A stretch of DNA of 64,000 nt from Octopus bimaculoides (GCF_001194135.2 NC_068981.1:99441485-99505484), one strand, 5' to 3'. Shown: positions 1 through 64,000, numbered from the stretch's first letter. Notes: generated by a model not told the origin, from the sequence alone. Numbers and translations are program-made.

Positions 1-204
1 GACCCTTTGAATTACAGGCACAACAGAAACAGGAAGTAAGAGTGAGAGAAAGTTGTGGTGAAAGAGTACAGCAGGGTTCGCCACCATCCCCTGCCGGAGC
101 CTCGTGGAGCTTTAAGTGTTTTCACTCAATAAACACTCACAATGCCCGGTCTGGGAATTGAAACCGCAAGTCCACTGCCCTAACCACTGGTCCATTGCGC
201 CTCC
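1..204 (-). mobile_element. tRNA-derived SINE, (AAC)n-tail family, 5' half, cut by window edge
   Basis: Reverse complement of the head and body of the full copy at 17871-18251. Confidence 0.85.
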
Positions 205-1751
205 TATGTACTTTATATTGAGTTCTATTTCAAAATGAATGCAGCAGGATTTCTCTTCAAAGGATCTAGTGTTTTTCATTACCCAGTAACAAGTACTTAT
301 AGTGATTACAGTAGATCCAAATTTAAAAAGACAGCAGTGATATCTGGTGGGAGGTGGTTATTACAACACTTTCTGTCTTGACATGAAGGCAATGTCAAAC
401 TCCCATATTGAGACCTCTTAGGAAACCACTCTAAGTAGCCAGCTCATTTGCGTGTGCAGACAAAATTCTATTTCAACTATTTATATTAGTCCATCATGCT
501 TATCTATGACATGTTACTAGAATACAGATACTGGTCTTTTTTCAATACACTGATACTAATAATCTTTGATCCTTTCACTTAAGCTATAATTTGTTTTCCC
601 TGTTTGTGTTATAGTAGTGTCCAAATGCTCCTCATAGCACCTTATACCACATTCCTTGTTTTACAATTCATACGCTTGTTAGATTTAAAATCCTGAAGTT
701 ACTATCAGTTTAGAGTGTTTTCTTAAGGGTATGACCTACTAATTCAGTATTCAATAGTTCTGCTTGTTTTCTCAACTACATGAATTCTGTGTTATGTTTT
801 ACTATTTGTGTTAGTTTGCTCCTAGATCTAGCATCAGCAAATATTACATCCTGGAACTTGTTGTCATACTGTGAGTCTCTCTTTGAGCATAGTGAGAGTT
901 TTTTCTCTCCACTTTTCCTTTATAATCTATCTCAGAATTTACTATGTAAATGGGACATACTTCATTCACATTGTCGCTGATAATAGTTTCAAACCTTTTC
1001 TTGGCTCTTTTTCACATCTTGCATGTGAAAACCCACACTTGCTTTTAGGGATAATGAGAAATGCAATATGTATTTTTCAACCCCACTACTAGGTCTGCTA
1101 TTAGTATATTTACATTTATGTTCTCCAAATTAGTGACCACAGATTTCAAATAATGTAAATAGAGGAGCTGTTTTTTGTTGTCTGTAGACTCTAGACATAT
1201 ATCAGTATCTAACAGAGCAGTCAATGGTTAATCTGATGGATGAAATATGCAACATGTTGCATGTTATTCATTGCACTCTCATCTAATTCCTGAATATTAC
1301 CTTGTGGGCTGTTTTAATCATAAGCTTTATGTTATTTCCAAAGTAAAAGTGCATTACCAAAGTTATGAACCTGACTGTCCAGTACTGTCAGTCATCTATC
1401 CCACCATAGTATAAAGAGTTCGACTGTCTCCAGTGATACTGACATCAATGGCTGTAGCTTTCTTCTTCATAGCGTTTTATTGAAACACAAGATGTTGCTC
1501 TTCAGTATCATTTTACTAACACCAACAAGATGTGCAGTCATACTCCTAATTTGATTATGGTTCACAGGATTTGGGATTAAACAATCCCATCTAATGCTCA
1601 ATGAGGTACATTCAAGACAATGGTAAGATGTTGAATTTGGATCTGGTTAGGCAAATATGTTTGAAAATCATATTTAAGTACATAACCAATCACAGAAGAA
1701 ATCCCTGGAAAGGCCACAGATGAATTTGATAATTAATTAATATTAGTTTCA

Positions 1752-1903
1752 AATTTTGGCACAAAGGCCAGTAATTGTAGGGGCAACAGCTTAGTCAATT
1801 ACATTGGATTCAGTACTTCATCTTATTTCTCCCAAAAGGATGGAAGGCAAAATTGGCTGGGGTTGAATTTGAACTCACGACATAAAGAGTCAGAAGAAAT
1901 GCC
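1752..1903 (-). mobile_element. SINE family A fragment (GCCTTTCATCCTTTCGGGGTCG core), decayed
   Basis: Resembles the copies at 12715 and 49885; its head is interrupted by the TTAA MITE. Confidence 0.6.
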
Positions 1904-1907
1904 TTAA

Positions 1908-2129
1908 CTCTTTCAATACCAACCAGGCTGAAACCGCCTCTGGCTCTGTAGTACAAATGTCTTGTTTTCATAAGTTTTGAATTAAAATCTTCCACCAAAT
2001 CTTAGTCACAGTTTATGTTCCTAACACTAACTTAATGATAGTGAAGTTATTTTACTAAATTCTTTGTTATATTTAAAATTAATTGAAAAAAACACAGAGC
2101 ATCTCAAAATAAATATGGTAATGAAAGGG
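1908..2129. mobile_element. piggyBac-like MITE
   Basis: TTAA on both sides (1904-1907, 2130-2133); TIRs CTCTTTCAATACCA and TGGTAATGAAAGGG match 12/14. Confidence 0.8.
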
Positions 2130-3298
2130 TTAAAGCATTCTTCCCATTACACTTACAATCCTGTTAGCTCATTGCCTTCATTAATTAATTAACAGTAAAA
2201 AGTAGTCACTAGAGAGTCATTGATAAGGCTACATTTGTGGGTGAAAGACTGTTAGAACAAGTATTCTTGGGGAAAATATTAAACCTGACACAAGTATATT
2301 TCCTGTGAGAGAAAATAAATTTATAAATAGCCATGTGTTTATGTTTAAAATATTCATATCTTGTACTTAAACCTTTTTCTCTTTATTTTTGTTAGTAACT
2401 TCTTTCTTCTCTGTTTGCATTTTCTTTCACTCCTTGTATCTTTAATTTTTCCTTTCACTTTCCCATTTTTTTTAGTTTCTTTTTATTTTCTTCTCATTTT
2501 ATTCCTCTTTCAGTTATTTCAGTCTTTCCCTTCATCTCATCATTATTTCCTTTTCTTCTATTTTCCATCTTTGCTTTCATCTTTCATCCTATTCCTCTTT
2601 TTATTGTTTGTTTTCTTTCATTGTTTCTTCCCATTTGTTTTTTTATTCCCTCATCGTCACCAAGTCATTTAAATGACTAAAATGTTCCTGTAATAGCAAC
2701 CATACCTAATTTTATTTATTTATTTATTTTACAAAAAGAGCTTTGCTTGAAACATCTGGACACATCTCTTCTTACAGCACACAAACTTTTTTCTTATTGT
2801 GAGACTAGTTTGATGTTTATACTTTCATTGAATACTTAAATGATAAAGTGATATCAAATGGTTATACCCAAGTCTCAAAAACTTCATTGCTACACTTCAA
2901 GAAACCAAGGCATTTTTTACATTACCACTCTGAGAAAAACATCAGAGAGGTTAGGATTACAGCTTGACTGAATACTGAAGTTAATTTTGCAATCATGAAG
3001 TTTTTCTGGGTCTGATCCCATTGCACAGCATCTTGGCCAAGTGTCATATACCAAGCCTCAGGTTGATCCAAATTTTGTAGATGAACTTGGCTAAATGGAC
3101 ACTGTGTGGAAACTCATTAGATATGCTATTTTTAATTCAAAGGCTCAGCTGTATCTTAACTAATTGTGGGTGAGATTTATATTTGGGATACAAGTAGTGT
3201 CTTTTTTTTTAATGCATGTTGACTTTCGTTGTTAGAGTTGTTTAATGTTAACAACCTCACATGAAAATCTAACATGCTTGCATTGTAGAAGAAACTCA

Positions 3299-3672
3299 GG
3301 AAAGACTTCCTCCCGTCCCCCCACCTCCACCATTTTCTTGCAAATTATTGTTTTTTTTTTAAATTTTTTTTTTTTTTCCAAAAACCCACATTTTCGGATT
3401 CCGGAATACTGCCAAAAATCGGAATTTTGAAATTTTTTGACCCACCCTCCCATCTTCATTTTTCCCTTTTTTACATAAGCCTAACCCTAAAATCCCAACC
3501 CTAACTCTAACCCTAAAACCCTGACCCTAACCCTAATTTAAAAATGCCAATTTTTGCCAATTTTTTTGCAGATTCGTATTCTCCGTAGGCAAAAACGGGG
3601 GTCTGTGTAGAAAAAAAAAATTAAATAAAAAAAAAGGGGTGTCTTTGTAGGGGGACAAAAGGAAGTCTTGCT
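3299..3672. mobile_element. Merlin-like non-autonomous DNA element with long imperfect TIRs and an internal telomere-like tract
   Basis: Perfect 8-bp TSD GAAACTCA (3291-3298, 3673-3680); ends GGAAAGACTTCC and GGAAGTCTTGCT; degenerate (CCCTAA)n at 3480-3536. Confidence 0.75.
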
Positions 3673-3699
3673 GAAACTCACTGTTCATTAATATTGCTA

Positions 3700-5290
3700 T
3701 AGATATTTCCATCAATGTCTCAATGTACACAACGGTGCCAGCACACTCGGCGGTCAACCTATTGACTGACTGCATAACAGCGTCCGACATCCAATGTTTT
3801 GGACTTAGTGCAGCTGATATACATCAACTTTTGTCCATCATCGTGGACAATACCTACTTCTCTTTCCAGGACCACATATACAAACAGACAACAGGTCTCC
3901 CTATGGGATCCAGTCTCTCAGGCCTACTAGCCATCACTTATATGAACCATCTGGAACGTCGAGCACTCAACATCTACCGATCATATGGCTTCTTCACCAG
4001 GTACGTAGATGACATCCTCATACTCACATCCTCCCGTGAAGAGGCTGACAGAATATTCATGATGTTCAATAACATGGACATGAACATAAAGTTCACTATA
4101 GAACGTCCCAACATCACTGGATCACTATCACTACTTGACTTCAAACTTAATATAACGGAAGAAGGGGAGATCTACACCGAGTTCTACAGGAAAGCAGCCA
4201 GTAGAGATATGTTTGTCCAATATAATTCAGCACTTCCACTCGGTGCCCAAATAGGATATGCCAGAAATGAACTTGCACGCATCCAGGGCAAGTGCAGCAG
4301 AATGGAGTACAAGGTGACCCACACTACATGCTTCCTAGATATATTGAAAACCAATGGGTACCCTTGATCCATTGTAAATCAGCTTAAGTACCCAAGACGA
4401 CTAACACGCTGATCACATAGAAAACCCAGCAACACATGCTTCCTTAAAATACCCCATTTTAGTGAGAGGATAACTACAGCCATCTGAAGAGCCATAAGAA
4501 GAGAAGGGCTAGACATACAACTAGCCCACTCCAGCCCCTCTCTGAGAGGACAACTCGCAAAGAAATGAACAAGGGACAACAGTAAATGCACACTAACAAA
4601 CTGTCCCATCCATGGCACAGATTTATGCCATCAGGTAAATGTTGTGTATAGAATACAATGTAACAAATGCAACAAGTTCTATGTGGGTAGCACAACAAGA
4701 CCATTACACATCCACATCAAAGAATATCTGAACAGGAGAGCCTCCTCTTTCAGAAAACATCTAGACAGATGCCAGAACAACGACAAAAGCATAACAGTCA
4801 CAATTGAGGCCAATGAAAGAAATTTGGGTAATTTAAGAATTAAGGAAGCTATACTCATACACAGACTAGGGCCCCAAATTAACAACAGGCTGGAGGTTAG
4901 CAATCAATATATTATTTAGCTACATCTGGATATGTGTAGGTTCATTTTTGATAATATGCTCATCTATTGTTTATAACAAAAAATGAGAAGAGAAAAAGAA
5001 AGGAAGCTGCATGTATAATATATAACTTAGAAGCAGCACTATGGATGTACCAGCATACACGAGATTGAGACATGGCTGACCTCACGCACTTCTCATGAGG
5101 AATTCCTGAAGAAGCTTCGTGAGACCACTGCTGTGATGCTTCTGAAAAAAAAAAATAGCCATTTGAAAACCGATTATAGCAGCGATTCTATCTAAGAATA
5201 TCTGAAGAAGGAATTTTATTCCGAAATATTATCAGACTATGGATGACTAAATTACAACAGGTATATAACCCATTGTTTGTATTATAGTAC
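3700..5290 (+). mobile_element. Penelope-like retroelement (RT plus GIY-YIG endonuclease), 5'-truncated and interrupted by stops
   Basis: ORF 3723-4367 has the PLE RT motifs SMYTTVP, QTTGLPMGSSLS, RYVDDILI, KFTIE, YRK. ORF 4644-4919 has VYRIQCNKCNKFYVGSTTRPLHIHIKE (GIY-YIG). A 3' pLTR-like region follows with CTGAAGA...GAAA motifs. Confidence 0.92.
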
Positions 5291-5629
5291 ATTGTTGTAC
5301 CATTCAAAACTTTTTATTCTTTACAAATGCTAATAGTATTATCAAATGTTCTATATGAACATTTGACCTACTTAAAAAAGCAGTTAAATCTCTCCCATAT
5401 TGCACACTACCATCTATAAAACAAATACATGTTAAATAATGTAGAGCAAGATATAATGCTATATCTGAATGAAAGACAGGATGGTCATGTCTAGAATGCC
5501 TTTGACCATTGATTGACTTGAAGAGGGCTGACTTGGGACTAAACATTATTCATGACTGATTGGTTTCTGATTAAATACATTTAGTTAATTACACTAAATT
5601 AAAGTATATTCTTAATATAGCGATGACTG

Positions 5630-5880
5630 CATTTTTTTTCTTATCTTCTCAAGTCTTGCCAACTCACAAGGGATGGTTTCCCAGTTTCATGGTGTATATA
5701 TTCTGCATTTGGATGGGACATCAATCCATTGCAAGATTACTCATTTTTGCCAGCTGAGTGGACTGGAGCTATGGGATATGAAGTGTTTTGCTCAAGAACA
5801 CAACACGTTACCTGGTCCAGGAATTGAAACCACAATCTTACAATCATGAATCCAATACCCTAACCACTAAGCCACATCCC
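5630..5880 (-). mobile_element. tRNA-derived SINE (family C)
   Basis: Minus strand begins TGGCTTAGTGGTTAGGG (A box) and GGTTTCAATTCC (B-box-like). Confidence 0.65.
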
Positions 5881-8194
5881 AATGACTGACCCTTCTCTGC
5901 AGGGCCAGTTGATACTTCAGCTTGCAGCAATTATTGGTATTTTGCAAAACACAGGTGAGGTTCACAATGAAATATTCCTCCCACAAACACATGTAAGTTT
6001 GTTTTCATGGGAAGAATTCAGTTTTCCTTGCACATACTGTTAAAAATTTCTAAACCGCAATACACTATAGATTAACTGATCACAATTATCTCCCAAGGCA
6101 TTGAATTCCTCTTTTATAGTCATTGAATTAACCTAATAGTGCTCTATTTTAAAACTAGAAATCTAGTGAGGCTAATTATCACACTTAACTCTTTTACTGT
6201 GGAAATGAAATCTAATCATTCTAAATTTCATTACTCTTAACTGTGGAAGGCAGTTTTATATACCAATCTATCTTATGATGAGTAACATCACATTTGAAAC
6301 TATTTTTTGTCGGGATATGTCAAGTTTATTTAGGTAATGACTTGCAGAGAATACAAATTCTTTTTTTTTTTTTTTTGGTAGATATCTAACATCATTACGG
6401 GAATAACCATGAAATTTATTGCGAACATGTACTTGCATAGCAAGTGACCTGATCTGAGATCGTGTGCTGGAATTAAAACAATTGCAGCGTGGAAGGTGTT
6501 TATAAGCCATTTAAAATAACACACAAAAACTGTTAGATTCACTTCAACATTTAAATTTAATTTGTCAAAATATTTTCGTCGCTTTGAGACCGCGACCTGT
6601 TCACTGACAAAATTCTATGCTAATTTCACAGTTAGAGGGTTAACTACTAATAAATGAAAGCTCACAAATTTAGTCATAACATCTTTCATGTTACTTTATG
6701 AGAAAATTAAGTTCTTAAATGGGTGAAAAAGTACCATATCATTAGAAGATATCCATGACAAAGAGAGAGAGAGAAAACCAAAAAGACATGGTAAAAAACA
6801 GTCCAATCAGATCTCAGGAGACTGGGTCAACACAAATTTACACAGAGTCAAAATAAGTGATGTTTATGCTTAACAGAAAGCCCATGCAATCCAATTCAAC
6901 ATGAATCACTCCACTCCTTACCAGCAGATAATAAAACATTGATGAGACTTATAATGATGATAATCTGTCCCACTTATGAAAGTAAGGAAGTTGACTGTTA
7001 ATAATTAATGAGTGTGCAATTGTTTTTACATGTCTTGCATACAATACAATTGACTGTGCAGTAATTTAACAGAATATTTCGATTGCTTTGTAGCCTGTAA
7101 ATTATTCAGGTTATCTTAAAATATTTTTACTCTTGCTTAAATCATGATTTCCAATTTTACATTTATCATTTCTCCTTTTATTGTCTTCATTATTATTAAT
7201 ATCAACATCGAGAAAAGAAAGTTTCTATGTGGACAGAAGACTTGCTAAAAATAGCAGTCACATTTCACTCAATCCTATTCTATTTGTCTTTTAAAAAAAG
7301 AGGATGCATTAGACAGTATACTCCTAGACTGACTATGCCTGAGAAAAAAGAAATATGAGATGGTCAGGGCTGGAATGCTTTTTATCATAGGTTTGCTGAG
7401 TTAAGTCTGACTGGAGACAAAAAACAACTTCACTATCACCACCACCATCATCCGCAGCAGCAACACTAACTGAAAGAAGTGATTTGAAATTCTATCCCAA
7501 TTTGTAAGATATAAGAGGCTGTCCTAAACAAGGCATAGATTTGTTAAAAGATTATAGTGATAAATCATTCCAATCTGGTGTTAGCAATAACACAGTTCTG
7601 TTCTCTACAGCAATAGTTTATTTCAATGACCACTTGAAACACATACATATATCTAAGTATGTATGTGTATATTGATGTTGAGTGTGAATATTTACATATG
7701 TATAAACACATAGATAGTAAGAATATATTTATATATTCACACATGTACACATACTCTTTCTTAATTTCTAAGCTAGCTGTTTATGACATGAAATATGTTT
7801 GTGTTTTCTGTGTCTATTCTTTGCCTTTTCTGCTCATTTTGTCTTTCTTATCCATACAAAATAAACAAATGAGTAATTAAGTAGATAAAAAAAACAGTCT
7901 GTATATTGATGTTTGTTAAAGTATTGGATGCCTTGCAGTATACATTCTGACTGTTTTTGCTCTGATATCAACTTTGCTTTCATTTTTTTTTGTTGAGATT
8001 GATTGATAAAGTATCATTCCAATGTTGGAATTGATTCTTCTTCTGTCTCTTTCTCTCTGGCTTGTGCCTGTAATTCAAAAGTTAACCAAAATCAAATTGT
8101 AACACATTAATTTCATGAGTAAGAATTCAGTTGAATGACCTGCTGTATATGTTCAATATAGGCACCAATGGAAAATTCACCCAGTCGTGATTTT

Positions 8195-8325
8195 GTGTAT
8201 ATGCATTAGGAAGGGCATCCAACAATAAAAACCATGCCAAAGCAGACATTGGAATTCAATGCAGTCTTCTGATTGTCGAACTGTCCATTCCATGCCAGCA
8301 TGGAAGACGGACAGTAAAAGATGAT
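8195..8325 (+). mobile_element. RTE-type LINE/SINE 3' tail
   Basis: GGAAGGGCATCC...AAAACCATGCCAAAGCAGAC...CCATGCCAGCATGGAAGACGGAC, shared with 8575, 14445, 22780 and 60622. Confidence 0.7.
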
Positions 8326-8574
8326 GTATATTTTTAGTGTGAGTTATCATTGCTGGTGATCATAAACTTAGACAGGGCAACATCAAGACAAGTATGGAGA
8401 CTATTTTAATGGTACAAAGGAAAGGGGATAAACACTCTTGAAATTTTGAGATGCAAATAATTTAAACTATTTACAATGTAAATATCACTAATCACACCTA
8501 ACACTCAGCTGAGTATGAGAATCATATTGATTTAGTACTTCAGTAAATAAATAAGACAGTTGATGGGCTGCATG

Positions 8575-8770
8575 GTGACCTTAACAGTGTAGGTGGCATG
8601 AAAAATGCACCCATTCCACGTTGTAAAGTGGTTGGCATTAGGAGGGGTATTTGGCCATAAAAACCATGCCAAAGCAGACATTGAAGCTCGATGCAGTCCT
8701 TGAACACACTGGTTCCTGTCACACTGTCCAGCTGATGCCAACAAGGATGTTAAATGATGATGATGATGGT
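8575..8770 (+). mobile_element. RTE-type 3' tail ending in (GAT)n
   Basis: Same tail family; ends GTTAAATGATGATGATGAT. Confidence 0.7.
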
Positions 8771-8946
8771 TGTGATCACTAAATTCCTCTAGTAATGTAT
8801 ACCTTAGCATTAATTAGTTATTAATGACGAAGTTAAAAGACAAGACGGATTTTGGCAAAAGATAAGTAAATGGATGGTTGGGAAATTAAAAGATCTCTAT
8901 ATTAAGGGAAATTTTCAAATAGTAATAACTTGCTTTGCTTCATGTT

Positions 8947-9600
8947 CTTGCTTGATGAGGTTGGGGGTCATCCTAGGTTAGTGGTCCCAGAGACAGCATG
9001 ATGCATAAAGCTGATCAGGTCTACCAGTGCTCCCTATCACTGGTGATTTGGTGCCAGTTCTTCTGCATCCTCCAAGGTGATGTTGAACCTCTGGAGATCT
9101 TCTCCAATGTGGTGTGGAGCCTGCCATAAGGCCTTTTATAGCCCACAACTGCTGTATTAAATAAGAGTAAAGCCCTGGTAGGATGATCAAGTGGGAGATG
9201 GAGGACATGTCTGTACCAGCACATGCAACAAATAGCATGCACACGTACAGTTATTTGCTGGAAAGTACCAAGTGCATCCATTATGCAAAGAAAAAGATAG
9301 AGAAATGATATCACAGAAAGTTTACCATGAGCCACTGACAAGATCTGTGGAAAGAATGATATTAGGGAGCTAAATAAGATACATAATGACAGATATATCT
9401 TGTTGGGAACAAAACTGATAGCAGAACATTTACTAATGCTATATACCAGGAACATAGAAAGTGTGAAGAATTCATGCCTTTTATAATGCATTGTATCTGT
9501 ATGAATCAAGCTAGCATTGAGAAGTGTACCTAAATCAACACTGGTACACTTGGACCCCAAGGTTAAGAACAAGTCATGAAAAAGCTACAGAGAGAAGTTG
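8947..9600 (-). mobile_element. Decayed LINE 3' fragment (RTE-like)
   Basis: 8947-9153 aligns by eye with 37506-37726; minus-strand translation resembles an RTE C-terminus. Confidence 0.55.
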
Positions 9601-12600
9601 GTGAATGAGGAATATAAGTGAGATAGTGTGAGCCTATCCCAAGTCTTTTGAAGATTCACTTTGATATTTAATTTTCAAAGTTTGAGGAAATAAATACCAG
9701 TAACATACAATTAATAGTTTACACAAAATTGATTTAAAACAACCTTTTGTGTTTGGTAAGTTTTAATGGATTGGTACAAGGCATTTAATGTTTCTTTTAA
9801 ATCTCAGATGTTTCTTTTCTTATGTTGTTTGCATAGTATTTTTATTCTTGAATTCAAAAAATGCATTGAAACTTAAGATAAATTATCAGAATACAATACT
9901 GAACTGACACTGTCTGGGTCATGAGTTCAACACTCTGTAGGTGATTCATTGTCTGAGTAGGTCATTTAATTTTACTAAGCTTCTTGCAGTTGAAAGTACA
10001 AGGCTTTTCTGAAAAGATTTTTCAAGTACAGGGTTTTTAATGAGGAAATCATTTGGAGATAAAGTCTCAAAGTAATCTTCAGTCTCACAAGACTTTGTTT
10101 CATGTGTCTGAAGGACAGGTTTTCATGTATTTTAATGCTACAGAATCACCATAACAATCTTGTATTCTCAGGCAATAAATTACTTCAAGGGAGATAAGCT
10201 TTCCTAACACAACACTGAACATCGATATAGTTATTTTCTCATACTTACAATCTGTTGAATGAGATTAGGAAATTCTGTTATTCGCTGTATAAATGTTTAC
10301 ATTTAAAAAAATAAAACAAGGAAAAAACCCCCAATAAAACCACTCATTTGAAACAAAAAATTTTAAAACAAAATGTTTTATGACTTTTTTTTTATTATTA
10401 TTAAAATGGCTATTAGATCAAATAATTTAACAGCGTAGATGTATATCATTATGCCCTCTTTAAATACTAAATGTAGAAATCATAAAATAATATCACATTT
10501 AAACATTTAATTATGAACATGTAATTGGTTAACATTTAACACCACAAACTGTTTCAGGTGAGTAACACTGATCAGAGGTAAGTTCCAGAGGAGTTAATAT
10601 TTATTGTAGCCATTTAATAACATTTCTGTCACTAATATATCACTGAACATGAAAAGCAGCATTTCTCATTTCTTCTCTCATGAATGTTTGCTCATTTTAT
10701 CCTTATGAGTTTGATCAAAGTAAATAGCATGAAGGGGAATGGGGTTGACTAACTTGCTTATAAAACACTCATTGTTGTTGTGTATCATATGCTTTTTGCA
10801 GTGTGTTGACACTACAATGAAAGTCTTCCTGATTAAGCATGAGTTCTACCATCGGATGAAGCCATAACATTATTTTATTCTGACTTTCTTATAGCGTTTT
10901 CTTGGTAGAAATATTGGGGTGGCTTGCCATTACTCTCTGCAACTAGATGACCATCAGCCAACAAAGAGCACCTCTATTCTTCAACAGGTGTTGTCTTTAG
11001 CTCGGCTGGGTGTCTAGACACCCTCCTCACAAGAGTAGCAAGATACTTAAGTGGGGGAGCTGGTTTAGTCACTGACTACTTAATCATGGAACAAGTAGTT
11101 CTGGTTTACATGGTACCAGTAGCAGCTTTTATCAGCCTGTGATGAGATCTCTGACCTGATTTTATTATAAAATATTACAGTAGCACAACATTATACTTTG
11201 GAAACTCAAGATGTTTTTGTCATCAATAATATCAAACAAGCCAAGAAAGCACCCAAATGATCACCAAATTACTATAATTAGAAGCTAAATCTCTCTCAAA
11301 TCACAAGCCTAAACACACTGCCCAAAAATATTTTTTTTTAAATGGCTTTGACTTGAATATACATTTGATTAGAGGTTTGCTAGCCTGGAACTAAGCAATA
11401 ATATCAACATGAACACTTTGACATAGTTTTCAGAAATGCAAGCTAAAACTCAGGTACATAAAGGACAACTTTGTTGTCATCAGAAAGATGTCAAGTTTTC
11501 AATGGAACAAATGAGCTCCATGCATGAATCATCTATACAGCTTACTATGGAGAGGAAAATAATAACCAACTAACATTCTTTGATACACAGGTATAATACA
11601 CAGGAGTAAATGTTAAAGCAACTATGCATTAAAAGCCAGCATCCACTAAATTTTACAATGAATTTCACCATAGCTACCATATTAAAAACGGTATTATTAT
11701 TACATGTCTACATCATATAAACATTTCTCTAATCTAAAAGAGATGTTTATAAACAAGAAGTACATCATCTGAAAAGGAGATTCTTGAAAAATAGAGACCA
11801 ACCATATTTTCTTACACTTATGCCCACTCATAAGTAATTCTAAAGCTATAATTTATTGTAAGCTTATATTATTGAAAAAATCTAACCAAAAAGTGACAAA
11901 ATAATCCTATGGTCAACACAATACCAGGATAGTGTTCAATAGTAGCACTATACCATTTAATTAAGTCACTGGGAGATGGAAGTATTGGAACATCCCATAC
12001 ACATTTAGTAGATTTACAAAAGGAAATAGGATGACCCCTAAAAATACAATGAGAGAACACTGAAAATTTCTAATTAATGTCAAAACAATATGGTCAAGAA
12101 TGGTAGAATATGTATGTTTTGAAAAATGTAAATTATATGCTATAGTAGATAATTTTTTTGTTTTATAACCAAAGAACCATAATACAATTACCCATCATTA
12201 ATTTCACCCTGTAGTGGTGATTCGGAACCTAACCACTAGGTTACTGGTCAGACATGACTGAACCACAATAGTTTCACATGATCAATTAAGCAGCCAGTCA
12301 ATCAGCATGATTTAATCTTTTAGAATATTCTTCTTGTACCCTATGAAAAGCTGTTGTCGTGTTAAGCTTGTTGCAGTATGTTGAGGCAGCTGAGCAATAT
12401 GTGTCTCAATTCTTGCCACACAAAACAACCCCACCAGACAGCCCAGTTAGTCGACCCAAGACAGATGGCCTAGATACATGAACATGAACATCCGTCACCA
12501 CAAAGAGGGCACAAATGTTTTCAGATATGTTGGGCAAACTGCATGTTGCCTTACCAATAACTTGTAAATTCAGAGAGCAGTATTTCTCTCACAGTCTATA

Positions 12601-12714
12601 CTCATTGATGTTGTTAACTGTAAAAGGCCAATGTAGTTTGTCTTTATGTATGACAATAAATTGTTCTGTGAAATGTTTGCAGGTGTTGTTCATTTCTTAT
12701 GTAGGGGCTAAACT

Positions 12715-12905
12715 TAGAGGGGACAAACAAGAACAGACAAAGGGATTAAGTCGATTACATCGACCCCAGTGCGTGACTGGTACTTATTTAATCGACCCCG
12801 AAAGGATGAAAGGCTAAGTCGACCTCGGCGGAATTTGAACTCAGAACTTAAAGACAGACGAAATACCGCTAAGCATTTCGCCTGGCGTGCTAACGTTTCT
12901 GCCAA
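12715..12905 (-). mobile_element. SINE family A, young CpG-rich copy
   Basis: Nearly identical to 49885-50092; ORF track entries 12769-13053 and 49873-50202 share the same translated text. Confidence 0.85.
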
Positions 12906-14444
12906 CTTGAGACCTCCCTTTAGTGAAAAACAAATTAAAATAAACGAACATGAAATAAATTGTACATGTGTAAGTGACCTAGATGATAAAAATGCGATTA
13001 AACTTAGTGCAGAAATAAGGTTCCAGTCAAACGGCAGAGTACAAATTGATTGAAATGTAGTTTTGGTGCAAATATTGAAACATTTTTCATCCCTAAACAT
13101 AAAGTTAATAGTCTGAAAAAGTATTAACTTATTGAACATTCAACAGTCTGAAAAAATAAACCCAGTTACTACCAGTATCAAGTTGAAAAAATACTACATT
13201 ATTCAAGATCATTTTCTAGATTAAGAATATTACAGATTCAAGATCTGAAACAAAATTTTCATCATGTAAATTATGTTGGTTTATGCCTCTGTGCATTCTA
13301 AAATAGGCTTCATTTAAAAAGTTACAAGGAAAGAAAGCCTCAGAGTTAGGGTTCAGTGTTAAGTTGGTGAAATTTAATTCTGGTGAATGTTTTAAATCAA
13401 TACTTTGCCATTTTTAAAACGGTTTGTAAACATAGCAAACCGTGCTCTTATCTTTTGTCTTTTTTTAAAGTTTAATTACAATTTAGTGATCTCTTATTCC
13501 CACTGGTACTTTTTTCATTGTAATTCTTTAAATAAAACTTATTTTCGCATGCATATCGGAATTAGCTAACCTATTTCCTGTTTCAGAGCTTAAACTCTGG
13601 AATATCAATTAAGAAGATGAAGCTCAAACAGTAAAGTTAATAGCGATTGTATGAATTGAAAGCAACGATGTTACACGGATCTAAAACTAAAGGTACGTAA
13701 CTTTTGTCTTTGGTTATCGCCCTTGTTTGAAATTTCTTGCCAGTCTCTTAGAACATTGACTTTGAGAATTAACTACACAGTTTTTTCAAAATTTTTTTTT
13801 TATTGATCTTTTATTTTTGTACCATTTAATATGCTGAGATAAGAACTCTAAAAATGTAAACTTCAGTTTTCATTTGATCCTCCTTGGCATCTTCAAGTTC
13901 ATAGTGTCCAAATTATTTATTAATTCTGCACGACTATTGAAAGTTTACAAGGTTTAATTTAGTAAATCTCACAAAAGAATACCATAGCTTGCTTTTGTTT
14001 GAAACTACCTCACTACTTGTTGACATCTCTCAAGCTATGCATGAAATATTGTACATAGTCTCTTATTCCACAGAATAGATGACTATGTACAATGTGTGCT
14101 TTGACAGAAGCTTTTCAAACTTTGTATTGTAACAGTTTGAAACTACTCAAATTTTAGTTATGTCCTACTTTCTTCTGTTTCAAAGGCCCCAATGGACAAT
14201 GAGAAATACACTTTTTGTGTGTCATGGTTTTAACAAATTTACAATTAAATTAAAATTAAAACTTAAATTCCATGGAATTGTTGTTTCTAGGTTTTAAGCA
14301 TCATGTAATCATGACTTTATATATCATAGAATTCTGTGTCAATAAATTACCTACATTTTAAAATAGTTTACTCCTATTATTGATACCAAAAATTCATAGG
14401 AATATTTGAAACTGAAGAAATAATTGAGATCAACCAAACTGATT

Positions 14445-14700
14445 CTATCATGCAAACATTGCCATCATCATTTAATGTCCATTTTCCATGCTTGCATGGG
14501 TTAGACAGGAGCTGACCAGCTGGAAAGCTGCCTGGGTTCCATGTCTGTTTTGGCATGGTTTTTAATGGCTGGATGCCCTTCTTAATGTTAACCACTTTAT
14601 AGTGTGTACTGGATGCTTTTTACATGGTACCGACACCCATGAGCCCATAAGATTAAGAACACTCAGCTGAAGAAGGATGCAGGAGACATTTATATTATTG
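14445..14700 (-). mobile_element. RTE-type 3' tail
   Basis: Reverse complement of the tail family at 8195, 8575 and 22780. Confidence 0.65.
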
Positions 14701-15464
14701 ATTTTACATTGCCATGGGGTCACAAATTTATTGAAAAGGGATATAATTACCTGAGTATGATGTTCATGGAACAATGTATGGGATTGATTAGCTTCTACAA
14801 ACAGTCTTAAAATCAGTTGCCTGAAATGACTGATAAGTTAGTCATGGGTCATGAGTTCATATCCTACTGTTAGTGCTTTACAATGTGTCTGAATAAGACA
14901 TTTAATTCCTTTTTATCTCCTACTTATCAAGCTGAGGTCAAAGACTTTTCCATTCTTCCCAAGCATCAAATCTGGAGAAAACTGTCTGCAATAATTGACA
15001 TCATAGTTAATGTTGTATAAATCAGAATTAAGAGCCAGTATTTGTGAGAGGGTTAACTATATCAAACCAACTGACCATCTTCAAGTATGGAGACATAAAT
15101 TTTCTACATACTTTATAAATAAATTACTAGTTGAGTTATGTTTACTAAATACATTTGCTGATGAAGATAATGAACAAAAAATTAAATGAAGCAATAATCC
15201 ATGTGGCACCTTAATTCTTACTTAATTTACAGAACAAATACATCCTCAACATAAACTTTTTATCTCTACACAGACAAGAGAAAAACAGACTAAGCTGAAG
15301 AAGCTAACCTTATTTTCAGCTCAAATTTAGTAACAATAACTTTAGAAAAAAGATCTGAATAAGAAATTTTTTAAAAAGTTTGTGTAAATTTTAAGTAGAA
15401 GTATGCTTATATTTTGTCATACTCTGGGTGGCAGAGGTGTTTGTGAACTTAATACTCAGTTTAA

Positions 15465-15670
15465 GTAAGGTGGCAAACTGGCAGAATATTTAGCACACCG
15501 GACAAAATGCTTAGCAGCATTTTGCTCATCTTTATGTTCTGAGCTCAAATTTTGCCAATGTCAATTTTGCCTTTCATCCTTTTGTGATCGATAAAATAAG
15601 TACCATTGAGCACTGGGCTAGATGCAACTGACTTACTAACCAGAAACTGCTGGCCTTGTACTAAAATTTG
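15465..15670 (+). mobile_element. SINE family A
   Basis: GGTGGCAAACTGGCAGAA...TTGCCTTTCATCCTTT...GATAAAATAAGTACCA. Confidence 0.8.
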
Positions 15671-16462
15671 AAATCAATATTCAGTTTAAATCATTGAAAT
15701 TCATTAAGAAAATTAAAATTTAGGTAGAAAGTGGGTTCCAGTGAAGAAGAAAGATTAAAATTATAGCTAATATCTTGTGGAGGAAACTAAGATAGGAGGA
15801 TAGGTACATGCCGAGAACTTTGGATAACTTTTGAGGGTCTCTGGCCTGGCAATGTTACTGAGGAGCCTCACCTGTTCAGGATAAGCTCACCAGACACGGC
15901 CAGCCCGGTCCTTCGGCCTGTCCAAGATGTGAGCAGGATAGGGAAACCGTCCTGCACGCTATGATTCAGTGTCCGGAAGTGTTGGAAGTGTGGACTTATG
16001 CAGAACACCTGTCGTTGGATTCAAGAAGAGTACAGCTGTCATCTGAGTCAATTTTAGAAATTGAACCGCCAGGTCTCCTCATGAAAGAAGGTAAGAATTG
16101 CTTTCTCATAGTAGTAGCAATTATGAAAGAGGTGATATGGAAGCCGAGAATGAAAGGATTGGCAACAGGCAACTTCATCTCTGGTCTCGGGTTGGTGAGG
16201 TTCTTCACCATTCACCTGAAAAGGTAAGTGGGGCTGGAGAGAAGATGCCTGTCGGAGAGTATGTTCAAAGACAGATGGATGCATGTAGTACGGATGTTGT
16301 GCGTGAAAGACTCCTCATGAACATGTCATAAGTCTTAATGAAAGGTGCCGGTAGTAGAACAGCGCTTGTGGGGTCGGAGCTTAACCTGTTTTTACTACCT
16401 CATTGTGTGTTTGTAATTTTGTCTTTTATGTCGTATTTCATTGTAACTGCATTTAGATTTTT

Positions 16463-17000
16463 GGAAAGACTTCGCCTGTCTCCCCCATTTTCTCCCAAAT
16501 TTGTCTATTTTTGTAATTTCTTTTGCCAAAAATCCCCATTTTTGGATACAGAGGTTCCAGAAAATTGCCAAAAATTGGCATTGTGAAATCCCCCCCCACC
16601 AACTTCTTCAATTTTGACTTTTTTCCCCAACACTAACCCTAAAACCCTAACACCCTAATCCTAAAACCCTAAGNNNNNNNNNNTCGGAGCTTAACCTGTT
16701 TTTACTACCTCATTGTGTGTTTGTAATTTTGTCTTTTATGTCGTATTTCATTGTAACTGCATTTAGATTTTTGGAAATTTTTTTCAGAATCATAATCTCC
16801 GTATTTTTCCGCATATTTTGAAAAAAAAATTCTGATAAAAGTCAAAAATGAAGGAAATGGGGGTGTGGGGGTGGTAATTTAAAGATGTCGATTTTTGCCA
16901 ATTTTTTTTGCAGATTCGTATTCCCCGTAGCCGAAAAGTGGGGTCTGTGTCGAAAAAAAAAATTTTGGGGGTGGGAGGGGGGACGTGCGGAAGTCTTGCC
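16463..17000. mobile_element. Second Merlin-like element (spans a 10-N gap)
   Basis: Ends GGAAAGACTTC and GGAAGTCTTGCC; flanks AGATTTTT and AAATTTTT (7/8 TSD); CCCTAA tract at 16633-16672; right arm shared with 3545-3672. Confidence 0.7.
16674..16683. other. Assembly gap (10 N) with duplicated flank
   Basis: 16374-16467 is repeated at 16684-16777. Confidence 0.95.
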
Positions 17001-17870
17001 AAATTTTTAATTATACTCATCTGTGTGTCTGACACCGATCAGACTGTGCTGTCCCCTCTATGTTAGCAATAAAGAAACAAACCAAGTAGCTTCTTTGTTG
17101 TTGTACATATGAGGTGGGAATACTAATATACGAGTTCCATCAATTTGTTTTCACTGTTCATTAAATAGTCATTATGGAATTTTTAATGATTCATTTCACA
17201 CAATTTAACCTATATTTCCAAGATAATGACTTCTAATTAATATTATATGCCTTATTTGTTAACATAATCTAATAGTATCAAATAGTGTATATTTTTATTT
17301 TATTTTTCAATTTAACACACACACACACCATTGCTATAAGGCGGGAACAAGCAACCGATGTTTGAAGAAAGTAAGCAATGCAAAATAGTATTCGTTAATG
17401 AAAGTAAATCGATGGGAACCAAGTTCTTCAGTACTAACTTTTTGTCAAAGAGCTTGGAATTGCTAAATTCTTCCATTCACCACAATATACCTTCCATGAA
17501 GCTATCTCGTTTCTCTTAGGTGGACTGATGGGAACTGTGAATTCAAAGAATCTCTTCTGAGTGCTTTCATTCACATGAAAAATATCTCTCGAAACCATTT
17601 AGATCGAGGAAAATTAAGTATATTATTTTCAGCGGGAACTGTTAATTACTTCAAAATACTACACCAACTTTATACTAATTTCTGCAAGTCCTTCAGTAGT
17701 TATTGACGATGTTTATTTCTCGTCGCGATTCTTTGTTCCTTATGTTTTCACAGGTTGTTAGAGCAAGCAATAAATTTTGATTTCTGCTATGGTCATTGAG
17801 CAAAATGCACATTTAAAAAAATCCAATTTCCCTCCTCAATGGGGTTTATGAAACCTGTATAAATCTAACG

Positions 17871-18251
17871 GTGGCGGCGCAATGGCCCAGTGGTTAGGGC
17901 AGCGGACTCATAGGATTGCGGTTTCGATTCCCAGACCGGGCGTTGTGAGTGTTTATTGAGCGAAAACACCTAAAGCTCCACGAAGCTCCGGCAGGGGATG
18001 GTGGCGAACCCTGCTGTACTCTTTCACCACAACTTTCTCTCTCTTTTCTTCCTGTTTCTGTTGTACCTGTATTTCAAAGGGCCAGCCTTGTCACACTGTT
18101 ACGCTGAATATCCCCGAGAACTACGTTAAGGGTACACGTATCTGTGGTGTGCTCATCCACTTGCATGTTAATTTCACGAGCAGGCTGTTCCGTTGGTCGG
18201 ATCAACTGGAACACTCGACGTCGTAAGCGACGGAGTGCCAACAACAACAAC
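17871..18251 (+). mobile_element. Full-length tRNA-derived SINE with (AAC)n tail
   Basis: A box TGGCCCAGTGG, B-box-like GGTTTCGATTCCC, (AAC)n tail, 10-bp TSD AAATCTAACG (17861-17870, 18252-18261). Confidence 0.9.
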
Positions 18252-18798
18252 AAATCTAACGATATTTATCTCTAAACTCGCGCCCGGTGACATAAGACTC
18301 AAGTAGGATAACTCCCAACTGCATTACTTTGACAAGCCAGCGCGACTGGAGAGGCTCATGTTTAGACTTGAATTCTTCTGTTAGTGAATTCGACATTAAT
18401 TCGATCTACATTATTTTAAAATACTCATGCCACCGTGAAAATGTATGTACACATTTCTAATTCTATCCCAAGACAGTTACGAAATATACCAATGCTTTAC
18501 TGAAATACTCTATGAAGTGGATATCGCCTGAAGCACAGACATTTTGGGTTTTTATTTGAAATCCTTTATATTTGAATATCAGCTTTCGGTAGAGATATAT
18601 TTTGCAGATATCTGAGGAATTTCTTAGTATTTCTACTTTGATATTTGTTGTTTTTCATTCTCAGAACAGAAATTTTCGTTGAAAACAAATACTTTAAGTT
18701 TTCTTTTTGTATTTGTTTACAAATCTCTAACTGTGATACTTTCGGATTTTATAAATGTATAATATTTGTTTCTAATCGACTAGTCCATATCTTCTAGC

Positions 18799-20145
18799 AT
18801 GAATTTCTCTGAACTCTATCGCCAGTCTAATCAACTGTGCGAATTTTCACCGAACGGTGAATTCTTGGCTATTGGTAGCCATTACAAATTAATTATTCGC
18901 AATGTTATCACCTCACAAATTGAACATCTTTTCACTTGCATGGATTTTATTCAATACATAGAATGGTCCCGTGATTCAAGTTTGATTCTCTGTGGCATGT
19001 TTAAACGAGGTCTTGTGCAGGTATGGTCCCTGAAATATCTTGACTGGTCGTGCAAAATAGACGAAGGATCTGCTGGACTTCGAAATGTTCATTGGGGTCC
19101 AGATGGACTTCACATCTTAACCACTGCTGACTTCAACCTTCGTATAACTGTTTGGTCGCTCACCAACAAGAGTATATCATATATACGGTACCCCAAACAG
19201 TGCGAAAAGGGGTACGACTACAGTCAAGATGGCCTGTTCATGGCGCTGGCAGAACGCCGCGATTGTAGTGACTTTATAAGTATTTTTGCTTGCAAATCTT
19301 GGGAATTAATTAAACACTTTTCTTGTGCTACCGATGACCTCAATGGTTTGAAATGGTCACCTAGTGCCAGAATTTTAGCTGTTTGGGACTCTTTACTCGT
19401 GTACAAAATTTTAATGTATTCTGCTGATGGTTATCTTCTTCGAAAATATTCCCCCTATGAACATGCTTTGGGTATAAAATGTGTATCTTGGTCGCCAACG
19501 GGACAGTTTCTTGCTATCGGAAGCTTTGACGAAAAAGTTCGCTTGTTGAATAATATTTCGTGGAAGACATCGATGGAGAAGGGTCACCCACTGGTGGTAA
19601 AACCAGATAAAGTAACGATATATAAAGAAGAAGTTAGTATGGGCCCTTTACCGACATCTTTTGAGGAAATATCAAGTGCTATGGTGGCACTATGTTCTAA
19701 AGAAAGTAAGTATCATATTGTGAAAGAAGCCTTAGAAATTCCCAACATCAAGCCTTCTTTAAACAAGGCTAACCCTGAACTTGGAGTTAGCCAGGTTGAA
19801 TTCAGCTGCAATTCTCGTTATTTCTACACCAAGAATGACAATATGCCTTGTGTTTTATGGATATGGGATGTCAAAAACCTCTGTTTGTCTCACATTCTCG
19901 TTCATTTATCGCCTATTAAACATGTTCGTTGGGATCCAACCTCCGTACGATTGGCTCTTTCTACAGGGAACAAGCAGTTATATATGTGGACTCCATCGGG
20001 TTGTTTGAGTGCAGAGATCCCCATAGATGCCATGTTTCAAGTGAACACCCTAAAATGGCATCCTGACGGTAGTGCATTAGTTTTGATTGGTAAAGAAAAG
20101 ACGTGCATTTCTTATTTAACAGGAGAACAAACGGATGATCAATGA
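18799..20145 (+). CDS. WRAP73: WD repeat-containing protein WRAP73 (WDR8), single coding exon, 448 aa
   Basis: Intact ORF collinear with vertebrate WRAP73 as recalled: MNFSE...CEFSPNG, KRGLVQVWSL...WSCKIDEGSAGL, ITVWSL...YIRYPK, MALAERRDC, LGIKCVSWSPTGQFLAIGSFDEKVR, KNDNMP..LWIWD, LYMWTPSGC. Confidence 0.96.
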   Translation: MNFSELYRQSNQLCEFSPNGEFLAIGSHYKLIIRNVITSQIEHLFTCMDFIQYIEWSRDSSLILCGMFKRGLVQVWSLKYLDWSCKIDEGSAGLRNVHWGPDGLHILTTADFNLRITVWSLTNKSISYIRYPKQCEKGYDYSQDGLFMALAERRDCSDFISIFACKSWELIKHFSCATDDLNGLKWSPSARILAVWDSLLVYKILMYSADGYLLRKYSPYEHALGIKCVSWSPTGQFLAIGSFDEKVRLLNNISWKTSMEKGHPLVVKPDKVTIYKEEVSMGPLPTSFEEISSAMVALCSKESKYHIVKEALEIPNIKPSLNKANPELGVSQVEFSCNSRYFYTKNDNMPCVLWIWDVKNLCLSHILVHLSPIKHVRWDPTSVRLALSTGNKQLYMWTPSGCLSAEIPIDAMFQVNTLKWHPDGSALVLIGKEKTCISYLTGEQTDDQ

Positions 20146-20934
20146 CAACCAGTAAAGCATATCAGCTATCTTTTGTAAATTGTTTTCCTATCTATTTTTT
20201 ATTTTTCACCCCCTCCCCCCTCATATGCAATATAACCAAAACAAGCGAAAATTATCATGAATGAAAATGTGAAACAGTTTTTCTCTTTTTCATTTTAAAA
20301 TTGATATTTGCAGAACTGAGAAAACTCCAGGAAAATGAACATGTAATTGCCTTATTTTTAATAAGTAATATCTTTTGTAGCATGTTCTTGCTCTGAAATT
20401 AGAAACTTTCAGCTGCATTGATTTTGCTCATTTTTAATTTGAGCTTTTATATTTTTAAAAATTCAATTGTATCATAAACCCTTTCTTTTTTTTGTAACAT
20501 TTTTATGACTGATTAAATTATTTTTTGGTAATAATGTTTTATTTTGTCTATACATCAGAAAACTAATGCATAAATCATATGTATTAAATCTTTGTAACGC
20601 CCATTTTATCTTGTGTTGATTTATAATTCAGAGAATGAGTCAACAAATAAGCTTCTACATGCTGCCAAATCTCTCTTATCTCACCATACCATCTTACAAC
20701 TTTGATGACAGTTACTTGGTCAGGACTGACCTGGGGCTAAACAAAAAATTATTTTATTACTTTATTCATTAAACTGAGGTTATGACAAAGCATTTTCAAA
20801 GATTTCTTGATGACAACAATCTTAGTATGTATTTCAGCTTTTGAATTTCCAAGTTACATTTTTGTAAATCAGTGTTTTGAAATGCATATTCAACACACAA
20901 GCAAACATGCACATATACACACACTTGACATTTT

Positions 20935-21075
20935 TCTGTACAGTTTCTGTCTGTAAAAATTCCACTCATAAGGCATTGTTCAACTGAAAGCTTATAGTGA
21001 AATACTTGCCTGAGATGCTTCTCGGTAGACTCAAACCCAGAACTACATGGTTGTGAACTACTTCACTACTAAAAT
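20935..21075 (-). mobile_element. SINE family D fragment (CORE/OR-like)
   Basis: Reverse complement resembles the head of 56957-57323 (...GGCAAGT...). Confidence 0.55.
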
Positions 21076-21188
21076 CTTTAAATATTTCATATCTCAAAGT
21101 AGTATAATTTAACTGGGAGATAGATCACCACCAGAAATGTTGATGCAGCGTCTAGAAATATAGCTAAATATTGTTTTAATAATATATA

Positions 21189-21315
21189 TGAGAGGTGTAT
21201 GAAAAGTTTTGAGCCTTCAAGGCCTTTGAAGTCTTGTACTTTCATCAGAAGTTGTGTGCCATTTTTAAAAAATTTTTTTTTTTTTTTTAGGCTCAAGACT
21301 TTTACACCCCTTGCA
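21189..21315. mobile_element. Tc1/mariner-type MITE
   Basis: TA-flanked TIRs GAGAGGTGTATGAAAAGTTTTGAGCC and GGCTCAAGACTTTTACACCCCTTG. Confidence 0.7.
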
Positions 21316-21489
21316 TATTGACATCTAATCATATTCTCTCATGTTTGCCTGACTGCACAGAAAAAAAAAAAAACGCTCCACTCTTCAGAGTTGTCAAATA
21401 ATTAGCATTTGGAAAGTCATTTAGCTCTACAAATGATCATTTTAACAAACAATTCCTTTCATAAAGGCATTGAAAAATGAATGTGCAAA

Positions 21490-21783
21490 AAACTGTGACT
21501 TCTTTCTTTGGGGGTATGTGAAGAGTACAGTTTATGTACCACCACTACCTGCAACTATGGAGGAGCTGAAAATTTCGATCACTGAAGCAGTTTTTATGGT
21601 AACTCCAGATATGCTACTGAGCATCTGCACCAAACTGGACAATCACATCGATGTTTTCCAAGCAACCAGACGGGTCCACATTGAGTGCCTTTAATGCTAC
21701 CCTCTACCACAGGAAACTGAATGAAATCCTGCATCTGAAGCTGCTAACTGTGAAAGATTATTTGTCTTTTTGTGGACATCCTG
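21490..21783 (+). mobile_element. Tc1/mariner transposase 3' fragment with right TIR
   Basis: CDFFLWGYVKSTVYVPPLPATMEEL...HIECL; ends TTTTTGTGGACATCCTG then TA. Confidence 0.8.
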
Positions 21784-21961
21784 TACATCAAAACTGACAA
21801 ATAAATCTGAAACTAATGTCTTCTACAATAGTCTTGGGAAATGAAAATTAGAGACATGTCACAAGATTATAAATATTTTGTACATATATGATCATCCTTG
21901 CAGACATTACTTGTCCATTTTGTCTTGTGAAGACATCTTCATTATCAATATTTGTTATACT

Positions 21962-22156
21962 CAGGGCGGTGACCTGGCAGAAATGTTAGCATGCTGGACG
22001 AAATGCTTATTGGTATTTCGTCTGTCTTTGTTCTGAGTTCAACTTTGCCTTTCATCCTTTCAGGGTCGATAAATTAAGTACCAGTTGCATACTGAGATCG
22101 ATCTAATTAACTGGCCCCTCCACAAAAATTTCGGGCCTTGTGCCTAGAGTAGAAAA
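21962..22156 (+). mobile_element. SINE family A
   Basis: GGCGGTGACCTGGCAGAA...TTGCCTTTCATCCTTTCAGGGTCGATAAATTAAGTACCAG. Confidence 0.8.
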
Positions 22157-22779
22157 GTTTATTTGTTATACTCACCTGCAAGGAATGTCACTCATATTAT
22201 ACCCCATACCCTCACAAACGGTCTCTGCACCCCTCTGAACTGCTTAGATTCCTCATTCCTGTTCTCACTATTTCAATCAATCACCTTTCTGTGCCTTTAC
22301 CCACTGCCTGTTATCATTTCCCAACACCCACCTACTATAGCCCCTTATGTATCTCCACCTTGATCTACTGCTTTGTTCTGTTCTCCTTTCTGAGCCACTC
22401 ATTTATCTTATACTTTGCCCCTCTGCATACTGGCATTTCCTACCATTTGCACCCCCACCCTTGTTTATCACTCACTATACAAACCTCTGCCTCTATCTGG
22501 TACTCTTTTATGAAAGCATCTTCTCTTTCATTCCTTCCCATGATCTATGGTCCTTGTCCTCTTTTATACTCACCTTCTTGCTCCTTGAGTTTACTTTAGC
22601 ACCCCATAACTACCTTCCTCTTACCTCCTTCAGCCATATATCTCTATAGCAAAACATCTGTGCTTGTCCCTCTATCATACTTGCTATCAAATTCAACAAC
22701 TGGCATACATCCACTCACTTCCACTCCCAAATATTTCCTTTCAGTAGTTGAAGCTTTTTCCTTCCTTTTCTTCTCTGGT

Positions 22780-22955
22780 GGCATGAAAAAAAGCACCCTG
22801 TACGCTCTGTTAATTGGTTAGCATTAGGAAGGGCATCAAGCTGTAGAAACCATGCTAAAGATGACATTGGAGTTTGATGCAGCCCTGCAGATCATTTATT
22901 CCTTGTCAAACTGTCTTACCCATGTCAACAAATAAAGATGTTAAACAATGATGAT
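22780..22955 (+). mobile_element. RTE-type 3' tail
   Basis: TTAGGAAGGGCATC...GTAGAAACCATG...ATGATGAT. Confidence 0.65.
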
Positions 22956-24840
22956 TATAAATAAAGAAGGCTTAAACACAAAAAGGTATTCACCATAAGT
23001 AAGCAATGTCAGAAGAGATCTCTACAGATCTTGTGAACTTCAAACTCTTTGTTGATTGCATCAACAAATCAGAAAACAAAGTCAACTTTCATTTCAGTTT
23101 CTTTTGATTTGAACTTTGAAAAACATAACTGAATATTTAGAATAAAGAAGTAATTTATTTCATTAAAATTCAGAAATAAAAATAATCTTTTCAAAAATGA
23201 TATTTTAAAATAGCTTTCTCTACAAGTGAGATATAATATAGGTGAGAAATAAAAAGAAAAAAAAATATCAATTTCAATGAAGGCAGTGTTGTCTGAGCAA
23301 ACTTTTGTGGATAACTATTTTTAAACATGTCAATATCAGTAAAACAATGAAAAAATAAATAAATAAATAATTATAAAACCATGGATACATTTCTTACTTT
23401 GAACATACTGATTTCTTTTGGTGGGACACATGGCCACAAATTTTTAGGACATAGCTTAATCTCATATAATTTTAACAACTCTGGAAAAATAGAAAGCAAA
23501 GATGAACCTGGCACAATTTGATACCAAGAACACAAGGGAGGAAACTAAATATTATAAAATATTTAGTACAGCACCCTACAAAATTTGCTGACATACTGCC
23601 CATTTCACTCAGATTAATGATAATTCATAAAAGACAATATTAAAATAGAAGATTGGAACAATATACCAACAATCATACTGTGAATAAATAAATAATTTGC
23701 CCAGGGAAGACAGCAAAGATTTCAATATAATAAAAAAGATTTAAAAATAATAACTGAGATATAAAGAAGATATAGTAAATTTATGAGTTAAGATAAGTGA
23801 GATCTCCAAATTAAATATTGCAAGTGGTGTCTCAAACACATGAACAACAAAATGGTGCTTGGAATGAAATCTAATTCATTTTAATCAGCATATAAGTGGG
23901 GAATATCTGGTGAGTATTTGTGACTGAACTTAATTTAAACAGTAAACTTCACTACACAAAATATTGTGCACATCACCCTATTACTGAGAAGTATTATACT
24001 ATGTTGTAAGAAAAGGGTAAGGAGAGTTTTGTCACAGATTATTAAGAAGTTGCAAAACAACTGTTTTCCACATTAGATGAAACATTAAGAAGCAGTCAGT
24101 TGAAAGTTATGAAATTATCACTGCAAACTAATAAAACTTACCAGAGACCAGACTTGACTCTGCTGTATTCCCCCTTCACCCTGGTATCTGTTAACAGCAA
24201 AGTGAACAAGGTATAAGGAGAATCAAGGGTTTGGTTAAGGATACAGCACATTGGCAGTGACTGAATAAGAAATATTAACCTTTCTGCTGACATTCTAATT
24301 TTTCAGCTATGGCAGTTTTTATTAAAATAGTGTTTTGGTTTAATAATTTTTTTTTCCAAGTTAGGAGAGGCTAATTATGAAGACTGAAGTGTTTATGGCA
24401 TAAAATAGTCTCAATTTTCATTAGAGTACAAAAGACCAACATGAGTCCACTGCTAGGAGGCCTTAGTTTATGGATTATTTTACTAAATCAATATATGATA
24501 AATTTGAGCTGGAAGTTCACTGACCATTATTAGTTTAAATATGAAATATTTAGAAGATCTGAAACATAATGCCTTGGCTGTGGAGATTGAAATGTGAAAG
24601 CATCCTATTGTTCTCTTAAGTAAACAGAAAAACAATTAGGAATCTCTTGCACATCTATTTCAGGATAATTGTTCCTCATCAGAAATATATTACTTTGAAT
24701 CTAAATCATTTTATATACATATTTGATGTGTCACTGCATGAAACTCTTGGATCTTGAGTCACTCTGTTGCTTCTGCTAAATATTAATAAAAAAATATAAA
24801 CTTATATTTTGAGTTCCATTTTTCCTGTTTGCTTCACCAA

Positions 24841-24871
<31 letters not shown>

Positions 24872-26039
24872 CACAGTAGTTTACATCAGGATATAACATT
24901 AATAGCTGTTCAAATGTATATATAATATTTGCATATATGTTAGCCAGGTAATAAACTAGTTATCTAAATGATATACGCTTCAGGTATTCTGAATTATACC
25001 ATGTTCTATATAAACATATATCATCTAAATTATCTAATTTCGTCTTTGGTCAGTGTTACGTGTTATCAGATTTGGGAATGTTAAACAGACTAGTATCTTA
25101 TGCAAAAGTAGATTTATATCTCATCTGCTTAATGCTATTTATTAGATCAACAGCAATATGCCAGCTTTATGTATGCACCCATGGCTCAAGGCTACAATGA
25201 TAATTTTTCCATTTCTAAATAAACATACATGTATGAGTTTTCTTCAAACTGACAGTTTTAACAGTCTAAACTTTTATGAAAATATAATCTCAAGATGAAC
25301 TGAAAATCTATATGTTAACATTTTCTAGAATTTGGATCACAAAATCTCAACTTTGATACAAGGGTATAACAGGCAAAAACACACACACACTGTTAAATGA
25401 TGTATTGTTTTTCATTAAATGGTGAAAATAAATTTTTATTCATTTTTAGATACTATATATTATTCTTGGTCGTTCATCATTAAAAGTACTCCAAAAAATA
25501 TATACAATCAACTTATTACATTAATCTACAACATGTGAAACCAAGTGGAAAATGTGCAGAAAACTGAGAAATGATGGAAGAAAGTAGGAGAAATATGTTA
25601 TTCAGTCAGCTTCAATGTTAGAGGTTTTCAGGAATATTAGAAATAGTCAGTGAAGACTTCTTAGTGAGAGTGCAAGATTTTAATTTATTGGCAGCTTGTT
25701 ATGAATTAAAAATTAATAAATATTGAATGAACTATAGTTGAAAGTATCACACATGATTATGACAGGTACCAGATATAAAGGCAACTGATAAAATAATGAA
25801 AGAAATGGGTCAAGGCAGAAGATATATTAAAGAAGTTTGCAAAGAGAAGTAATACATGGACAGTGATTTTTCAATTACATTGTCACTGGCAGCACTTAAG
25901 AAGATAGCACAAGATTGCTACTTTACAAAATAACAATAATACCTAAAAGTTAAAGGATTTCACAGATTAAGATGACTTATGGTACCATCAAATAATGCAA
26001 ATTTTTTTTTATTAGTTTTATCTGGAGGAAGGGGCTATA

Positions 26040-26230
26040 CCAAGAATAAATAAATAAATAAGACATATGGTACCATAAACATTCTGCTTAAACTGTTGCA
26101 GACTGACATCTACAGAAAAGTCATGAGCAAAGAAAGAGTTCCAGAGGATTGATATTCTGGGAAGAAAAGACCAGGTATAGTGTCTGAAGTAGTTAGTGTG
26201 GGGCTGGGGAGGGTTAGATACAATATGGGC
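26040..26230 (-). mobile_element. CR1/L2-like LINE 3' fragment
   Basis: Minus-strand peptide HTNYFRHYTWSFLPRISILWNSF...LQQFKQNV is typical of a CR1-group C-terminus. Confidence 0.6.
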
Positions 26231-27179
26231 AATGACTAGAGAAGAATGAGTTGAGGGATGTACATATGCACATGCGCGCACACACGCTCTCTCTCATATA
26301 CACACACACACAAGGGAGCAGAGAGAAAAAAAAGTACAAAAAAAATCCCCCTAATTTTTGCAGGTTCAGGGAAAAGGAAAAATCATTTGAAGATTCACTG
26401 GAAAGAGGAATAGACAGAACTGAAGAAATGGTTGGCTTTCAATACCAGGGACATCTAGATACTGAATTTTCAACAATTTGACAGATATTAAACCAGGTCA
26501 TGTTTCTATTTATGAATGTATATATGCACATGCATGTTTTATTTTATATGTTAATGTATTAAAAAAAAAACTAATGAAAAGATACTTGCTACAAAACCAA
26601 CAAAATTCCACCCTGGGGGATGTTTATTTTTATACCAGTTAGTGAATACTGAAACCAAAAATTTACTTCTATCTGCCAGTCTATCTTCTATCAGACTACA
26701 GAATGTGCTGACCATGTACAAAACGGACAAAGCTACACCAATCAAGAATAAGAAATGCAGAAATATCAGACCCTACAACCCAACTCTGCTTAGCATCAGA
26801 AGAGTACAATGAACACAATGTGGATAAGGAAACCTTAGAGCAGGACACTGTTAGAGTTAAGTAATGAGGAAGACAATATTCAATCTTGAACACACAATGT
26901 TTAGTTCTTAAGTTGTTAAGAACAGCTTGAAAAAACAAACTCCAATTTCAAGCTAAAATTATTAGTAAATGAGAGAAGAATACAAATTTTTTCATCAGGA
27001 AGGTAACTTCACTGATTGTTTCATAAGAGAACTTGATAAAACACATTTCATAATACAACATAAATAGAATATAAATGATATTTCTATCAGCTTTCTTCCT
27101 TTGAATCATGATCCCAGTAAAATGATATATTTTCTAAATTGTTTTAAGAGAAGGACTTTAATAATATGATGAATTAGTT

Positions 27180-27395
27180 TCAGGTTTCATTGGATTTTGT
27201 CTTCGCAACATCTGTACAGCTTTTGCTTTCTTCAGATGTTTTTTTTCCTTCATTCAGGTTATATACCCAGACAGCAACATCACTGTGGGATCCATGAGCT
27301 AAGTAATGTTGATAACATTTAAGAAGCTCCTGACAGCGTTGTTCATCTTTTTTGTTATCATAGTCAGGGTACTTCTCTTTCAAACGTTTCCGAGC
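27180..27395 (-). CDS. DUSP22: DUSP exon 5 (ARKRLKEKYPDYDN...KSNET*)
   Basis: Poly-T acceptor ...TTTCAAG, phase 0, stop TGA at 27180-27182. Confidence 0.85.
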   Translation of the reverse strand, partial: ARKRLKEKYPDYDNKKDEQRCQELLKCYQHYLAHGSHSDVAVWVYNLNEGKKTSEESKSCTDVAKTKSNET

Positions 27396-30300
27396 CTTGA
27401 AAAAAAAAAAAAAAAAAAATTTTTTTAACCAATCAAGTTTGAGAATGGCTGATATATTGAAGAACTGAAATAAAAGTCTTTCACTTGATTATATTTGTCT
27501 TTAATACTAATCAATTAAAATACAGGAAAATATAATATTTTACAAAATATTTAATCTCTTTTCAAACAATCATTTTAACACCCATTCTGATATGGTGATC
27601 CAGCATTCATGTCACAACTCCATACCAGTACACTAGTCTCTCCTGTGTGCACTGGCCAGTAATGCCTTTCAAACTTTTTCATTTCGCTTGTAATCTATCC
27701 TTCATACAAGCTATCATAACTCATCCTGATTACCTCAGTTCCCTCCAGCCCAGCAGTGCTTTTACCATTCAGTTTATAAGACTGATCTTTACAGAGAAAG
27801 AAACCCTTTATCAGCAGAGATAACAGTTCTATGAATTTCTTCAACTTTCGTGCACTTCATGCACTTTAATTACATCACCTGTAATAGAGACTATCAATTA
27901 TGTTTACTGCACAGTTCATAAACTTCAATACAAAAGAGCTCACACTATTAACTACTCCTGTACATAAAGCATGTCTAAAGTCCTGTATTTTTCTATTGAT
28001 CTAACAGAAATTCTACTGCATCTTTTTGAACCTATTGCTTATATTGAGTATGCAATAGTCAGCTGCTACTCTGTTCCTATATCTCAAGGAAGCTTGGTGG
28101 GATTTTTGAGTTTTTGATATTAATTTACATATTGGACCTTTGCCAAATTGTTTTTGGCCCATATATCCAGGTTTAGAACTTCTTTTGCAGTTTTTTTATA
28201 TTCCATATAAAAGTCTGCATGTATATGGACATTTTTATAATTTTTGCCCTGAAAGCTGTCTACAATGATGATAATATAATCAAATTTTAGATATTCTTTT
28301 TTTTATTTGTAACTTTTAAAAAATAAAATATAAAGTAGGATTGAATTGTAAACATGTCTACAATTTTTAATGCGGTAGTACTGCTTCGGGAAGCCAATGT
28401 AAAAGCAAATAAAAAGTGATGCCTAAAAAATTCACTTTCATGTTTGATTTAGGCATCTACATATCACTAATGACTATCTCTCCCTAAATTAAATTACTTT
28501 TTTCTGATGACAATGGTTATTGCTATCTTACATGTACTGACCACCACTTAATGCCAGCTTATGGCTCAGGAGAGTTGCTAGAGTCTTCTTTGCATACTAC
28601 AACTGCTAATGGAAAACAGGGTCCTGTCACTAAGAATGTTCAATCTACCACATTCAACAAAAACATCAAATATACGTTTAGTTTCACATAGACACAATAT
28701 TTTGGGAAATCACTGGAAGAAGCAGACTTCATACAGAAAAAAAAAAAGGTGATGGTGTATGAGAGAAAAAGCTGTTGGAGTATGGTGGTGACAATGATTA
28801 TTGTTGTTTAGCCTCAAGTCAGCCTTAATTGAGCTGACCTATGGTCAAAGGTATTCTCCCAATTACCATCTAGTCTATATTTTTTTCAGGCATAGTGTAT
28901 CTAAGACATCATTATTTAATGTATCTGTCTTTTTTTTAAGATGGTAGGATGTGATTTTAGAGAGATTTGACTATTTCAAGCAGACCAAATGACCATGTAG
29001 TGGCTTCTTTGATGGCTTCTGATCATGACGATGATGGTGAGATGATAAATCAGAGAGATACATCCCTTTCACCATAAAATAAATTTACTTACAGCTTCCA
29101 ACCCATTCTCTTCATATTCTCTCAGTTGCTTTTGGAAACCATAGTTTGGGTTAGCACAGTTCCGTGCCCCTCTTATAGCATTCATAGATTCCCTCCAGCT
29201 CAGGCTTGTTATCGTCATTATATAGGCTACTGTGAGTGTTACACTTCGTGATACTCCTGACAAACTGGAATTGAGATTAACCAATCAAGTAGACATATCT
29301 GGCTAAACTACATCAAAATGAAACTTGAAAACAAAATTTAAAAAAACAAAAAATAAAACAAAAATGAAAATAAGAAAAGGATAAAATTCCAGAAGATACA
29401 ACTCTGATCATAAATTATTTGGCAAAGTGTTTAGAACAAGGACTGATGAAGTAAGATATTATAAAGGTGACAAAAAAATGAGAAATGAGTGTGTTGGATG
29501 GGCTAAAGAAGTGGTATACAATTTGCTTGTTCAAAGGAACAGAGGTAGTTGGTCAGTAGTTGTCTCAGCTTCAAGGGACATAAATCTTATTACAGTAAAA
29601 AAGCAAATATATAGAATTGTAGCAGCAACTACAAAATAGTTGTAAATGTCATACATTTTGTAACAAGGTCTTTTACAAGTGAGAAAGCAAATTTTTTTCA
29701 TTGTGTGCAAAATGTCAATTGATAATTAAAATAAACTCTCACCAATGAATAAGTACACCACCTCCTTCTTGTCTAGCTTTGTGAATGAAGTCTATACTCT
29801 CTTCAAAATATTGGCTCAAACACTGTTGGGGATTGTCACTGGCAAAGATACATAGGTAAACTTTATCCTGAATAAAAAAATAAATAAAGCAAGGCTTCAA
29901 ACTGGGGGAAAAATATATATATGTTTTAGAAGAAAGAAAAGATCTTAAGACCTTAAATGTAAAATATCTTATGTAAAAAAATATCATTTTTATTTAACAA
30001 CTAAGAATTAGTTGTTAAATTTTAAGAGTAATGAAACTAATTAAAGCCTTGCAAATAGTTGATGTTTCACTTTTCTTCACACTTCAAAGTGCATTAGTAG
30101 CAAAAAAAAAAAAAAAAATTATAACTTGGAAATCTGAGATGCCACAGAAGACTTAGTAATTTTAAGAAGCGTGCACTAGACTAGCTTCTTCAGGTTCAGT
30201 ATTGCAAGACAAGATACTTATAGATTATACAGTATACCACTAATTATGGAAAAACAAAAGTGCTCCCACTATTAACTACTCCTGTACATAAAGCACATAT

Positions 30301-33300
30301 AAAATCCTGTATTTTTCTATTGATACCCCATCTTCCTTTTATAACTTTGAGGATGAATTAAAACTGTCACTAAATAGCCTGTCACTCAATTTACTGTATC
30401 TGCTATGACTTGATTGTTAACAGAAGTGTTAATTTGTTATTAATTTACACATTTGACTTTGGCATATATGTCAGGTTTGGAACCTCTTTCGCAGTTTTTT
30501 TTTTATATAAAGGTCTGTATATCTACAGAAGTGTTATAATTTTTGCCCTGAAAACTGTCTACAATGATGATAATATAATCATACTAACTACTTTAACTAA
30601 GTCAATGATGAGTTATAGGATCATAATCTGATGTTAGTATTTATCACAAGGCAGTGGTTCATAAACAGTTTGCTGAGGCACATTGGATGTTGCAAGGTAT
30701 ATCTAGGTGCACCACAAATTTTTGCAAGTAAAATGTAAGGTCACAGAAAATCCATGCTAATGTTTGAGTGTCATGAAAAGGAGTTATTTTCAATTTCATA
30801 AAACATAAAATAAGGAAAGCAATAGTTTTCTTCCATTTGTTTTGTTTTTTTTACTTAATTTTTAATTCTAAAACAGCCTTTATAAACCTACCTTGTAAAG
30901 TGCACCAGGATTTTTTTTTCGTTCAATCAACACTGTCACAAAATCAAAAAAGACTGAGAATTATTGCCATAAGGTTTATATGTAGGGTTTCTGTTAGTCA
31001 GTATTGACCATGTATCTGTGCATGTATGTGCAGGCCTGGGCAAGCAATTGTCTATATGCGTAAACCTCTCCCACTCCATACCACTGATATTTATCCAAAG
31101 GAAAGGCCACTGACTTGAGGCAATACAGCTTGGCATCAGTATCATCACTGGTGTTGTTAGAACACAAAGAACCAGAACAGTTACCACAAGACAACTCACC
31201 TAACTTTCTACCAACACTAATTTGCTGCCTTATAAGGTTTATAAGTGCTTTCAGAAGATAAAAGAGAAGCAACATTAACCCTTTAGCATTCAGATAGCTC
31301 TTGACATATAAATGTTGATTTATTCACATTGTTTTGAATTAATCATGCATAATCTCATAGTTATGAGATTTTAATGATATGGTTGTTTATTTTTAGAATA
31401 ACATCATAGAATAGGTGTAAGAAGTCAGATCTGGTCAGTTTAAACATAAAACTGGTAGAATATTTAGGCTGCATATAGCCGGTTTAAATGCTGAAGTTAT
31501 AATTATTGTAGAAGACGTCATTGATTTTTGTATATAAAAACAGAAATGTATATTATTATTTTTTTTTTGTTTTTAGTTTTTTTTACATCTATATTTAAGC
31601 TAGACTATCAAAATATTCATTAATCACAAGAACAACATGAAGTTATTATTCAGGCATTGAAAGAGAAAATGTAAGTGGAAAATGCAACTTTATTTCTTTA
31701 GATTCTTAGACTGTTTCCAGCCAATGTTGTAAATACATCATTATTCTTAAATCCTGTCAAGATATGGACTTCACAGGATATGGCAGGACCACAAGTTTGT
31801 AGTGGAGAGGCATCAAGAGTGGAAGAGTTAATGAAGATGATTATATTGATTTCAAATTTTGGCATAAGTCCAGCAAGTTTGGGGAAGGGGCTAAGTTGAT
31901 TATATTAACTCCAGTGCTCAACTAGTACTTATTTTATTGACCCCAAAAGGATGAAAGGCAAAGATGACTTCAGTAGAACTTGAACTCAGAACGAGAAGAC
32001 AGATGAAATGCCTTTAAACATTTTGCCCAGCATACTAACAATTCTGCCAGCTCACCACCTTAATGAAGATGATCATATTAACTCAGAGTTAAACTAAAAC
32101 ACTGCACTATAAGTTGAAGGTGTCGTTATATATTATTTAGGCGAATTCAGCAAGTATGGGAGACAACTCCAGTCATATTTCAAACTTATAACTCCTCAGC
32201 AAAGCATGAATTTTTAACACAATAGCTGAAGAAGTTTTAAGAGAATCAGATGTACCATATTCCACATAAAAAGATGTACACTATTCCACATGAGCACACA
32301 TAAAACTGTTACTTCGTTTAGATACCATAATTACTTCAGGATTGTGTAGTTAATGTTAAAGAAAACTACATAAAATGACCAACTCACAGCAAGCAATGGT
32401 TTGGCATTGTCATGAACAGCTAAAATATGAGTAACTTGATTTTCTTTTTGTGCCTTTTCTTCTTTAGAATCATAGAAGTTTCCAATGTAAACTCCATCAA
32501 GAATCTGAAAAGAAACATTTCAAAAGAACAATAAAATTAATAGAAACAAATAATACACAGATATACCCCTTCACTCCTATAATACATTTAATGAAATGAT
32601 ACTTGAAATTTACCTCAATTGAACAATTTCTTTGTCCATGCTGTTATCAATAACATTTTTATATTCATATTTCGAATAAAATACTCTGCGTTGTGCATTT
32701 CAATTAATATTGAAAATAAGAAATAATTGATGAATTTAATAAACTAATTAAATATCATTATTAAGCTGGTTTTAGATAATAACTTAACAAAAGCATTTTA
32801 AGGTTGGTGATGCTGGGTAAGTTGGTATCAAAAGTGTTAAGAAGTTACAAGCTTTTACCAGGTTACGTGTTGCATAAGTGATTCTTATCATTTAATTAAC
32901 ATTTTGCACAGAGATAGTTTGCACAGCCAGACCAGCTGATAATTCCTGTTCATGTCTATCACTCTCTTTTATGATATGCACTTGAAGTTTATTTCTCAGA
33001 AAAAATAATAAAGGCTAACTGTAGGATGACAGACTTTCTCATTTACATCCTATAGTATTTTACATTTGAAAAGATTAATTCCGACTGAATATGTTTTGAA
33101 AAGACCAAATATACCACTGGCTGCTGTTTCCAACCACAAAAATAGATTTGCAGAGCCTTATCATGTTGGAAGAGCTTAGTAAAAGATACAGTTCTTAAGG
33201 TGATGAGTAACCAGTCAGATGCAATGTTAATTTTAGTGAAGCTGGTGACCTTACCAGAGACAATGAAGAAAACTGACAGACCAATCAGTTTTCAGTGTTG

Positions 33301-36136
33301 TCCATCTCCTACACTGTAGACTGCCTCTTATGAAAATAGAAGAGGATGCTGAAGAATTGGGTAATGACAGTGTGATAGAAATAACAGCTATCTTTGGAAA
33401 TTTATGACTAAGTAAATTAACCAACAAGATGGTAATGTAACTGTGTTAGTTAAGTCCTGCCTGAATCTCATAATATTTTCTATTTCTTCTTGAGGAGAAA
33501 AGTGGCAAGAGCCCTAGAGCCTGTGCACAACTAAAGCCCCATAAGAAAATTAATATATTGGGTAACTTTAAATTAGTCTCAATCTCTGCCACCTACATTT
33601 GAGGTATCTCAAATAATATTAGTCCCCACATTTACTACAGAAATATATGTTCTCCACCCCTATCCAAAATGGATCTTTACATCTGTCTCGAAAAATAAGT
33701 TTTTTCACAATATATAATTTCATGTAACATATATATCTCATGTTTTAAAAAAGGTATATCATGTCCTTACATGTCATACGTTGCAACCAAAAGGATCAGT
33801 ATCAATCAAGAGGGTACCCTACTGCAAAATACTGCCTCAAAATGTCCCTTCCAGTACATGCCAGTATTCAAAATGGACACAAAAGTGATGGTATTTGTGT
33901 TTGCATGATTAGGTAGTGGTATATTGCAACTATTCCTAAGACAAGAACAGTTGACACCATCTGATATAGGGCTGCATGTACTAGGGCCCAGTCAAGGCAT
34001 AGTTATGTGTTACTAATTGTTCACTGTGCTAAATGTAATAGTTTAACCAGACAAAACTTTCCAGTGCCTGTTCTCCAAATCATAAATCAAATGGTGCAAA
34101 GGAGAGCAAACAATGGTTTGTATTTTGTCTTGGAAATTGCTTGCCTTGTAAGATTTTCTCTTTTACAGTAGATTCACAACTGCAAAGGCCACAGTCAGTT
34201 ATGGCATCTAAACAAGGATGAGATAGAGAACACTAAACGGAGTAAGACGTTTGACAGATTGTCTGAACATGAAAACAGTACAGTACACAGAATCTATTGT
34301 CTAGCATTAGTGAGAGTTGGGGAAGAGGTTAGAGAATGATACAGGGATTAGTTTGAGGTCTCACAAAGGAATCATACGAGAGACTGAAAAATTACAAAAT
34401 GTACTTACGGAGAATAATTAATGTGGACATTTTGGTTAACCTTCAGTTAACTACAACTATTTTTTTTTTCATTTCTTTGCCAGGGTCAGAAACTGGAGGT
34501 TAACCGAAATTTTTTTTAGGCAAAGAGGACATGCTTTCCATGAATTGGCAATTATGGAATTACATCCATAATGCAAACTTCTTGGGAGTCATAGAACTCA
34601 TTATGAAATGCTAGGCTCATTATGATCTGTCCAAGTCAAACATACAGCAAAGGTTAGAGATTTACAAGAAAAGACGGGATCTGCTATAAATTTAGTATTA
34701 CTCAGCATCATCTCAAATTAAATTCACCAGTAATTGTGTGGATTATTAAGTTCAGAACTATCTAAACTACTCCGTGGTGGAGTAGGCAACATTCGCATTG
34801 CTAAGGATGATTTTAAACTTTTTTAGTCATTGTAAAATGAAGATTAAATGATCAATGTAATGAATGGATGGTTGGAGGGACGGATAGGCGGACAGTCAGT
34901 CAGACAGAAACAAACATGAAAATGTTACTATAGGCAACATTAGCTCATAAGCAGTGTTTAACACAAGGTTTCTTTTGAAGCGTTAAACAATTTCGAATAT
35001 TACTGGATTTGTCAAATGTTACGAATTTTATGTTTACATTCTTCAGGTTCATAATTTCTATAAAACTGGTTCGCAATCTTCAATTTGCAAAGAACCAGTG
35101 AAAATATATAAAGAGACCATACATTTGTAATGTGTATCGGTTATCAGTAAACAGAATGAGTAACTGTAGCAGTCGATCGATAACTGGCGGGTAGCACGGT
35201 TAGTATAGGAGCAGTAATAGGTTTTATTGATACATGTTTACAGCAATATTCCAGTGGTGGGTACTGAAACACTGAGAGTCATACGAATGTCACAAGACAT
35301 CAGATCCACTGTAATTCATTTATTGTTATTGTCAAAAGTCATTATTATTATATATTAGAAATCAATACTAGGGTTAATGTAATCGCTCAACGGCTCCCTC
35401 AAAATTGTTTGCAGCGTGGCTAAATTAGAAACATTATTAATAGTTACACATTTGTATTTTGTATATACATAATTTTCCCTACCCTTTTTCATTCATATAA
35501 TTCAGTGTAAGCCCCTCCTACACTTTTTTGTGACATTACCTTGTAATGTCACTTCATCGTCGCCCTTATGGCAATAATAAAAGACAACATTATTATAATT
35601 ATTATCGTCATCATCTGCTAGCCATGATGTAGTCGTAGTTGTCATCACATTGACTCAATTACCCTCGAAAATACTTATATCAGGGTAGGAACGATTCATA
35701 TTGACAATCAAAGTTACGAAAAGATAGTTATTTTAACTATTTTGAAGAGAAACCAAATTCTACAGAGAAATATTTTAAGGGCGAGAGAAAAGATGCTTAA
35801 AGAGATAATCAAGAAGTAATTAAAATCAGTTGTCTGGAAGTTATAATAGTGAAAATCAAATAAAAAGAAAGAACGATTCATTTGACGAAGGGAGAAATAT
35901 TCACACCTATTGTTTATTATTTCATGACGTTATTTCTAGATAATATTTGTATATTTTCTAAAGTAAATTATTCTCTAAGTTTCATTTTCTAAAATCAAAT
36001 GCTTTTGAAATCATATTTAAAAAAACATTACAGTTGTAAAGGAATAAATGTTATTATAAACTGTAAGAAGGCTGTGCTTTATAACCATCAAATAAACAGT
36101 AGAGTTATTGCTTACCTTGCTCATTCCAGACCCCAT
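27180..36136 (-). CDS. DUSP22: Dual-specificity phosphatase DUSP22/DUSP15 family, five coding exons, 216 aa
   Basis: join(complement 36116-36136, 32388-32504, 29743-29867, 29093-29264, 27180-27395) = 651 nt, all introns GT-AG with compatible phases. Protein: MGSGMSK ILDGVYIGNFY...VTHILAVHD...SDNPQQCLSQYFEESIDFIH...VLIHCLSGVSRS (CX5R)...ANPNYGFQKQL. Closer in sequence to DUSP22; probably a co-ortholog of DUSP15 and DUSP22. Confidence 0.93.
29093..29264 (-). CDS. DUSP22: DUSP exon 4 (C-LSGVSRS...GLEA), 172 nt
   Basis: TTCCAG acceptor, GTAAGT donor; completes the catalytic Cys codon. Confidence 0.95.
29743..29867 (-). CDS. DUSP22: DUSP exon 3 (DKVYLCIFASD...VLIH), 125 nt
   Basis: TTATTCAG acceptor, GTGAGA donor. 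Confidence 0.95.
31279..31496. mobile_element. piggyBac-like MITE
   Basis: TTAA then CCCTTTAGCATT; right end AAATGCTGAAG then TTA (decayed). Confidence 0.6.
31850..32060 (-). mobile_element. SINE family A, strongly CpG-depleted copy in DUSP intron 2
   Basis: Same layout as 12715 and 49885, with most CpG sites read as TG or CA. Confidence 0.75.
32388..32504 (-). CDS. DUSP22: DUSP exon 2 (ILDGVYIGNF...AKPLLA), 117 nt
   Basis: TTTCTTTTCAG acceptor, GTGAGT donor, phase 0/0. Confidence 0.95.
33050..33300 (-). mobile_element. Highly decayed CR1/L2-like RT fragment
   Basis: Weak remnants of the SKAFD..WH and GVPQGSVLSP regions. Confidence 0.35.
34540..34750 (+). mobile_element. hAT-like transposase remnant
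   Basis: HNANFLGVIELI resembles the NGNFLGLIELL motif of hAT/ZMYM-type transposases. Confidence 0.4.
36116..36136 (-). CDS. DUSP22: DUSP exon 1 (MGSGMSK), N-myristoylation consensus MGxxxS
   Basis: ATG GGG TCT GGA ATG AGC AAG then GTAAGC; equivalent to the vertebrate MGNGM.K first exon. Confidence 0.93.
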
Positions 36137-36213
36137 GAATCTTCTGCTTTTGACTCCCGCTAAAGACAAGACACGTTCAAAACACGCCATGTTCGAACGA
36201 GCTCTTTCTCTCG

Positions 36214-36221
36214 CTTTTATA
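36214..36221 (-). promoter_or_regulatory. Candidate TATA box for DUSP
   Basis: TATAAAAG on the minus strand, about 80 nt upstream of the ATG. Confidence 0.45.
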
Positions 36222-36768
36222 CTCAGACTATTCTCTCCTACTCATCTCTCCCCCTTCGCTTTAATTTGTTATATTTGCCTCATACTCTCCTCTTCCAACT
36301 TTTCCTTTTCCCTCTCACTATCCATCTCTACTATCCCTACTCCGACAGCTCCTACCCTCACTCTTTAACTTTCAGTATTCTCGCTTTAAACTTTTCTTTG
36401 GCAAATAGATTATGTAACGGACTCCTTTCTTCCATCTCTTCTCCCATTTCCTTCGTTTTCACTTCCTTTATCTTTCTTTCCTCTATTTCAGTCTTCTTCC
36501 TTTTCCCTATACTCTCTCCTTTTTATTTCTTTTTATATTGTTTTTCTTTTCTTTTCATCTCAGGCAATGAATCCTCGCTTTGTTTCTATAGTGTACTTCC
36601 TTTCTTCCTTCTCTTCCCCTATTTTTCTTTTCTCTTTTCACAATGCTGTCTCCGTTTTCCTCTCTCGCTTATCTTGGTAATAAACTATTAATTTGTCATC
36701 AATTTTTCTCTCACTCTTTATTTCCTCCCCTTCTTTAAGTGTCTGTTAATATAAACGTAATGTGATCA

Positions 36769-36782
36769 GTAACCATGGAAAC
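36769..36782. promoter_or_regulatory. RFX X-box motif
   Basis: GTAACCATGGAAAC matches GTHNYYATRRNAAC at all 14 positions. Confidence 0.5.
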
Positions 36783-37505
36783 GACAGCAACAAAGTATAT
36801 AGTGTTTACAATCTACACATTGACCATGGTTTATTAGCTGTATGATATTTATTGACTAGTTAAGAAGAGTTTATCACGGCCTAGATCTCTTAAGTGTAAT
36901 ACTGCGGCCCTCGTCGAGCGGACTTAACATCAAGAGCATTTCAGCCACGCCCCTCTCGTCTTTGTTTACACTGAGGCCTGCAAAGCAATGCAAATTTTAA
37001 TTTTAAACCTAGGTAATCCTGAGATTGGCATCACTCATAACCTTTGTAAGGCATCCCAGGCTGGTTTGAATATCTGTGTCAACGGCTGCAGGAAAAATAG
37101 AATAAAATAAAATGTAAAAAAACGTGGATGAGGAAACAATTCTAGATGGCTGTGGCAGGTATGGAAATGGTTACACGACAGATTTCATTACTCTGTGGGA
37201 AGAAGTGGAATCGATCTTTAAACATTTATGAAAAATAGTGGCTTTATATTTGCTATTTACTGCAAAAACAGAACTCAGTAAAACCGGTCAGTGAAATTTG
37301 CACAGCAGTTCAAGCGCAGACAAGTAGAATAATTAATAAATTCATAGTAAATTCACGGTGTTTTTGGTTAATTTGAAACGTAAGTTATACCCGTTAACTT
37401 GATAAATCCTGTCAGCGCATGTACTGTTATGCAAATTTGACTAACCGGTTGAGATGAGTTCTAATTTGTATACAGTGTAAAATAGATGCTTGTTTGCTTC
37501 ACGCT

Positions 37506-37735
37506 CTTGTTTGATGGGGCTGGAGTCCTCCCAGGTTAGTGGTCCCAGAGGCGTCATCATGCATAGGGCCGACCTGGTCCACCAGTGCTCTCCCATCGCT
37601 GGCGGTTTCGTGGCAGCCCCTCTGCATCTTCCAAGGTGACGTCGAGCCTCAGGAGATCTTCTACAATGACGTCCAGCCCTCTGGTGAGGAGCCTACCACG
37701 AAGCTTCTTCCAGCCTACAGCTGCTGCGTCGAATG
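37506..37735 (-). mobile_element. LINE 3' fragment (RTE-like), CpG-retaining
   Basis: Homologous to 8947-9153. Confidence 0.6.
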
Positions 37736-38064
37736 AAAATAAAGCGGGAGACAGAGGTCATGTCTGTATCAGCGCATGCGATGGGAAGCTATGAGGTATG
37801 AAGTAGATATAAACTACTAATTTCTCTGTAGACAAAAGATGGGCATTCTTTCTCCGATGAAAGACTAAGAAGACTAGAAACTGTCAGATCTATCTAACTT
37901 TTTCTGCCATCAGGTCAAAAACCAACCAGTGGTGGTTTACTTCTCGCGACGAGACTAAAACCGGGATCTTTTCGTTTTGACACATAGGAGGCCTGATTGT
38001 ATAGATGTTTTATATGCCAATTGAGAATATCACAATTTTATTTATTTATATATTTATTTATTGG

Positions 38065-38420
38065 CAATTAATAACAAAAAAAGTTACGAGCCTTAAATTC
38101 ATTAAGTCAGCTATAGTTATAAGGGAAATATAGACTTACAAATTTTTAATTCCGACTCCCAAATACTACAAAAACAAGCAAAATCTAAATGTAATTGTAG
38201 AGATACGACTAGGTGTTCTTTGAAGGGAAATTGTCAAAAATATAGTATACAGAACAGGTATAAAATCAGCTAACTGTACAGTAAAAACGTACATCGGAAG
38301 TTACAGGATGTTGCACAAGCACATGGCTCTGAGAGCACTGCTTTTTAAAAGAGAAACAGCCGAAAGCTAATGGAGCCGGTTATGTCATTCACTAATGGAT
38401 ATTACGATCTGTACTCTCTT
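38065..38420 (+). mobile_element. Penelope-like (Neptune-type) fragment, Zn-finger/GIY-YIG region
   Basis: Across frameshifts: LSYSY..N...KCNCRDTTRCSLKGNC...IVY...KTYIGS. Confidence 0.6.
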
Positions 38421-39199
38421 AATGCTTTACTTTAAAGCATGAGTATAACAACTGATTATTAGTATCACTATGCCTAAGCGAAATAATGTTTTGTGTGTGT
38501 GTGTGCGTGCGTGCGCGCGCATGTATATTTCTCTTATACACACGCACACACACAGACAGACAGATTCGCGCACACATTCACACACACACACACATATAAA
38601 GAGACAAAGAGACAGACCGCGCGCGCACACAGACAAATTATATAAACCTTCCTGTTGATAATATGCACAGTAAAAAAAGTACACGTACTCGTAAAAAAGA
38701 AAGGTTGGATCTAAATGTATTTATTGAAACTAACGCTAAAATAAATGGTGGAATTGCACGGTTATTATAAAAACTATAACGTTGTTGGAAGTTTGTAGTG
38801 AAACATGAACTATAATACCGCTTTTGAAATAGTTTTTCTGACGCGTTTGATTCTTGAGAAGGTATAGATACACTTATGTAATACTGGATGTGGAGTTTTA
38901 GGAGATAACATCTTTGAAATCTATATTTTTTGTTAGACGTTCGTTACTTCTATGTTGAGAGTTGTAATTTAATACCTTTATCTTTCCGACAAGAAGTGAA
39001 TGCTCCGAAGATAACACTGTCTATATTGTCCAAAAACTTGAGTTACTACATCTGCATGGGTACACATATGTGTATATGTGTGAGTGTGTGTGTGTATTCA
39101 CATACATATACACATATGTGTATGCGCCTAGATGTAGTGATCAGTTTTGGGGCAATATTGACAATGCTTTTCTAGAGCGCGTTCATTTCTTGACATGTG

Positions 39200-39231
<32 letters not shown>

Positions 39232-40087
39232 TATTCTATTTTTTAATTATTATAAATCTTCCACTGAGGAGGGAGCCGGTTTCCAACAAAGATACAAGGC
39301 TCCGTCTTTGAGATGTAGTTTACACAGACAAATTCACGTTTGGAACTTGAGAAAAGTCTTGCATATTTTTACTGTTCCACTCACAGATTGCACTTGTAAT
39401 GTACGAATTAGCTAGTCGATTTCTCTTTCTGAAAATCCCAGTTTATCCAGATTCTCCTCCAAGCATTTACCAACAAAACCAAGTGCTCCAATTATTATTG
39501 GTATGAATATGAATTTATAGTCTGGATATAGAAGCTGGAAGTTTATAAACTTTATACAATATCATAACCTCTACTATTGAAATAATAATATATAGGAGTT
39601 GAACGATATGTTATGGAACTGAGCCTTACAATTATTTGGATATATTTTTTCTGGTGCATAAATACTTATCATCTCTCTCTTTCTCTCCTCTGTGTGTGTG
39701 TGTGCGTGCGCGTGCGCATGTGTAATCCAAATAATAAGACAAAGAAATACTTCAACACATCTTTAATGATCAGTTCCAATTGATTCTGTACCAAATCTGC
39801 TTGCAACGCCAGTTTAAGCAACAATTCGAAGCGAAAATTTACGTAATGTTTGCAGTTTTAGACATTAAAGTGGCATTTCATCAGACTTGCATCAAAGGTG
39901 GGCTCTTACATTGTGCCAATGTAAGAGCGCACCTTTTGATGCAAGCCTTCACTAAATCCACACGATGGTTTCACCGTCATGAAACAAGGATTTTCTACAC
40001 TTAAAGAATTTCGGTGTTAGTCTGAGTTTTGATTGCTCAGAACTCGGGTTGAGTGTTTCATTGGAAATACCCTATCTTTAAATCCTG

Positions 40088-40096
40088 CTAGGACCT

Positions 40097-40133
<37 letters not shown>
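40088..40133. repeat. (TA)n microsatellite
   Basis: Direct inspection; start approximate. Confidence 0.8.
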
Positions 40134-40136
<3 letters not shown>

Positions 40137-40884
40137 AAACGTGTCTCCTCTCCCCTTAAAAACGAACTGCATGAAACTAGAGCTTTCTGTCTTTGTGTAA
40201 ATACTTTGTCTCACCATCACATAATATCTCTTCAACATAGCTAAATCTTCACCACAAGTCTAGTTCTCCACTTCAAAGCCAAAAACTACGACCAACCCTT
40301 TACAAATCCTAAATGAAACCCATAATGGAATACTATTTCCGCAGCTGGGATGGTGCTGTTATTACACATGCATACATCCTACACTGCATTTAAATAAAAA
40401 TCCCTCGAATGATCGACATGAAGTTGCTCACCAACACACTCCAACTCTGTTCCACTTTTCCTATTCTATTAACTCCACTTACAATAAAATTCTTCTCAAC
40501 AGTGATGGCTGCTCTCGTGTCACCTTTAAACTCTGTCACCTTTAAACTCATTTTTTCTTCCCTTCTCGTGACTTATAATACCCACATTCTAGGTCCTACA
40601 CTGACTACTTCACCCAGGCTTTCTTCCCAGAATGTCAGTCCTCTAGAATTCTTCTATCCTGTCTGTTTTTCCTTACATTGTCATCTTGCATCTTTTTTTT
40701 GAAGAGAAACATTAACTGGAGCCAAGAATTAACTGTTGTGGCAATTGTATCAAGGTAAGAGAATATTTCTATTACAAAAGTAGTGGCTCTCACCACAATG
40801 AGATTCAATCGATTTTAAAGAAACCAACCCTTTGAGATTAAATAGTCATAATATGCCGTTTTTCCCTCTCACATATTATCTACG

Positions 40885-42740
40885 TCTGTAAGAAGACCGG
40901 AGGTTGAGGAGGGGTAGTAGTTTTGCTCCGAAAAAGCTTGGCTCTGCTGACAAATACAATCTTTGTAGACCCAGAAGGTGGGCTGGTCGTTCTAGACTTG
41001 AAGTACAGAGATTAGGCTTTCAGATTAGTTGGCATTTATGCGCCGAGTCTTAAAAGCAAACAGACTGATTTCTATCGACGCCTGTAGAACTTTCTCGTGA
41101 CGTCGAAGACATTAGTGGCGTTAGATTTTAACACTATACTGGATGCACGCCAGGATTGTGCTGGCTCAATTAATAGGAAGGAAAACATGCACCTCATCGA
41201 TCTGCTTGAGCGGTTTCAGCTGGCAGATCGTTACAGACTTGATCACCCTAGCGTCCCAGTGTGAACCTGGAGTAATGGCGACGAGTCGTTCAGGTCTCAT
41301 ATAGATAGAATAACAGTTCGTACTAGAGATAAGTCTAGTTTTAGTTGTCCTCAGTTTGTTCTGGTCTCCTACACGGATCACAAGCTAGTGATGTGTAGGG
41401 TGAACATAAATAGAATACATAGATAGGGATCTGGCTAGTGGAAGCTAAACAAGACTATTTTGTCTTATGTGGCATACCGCAGTCAGATTAAGGAGGCACA
41501 TGTTAAATGACAGGTGGTGATTTGCCCTCAAACGAGCCATTCGACTTGAGTCAATTAGATTTAGCCAACAGCTAAGTTTAGAGTAGAAGGGAATCTAGTC
41601 AAGGATTTAGAAGAGGCGTTAAGGTTGGGCTCTGCATCCCAAGTTTTGACAGCGAGATCGGCCTTGGACAGACACCTCAAAATCAAACACGAGGGATGCA
41701 GAGTTCGGGTTAAAGTACGTGCATTGGACCGCGAAGGAATTAACGTTGCCGGGTGAGCCCGTACAGTAGAGACCCAGCGTGGCAATGATGCCGCAATTGG
41801 ATTTTTGGTCGATGAACAGGAACGTTTGATTGAAGGACAAGATGAGATGTGTGAGGTCTCTTACATTGCCGAGTTGTTCGGGAGGAGTGAGGCGCTGGAC
41901 CATGGTGAGCCCCTTCGGGACTTCCTGATTGGTGGTCCGCGTCTCTGGGCACGAGAGGCTGAGTGCTGTGAGGGACCGATCACGGCTAAAGAGGTTATAG
42001 AGGTACTGTCCGAGTGCCCCCCGGGACAAGTCGCGGGTATTTGATGGACAACCCTACGAGTTTCTCAAAAGTATGCCAGACTTGTTCGGGCACCTACTGG
42101 CCAGCGTCTATGCCAAATGGCAGCAGAATGGGAGAATTCTGAAGGCTGCGAGCCGGTGGGTGGTGACGTTGATCAGAAAGGATCTGAGCAAGGGGAACAT
42201 TATTGATAACTTTAGGCCCATAACTCTGTGAAACACACAGTTAAAGATATTGGCACGGGTCGTGGGCAGCCTTGTTGGGGAAGCGCAAACATGCGCCATC
42301 CCAGGCAGGACGATACACGACAATCTCCACCTCATACACTACACCTTAGAGCGGGTGGGTAAAATATCTGGCAAAGGTGGGGACCTGGTACATTTAGACT
42401 AGTCTAAAGCGTTCGATAGGGTTGACCATCGGTACCTGGCGGCGGTTCTCGGAGTGGCCGGTCTAGACCCAACTTTCTGAGGCTGGATCGCTGCTTTGTA
42501 CAGCAACATCGAGTCTGCCGTCCGGGTGAACGGTTTCTTTTCGAAACCGTTCGACATTAAGCGTTCTGTTCGCCAGGGATGGCCCCTGTCTCCGCTTTTG
42601 TATGTGTTGGCTCTTGAGCCATTGCTGCGAAGGATGGAGGCATCTTGCGTGATCTGAGTTGTGCAAGAACTGCGACCGCGTATGCGGATGACATCACCAT
42701 CATCGTGTCAGATGAAAGGCAGCTACCTTGTGTAGAAAAG
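40885..42740 (+). mobile_element. L1/Tx1-clade LINE ORF2 remnant (APE endonuclease plus RT), many stops and frameshifts
   Basis: GRLVVLD...FRLVGIYAP, DFNT, RSHIDRI (APE); FRPITL, QTCAIPGRTIHDNLH, SKAFDRVDH, SVRQGWPLSPLLYVL, AYADDITI (RT). Confidence 0.9.
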
Positions 42741-42826
42741 TTACGAATGAACGGAAATGACTAAGTGCAGCCATCTAACGACAAAAGGGGATACGTCAGA
42801 TAATGGCGGTGGGTCAATTAACCCGG

Positions 42827-45400
42827 TGATGTATAAAATATGGAATTTTTAATTATTATCTCGATTTCTGTAAAAGTTTTAAAATTTTCATTCGATTTCA
42901 TTACATTTGTCATTTCATTATAATCACACTGTGTATGTTCGCTTGTCTGTCTTTGTGGTGTCTCCACTGTGTTGGGCCCTGTGTGGCCAATAAAAGAAAC
43001 TGAGATGAGAAATCGCAGGAAGTCGAAAGGTGTCGTTCGTAGAGTCACAGGAAATAGTTGAAAAGTTGTTATAGTTCGTTGAGTTGTTTTGGATTGGTTA
43101 CAGTTGTTGGCAGAGTATTTGGGAATACATCAAATGGAGACAGCTGGTGTCTACCCCATACCGTGGTATTATATATGACACTGTATTAGTGAACGACAAT
43201 AAGGTAACATATATAGAAACCACGTTATAAAAGTGGCGACGAGTGATTCGAAGGTTACGTTGGTCATTAACAATTTTTTATGATACAAAAAATTCGTTAG
43301 TTATGGGAGACCTACTAGCTGACGTATTACAGTTGCAGGAGTTGCACCAACAACTACAACACAATCAGTTCTGGAACTGATGTTGAGGTGGTCGGGAAAC
43401 ACTTCAAGTTCGTTTTCTCCAGATGGCTTAGCGAATGTTATAACTGAATTTAGTTATAACCCAGAAGAAGGTATAACCTTTTCGGTGTACTTCAGTAGAT
43501 ACGAAGAAATATTCAAGGAAGAATGCAAGTGTTGGACAGACGATGAAAAAGTGAGACTACTGTTACGGAAACTAGGTCCTTCAGAACATGAAAAATACTG
43601 CAATTTTGTCTTACCTAAAAAAAAAAAAAAAAAAAAAAAACATGTTTCGAGGAAACAATTGAATTGCTATCCAAAATGTTCAGCGATAAGAGTTCCCTGA
43701 TTAACACTAGCTGGGAGTGTTGGAACCTAGTAAAAGAAGAGGACGAAGATTTTGTCATTTATGCCGGAATCGTAAATAAAATGTGCGAAAAATTTAAACT
43801 GAAGGAATTATCTCCGGATACGTTTAAATGCCTCGTCTTTGTGCAAGGTTTGATAGCAAACAAAGATGCAGAAATACGTGAACGGATTCTTACAAAACTA
43901 GAACATGAGGACCAGAATTTAATCCTCAGGCAGTAGCAGAGGGATGTCGAAGAATTATCAATTTGCGACAGGATGTAAAGAAGATTGAAGAAAAAATTTC
44001 TAAAGTACAGACATGTCAACCGGGAATAAATAAAGAAAAAGGAATGTCATGGCGAAGTTCATGCTATGGGTGTGGAGGTCTGTATTTTAAGAAAGACTGC
44101 CCATTTCAAACATGGAAATGTTTTAGCAGTCAAGAATAGGACATAAAAACTCGCACTGCACAGCGAAGCAAGAAAGGTTGGAAAAAAAATTCTTCCAAAA
44201 AGGTTTTTTCAATGGAAAGTCATGACGATACCCCAAAAAGAAAGTACGTGTATGCAAAAATAAACGACGCGAACGTGAAACTATAACTAGACATGGGTAG
44301 CGACATTACAATTTATTGATACCGACATGGGGAAGAAAATTGGTAAACCTACATTAAAGAAAACATCGAAAAGTGCACGAGGCGTTACAGGTGAAAGATT
44401 ACACTTAGGCGAAATGGTAAGAGACATTACATTTCGTTATAAAACCAGTAAAACAAAAGTGTTTGTGTTAAAAAATGCAACAAACTTGTTCGGCACCGAC
44501 TGGATGGAATTGTTTCATTGAATGTCTGAAAACGTGTCACTATCCGCTACCTACTCCGGAAGATATTTTTGTGAAGTTAAACGGGGACAAGTTATTTTCG
44601 AAACTGGATCTCTTCGATGCGTACCTGCAAATTAGAGGAGACGAGGAATGCTCAAAATGCCTAACAGTGAATACGCTTAAAGGACTATATAGATTTAACA
44701 GATTACCATTTGGTCTAAAGGTCACACCTGCAGTTTTACAACAGGTTATGGGTGCAATGTTTGCGGACTATGAATTCGCAGTTCCATACTTGGATGATAT
44801 ATTAATCAAAAGTGAATCTCGTGATCAGCATGTCGAGCATGTAAAAATGAAAAAATAAGAGATTACGGTTTCACACTGAGTGACGGAAAATGTGAATTTT
44901 CTTACCTAAAATTAAGTATTTAGGACAAATTATCGACAGGAACGGACGACGATCGAACCCGTCGAGGGCAGACGCAGTTAAAAAATATACCTTCTCCGGC
45001 AAGCTTTTCTAGGTCTAGCGAATTATTATCAAAATTATATACCATATATGCATAAATTGAGGGCTCCACTTAATAATTTGCTAAAAAAGGATGTAAAGTG
45101 AAATTGGTCAAATAATTGTCAAAAGGCGTTTGACGATATTAAAAAAATATTAGTATCGGATTTGTCGCTGGCTCATTTCGATCCTGCAGAGGAGTTTATA
45201 GCTTCTGACTCTTTTGAAGAAGGCGATGATTCATGCCTCACGTTCTCTGAAAAACTACAGTCAAATAGAGAAAGAAGCTCTAGCAATCATTTTTGCTGTG
45301 AAGAAATTTCACAGATTTTTGCACGGTAGAAGTTTTTGGCACCAAACTGATCACCGACCATTAGTATCAATTTTGGGGTCGAAGAAAGGAATTATAATTA
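42827..45400 (+). mobile_element. Ty3/Gypsy LTR retrotransposon, degenerate, 3'-truncated (no integrase or 3' LTR seen)
   Basis: Putative 5' LTR about 42827-43230; PBS TGGCGACGAG 43234-43243; gag FSYNPEEGITF...LLLRKLG; knuckle CYGCGG...DCPF; protease LDMGSDITI; RT LDLFDAYLQI, LPFGL, YLDDILI; RNase H NYSQIEKEALAIIFAVKKFH...TDHRPL. Confidence 0.9.
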
Positions 45401-45449
45401 TTTAAAGCTATATATTGCTAAGTCCACACTTACAGTTTGCATCTCCAGT

Positions 45450-45650
45450 CGGGAACCTCCATCTTGTATGTTGATCTACTGGAATCTGTTCAGAGAAATC
45501 TAGCCAAATACCTTCCATCAGTCTCTTAGCATATCTACAACGTCTTGCTTCTCTGGGCATCGATACAATAAGGTTTCGATGTCTAGCAGTTGATTTTGTA
45601 GAAACCCTTGGTCACCTTTTTGAATTCAATATCTCTACCATCCATAGATA
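45450..45650 (+). mobile_element. CR1-like LINE 3' fragment
   Basis: LESVQRNLAKYLP...LQRLASLG resembles the CR1 (I/L)ERVQRR.T motif. Confidence 0.55.
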
Positions 45651-46499
45651 TGCTTATAAAAATAAATAGAAATAAAAATAAACAGCGCAAATTGTCGAGG
45701 CATGAAATAAATTACCCGCATCCTTCAAAAACCATCCTTCTTGAGATTTGCTAATGCTACTCCTGACGTCTCATGCACCACTTCTTCTTTGTAGTTCAAT
45801 CCCTCTTTTCTGTCTTTCTGTATTTTATACTGTGTACTATGCATACACTTTTGGCCATCATTGTTGCTTTTTGTCCCGCTTTTACTTTTGTCACAAGCGA
45901 CCATATGATGTTTCATCTATACTGATATGATAGCTGCTTGAGTTAAAGAATGAAGATATGTTTCTATGCTGTATGAAGAAATAACTGAACAATACCTGCG
46001 AACATTTAATAGAAGAATTTATTGTCGCACATAACAAACTGCGTTGCCATTTTCAGTTGACAACAGCAATAATTACAGACTGGGAGAGAGATACTGCTCT
46101 GAGATTATAGCAAGCTATTGGTATGGCAACATACGGATTGTCCAACATATGTGAAAACAATTGTGCTCTCTTCGTGGCGACAGTTCTTGGTCATCTATCT
46201 TATCCTTCTGTTCTGGCCGTCTACCTAGGCCGTCTGGTTGCAAAAGTTCGCACCGAACGGTTTATATAGGGGACCAGAAGCCAAATCCTAGAATGTCCGA
46301 GAAAACCTTGTCCACGCCATTGCTTCATGCTGATTGAGTCGATTAATAGACCAATCACGTGAAACTATGGTGGTTTGTTCGTGATGTATGACCTCATGTC
46401 CAGGGATTCGGTTTCGAATCGCCGCTACACTCTTTTCCGACGAGTTGTAGTGCACCTGAGCACTATATACAATCAGCTTATTACTATAGAAGAGATAGG

Positions 46500-46530
<31 letters not shown>

Positions 46531-46570
46531 AATAAGAGAAGAGTATTAATATCAGAAATATCTGAATAAA

Positions 46571-46960
46571 ACGAGGTGCATTCATTAAAAAGTAATTATT
46601 TGCTGCCAACTCTGCGGTGGTTTGCAAATGATGTCTCTCAAACTGTCTTTGTTGTCATGCTCAGAAACTGAGAAGATGGTGAACTAGTGAGATTATCGAT
46701 TGCGTGCGTGTTTTTACAGTTGCTCAGGTTGATATATAGTCAAGCGTTGAGTAAGTGTAGATGTGAAAATTGAGTATAGCTAGACAGACGCGCATAACAC
46801 TTTTGCAGATTGGATTAGCATCTGACGATAATTTAACAGAGATACCAGGGGATGAGGAGTGATAAAGTGAGTGAGTTTTGAGTAAAACAAGTACGGATTT
46901 TTTCATGTCAAAGTTCATAGACAGTTTCCAGAAAATCTTCCAAGTTGAAAAAAACCTTCA
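46571..46960 (+). mobile_element. Possible mariner 5' remnant
   Basis: CGAGGTGCATTCA TIR-like start and a decayed KIEY start region. Confidence 0.3.
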
Positions 46961-47524
46961 ATGCACTGTTACAATGATCTATTTCAGTATATTAGAGTAT
47001 TGATCGGTTTAGTGATTCAGGACAAAACTGAACAGTTATCTGCAATTATTGGAACACAAAGGTTCTCGAATATAAATTCAATAAAACCTTGTTTAGATTG
47101 ATATATAATAGTTACACTTTAATCAGAGTGGCAATAATGTACAGAAAATAGCCCATTCCTTCCTTTGCTTGTTAACAAAGTGCATTGAAGGTGAAATAAA
47201 GTGAAATATTGTTTTCTTTAATATTGTACAAAAGTTACGATTTCTTGTCGTGAGCTTTCAAACTGACTATGCAAACGCCCACCTATTATTAGAAGTTATT
47301 GTATCGTTGAAGCAAAATAGTTGTCGTTACTATTCCCAATAACATTAATGATTCTGACCCCCTTTTGATAGATGGTGCCTTTTAATATTAAAAACGGACA
47401 TTAGTAACTGCATACGATACTAATTAGACGGTTCTTATCCTGTCACCGACACTGCTGTGTTTATTGTAAAGATACCGTTTAAATAACTCATACCAACAAG
47501 TAATAAATATTAATTCCTTTTACT

Positions 47525-47720
47525 AATGGCACAAGGCCAAAAATTTTAAAGAAGCGGGATAGTCAACTGCATGTACTCTAGTGCTCAACTGGTACTTCTT
47601 TTATCGACCCGAAATGATGGAAGACACAATCGACCTCGGCGGAATTTGAACTCAGAACGTAAAGCCGGAAGAAATGCTGCGGAACATTTTGTCCGGCGTG
47701 CTTACGATTCTGTAAGCTCG
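47525..47720 (-). mobile_element. SINE family A
   Basis: TCGACCTCGGCGGAATTTGAACTCAGAACG core. Confidence 0.8.
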
Positions 47721-48402
47721 CCTCATGCAGTAAATATTAATGGTAGATATTGAACTACAGACGAATGTTTTTATCTGACAGTTACTATTTAAAATTCTCT
47801 TATGAGCCTGGTGAAGCCAACGAGAACCCACTCCAGAGTATCTTTTCCAGAAGATGAAGTAAAATATTCAAACAAATGATTAATTGAAAAAAACAAAACA
47901 AAAAACAACAACAACAAAAACCCGTTATTACAAGACAGGCGTTCAATCTCCGTTAAGAGAAAGACAAAAACAAACTTATTGCTATCGAGGGGAAATGGGC
48001 AAATAACATACTAAATTTATGAAATTTAAAGATCAAAAATATTGTTTTCTCACGAAAGTAAAAGGTTAACTGTCGCAGAAATAGTTGATTGAATAAATCT
48101 ATGATCAGGACTTGTTTTATCGACAACGAGAAATGAAAAAGCAGTCGGTCCAAGTTAATTTGAACTCAGAACATAACTAATAGACTTGACAACGCTGGTC
48201 ATGCACTCCTAAGATGTACACGTGTTTATAATAGTAGAGGCGTCCAAGTGATTTGCTGACACCAATATTATAGAATTTAAAATGCAAGTGATATTTTTTT
48301 TTTGTTGAAAGGCATTACTTATAAAAAGAATATCCAACAACATCATGGTGAAAATATGCTTCACGCTTTGTTAAAGACCGCTTTACGGCAAAAAGTTTAT
48401 TT

Positions 48403-48416
48403 GTTGATATAGCAAC
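48403..48416. promoter_or_regulatory. RFX X-box-like motif at the TTLL9 5' end
   Basis: GTTGATATAGCAAC, 13/14 match to GTHNYYATRRNAAC. Confidence 0.45.
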
Positions 48417-48418
48417 CA

Positions 48419-48429
48419 ATGATGTCAAG
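48419..48429 (+). CDS. TTLL9: Putative TTLL9 first coding micro-exon (MMS-R)
   Basis: ATGATGTCAAG then GTAGGT; phase 2 fits the exon at 52472. The alternative start is ATG 52479. Confidence 0.45.
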
Positions 48430-51400
48430 GTAGGTAATTCCCAAACTTTACTGTGTTTATCTTTCGATACGCGAATAGGTAATATTATTTACGGAAACTA
48501 ATGTACCACACAATCCAGTGGTGTAAGAGTAATGAGATACACTCCTCTGGTGAGTTGTGATGGTGGTTTCGTTTCGATTCTCAGATGTTGTCGTTACACA
48601 TCACTTTTATTATTCTCCAAAGAAAGTGTGAAGGTGACATCTTATTTCCCTTACCTCCGTCACCAGTCAGATGGTGTTTGGTTGAGACTTGGGCCTAAAT
48701 TAAAATCCCTCACGCAAAATCAGCTTCGTCTGTCATCTCCCAGAGTTAGCAAAACAAGTACCTGCAAGAGGCGGGATCGAACAATTTCCTTATACACACA
48801 CGCACAAACATAACACACGCACGCAATGGAAACAATATTTCCTTTTAGGTTAGAAATAAGCGTAACTTCTGATTAACGTTGTTCATTAATGATGAAAATG
48901 CACAATCGACCTCGGCGAAATTTGAACTCAGAACGTAAAGCCGGAAGAAATGCTGCGGAGCATTTTGTCCGGCGTGCTTACGATTCTGTAAGCTCGCCTC
49001 AAGCAGTAAATATTAATGGTAGATATTGAACTAGAGACGAATATTTTATATGATAGTTACTATTTAAAATTCTATTATGAGCCTAGAGAAGCCAACGAGA
49101 ACTCACTCCAGAGTATCTTTTCCAGAAGGTGAAGTAAAGTTAGAGAGAAAAAGTTCGTTCGATTTTGGATAACGTTTCTTCTTTGAGGCTATCCGGCTTA
49201 ACATGAACACTTGACACCTTAGGTGCCTTTAGTGGACGTCACTATGTTGTATCATTCAGCCCAGTTCTTCGGTTTGAGGATAACTTCCTGCCCTCACCCC
49301 ATTAGTTTTGTAGGCTATATAATTATGAGTTCGGCTTTCTCACCTGAATGGATGGCAGGGGCATAACTATAGTTTGTTGCCCATCTCTATTTTATTTTTT
49401 CAACCTTTTTTAAAATGTATATTTTTAAACAAAAATTTAGTTTTCAGTAATGTCGGTAAAATTAGGTGGTGGTGGTGGAAAGTTTTTATCGGTGGTATTT
49501 CGACTCACCTCCCTCTCTTTTTGGATGAATTTTTGTGGAGATGCGTTCCTGGAGGTAATTCACAACTCCGACGAAAAAAAAAAAAAGAAAAAAGTTTTAT
49601 TAATATAATCGTGAAAAATGTACGTCTGTATTCTATTTAAAAATACACATTTTAAAGAAAGTTATGAAGAAATAATGTCGGCGATGTACCGAACTGTAGT
49701 TGTGCCGGTATATTAAACAAAATTTCTTTTATATGTTTTGGTCATTAGAATACGGGCCACAACCTCGATGGGCTTATTTCAATCTGGTACTTATTCTATT
49801 AGTTTTTTTTTTTTTTTACTGAACCACTAGGTTACAAGATAAAAACAAACCAATAAAGTTTTTATTTCTTTATTGCCCATAAACACAGAGGGGCTAAAGA
49901 TAGAGGGGACAGACAAAGGGATTAAGTCGATCACATCGGCTCCAGTGCGTAACTGGTACTTATTTAATCGACCCCGAAAGGATGAAAGGCAAAGTCGACC
50001 TCGGCGGAATTTGAACTCAGAACGTAACGACAGACGAAATACCGCTAAACATTTCGCTCGGCGCGCTAACGATTCTGTTAGCTCACCGCCCTACAAACCA
50101 ATACAAGTTGTCAAGCAGTTAGAGAACACACATACACAATATATGCAAATATATTACATAGGCACAAACAGATGTATACGGCTGTCCAAGGAAATTTCAT
50201 AAGTCACATTTGTATAGTAAGTAGTTGAATGGATATAAACCCTTCCCCACTCTATCTCGCCCTTACAACCTTACCTTTTCACATTTCCACACAAACCGAC
50301 AGGAGACGGTTCTTGCCAAAGCAATGACTAAAAAAAAAAAAAGGATCAGTCTAAGGGGCATAACTCATATAGGGTTAAAAGCTAACCTTACTTTTTGAAT
50401 GTTTTTCATTCCCTTTTGTTTTTTGTTCCGGATGTGGTGTTTGAGACTGCCTGTGCAAAAGAACCGAAGTGATACTTGTCCGATCAGCGAAGTCTGACAA
50501 ATATTAAATTATTCTTCCATTCTAGGAAGAATTTTGTTTTGTATGAAACCGCCCGGAGGAAAAACAAAATTGCGATTATGAATGCTGTATAACATACATA
50601 CATACATACATACATATGTGTGTGTGTGTATGTATGTATGNNNNNNNNNNNNNNNNNNNNNNNNNNNNNNNNNNNNNNNNNNNNNNNNNNNNNNNNNNNN
50701 NNNNNNNNNNNNNNNNNNNNNNNNNNNNNNNNNNNNNNNNNNNNNNNNNNNNNNNNNNNNNNNNNNNNNNNNNNNNNNNNNNNNNNNNNNNNNNNNNNNN
50801 NNNNNNNNNNNNNNNNNNNNNNNNNNNNNNNNNNNNNNNNNNNNNNNNNNNNNNNNNNNNNNNNNNNNNNNNNNNNNNNNNNNNNNNNNNNNNNNNNNNN
50901 NNNNNNNNNNNNNNNNNNNNNNNNNNNNNNNNNNNNNNNNNNNNNNNNNNNNNNNNNNNNNNNNNNNNNNNNNNNNNNNNNNNNNNNNNNNNNNNNNNNN
51001 NNNNNNNNNNNNNNNNNNNNNNNNNNNNNNNNNNNNNNNNNNNNNNNNNNNNNNNNNNNNNNNNNNNNNNNNNNNNNNNNNNNNNNNNNNNNNNNNNNNN
51101 NNNNNNNNNNNNNNNNNNNNNNNNNNNNNNNNNNNNNNNNNNNNNNNNNNNNNNNNNNNNNNNNNNNNNNNNNNNNNNNNNNNNNNNNNNNNNNNNNNNN
51201 NNNNNNNNNNNNNNNNNNNNNNNNNNNNNNNNNNNNNNNNNNNNNNNNNNNNNNNNNNNNNNNNNNNNNNNNNNNNNNNNNNNNNNNNNNNNNNNNNNNN
51301 NNNNNNNNNTTCGATTCCCAGACCGGACATTGTGAGTGTTTATTGAGCGAAAACACCTAAAGCTCCACGAGGATCCGGCAGGGGATGGTGGCGAACCCTG

Positions 51401-54400
51401 CTGTACTCTTTCACCACAGCTTTCTCTCACTCTTACTTCCTGTTTCTGTTGTGCCTGTAATTCAAAGGGTCAGCCTTGTCACACTGTGTCACGCTGAATA
51501 TCCCTGAGAATTACGTTAAGGGTACACGTGTCTGTGGAGGGCTCAGCCACTTGCACGTTAATTTCATGAGCAGGCTGTTCCGTTGATCGGATCAACTGGA
51601 ACCCTCGACGTCGTAAGCGACGGAGTGCCAACAACAACAGTGATCATCATCCAGTTGGGCAGCTTGCTCAGACTAATGCAACTTTTCCATGCCAGATGTC
51701 CTGATCAAGCAATGCAGCATGGGTGTTTGACTTGGGTTTTAGTCACATTGGTCTTTTGCTAGCTGAAATGTCTCATCTGTGCATGCCATGACCACAGACG
51801 ATAGAATAGGTTACTAACTGAACTGGTTGATCATGGGCATTGACTGGTTGTATGTTCATCTGTTGAGCATCTGAGGATATTTGCCATTGATTCAATAAGT
51901 TCACAGGCTGAAATAGTTTGCATCCACAACGTTGCATCCTGTGATCTCAACATAATCTGAAAAATTGTAAAAGATCAGTAGTTGAAGTATATTCTGACTG
52001 TAAAGAAGAAGGCCAGTTTTTGTGATAGCGTCTATACTATGCACATTTTCATTCTTAACATTATATTATCCCTATCTGAGTTAAAATAGATGTTGCAGTA
52101 ATTTTCCTTACATCATATTCATAAATAGCACAAAGAAGTGAGGTCATCTGGAAAGAGCCACAGTAATAATGATACTAAGAGTGAGGAGTATAAATATGGT
52201 TGTGATGGAAATAATAATGGAGTTGATGATGATATGCTAACTATTTCTCTCTACCTGAAGTTAAAATCTTAATACAATATTATTATTTGATTTCACATAG
52301 AGCAGATGGTTAACTGATAAAGATGGTAGTTATAAAAAAAAAAGAAAAGGATGCTATCTTTCATTTCTCAAAAATTTCCAAAGCCATCTTATCTTTGAAG
52401 TAAAATATTTCAAACTTATGCTTGAGTTTCTTTTCTCTAATCAATTTCTATCATTTTGTTTTTCATTCTAGATCCGGTATGGGTGAACTAAAGAAATGTT
52501 TGAAAAATTCAAAATTGCTGTAAGTTTTACACATCTATCATTTTACTAATGTCAACCACTTAACAGTGTGTGCTGGGTGAAGGGTGTAGCTGATCATATG
52601 GACTTTATTTTATCGACTCTTGAAGAATGAAAGACAAAGTTGACCTGTATTAAAACATTTTTTATTGTATATAGGTGTATGAAAAACGTTTCAGTTCAGA
52701 AAAACCATAATTCAATATGATTTGTTGTGGGTTAACCAGTGTCTCAGCTAGAATTTGTGCATGATCCTTGCTTTTAGAATTTGTGCATGTTTGGATGGTC
52801 CTTGCTTTTGTGGCTTTCCTCCCTAAAACATATATAGGAAAGTTGGTTATACATCATTAGATGTATACCTGACTTTCCTATATAAAATTAGCGCTTTTAC
52901 ACTCCAGACCATCAACTTAAACATTTATTCAGGTGGTCAATATATGCATCTTTGGTTCTTGTTGTTACAGCTTCTGTGTGTGTGAGCATAGTTGTTGGGA
53001 CGTTGTTATGTAGATGTAAGCGAGCTGTCGAGTGTAAGTCCGAAAGATGGAGAGTGACAGCTAAACACGTAAAGAGACTGTCTCCAGAGTTGGAATGTTG
53101 GNNNNNNNNNNCTCCAGAGTTGGAATGTTGGAGACACTGCTTGACACGTCCATGCTCATGGCTGGCCGACCAAGAAAGAGATAGAATTAAGCGGGAAAGC
53201 TTGCTTGTTTAATTCCACGCATGCGTGAGACTACGCATGCGCACGGCGTTACTACAGGGTTCCACGCATGCGTGAGACTACGCATACGCACGGCGTTACT
53301 ACACATATATAAAAATGTACCAACCCTTCCTCCAAAATGGTACCTCATAGAGTCTGTCCTTCTCTCCTTTTAGCTATACTAGTGCGTTTAATGTTTTGGA
53401 AAAATCATGAGTAGCATGGAGTTTCTAGAGGGATGTGTTTCTAAAAGCAAGTGGTTAGATAAAGTCTTCAGTATGAGTTCTAGGAGAAGTAAGTAATTTG
53501 ATTGATAAATAATCAACAAATGTATAGCTGTTGTTTAACTCCAGATCAACCCTGATGAAGCATACCTATGAATCAAAGGCATTTAAGCTGTGACCACCCA
53601 ACTTGTTTAAGGATATGTCTAAGACTACATTTATCCAGTGTACCCTTTCTTTATTTAAGACACTACAACAATGATTTCCAATGCTTCTGTCACCTCATCA
53701 CCCTAGCTCTCTATGCTTAAGGTGCACAACACACAAAGTACACATTCTAAATAATCCTTTCTACTATAGGCAGAAGGCCTGAAATTTGGGGAAGAGGTAT
53801 AATCAATTATATTGTCACCAGTACTCTACTGGTACATATTTTATCGATCCTGAAAGGATGAAAGGCAGTCGACTTCTGTAGAATTTGTACTCAGAATGTG
53901 AAGATGGACAAAATACCACCAAGCATTTCATCCGATGTACTAACAATTCTGCTAGCTTTTGAATTTAAAACCTTGTGATACTCTTAATTATCACCTAGAA
54001 GATCCTGGTTAGAGGCCACTATGGCAGAGTATGATTTAAAGAATGTTTGGCTGCCATTTGCTGGGGATGAAACCACATAGAAGTTACTTCATTGGTTCAT
54101 TTATTGCAAAGCTAAAGGAGAAACAGAGATATTCACACACTGGGCTAGTAGGTTATAGTGTTGATGAGTAAATGTCTGTCAATTAGGGTCAAAAATCTGT
54201 TGTTACCATCCATATTTGCAGAATGTTATATTTACTGAAAGATCTACAAAACCCTTATTATTTCATTATTCTTTGTTGCTCTCATTATAGGGAACGTCAG
54301 ATACGTTTTAGGTGTGGTATTCAAAACACTGTCTTTGATGTATTACAAGCACGAGCAGGCTGGCAGGAAGTGGTAAGGTATGTTGATAGTTTTTACAATT

Positions 54401-57321
54401 TAATTTGTGTGTGGTGATATTAACACTTTTATTGTGTATAGAATTACTCTTGTTATGTAGTATATTCCTTTGGTAGTTGCCTAGTTTAACCCCACCGCCT
54501 GGCATTGTGAATGCCTTAAGTGGAGTTCACTCTGTTGCAAGCATTTGGATCAGGCTCCCTCTCATCAGTCTGTGAGGTCTTGTAGTGAGTCATGAATTCT
54601 GGCTTCCCTCCTGACTAAAAGAAAATAGAAAAATGCCAGCATGGAAGGCAGACATTAAACAATGATGATGATAATGTTATTCTGTTCCTTACCTTTATGG
54701 TTAGTCACATTATCAGCAACATCAGCATTAAGAACAACTACAACAACAACAACAATTGCAAAAAAACAATTCAATTTACTTAGTTTCTTCTACAGATTCA
54801 TCAACAAGGGACCGCTACAAGGTTGCTCAACTTGGTAAAAATAACAGCCAAATCTCCCATTAATCATTCTCTGCCGTTGTAATGGAAAGAAGGGTTGGAT
54901 AATACATGCAGTCCTAGATGCAGTATATTTGAATAATAAGTTGAATGTCCAAGGCTGCAATTTTCTTTATTGTAGATCTACCCTGCTTTCTCTGTTAACC
55001 TTCCTGTAATTCTACTGCATCTCTTATGTGTTGTGTCCCCAGCTTGCACTGGGTACACTGTATGGAATCTCTATTTACACCCTTTCTACATTTCAAACTT
55101 GAAGGAATTAGTGTCTGCTTGCTTTCTTACTTACTAGAACTTTGGTCTTTGATAACTTAACTTTAAAGACCCTTTCATTCTTGGTTTTGCTTCCCCACCT
55201 GGAATTTCTTTTCTAATTCTACTACATATTCAACTATAAGAACAATGTTATCAGCATAGAGGAGTTCCTATGGGTTCTTAGTTTTAAACTCCTCTGGAGG
55301 ACAATGATACACACACACACACGTGCGCATATATATGTATGTATATCTATGTTGTGGGTGTGTGTATATTGTAATATTGTAATATTGTAAATCGTGTTTT
55401 AACTTTTACAGTGAAGAAGACTGGGATTTCTTTTGGTGTGACCGAGAATTCTCAAAAGACAACTACACAGGATTGTACCTGCATGAACACCAGCGGATGC
55501 TTCATTTCAGAAACCATCATGAGGTAAGAAATCTCCATGTTATAAGAAATCTCCATGTTATAAGAAATCTCCATGTTGTAAGAAATCTCCATGTTGTAAG
55601 AAACCTGGGTACTTTTCAAGTGATACTGGTACCTGAAAGGACAAACCTGTATGTGTGGAAGACAGTAATTTTACTTAGCTTCACATCTCTTATCAAGTAC
55701 ATCAAATCGCCACATCTCCCAGTCCCTTGTTAGTTCCTCAATGAGGCCCAGTGTCCGAAAATCCTTTATCACCACTTCCCACCTTTCTCTCCACAATATA
55801 CAAAATGATATAGCTTGGTCATGGCTGGAACATCTTTGGTCATAGGGCTGCTCAAGGAGGATTGGCCTGGTGCTAAACAGTTAAAGCAATAAAAAAAAAG
55901 ACTTGTGGTAAGTAATATGATGGAGGTATGAAATCATCTTTATGCTGTGAAAGAATGCCAATGATTAGAAAAAAAAACTCCAGCATGTGTATTAACAACT
56001 GGAAATTGGCTTAGAATCTTCATAACTTTGATATTGTTGAACAGACAACAAGATACTACTCCATGGCATCACAACATCACAAACACTAAATGAAAACTTT
56101 AGAAACATTTATCACTATTTTATACTGAAATTTCCTTACAAAACCTCTTGCCAAGCAAATTAGACAGAAGTCAATGAGTGAGTCTCTACATGGTCTGGGC
56201 TTAGGCATAATAATATAATGTTCATCCATTGGTGTTGATGATGACCAAGGACATCACATGGGCGAAAAAGACAGGTAACAGTGCATCTGGCTGTGATCGA
56301 TCAGGCCAATGTGAGCTTGGAAGGTTCTTTTGCAGGTCAGGTACTTAGTGGTCTGCTGGGAATGAAGGCCAGGATTTGCCTCTGGACTTGCGCAGCACAT
56401 GTTTTCTTTGCACTCCTGCATGGTTTGGGCTTAGGCACAACTGTGTGGTTAACATGTTTACTTCAAAACCATGAACTCTTGAGTTCAATCTCACTGCATG
56501 TCATCTTGAACTTGTATTTTTACCATAACCTCAGGTCTTGTGAGTGAATTTGGAAAGATGGAAACTATGTAGAAGCCAAGTCAGATGGATTGTTCCTGTA
56601 ATCCAATGGTCTAGCTTTGTCACACAGTCTTACACAGATTCTGCTACGAACTACATTAAAGATACATATGTATGTGGAATACTCAGCCACTTTGAATTCT
56701 AATTTAATGAATAACAGCTCATTTAATTGAACAAATGGATGCTCATGCATCAAAAGCAATAGGGAAGTCCATCGTGTGGTTACTTGATCTGCAAGAATTA
56801 GCAGTCTAATATCCTTGAAATTAGAATTCACTTTTTTGAAAAAAGGAAAATACATATTATATAATGTAGTTATAGATATATTCCATTATCCAAAAGACAG
56901 GAAGGTCATAAATGGGATGCTTTTGATCATAGCTCAGCTTGATCAAGGATGGGCTTTGTGGTAAGTAGCTTGCTTACCAACCACATGGTTCCGGGTTCAG
57001 TCCCACTGCGTGGCACCTTGGGCAAGTGTCTTCTACTATAGCCTCGGGCCGACCAAAGCCTTGTGAGTGGATTTGGTAGACAGAAACTGAAAGAAGCCTG
57101 TCGTATATATGTATATATATATATGTGTGTGTGTTGTCCCCCCACCATCGCTTGACAACCGATGCTGGTGTGTTTATGTCTCTGTAACTTAGCAATTCGG
57201 CAAAAAGAGACCGATAGAATAAGTACTAGGCTTACAAAGAATAAGTCCTGGGGTCGATTTGCTCAACTAAAGGCAGTGCTCCAGCATGGCCGCAGTCAAA
57301 TGACTGAAACAAGTAAAAGAG

Positions 57322-57356
<35 letters not shown>

Positions 57357-59226
57357 GTAAATTTCCAAAATTGGTTAGTAGGGATATAAAATCCTAGTGG
57401 GCACCGTGTTCACTTTTACTAGTTAACAATGCTGACTAACCTCAGTGAATGTAAATGAACTCCAGTTAGTTTACTATACTTCATAAATCCTCAGTTTGGT
57501 AAATCCATGTCTCTATAGAGACTGCAAAGTATCAGTAGAGAAGAAATAATTAATAAAAATTAGGAGAACAGATTTACATATCCAGGTTTTATTATATAGT
57601 TAATCACATCTTTTAATGTCAGTACCCTACATATGTTTCTGCTGCAAGCCAGTTCACACTGCAAATTAAGCATTTTGGTATGCATTTTTGTTGTTAATTA
57701 CTGATACTGCTTCAGATACCATCTGAGCAGAGTTACTAGTCCAGCCAAAATTGTTTATACACATGGTGTTAGTTTACTAAAGATAGCCTAAATTTTGAAT
57801 TTTCAACCTGGTTGGTGAAAAGACAAGTCATTTGCTCTCTGAAATTAGGTCAATTACTTGCTAATGTATTTAAGTTCATATACCTATTCTTGTCATTCCA
57901 TCAGTGTAAATATATGTATAAAGAGTGAATGTATGATACTAATTATGAATATTCTAGGACAAAACAAAAACATCATGTCATGCCTTGAAGACTTTGTTGG
58001 TTTTTGGAATTCACATCTATAGTAGATACACAACTACACACACAAAGCTTTAAGACATTTCTGTTAATGCTCATTTATCAAATCATTGCATGTAAGAAAT
58101 TCAATGTAAATATTGTCAGTTGTGGTTTCAATCATCATCGTAGGTGTCCTTTGATTGTGAAAGACTTTGGAGTTGTACCATTGGGTTTATTTTAGGATAG
58201 AGACAAGGAGCAAGATAATATGCAGGCATGGCTGAATGGTTAAGATACTTGTTTCAAAATCATGAGATTCCAGGCTCAATCACACCACATAGCATCTTGG
58301 ACAAGTGTCTTCTGCCATAGCTTCAGGTCAGTCTAAGCTTTGTGAGTGAAACTGGGTAAACAGAAATAAATGGAAGCACATCAGATGACTATATCAATAA
58401 TTCATACAAACAGTGTTATGCTAATTCTGCTTGAAGGTTACATTAAAGAAATGATTGTCTGTGGAATGTTTGTCCATTTACACTATAATACAATAAATAA
58501 CTAATTCCCATGATGAAACAATTGCAATATTCATCAACGGAACCAGCAGAAGTTCCATTTATATTTACTTCATTACCAACATATGCCCACAAACAGCTTG
58601 CTAAGAAATAAAAGAACAATATTTCATAAGGGTTACATTATGAGAGAACCTCTATGTTGAAACTGTATACCTTTTTTCTGTTTCCATTCAGTCTCTCAAG
58701 CTTCTGCCAAAGTTATCAGTAGAGAGATAGACAGAAGAACTGTAGAAATATAGAAGTGGGAGAATAAATATACTTACAGCATAGCATTTATTTTTTATTT
58801 TTTCATAGTAGAAAGAATTAATATGGCATAAGTGTACTGAAGCATTCTTTGTGTTTTTTCTTTTGCAACACACATGCATACAGATGCATTCACACATACA
58901 CGCACACACATCTGCTTATATAATTAACGATGTGTCTCCTCTCCCCCTGTTTGTTTGTCTCTGTAACAAGTGCAACAAATCAGTTAGGTACAATGATACT
59001 TTCACTATATCTGTTTTCTATCAAAGTACTGGCAATTTGTAAAGTTAGCTGTGTCCATGTATAAATTGCATGTGTATGTGTGTGTGTATGTTTAATATCA
59101 TTTTTAAAATAATAAATATATATGTATATATAGATGTGTGCGTATATACATATCTGTAGTATATATATATATATAGACAGTCTAAATTCAAACTGGTGTT
59201 CTAACAGCCTAGTCATATTCAGTGAC

Positions 59227-59261
<35 letters not shown>

Positions 59262-60480
59262 CATGAGGGGAAGTATTATCCACACTTTCACCAACCATAA
59301 CATATCTTTATTATTGTCACACTGCCTTCTGCACATGCATGCTTATAGTTAGTACTATTGTGTCATGTGATCGAAGTTTGAGCCTGATCACACCATTTTT
59401 ATTTCTGGCTTTGCTGTGTAAGCATGGCTGATCCACTAGCAATGTGCACCAAAGAAGAAAAGAGCAGTGATTTGATTTCTCTGGCCAGAAGGTGTGTCAG
59501 GTGCTGAAATTCATTGGAGGCTTTTAGTACAATACAGGTATGCCTGTCAGCTTCCACCACTGACAAGAAAATTCAGTAAGCTCAAAAGATGGAATGGTGA
59601 ACTGGCGAGTTATCATCAATGAGGTAGCTTGTTCTCTACAGATCAGTCATGGTTCTGCCTATCAAATCATCCATGATGAGCTTGGCTTCCATAAAGTTTG
59701 TGCAAGATGGGTGCCAAGAGAGCTTCCTGCAGAGCACAAGTGCAACCATCTTGAGGTCTGCCAATATTTACTCAACCATTACAACAATGAGGGCAAGGAT
59801 CTTTTGAACAGAATAGTCACAGGAGATGAAACATGGGTCCATCATTATGAGACAGAAACTAAAAGACAGAGTATGAAGTGGAAATATCCTGGCTCGCCTG
59901 CGATGAAGAAATTCAAGACTCAATCTTCCATAGGAAAGGTGATGCTAACCCTTTTTTGGGACTCAAAAGGGCCTATAATGGAAGACTACCTGGAAAAGGG
60001 GTGTACGATCAATAGTGCAAGATACAGTGCTTTGCTGGCCAACAAACTGAAGAGCAGCAATTCACACCAAATGCCAAAGCCTATTGTCAAAGAAAGTTTT
60101 GTTGTTGCATGACAATGCAGACCCACACATTGCTGCCCAGACCGTTGAAACCATTAACCAATTGGGTTTTGAGGTGCTGGAACACCCTGCCTACAGCCCA
60201 GATCTCGCCCCTTCCAACTATCATATTTTGGACTGCTCAAAGATGGTTTATGAAGTTGGCAATTTCCTGCAGATGAGGTTGTGAAGGAAGTGGTGCATAA
60301 ATGGTTGCACAACCATCCGTAAACCTTCTTCATGGAGGAAATATGCAAGCTTGTGGACTGCTGGAACAAGTGCATTGAAAAGGAAGGAGACTATATAGAA
60401 AAATGACATACTTGTTTATCCCTTGCTTTTGTGTAAATACATTGAAAAAACAAGAGTGTTTATAATTTTTGACTCTCCCT

Positions 60481-60522
<42 letters not shown>

Positions 60523-60570
60523 TACATACATACACACACATACATATAAAACTGTATGTATATATTTTTT

Positions 60571-60605
<35 letters not shown>

Positions 60606-61657
60606 AATATATATACATATATATCATAATCATCATTATCATTCAATGTCCGTTTTCCGTGTTGGCATGAGTTGGACGGTTTGACAGGAGCTGGTCAGCC
60701 AGGGAGCTGTCTAGAATCCAATTGTCTGTTATGGCATAGTTTCTACAGCTGGATGCCCTTCCTATTGCCACTTTACAAACTGTGCTAGGTGCTTTTTATG
60801 TGTCACTGGCATGGGTGCCTTTATGCAGTACTTGCACAAGTGCATTTTATGTGGCACCAGCATCTGTAAAGGACAAACCTGTATGTATGGCTGGCATCAA
60901 TTTTACTTAGTACTGCAAATCACCACAACTCCCAGCTCCTTGTCATTTCTGCAGTGAGGCCTACTATCCGAAGATCCTTTCTCACTACTTTATCCCACAT
61001 CTTCTTGGGTCTACCCCTTCCACATGTTCCCTCTCCATAGTTAGAGCTTGGCACTTCTTTATGCAGCTGTCCTCATCCATACACATAACATGACAAAAAC
61101 CAGCAGTCTTCTCTCCTGCACACAACATCTGATGCCTCTTACACCCAGTTTTCCTCTTAAATCATTTACACTCTGTTGTGTGTGCACACTGACATTACCC
61201 ACCCAATGGAGCATGCTAGCTTCATTTCTTTCAAGCCTTTGAAAGCCCTCTGTAGTCAAAGCCCATGTTTCACTGCCATGTAGCATAGCTGTATGTATAC
61301 AGGCATCATACAATCTGCCTTTCACTCTGAGGGAGAGGTCTTTAGTTACCAACAAAGGTAGAAGCTTTCTGAACTTTGCCCAGCCCCTTCTTATTCTAGC
61401 AACTACACTTTCAGAATTTCCTCCTCCACTGCTAACTTGGTCACCTAGGTAACAAAAGTTATCTGCTACTACTAACGATCCTCCTGAGCATTTGAGGGAG
61501 TCTATTGCCTATGCATTTTTAGTGATTATTGTACCCAAACATTTTCCACACAGACTATTTTCTCCATTAACCTTCTTGTGATACCACTGCATCTCTCATG
61601 CACCCAAAGCTTGCACTGGGTACAATGTATGGAGTTTCTACCAACACACCTATCTCC

Positions 61658-61725
<68 letters not shown>

Positions 61726-62196
61726 NNNNNNNNNNNNNNNNNNNNNNNNNNNNNNNNNNNNNNNNNNNNNNNNNNNNNNNNNNNNNNNNNNNNNNNNNNN
61801 NNNNNNNNNNNNNNNNNNNNNNNNNNNNNNNNNNNNNNNNNNNNNNNNNNNNNNNNNNNNNNNNNNNNNNNNNNNNNNNNNNNNNNNNNNNNNNNNNNNN
61901 NNNNNNNNNNNNNNNNNNNNNNNNNNNNNNNNNNNNNNNNNNNNNNNNNNNNNNNNNNNNNNNNNNNNNNNNNNNNNNNNNNNNNNNNNNNNNNNNNNNN
62001 NNNNNNNNNNNNNNATATATATATATATATATATATATTGTAGTATTTATCAAATCATAAATAGAAACAAGTATTTTATCCTATTATAAACTATTTTTTA
62101 CCATATTCAGCTTACAAGAAAAAATCTGATGGTGAAAAATCTAAAGCGTTTGAAACGACAAGTTGAGAGAGATCATGGGAAAGCTGAAGGTCAATT
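48419..62196 (+). CDS. TTLL9: Tubulin polyglutamylase TTLL9, 5' part; gene continues beyond the window
   Basis: join(48419-48429?, 52472-52519, 54291-54377, 55412-55523, 62111-62196), phases 2/2/2/0/2 compatible. Peptide ERQIRFRCGIQNTVFDVLQARAGWQEVVSEEDWDFFWCD...[34 protein letters not shown] parallels human TTLL9 IRFKT...[24 protein letters not shown]...[27 protein letters not shown] as recalled. Confidence 0.9.
49360..49706. repeat. Imperfect long inverted repeat (foldback), arms about 70 bp
   Basis: Left arm GGCATAACTATAGTT...TTTAAAATGTATATTTTTAAA; reverse complement of right arm GGCACAACTACAGTT...TTTAAAATGTGTATTTTTAAA; no TSD found. Confidence 0.6.
49885..50092 (-). mobile_element. SINE family A, young copy
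   Basis: Nearly identical to 12715-12905. Confidence 0.85.
50641..51309. other. Assembly gap (669 N)
   Basis: N run preceded by a TG/TATG microsatellite. Confidence 0.99.
51310..51639 (+). mobile_element. tRNA-derived SINE, (AAC)n-tail family; head lost in the gap
   Basis: Highly similar to 17871-18251. Confidence 0.88.
52472..52519 (+). CDS. TTLL9: TTLL9 exon (SGMGELKKCLKNSKL-L)
   Basis: TTTTCATTCTAG acceptor, GTAAGT donor, phase-2 end matches 54291. Confidence 0.7.
52862..53303 (-). mobile_element. Possible solo LTR with a 47-bp tandem duplication at its 5' end
   Basis: Minus strand starts TGTAGTAAC, contains AATAAA, ends TATACA; CpG-rich in a CpG-poor intron; no TSD confirmed; 10-N gap at 53102-53111. 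Confidence 0.4.
53770..53955 (-). mobile_element. SINE family A
   Basis: TTTTATCGATCCTGAAAGGATGAAAGGC core. Confidence 0.7.
54291..54377 (+). CDS. TTLL9: TTLL9 exon (ERQIRFR...WQEVV)
   Basis: CTCTCATTATAG acceptor, GTATGT donor. Confidence 0.9.
55412..55523 (+). CDS. TTLL9: TTLL9 exon (EEDWDFFWCD...HFRNHHE), 112 nt
   Basis: TTTTACAG acceptor, GAG then GTAAGA donor. Confidence 0.93.
55524..55603 (+). repeat. 18-bp tandem repeat, about 4.4 units (RTAAGAAATCTCCATGTT), starting at the splice donor
   Basis: Units start at 55524, 55542, 55560, 55578; partial at 55596. Confidence 0.95.
55630..55790 (-). mobile_element. RTE LINE fragment
   Basis: Shares AAGGACAAACCTGTATGT...GAGGCC...CCGAA.ATCCTTT with 60870-61010. 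Confidence 0.65.
56957..57323 (+). mobile_element. SINE family D (CORE/OR-like), near full length
   Basis: GTGGTAAG...GGGTTCAGTCCC head, GCACCTTGGGCAAGT core, internal (TA)/(TG) tract. Confidence 0.85.
58225..58380 (+). mobile_element. SINE family D fragment
   Basis: Decayed head with CATCTTGGACAAGTGTCTTCT. Confidence 0.6.
59263..60482 (+). mobile_element. mariner DNA transposon, degenerate
   Basis: WVPREL, IVTGDETWVHHY, HDNA, HPAYSPDLAPSNY (third catalytic D read as N), frameshifts; decayed TIRs; TA-repeat flanks. Confidence 0.92.
60622..61660 (-). mobile_element. RTE-clade LINE 3' part
   Basis: NSIHCTQCKLWVHERCSG, FCYLGDQV, KGRLYDAC..MLHGSETW, then the (GAT)n-type tail shared with 8195, 8575 and 22780. 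Confidence 0.85.
61726..62014. other. Assembly gap between (CA)n and (TA)n microsatellites
   Basis: N run. Confidence 0.98.
62111..62196 (+). CDS. TTLL9: TTLL9 exon ([28 protein letters not shown]), 86 nt
   Basis: ATATTCAG acceptor, GTAAGT donor, phase 0/2. Confidence 0.93.
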
Positions 62197-62550
62197 GTAA
62201 GTTGTTCTAAAATACGTGTTTGTTGGTTTAGTTAAATTAAATGTTCCTCAACACCATGTTACTGTAAGGTGATGAAGGGGCTTCTATGTAGTCATTCAAC
62301 CCACTGAAAGTAGCAACCAAATCTCATCCTAAATTGCATATTACCATATTTAACAAAAGATGTAATAACTCATGGCTGAGGTGCCTTCAATCATAGATCT
62401 GCTTGTTAGCATTGACCTAAGGTTACCAACCACCACAGAATTATTCTCAATTCTTCTGAACTAATACTTCTCTCAGCTACTGTGTTGGTTTTTGCAGTTC
62501 TTACTGTCACCTCTATTTACTACTTCATTCGTCTTTGCTCTTTTGGAATG

Positions 62551-62765
62551 TATGATAAGAAGCTTGCTTCCCAACCACATGGTTCTGGGTTCAGTCCCAC
62601 TGCATGACAACTCGGGCAAGTATCTTCTATAGCCTTTGGCTGACCAAATCCTTGTGGGTGGATTTAGTAGACAGAAACGGAAAGAAGTCCATCATATATA
62701 TATATATATATATATATGTGTGTCTATATGTGTGTTTTTGTGTCTGTGTTTGTTCTCCCACCATT
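62551..62765 (+). mobile_element. SINE family D
   Basis: Similar to 56957-57170. Confidence 0.75.
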
Positions 62766-63825
62766 AGCATATTAAGGCTTGCCTATTAGCATATTAGGCT
62801 ATTAGTATATTAGGGCTTGCCTACCTATTCATGTGAAGACTGGATCCAGCAGAAACCTTCATGGATCATCAAACAAGAAAGTGACTGTACAATGTCTTGT
62901 GGAGTGCAGGGAGCAAGATGAGGCTAGTAGTGGTTTTCTTTGGTGTGTAAAAGCACATCATAACTATCACCTATTGGCTTTTAGTGACATCTGTGCCTGA
63001 TTTGGATCTTTATTTCTATGTATATGGCTAGTGCAGCAGTTACTGCTATTTCCAGCCGCAAGATGTCTATCATTGACAAGCTTCGAAGAGGCCAGAATTA
63101 TGTGATCTAGTAGTCCTGGCAGTGGAAGTAGCAGTAATTGCCTGCTGCTGGTGATAGCCATGATGTACTTTTATGCACCAAAGAAAAACAACGATCAATG
63201 ATTTTCTTTTGGTAAATATAGCTAAGTAAAGGATCATCCTAAAGAATTCTCTTCATCTGGGTACCTACCTTAATTATAATAAAAGTGAGGTTTTCTGTAC
63301 CTACCACATTAGGTAGGTACACATGAGCCCACATTTGTTCTTGCATACTGGCTGACCACAATATAGACATAAGTATTGAAGTACATCCCACTCAGTTTTT
63401 TCCTGTCATGGAAATTTGAAGGAATAATATAAGAGTTAAAATTAACCTTCCCCAATCATTTCCCATCCTCACTTTCCTACATTTTCATTTCACCCCACCC
63501 TTATGTTGATCATAACGCCACCCTACAAACAAATATCTAATTAACATAAGCTTTATTTTTAATCTCCCAATCCAAGGGGAATAACTCCAATAAATTAAGA
63601 AAACTTTTTTCTTCCCGGGTTTTTGACCTGGACGATTTTGCTCTGATTTTTACAATCGCCATAAAACCAGCAAACCAGATGTGACACTTTCAGACCTCTA
63701 ATGATTAGAATACCACACCATTCTATTCCTTACAGCCTTTTCTGATGATTGTTAAGACTCTTGAAATGGAACCAATTGGTAAAGTGGCTGATATGAGAAT
63801 ATAATATTCTATTAAATGTGTGTGT

Positions 63826-63945
63826 GTGTTTGTGTGGTATATACATATATTCTTATACATATGTATATACACGTATATATGCTATATGTACATATATATG
63901 TTTATATATATATGTGTGGATATATATATATATATATATACACAC

Positions 63946-64000
<55 letters not shown>
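63826..64000. repeat. Compound (TG)/(TA)/(GA) microsatellite
   Basis: Direct inspection. Confidence 0.9.

Follow-up and report, generated by a model that had tools for sequence, protein, structure and literature searches.

The window, a stretch of 64,000 nucleotides of Octopus bimaculoides DNA (CM046601.1:99,441,485-99,505,484, GCA_001194135.2), contains a DUSP15/22-type phosphatase gene (DUSP) on the minus strand at positions 27180-36190 and the 5' part of TTLL9 on the plus strand, arranged divergently. The reverse complement of window positions 17180-46190 is identical to CM046601.1 99458664-99487674. A preceding sequence-only reading had described the two genes as divergent, with mobile-element debris alone recognised between them, and this arrangement is borne out by the exon models and by the domain and repeat matches. 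The phosphatase gene is composed of five coding exons:

36116-36190, minus strand: exon 1, first coding exon, with the MGSGMSK start at 36136 and the RefSeq ATG at 36190 (MACFERVLSLAGVKSRRF)
32388-32504, minus strand: exon 2, encoding ILDGVYIGNF...KPLLA
29743-29867, minus strand: exon 3, ending in CAT TG before the donor gt, the TG opening the codon of the catalytic Cys
29093-29264, minus strand: exon 4, beginning T TTG TCA GGA GTA TCA CGA AGT
27180-27395, minus strand: exon 5, last coding exon with the stop codon, 100% identical in tblastn to residues 164-234 of P0001

Spliced exons 1-4 are 100% identical to the RefSeq protein "dual specificity protein phosphatase 22-B" (P0001), for which PF00782 is recorded and which was used to locate exon 5 by tblastn. 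The active-site loop HCLSGVSRS is restored across the junction of exons 3 and 4, is intact, and fits the HCxxGxxRS of the DSPc fold. The minus-strand start proposed at 36136 was recovered as an MGSGMSK reading (ATG GGG TCT GGA ATG AGC AAG, followed by gt), and the RefSeq coding sequence opens at an in-frame ATG 54 nt (18 codons) further upstream, at 36190, which is kept in Argonauta. The start at 36136 carries a conserved myristoylation-type MGxGM motif, the glycine of which would be buried by translation from 36190. The predicted protein belongs to the DUSP15/DUSP22 (VHY/VHX/JSP1) subfamily of atypical dual-specificity phosphatases.

A neighbour-joining phylogeny of DUSP15/22 proteins (300 bootstraps), a check that the sequence-only reading had itself proposed, separates vertebrate clades of DUSP15 (99.7%), DUSP22A (100%), and DUSP22/22B (61%). 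The octopus protein is positioned outside all three, in a separate clade with protostome genes and that of the tunicate Clavelina (91%). The monophyly of the vertebrate clades reaches just 57%, and the resolution of the tree is therefore modest. The position of the octopus protein fits that of a pre-duplication gene, and its predicted relationship to vertebrate DUSP15, DUSP22, and DUSP22A is one-to-many orthology. In Alligator, DUSP22A adjoins COX4 and a UPF0172-family gene, and human COX4I2 is located in the DUSP15 region, which fits duplicated chromosome segments.

The part of TTLL9 contained in the window consists of the following exons:

38805-38861, plus strand: first coding exon of the current RefSeq model XP_052823150.1, MNYNTAFEIVFLTRLILEK followed by gt
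40705-40754, plus strand: second 5' exon of the RefSeq model, RNINWSQELTVVAIVS, with good acceptor and donor
48419-48429, plus strand: alternative first coding exon, ATGATGTCAAG followed by gt, encoding MMSR
52472-52519, plus strand: exon common to all models, with an ATG at 52479 (MGELKKCLKNSKL), encoding MGELKK
54291-54377, plus strand: exon, ERQIRFRCGIQNTVFDVLQARAGWQEVV
55412-55523, plus strand: exon, SEEDWDFFWCDREFSKDNYTGLYLHEHQRMLHFRNHHE
62111-62196, plus strand: exon, LTRKNLMVKNLKRLKRQVERDHGKAEGQ

The two TTLL9 starts suggested by the sequence-only reading, at 48419 and 52479, are both real and mutually in frame, and the exon at 48419-48429 joins that at 52472-52519 by an in-frame splice. 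The MMSR start is used in O. vulgaris isoform X13 (P0132) and in the older model of O. bimaculoides (P0255, P0256), whereas O. sinensis isoform X3 begins with MGELKK. The current RefSeq protein (P0251) has 475 amino acids and opens in the exon at 38805-38861. Position 38805 was rejected as the true translation start, as the encoded peptide is without counterpart in the isoforms of O. sinensis and O. vulgaris. This exon is probably an upstream 5' untranslated exon with a fortuitous in-frame ATG. A single RefSeq model supports it; were it spurious, 12 kb would separate the 5' ends of the two genes.

The window covers about 114 codons of TTLL9. The TTL domain, annotated as PF03133 on the 475-residue product, is encoded past position 64000. 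Among the matches listed for the 114-residue query there were short fragments only, the named ones all TTLL9, and a 408-residue chimeric probe was therefore assembled from the octopus N-terminus, fragment P0122, and a crinoid sequence, for use as a probe only. No match listed in the DUSP search or in the 114-residue search exceeded about 1.7 times the query length. The named matches among the 120 listed for the chimeric probe are all TTLL9, from sponge and ctenophore to vertebrates, with 61-77% identity. The complete O. bimaculoides protein is 57-64% identical to TTLL9 across Metazoa and 39% identical to TTLL1, whereas the corresponding values for the 114 residues encoded in the window are 50-62% (limpet, sponge, ctenophore, amphioxus, and vertebrates) and 34%; in these comparisons the sequences other than TTLL1 and human TTLL9 were taken from the database. 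Judged by these identities, the gene is clearly TTLL9, closer to that family than to its nearest paralogue TTLL1, and does not group outside TTLL9, an outcome that had been named as contradicting the proposed linkage.

DNA between the two genes

The interval between the two genes contains the following features:

36191-38804, no strand assigned: spacer of 2.6 kb between the RefSeq coding starts, candidate divergent promoter region
40900-45410, plus strand: decayed retroelements, a LINE-like reverse transcriptase fragment and an LTR-retrotransposon remnant

The spacer is occupied by a CT-rich tract (36.2-36.75 kb), a repeat copy (37489-37745), and a CA microsatellite (38.49-38.62 kb). The LINE-like fragment extends over approximately 40.9-42.7 kb and contains a weak RVT_1 match at 42.5 kb, with a score of 21.7 bits against a Pfam cut-off of 29.6 bits. 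The decayed LTR element at 43.4-45.4 kb has matches to DUF7083 (gag-like), RVT_1, and RT_RNaseH, and SINE-like copies are positioned at 47.6, 48.9, and 49.9 kb. No further genes were found between DUSP and TTLL9, and no tRNA-derived elements in the segment from 36 to 54.5 kb.

The distance between the coding starts is 2.6 kb in the current RefSeq model, 12.2 kb in the older model, and up to 16 kb depending on the TTLL9 start. The proposal that about 12 kb of insertions lie between the genes does not agree with the RefSeq model, in which the first coding exon of TTLL9 is just 2.6 kb from the DUSP start. With TTLL9 beginning at 38805, most of the transposon debris falls in a TTLL9 intron, and the 12 kb of insertions may thus be intronic.

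Gene order in other animals and origin of the pair

The vertebrate arrangement was taken from published papers. The indel at hg19 chr20:30,461,617 is annotated both as "TTLL9 intron 1" and as "DUSP15 promoter" (PMC4927100), a differentially methylated region at chr20:30,458,515-30,459,158 is assigned to "DUSP15;TTLL9" (PMC12232872), and the gene order in pig is MYLK2, FOXS1, DUSP15, TTLL9, PDRG1, XKR7 (PMC10734178). These papers uphold the statement of the sequence-only reading that human DUSP15 and TTLL9 are adjacent and divergent at 20q11.21, and sequence comparison supports homology of the octopus and human pairs.

In the limpet Patella caerulea, TTLL9 (SNE40_007440) and DUSP (SNE40_007441) are organized head-to-head with 1.7 kb between their coding starts. 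In the crinoid Antedon mediterranea, DUSP is followed by TTLL9 and by a prefoldin-like gene that aligns to PDRG1, with DUSP and TTLL9 in tandem. The accession numbers of the two genes are consecutive in the crinoid Anneissia japonica and in O. vulgaris. The adjacency is thus confirmed in three phylum-level lineages: vertebrates, echinoderms (crinoids), and molluscs (Patella and octopods). The gene-order survey gave the opposite result for the scallop Pecten maximus, the amphioxus Branchiostoma lanceolatum, the tunicate Clavelina, and the sea anemone Exaiptasia, in which there is no partner gene within 10 kb, a distance compatible with one to four intervening genes. The head-to-head neighbour in Pecten maximus is a different gene of 104 residues. 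As judged by proxy, DUSP and TTLL9 share a chromosome in Gigantopelta, Babylonia, and Littorina with accession numbers hundreds apart, and the differing lengths of their records in Biomphalaria suggest different chromosomes. In Argonauta, the 10 kb upstream of DUSP are gene-empty, and the conserved TTLL9 exons of octopus are located 16-18 kb from DUSP; the Acanthosepion contig stops 2.9 kb upstream of DUSP. The possibility that the pair is unlinked in most other invertebrates, which would count against the linkage, finds partial agreement: of the seven non-octopod lineages with a direct result, four have no partner within 10 kb, and the pair is kept in Patella and crinoids. A search of microsynteny catalogues, also suggested beforehand, retrieved no block uniting TTL and DSPc domains, as far as the supplement of PMC8851819 and part of that of PMC9023564 extend.

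Since the two genes are adjacent in protostomes (octopods and Patella) and in deuterostomes (crinoids and mammals), a bilaterian origin of the adjacency, as claimed by the sequence-only reading, is the parsimonious interpretation, with loss in many lineages. It is extremely improbable that the octopus genes became neighbours by chance or convergence, in an event separate from that behind the vertebrate pair. New adjacencies do arise in coleoid genomes, which are extensively reorganised (PMC9023564), but Patella has the same pair in the same orientation, the genes adjoin in two crinoids with PDRG1 next to them as in mammals, and each of the two genes is orthologous among these taxa. Four distant lineages show the pairing, and by our own estimate the probability that two given genes come to be adjacent by chance, with about 10^4 genes shuffled at random, is of the order of 10^-4 per lineage.

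We consider it likely that the head-to-head DUSP and TTLL9 genes are an inherited bilaterian adjacency, a conserved ancestral microsyntenic pair (CAMP). A single invertebrate gene, the counterpart of vertebrate DUSP15, DUSP22, and DUSP22A, would have been positioned head-to-head with TTLL9 in the bilaterian ancestor. After the vertebrate genome duplications, TTLL9 and PDRG1 would have stayed neighbours of the DUSP15 copy only, and for this reason the octopus pair mirrors human 20q11.21. The octopus pair is probably an additional case of a known class, of which 595 pairs have been described, mainly in 5'-5' orientation and separated by short spacers (PMC3514665). To call it the strongest signal in the window was therefore an overstatement.

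Persistence of the pair

A compact divergent promoter region common to the two 5' ends would explain why the pair persists; this region would offer breakpoints a small target, and the two genes may share it functionally as well. The octopus transposons would have gathered mainly downstream of the most upstream 5' exon of TTLL9, stretching its 5' introns and not parting the promoters. Divergent orientation, as in bidirectional-promoter pairs, is found in octopus, Patella, and human. Bidirectional promoters are characterized by transcription start sites less than about 1 kb apart and by co-expression, and the octopus coding starts are 2.6 or 12.2 kb apart. No paper pairing "TTLL9" with "bidirectional promoter" was found in the literature.

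Comparison of Octopus with Argonauta by blastn, with standard and sensitive settings, identified no conserved non-coding DNA in the 10 kb upstream of DUSP. The sole alignment, obtained with sensitive settings, is the first DUSP coding exon (36194-36113, 77% DNA identity). This result bears on a genomic regulatory block, in which a bystander gene containing the enhancers of a developmental gene locks the pair together. The 5' introns of TTLL9 are 10 kb or more in length, which is a feature of bystander genes (PMC3514665), but they are full of recognisable transposon debris, the conserved non-coding sequence expected of such a block is missing from the compared 10 kb, and neither DUSP nor TTLL9 encodes a developmental transcription factor or signalling protein. 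A regulatory block is therefore very unlikely.

The missing conserved non-coding sequence, together with the four lineages that have no partner within 10 kb, also speaks against a shared constraint. Under neutral survival, the ancestral adjacency would be retained without selection where no breakpoint has yet hit the short spacer and freely lost elsewhere, and we regard this as only slightly less than an even prospect. Additional points in its favour are the separation of the genes, by proxy, in four more gastropods and the flipped orientation in crinoids, the tandem pair of which indicates that a shared divergent promoter is not obligatory. We know of no functional link between DUSP and TTLL9, which likewise counts towards neutral survival. 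Against it, molluscs and mammals keep the same 5'-5' orientation, and octopods keep the pair in a lineage that went through large-scale chromosomal rearrangement (PMC13652810). Furthermore, 5'-5' pairs as a class show enrichment and co-expression that exceed those of controls (PMC3514665). In mammals, each of the two genes has a role in testis or sperm: in the literature, DUSP15/VHY was first described as testis-restricted, and loss of TTLL9 in mouse lowers the polyglutamylation of sperm flagella and impairs their beating. Co-regulation of DUSP15 and TTLL9 in mammals is thus possible. Neutral survival differs from the best explanation, the inherited pair with a shared promoter region, at the step of constraint alone. 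A shared regulatory constraint on the pair would account for the data about as well as a small neutral breakage target does.

A more far-reaching and improbable proposal is that DUSP15/22, TTLL9, and possibly PDRG1 constitute a co-regulated module of sperm and motile cilia, which a single divergent promoter common to the genes would have controlled from the bilaterian ancestor onwards. The phosphatase, anchored to the membrane, would work in the flagellar pathway of the axonemal polyglutamylase, and the pair would for that reason have survived the coleoid reshuffling.

If the promoter is shared, the locus, the spacer of which measures less than 1 kb in human, 1.7 kb in limpet, and at least 2.6 kb in octopus, offers a small, tractable case of how divergent promoters resist genome scrambling. 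Sharing would further hint that a myristoylated phosphatase and the glutamylation of axonemal tubulin are functionally linked in sperm and cilia, a connection as yet unexplored. If its survival is neutral, the pair amounts to a further ancestral adjacency, of use only as a synteny marker, and marks the vertebrate DUSP copy that kept the ancestral neighbourhood.

Relation to known systems

The octopus locus resembles the mammalian DUSP15-TTLL9-PDRG1 block at human 20q11.21 in the same two families and their divergent 5'-5' organization. The human DUSP promoter is located beside or inside the first TTLL9 intron, and the octopus RefSeq model likewise positions the TTLL9 5' exons near the DUSP start. 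In contrast to human DUSP15, the octopus phosphatase, named DUSP22-B by NCBI, would be a pre-duplication gene and not a specific DUSP15 orthologue, and the octopus spacer and 5' introns are transposon-laden.

CAMPs are defined as non-paralogous genes that, in 4 or more of 11 major metazoan lineages, are separated by at most four other genes (Irimia et al. 2012, PMC3514665). The DUSP-TTLL9 pair is similar in organization to their coregulated 5'-5' class, exemplified by HSPE1-HSPD1, as it is non-paralogous, divergent, common to protostomes and deuterostomes, and has a short spacer of 1.7 kb in the compact Patella genome. It differs in its patchy retention, with three confirmed phylum-level lineages.

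In the crinoids Antedon mediterranea and Anneissia japonica, DUSP, TTLL9, and the PDRG1-like gene are immediate neighbours, whereas DUSP lies upstream of TTLL9 on the same strand, in contrast to the divergent octopus genes. The Patella caerulea pair shares with the octopus pair the head-to-head arrangement, has adjacent locus tags, and its phosphatase starts with MGNGMNK; no gene is called in its 1.7 kb spacer, whereas the octopus distance varies with the TTLL9 start from 2.6 to 16 kb.

Orthology, gene order and age of the pair

The TTLL gene encoded in the window is TTLL9, as the sequence-only reading had proposed. The O. bimaculoides protein is 57–64% identical to metazoan TTLL9 proteins versus 39% to TTLL1, and the fragment encoded in the window alone is 50–62% identical to TTLL9 versus 34% to TTLL1. 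A search with a 408-aa probe returned, among the 120 matches listed, only TTLL9 proteins where a name was given, from sponges and ctenophores to vertebrates, at 61–77% identity. The closest solved structures are those of TTLL6 and TTLL7, with far weaker E-values. A position outside TTLL9, which would have refuted the reading, is not what these comparisons give.

The phosphatase (DUSP) tree was calculated by neighbour-joining from 196 columns with 300 bootstraps, and its DUSP15 sequences were collected by exhaustive HMMER search and name look-ups. Vertebrate sequences form DUSP15 (99.7%), DUSP22A (100%), and DUSP22/22B (61%) clades, and vertebrate monophyly has 57% support only. The octopus DUSP is grouped apart, with protostome genes and that of the tunicate Clavelina (91% bootstrap). 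Its position outside the three vertebrate clades, together with synteny, identifies it as a representative of the ancestor of DUSP15, DUSP22, and DUSP22A, and "DUSP15/22" is the right label. The "DUSP22-A-like" gene of Alligator mississippiensis adjoins COX4 and a UPF0172-family gene, and its 10 kb flanks contain no TTL-domain gene. Human COX4I2 is located in the DUSP15 region at 20q11.21. The two COX4 neighbourhoods fit duplicated chromosome segments. The alligator gene marks the third of the vertebrate DUSP15/22 copies, and its segment is a paralogue of the human COX4I2-DUSP15 region.

The head-to-head arrangement claimed for human DUSP15 and TTLL9, with partly overlapping 5' ends, is borne out by the literature. 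One indel (hg19 chr20:30,461,617) is described as lying in both "TTLL9 intron 1" and the "DUSP15 promoter" (PMC4927100), and a methylation region at chr20:30,458,515-30,459,158 is listed under "DUSP15;TTLL9" (PMC12232872). The order in a pig gene list is MYLK2, FOXS1, DUSP15, TTLL9, PDRG1, XKR7 (PMC10734178). Invertebrate loci were read with 10 kb flanks, and the expected linkage was found in part of them.

Loci with DUSP and TTLL9 linked
Patella caerulea: TTLL9 (P0185, SNE40_007440) and DUSP (P0007, SNE40_007441), head-to-head, CDS starts 1.7 kb apart
Antedon mediterranea: DUSP 10001-13457 (plus), TTLL9 15592-22609 (plus), tandem
Anneissia japonica: consecutive accession numbers, single 700-kb scaffold
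O. vulgaris: CAI9715450 and CAI9715451, close accession numbers
O. sinensis: close accession numbers

No partner was present within 10 kb in Pecten maximus, where an unrelated gene of 104 aa occupies the divergent position, or in Branchiostoma lanceolatum, Clavelina, and Exaiptasia. The genes are probably also separated in Gigantopelta, Babylonia, and Littorina, judged by the proxy of accession numbers hundreds apart on one chromosome, and in Biomphalaria, where the proxy is a difference in length between the two records. The Argonauta and Acanthosepion loci are uninformative for adjacency.

Beyond TTLL9, Antedon has a 134-aa prefoldin-like gene on the opposite strand, the last two exons of which align in order with PDRG1. 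The order DUSP-TTLL9-PDRG1-like is thus that of mammalian DUSP15-TTLL9-PDRG1. That the two genes are neighbours in mammals and crinoids, where PDRG1 comes third in the row, and also in a limpet and a cephalopod cannot be put down to chance. The adjacency is very probably an ancestral inheritance, and the proposed origin of the linkage in the bilaterian ancestor stands as a minimum age. The 5'-5' orientation common to molluscs and mammals suggests that it is ancestral and that DUSP was inverted in crinoids. Since the pair was lost repeatedly, any constraint on the linkage would be weak or lineage-dependent.

Gene models at the divergent 5' ends

The DUSP start at 36136 (minus) reads ATG GGG TCT GGA ATG AGC AAG, encoding MGSGMSK, and is followed by a GT donor; the Patella caerulea DUSP begins with MGNGMNK. 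Three additional exons were found with human DUSP15 and DUSP22 sequences, which served purely as probes. Reading of the splice junctions restored the catalytic loop HCLSGVSRS across the exon 3/4 junction in a continuous frame. The 145-aa spliced model is 100% identical to the O. bimaculoides RefSeq protein P0001, named "dual specificity protein phosphatase 22-B" (234 aa, PF00782), which was mapped back to five exons.

DUSP exons
36190-36116, minus, exon 1
32504-32388, minus, exon 2
29867-29743, minus, exon 3
29264-29093, minus, exon 4
27395-27180, minus, exon 5

The RefSeq start is an in-frame ATG at 36190, 18 codons 5' of MGSGMSK (36137-36190, minus). The Argonauta DUSP has the same N-terminal extension (MACFERVLSLAGVK.. 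versus MARLEQVLALAGVK..), and the DNA similarity between Octopus and Argonauta begins 4 nt 5' of this ATG. Use of the upstream ATG would make N-myristoylation impossible, and octopods may therefore have two DUSP isoforms, with and without an N-myristoylation-type start.

TTLL9 exons
38805-38861, plus, well-formed 5' exon of XP_052823150.1, peptide MNYNTAFEIVFLTRLILEK
40705-40754, plus, well-formed 5' exon of XP_052823150.1, peptide RNINWSQELTVVAIV
48419-48429, plus, alternative first exon of 11 nt (ATGATGTCAAG, then gt), in-frame splice to 52472
52472-52519, 54291-54377, 55412-55523, and 62111-62196, plus, exons matching the TTLL9 N-terminus in compatible phases

Both TTLL9 starts given by the sequence-only reading, 48419 and 52479, are annotated alternatives. 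Splicing of 48419-48429 to 52472 yields the N-terminus MMSRSGMGELKK, exactly as in the older model for O. bimaculoides (XP_014774666.1, UniProt A0A0L8H7X0) and, save two substitutions, as in O. vulgaris isoform X13. The O. sinensis isoform X3 begins at the MGELKK methionine, 52479. The current RefSeq protein XP_052823150.1 (475 aa), which had been overlooked, begins MNYNTAFEIVFLTRLILEK-RNINWSQELTVVAIV-SRSGMGELKK, and the annotated CDS starts of TTLL9 and DUSP are 2.6 kb apart. Nothing corresponding to its first two peptides occurs in the other octopus TTLL9 isoforms read; O. sinensis isoform X1 has a different N-terminus again, not found in the window. The stretches 38805-38861 and 40705-40754 are read as putative non-coding 5' exons with a chance in-frame ATG; if transcribed, they would place a TTLL9 promoter near DUSP.

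About 114 codons of TTLL9 lie inside the window, and the TTL domain lies past 64000. At 55524-55603 (plus), 4.4 repeats of the 18-bp unit GTAAGAAATCTCCATGTT start precisely at the donor of the exon ending at 55523, which gives this 5' splice site four copies in tandem. Splicing at one of the later copies would insert VRNLHV-type hexapeptides in frame and with no stop. Both O. bimaculoides RefSeq models are without the conserved segment YDFFPTSFELP, which O. vulgaris and O. sinensis have; it is replaced by the unrelated exon AAVTAISSRKMSIIDKLRRGQNY (63033-63101, plus) in the current model and by LIWIYV in the older one. The true exon is absent from the window, and the missing segment is therefore likely an annotation or assembly problem.

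Intervening DNA and its surroundings

In reverse complement, 17180-46190 agrees at every base with 99458664-99487674 of chromosome CM046601.1 (GCA_001194135.2), which puts the window at CM046601.1:99,441,485-99,505,484 of O. bimaculoides. The window is AT-rich (~35% G+C), with microsatellites and transposon fragments throughout. Pfam matches and ORF content reveal decayed elements in the DNA between DUSP and TTLL9. Neither a further gene nor a tRNA was found there, and its earlier description as mobile-element debris only is correct.

Intervening elements
~40.9-42.7 kb, decayed LINE-like element, weak RVT_1 match at 42.5 kb under the Pfam cut-off
43.4-45.4 kb, decayed LTR retrotransposon, DUF7083, RVT_1, and RT_RNaseH matches
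47.6, 48.9, and 49.9 kb, copies of a SINE-like family of 160-200 bp

The idea of about 12 kb of insertions separating the genes is not supported by the current RefSeq model, on which TTLL9 starts 2.6 kb from DUSP and most of the debris is TTLL9 intron instead of intergenic DNA. Across the window the SINE-like family is represented by at least ten copies, in both orientations and with 72–93% identity, including those at 12.7, 15.5, 22.0, 31.9, 47.6, 48.9, 49.9, and 53.8 kb; some lie within DUSP and TTLL9 introns. Translated copies contain ..NRPRRNLNSE...

A mariner/Tc1-type transposase fragment (PF01359) lies in a TTLL9 intron (59594-60112, plus). Two runs of N mark assembly gaps at ~50640-51310 and ~61650-61990; the second stops ~100 nt short of the exon at 62111, and the flank of the first (51310-51639) is 93–96% identical to 1-162 and 17923-18249. 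At 3723-4919 (plus), a second ORF, matching GIY-YIG nucleases weakly, comes after an RVT_1 reverse-transcriptase ORF, a layout typical of a Penelope-like retroelement.

Convergent with DUSP is an uninterrupted 448-codon ORF (18799-20145, plus), a single-exon gene in RefSeq. The product is a WD40 beta-propeller protein that shares ~50% identity with human WRAP73/WDR8 from end to end, and the lack of introns points to a retrogene. Argonauta also has a WD40 gene downstream of DUSP, but the two are not homologues.

Possible reasons for persistence

Conserved non-paralogous gene pairs are a described class of 595 pairs, mostly 5'-5', with shorter spacers and an excess of co-expression, and have been attributed to shared promoters or regulatory blocks (Irimia et al., PMC3514665). 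A regulatory block does not fit DUSP-TTLL9, as DUSP and TTLL9 are not developmental regulators and the first DUSP exon is the sole Octopus-Argonauta alignment within 10 kb upstream of DUSP, with no conserved non-coding sequence seen. A shared divergent promoter may keep the genes together. Such a promoter fits the spacers, 1.7 kb in Patella and, provided that the RefSeq 5' exons exist, at most 2.6 kb in octopus, as well as the overlapping 5' ends in human. In mammals, DUSP15/VHY was at first described as testis-restricted, and TTLL9 loss in mouse reduces polyglutamylation of sperm flagella and impairs their beating; the shared-promoter model would thus fit the biology of both genes. A short spacer also reduces the chance of a neutral breakpoint, and we consider neutral survival and selection through a shared promoter about equally probable.

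Outside the main catalogue, no paper discussing the adjacency was found, although public annotations show it. The observation is sound, and mildly interesting because the lineage that kept the pair is known for its reorganised genome; it would be unsurprising to a comparative genomicist. DUSP-TTLL9 is a probable member of the known class of conserved non-paralogous pairs.
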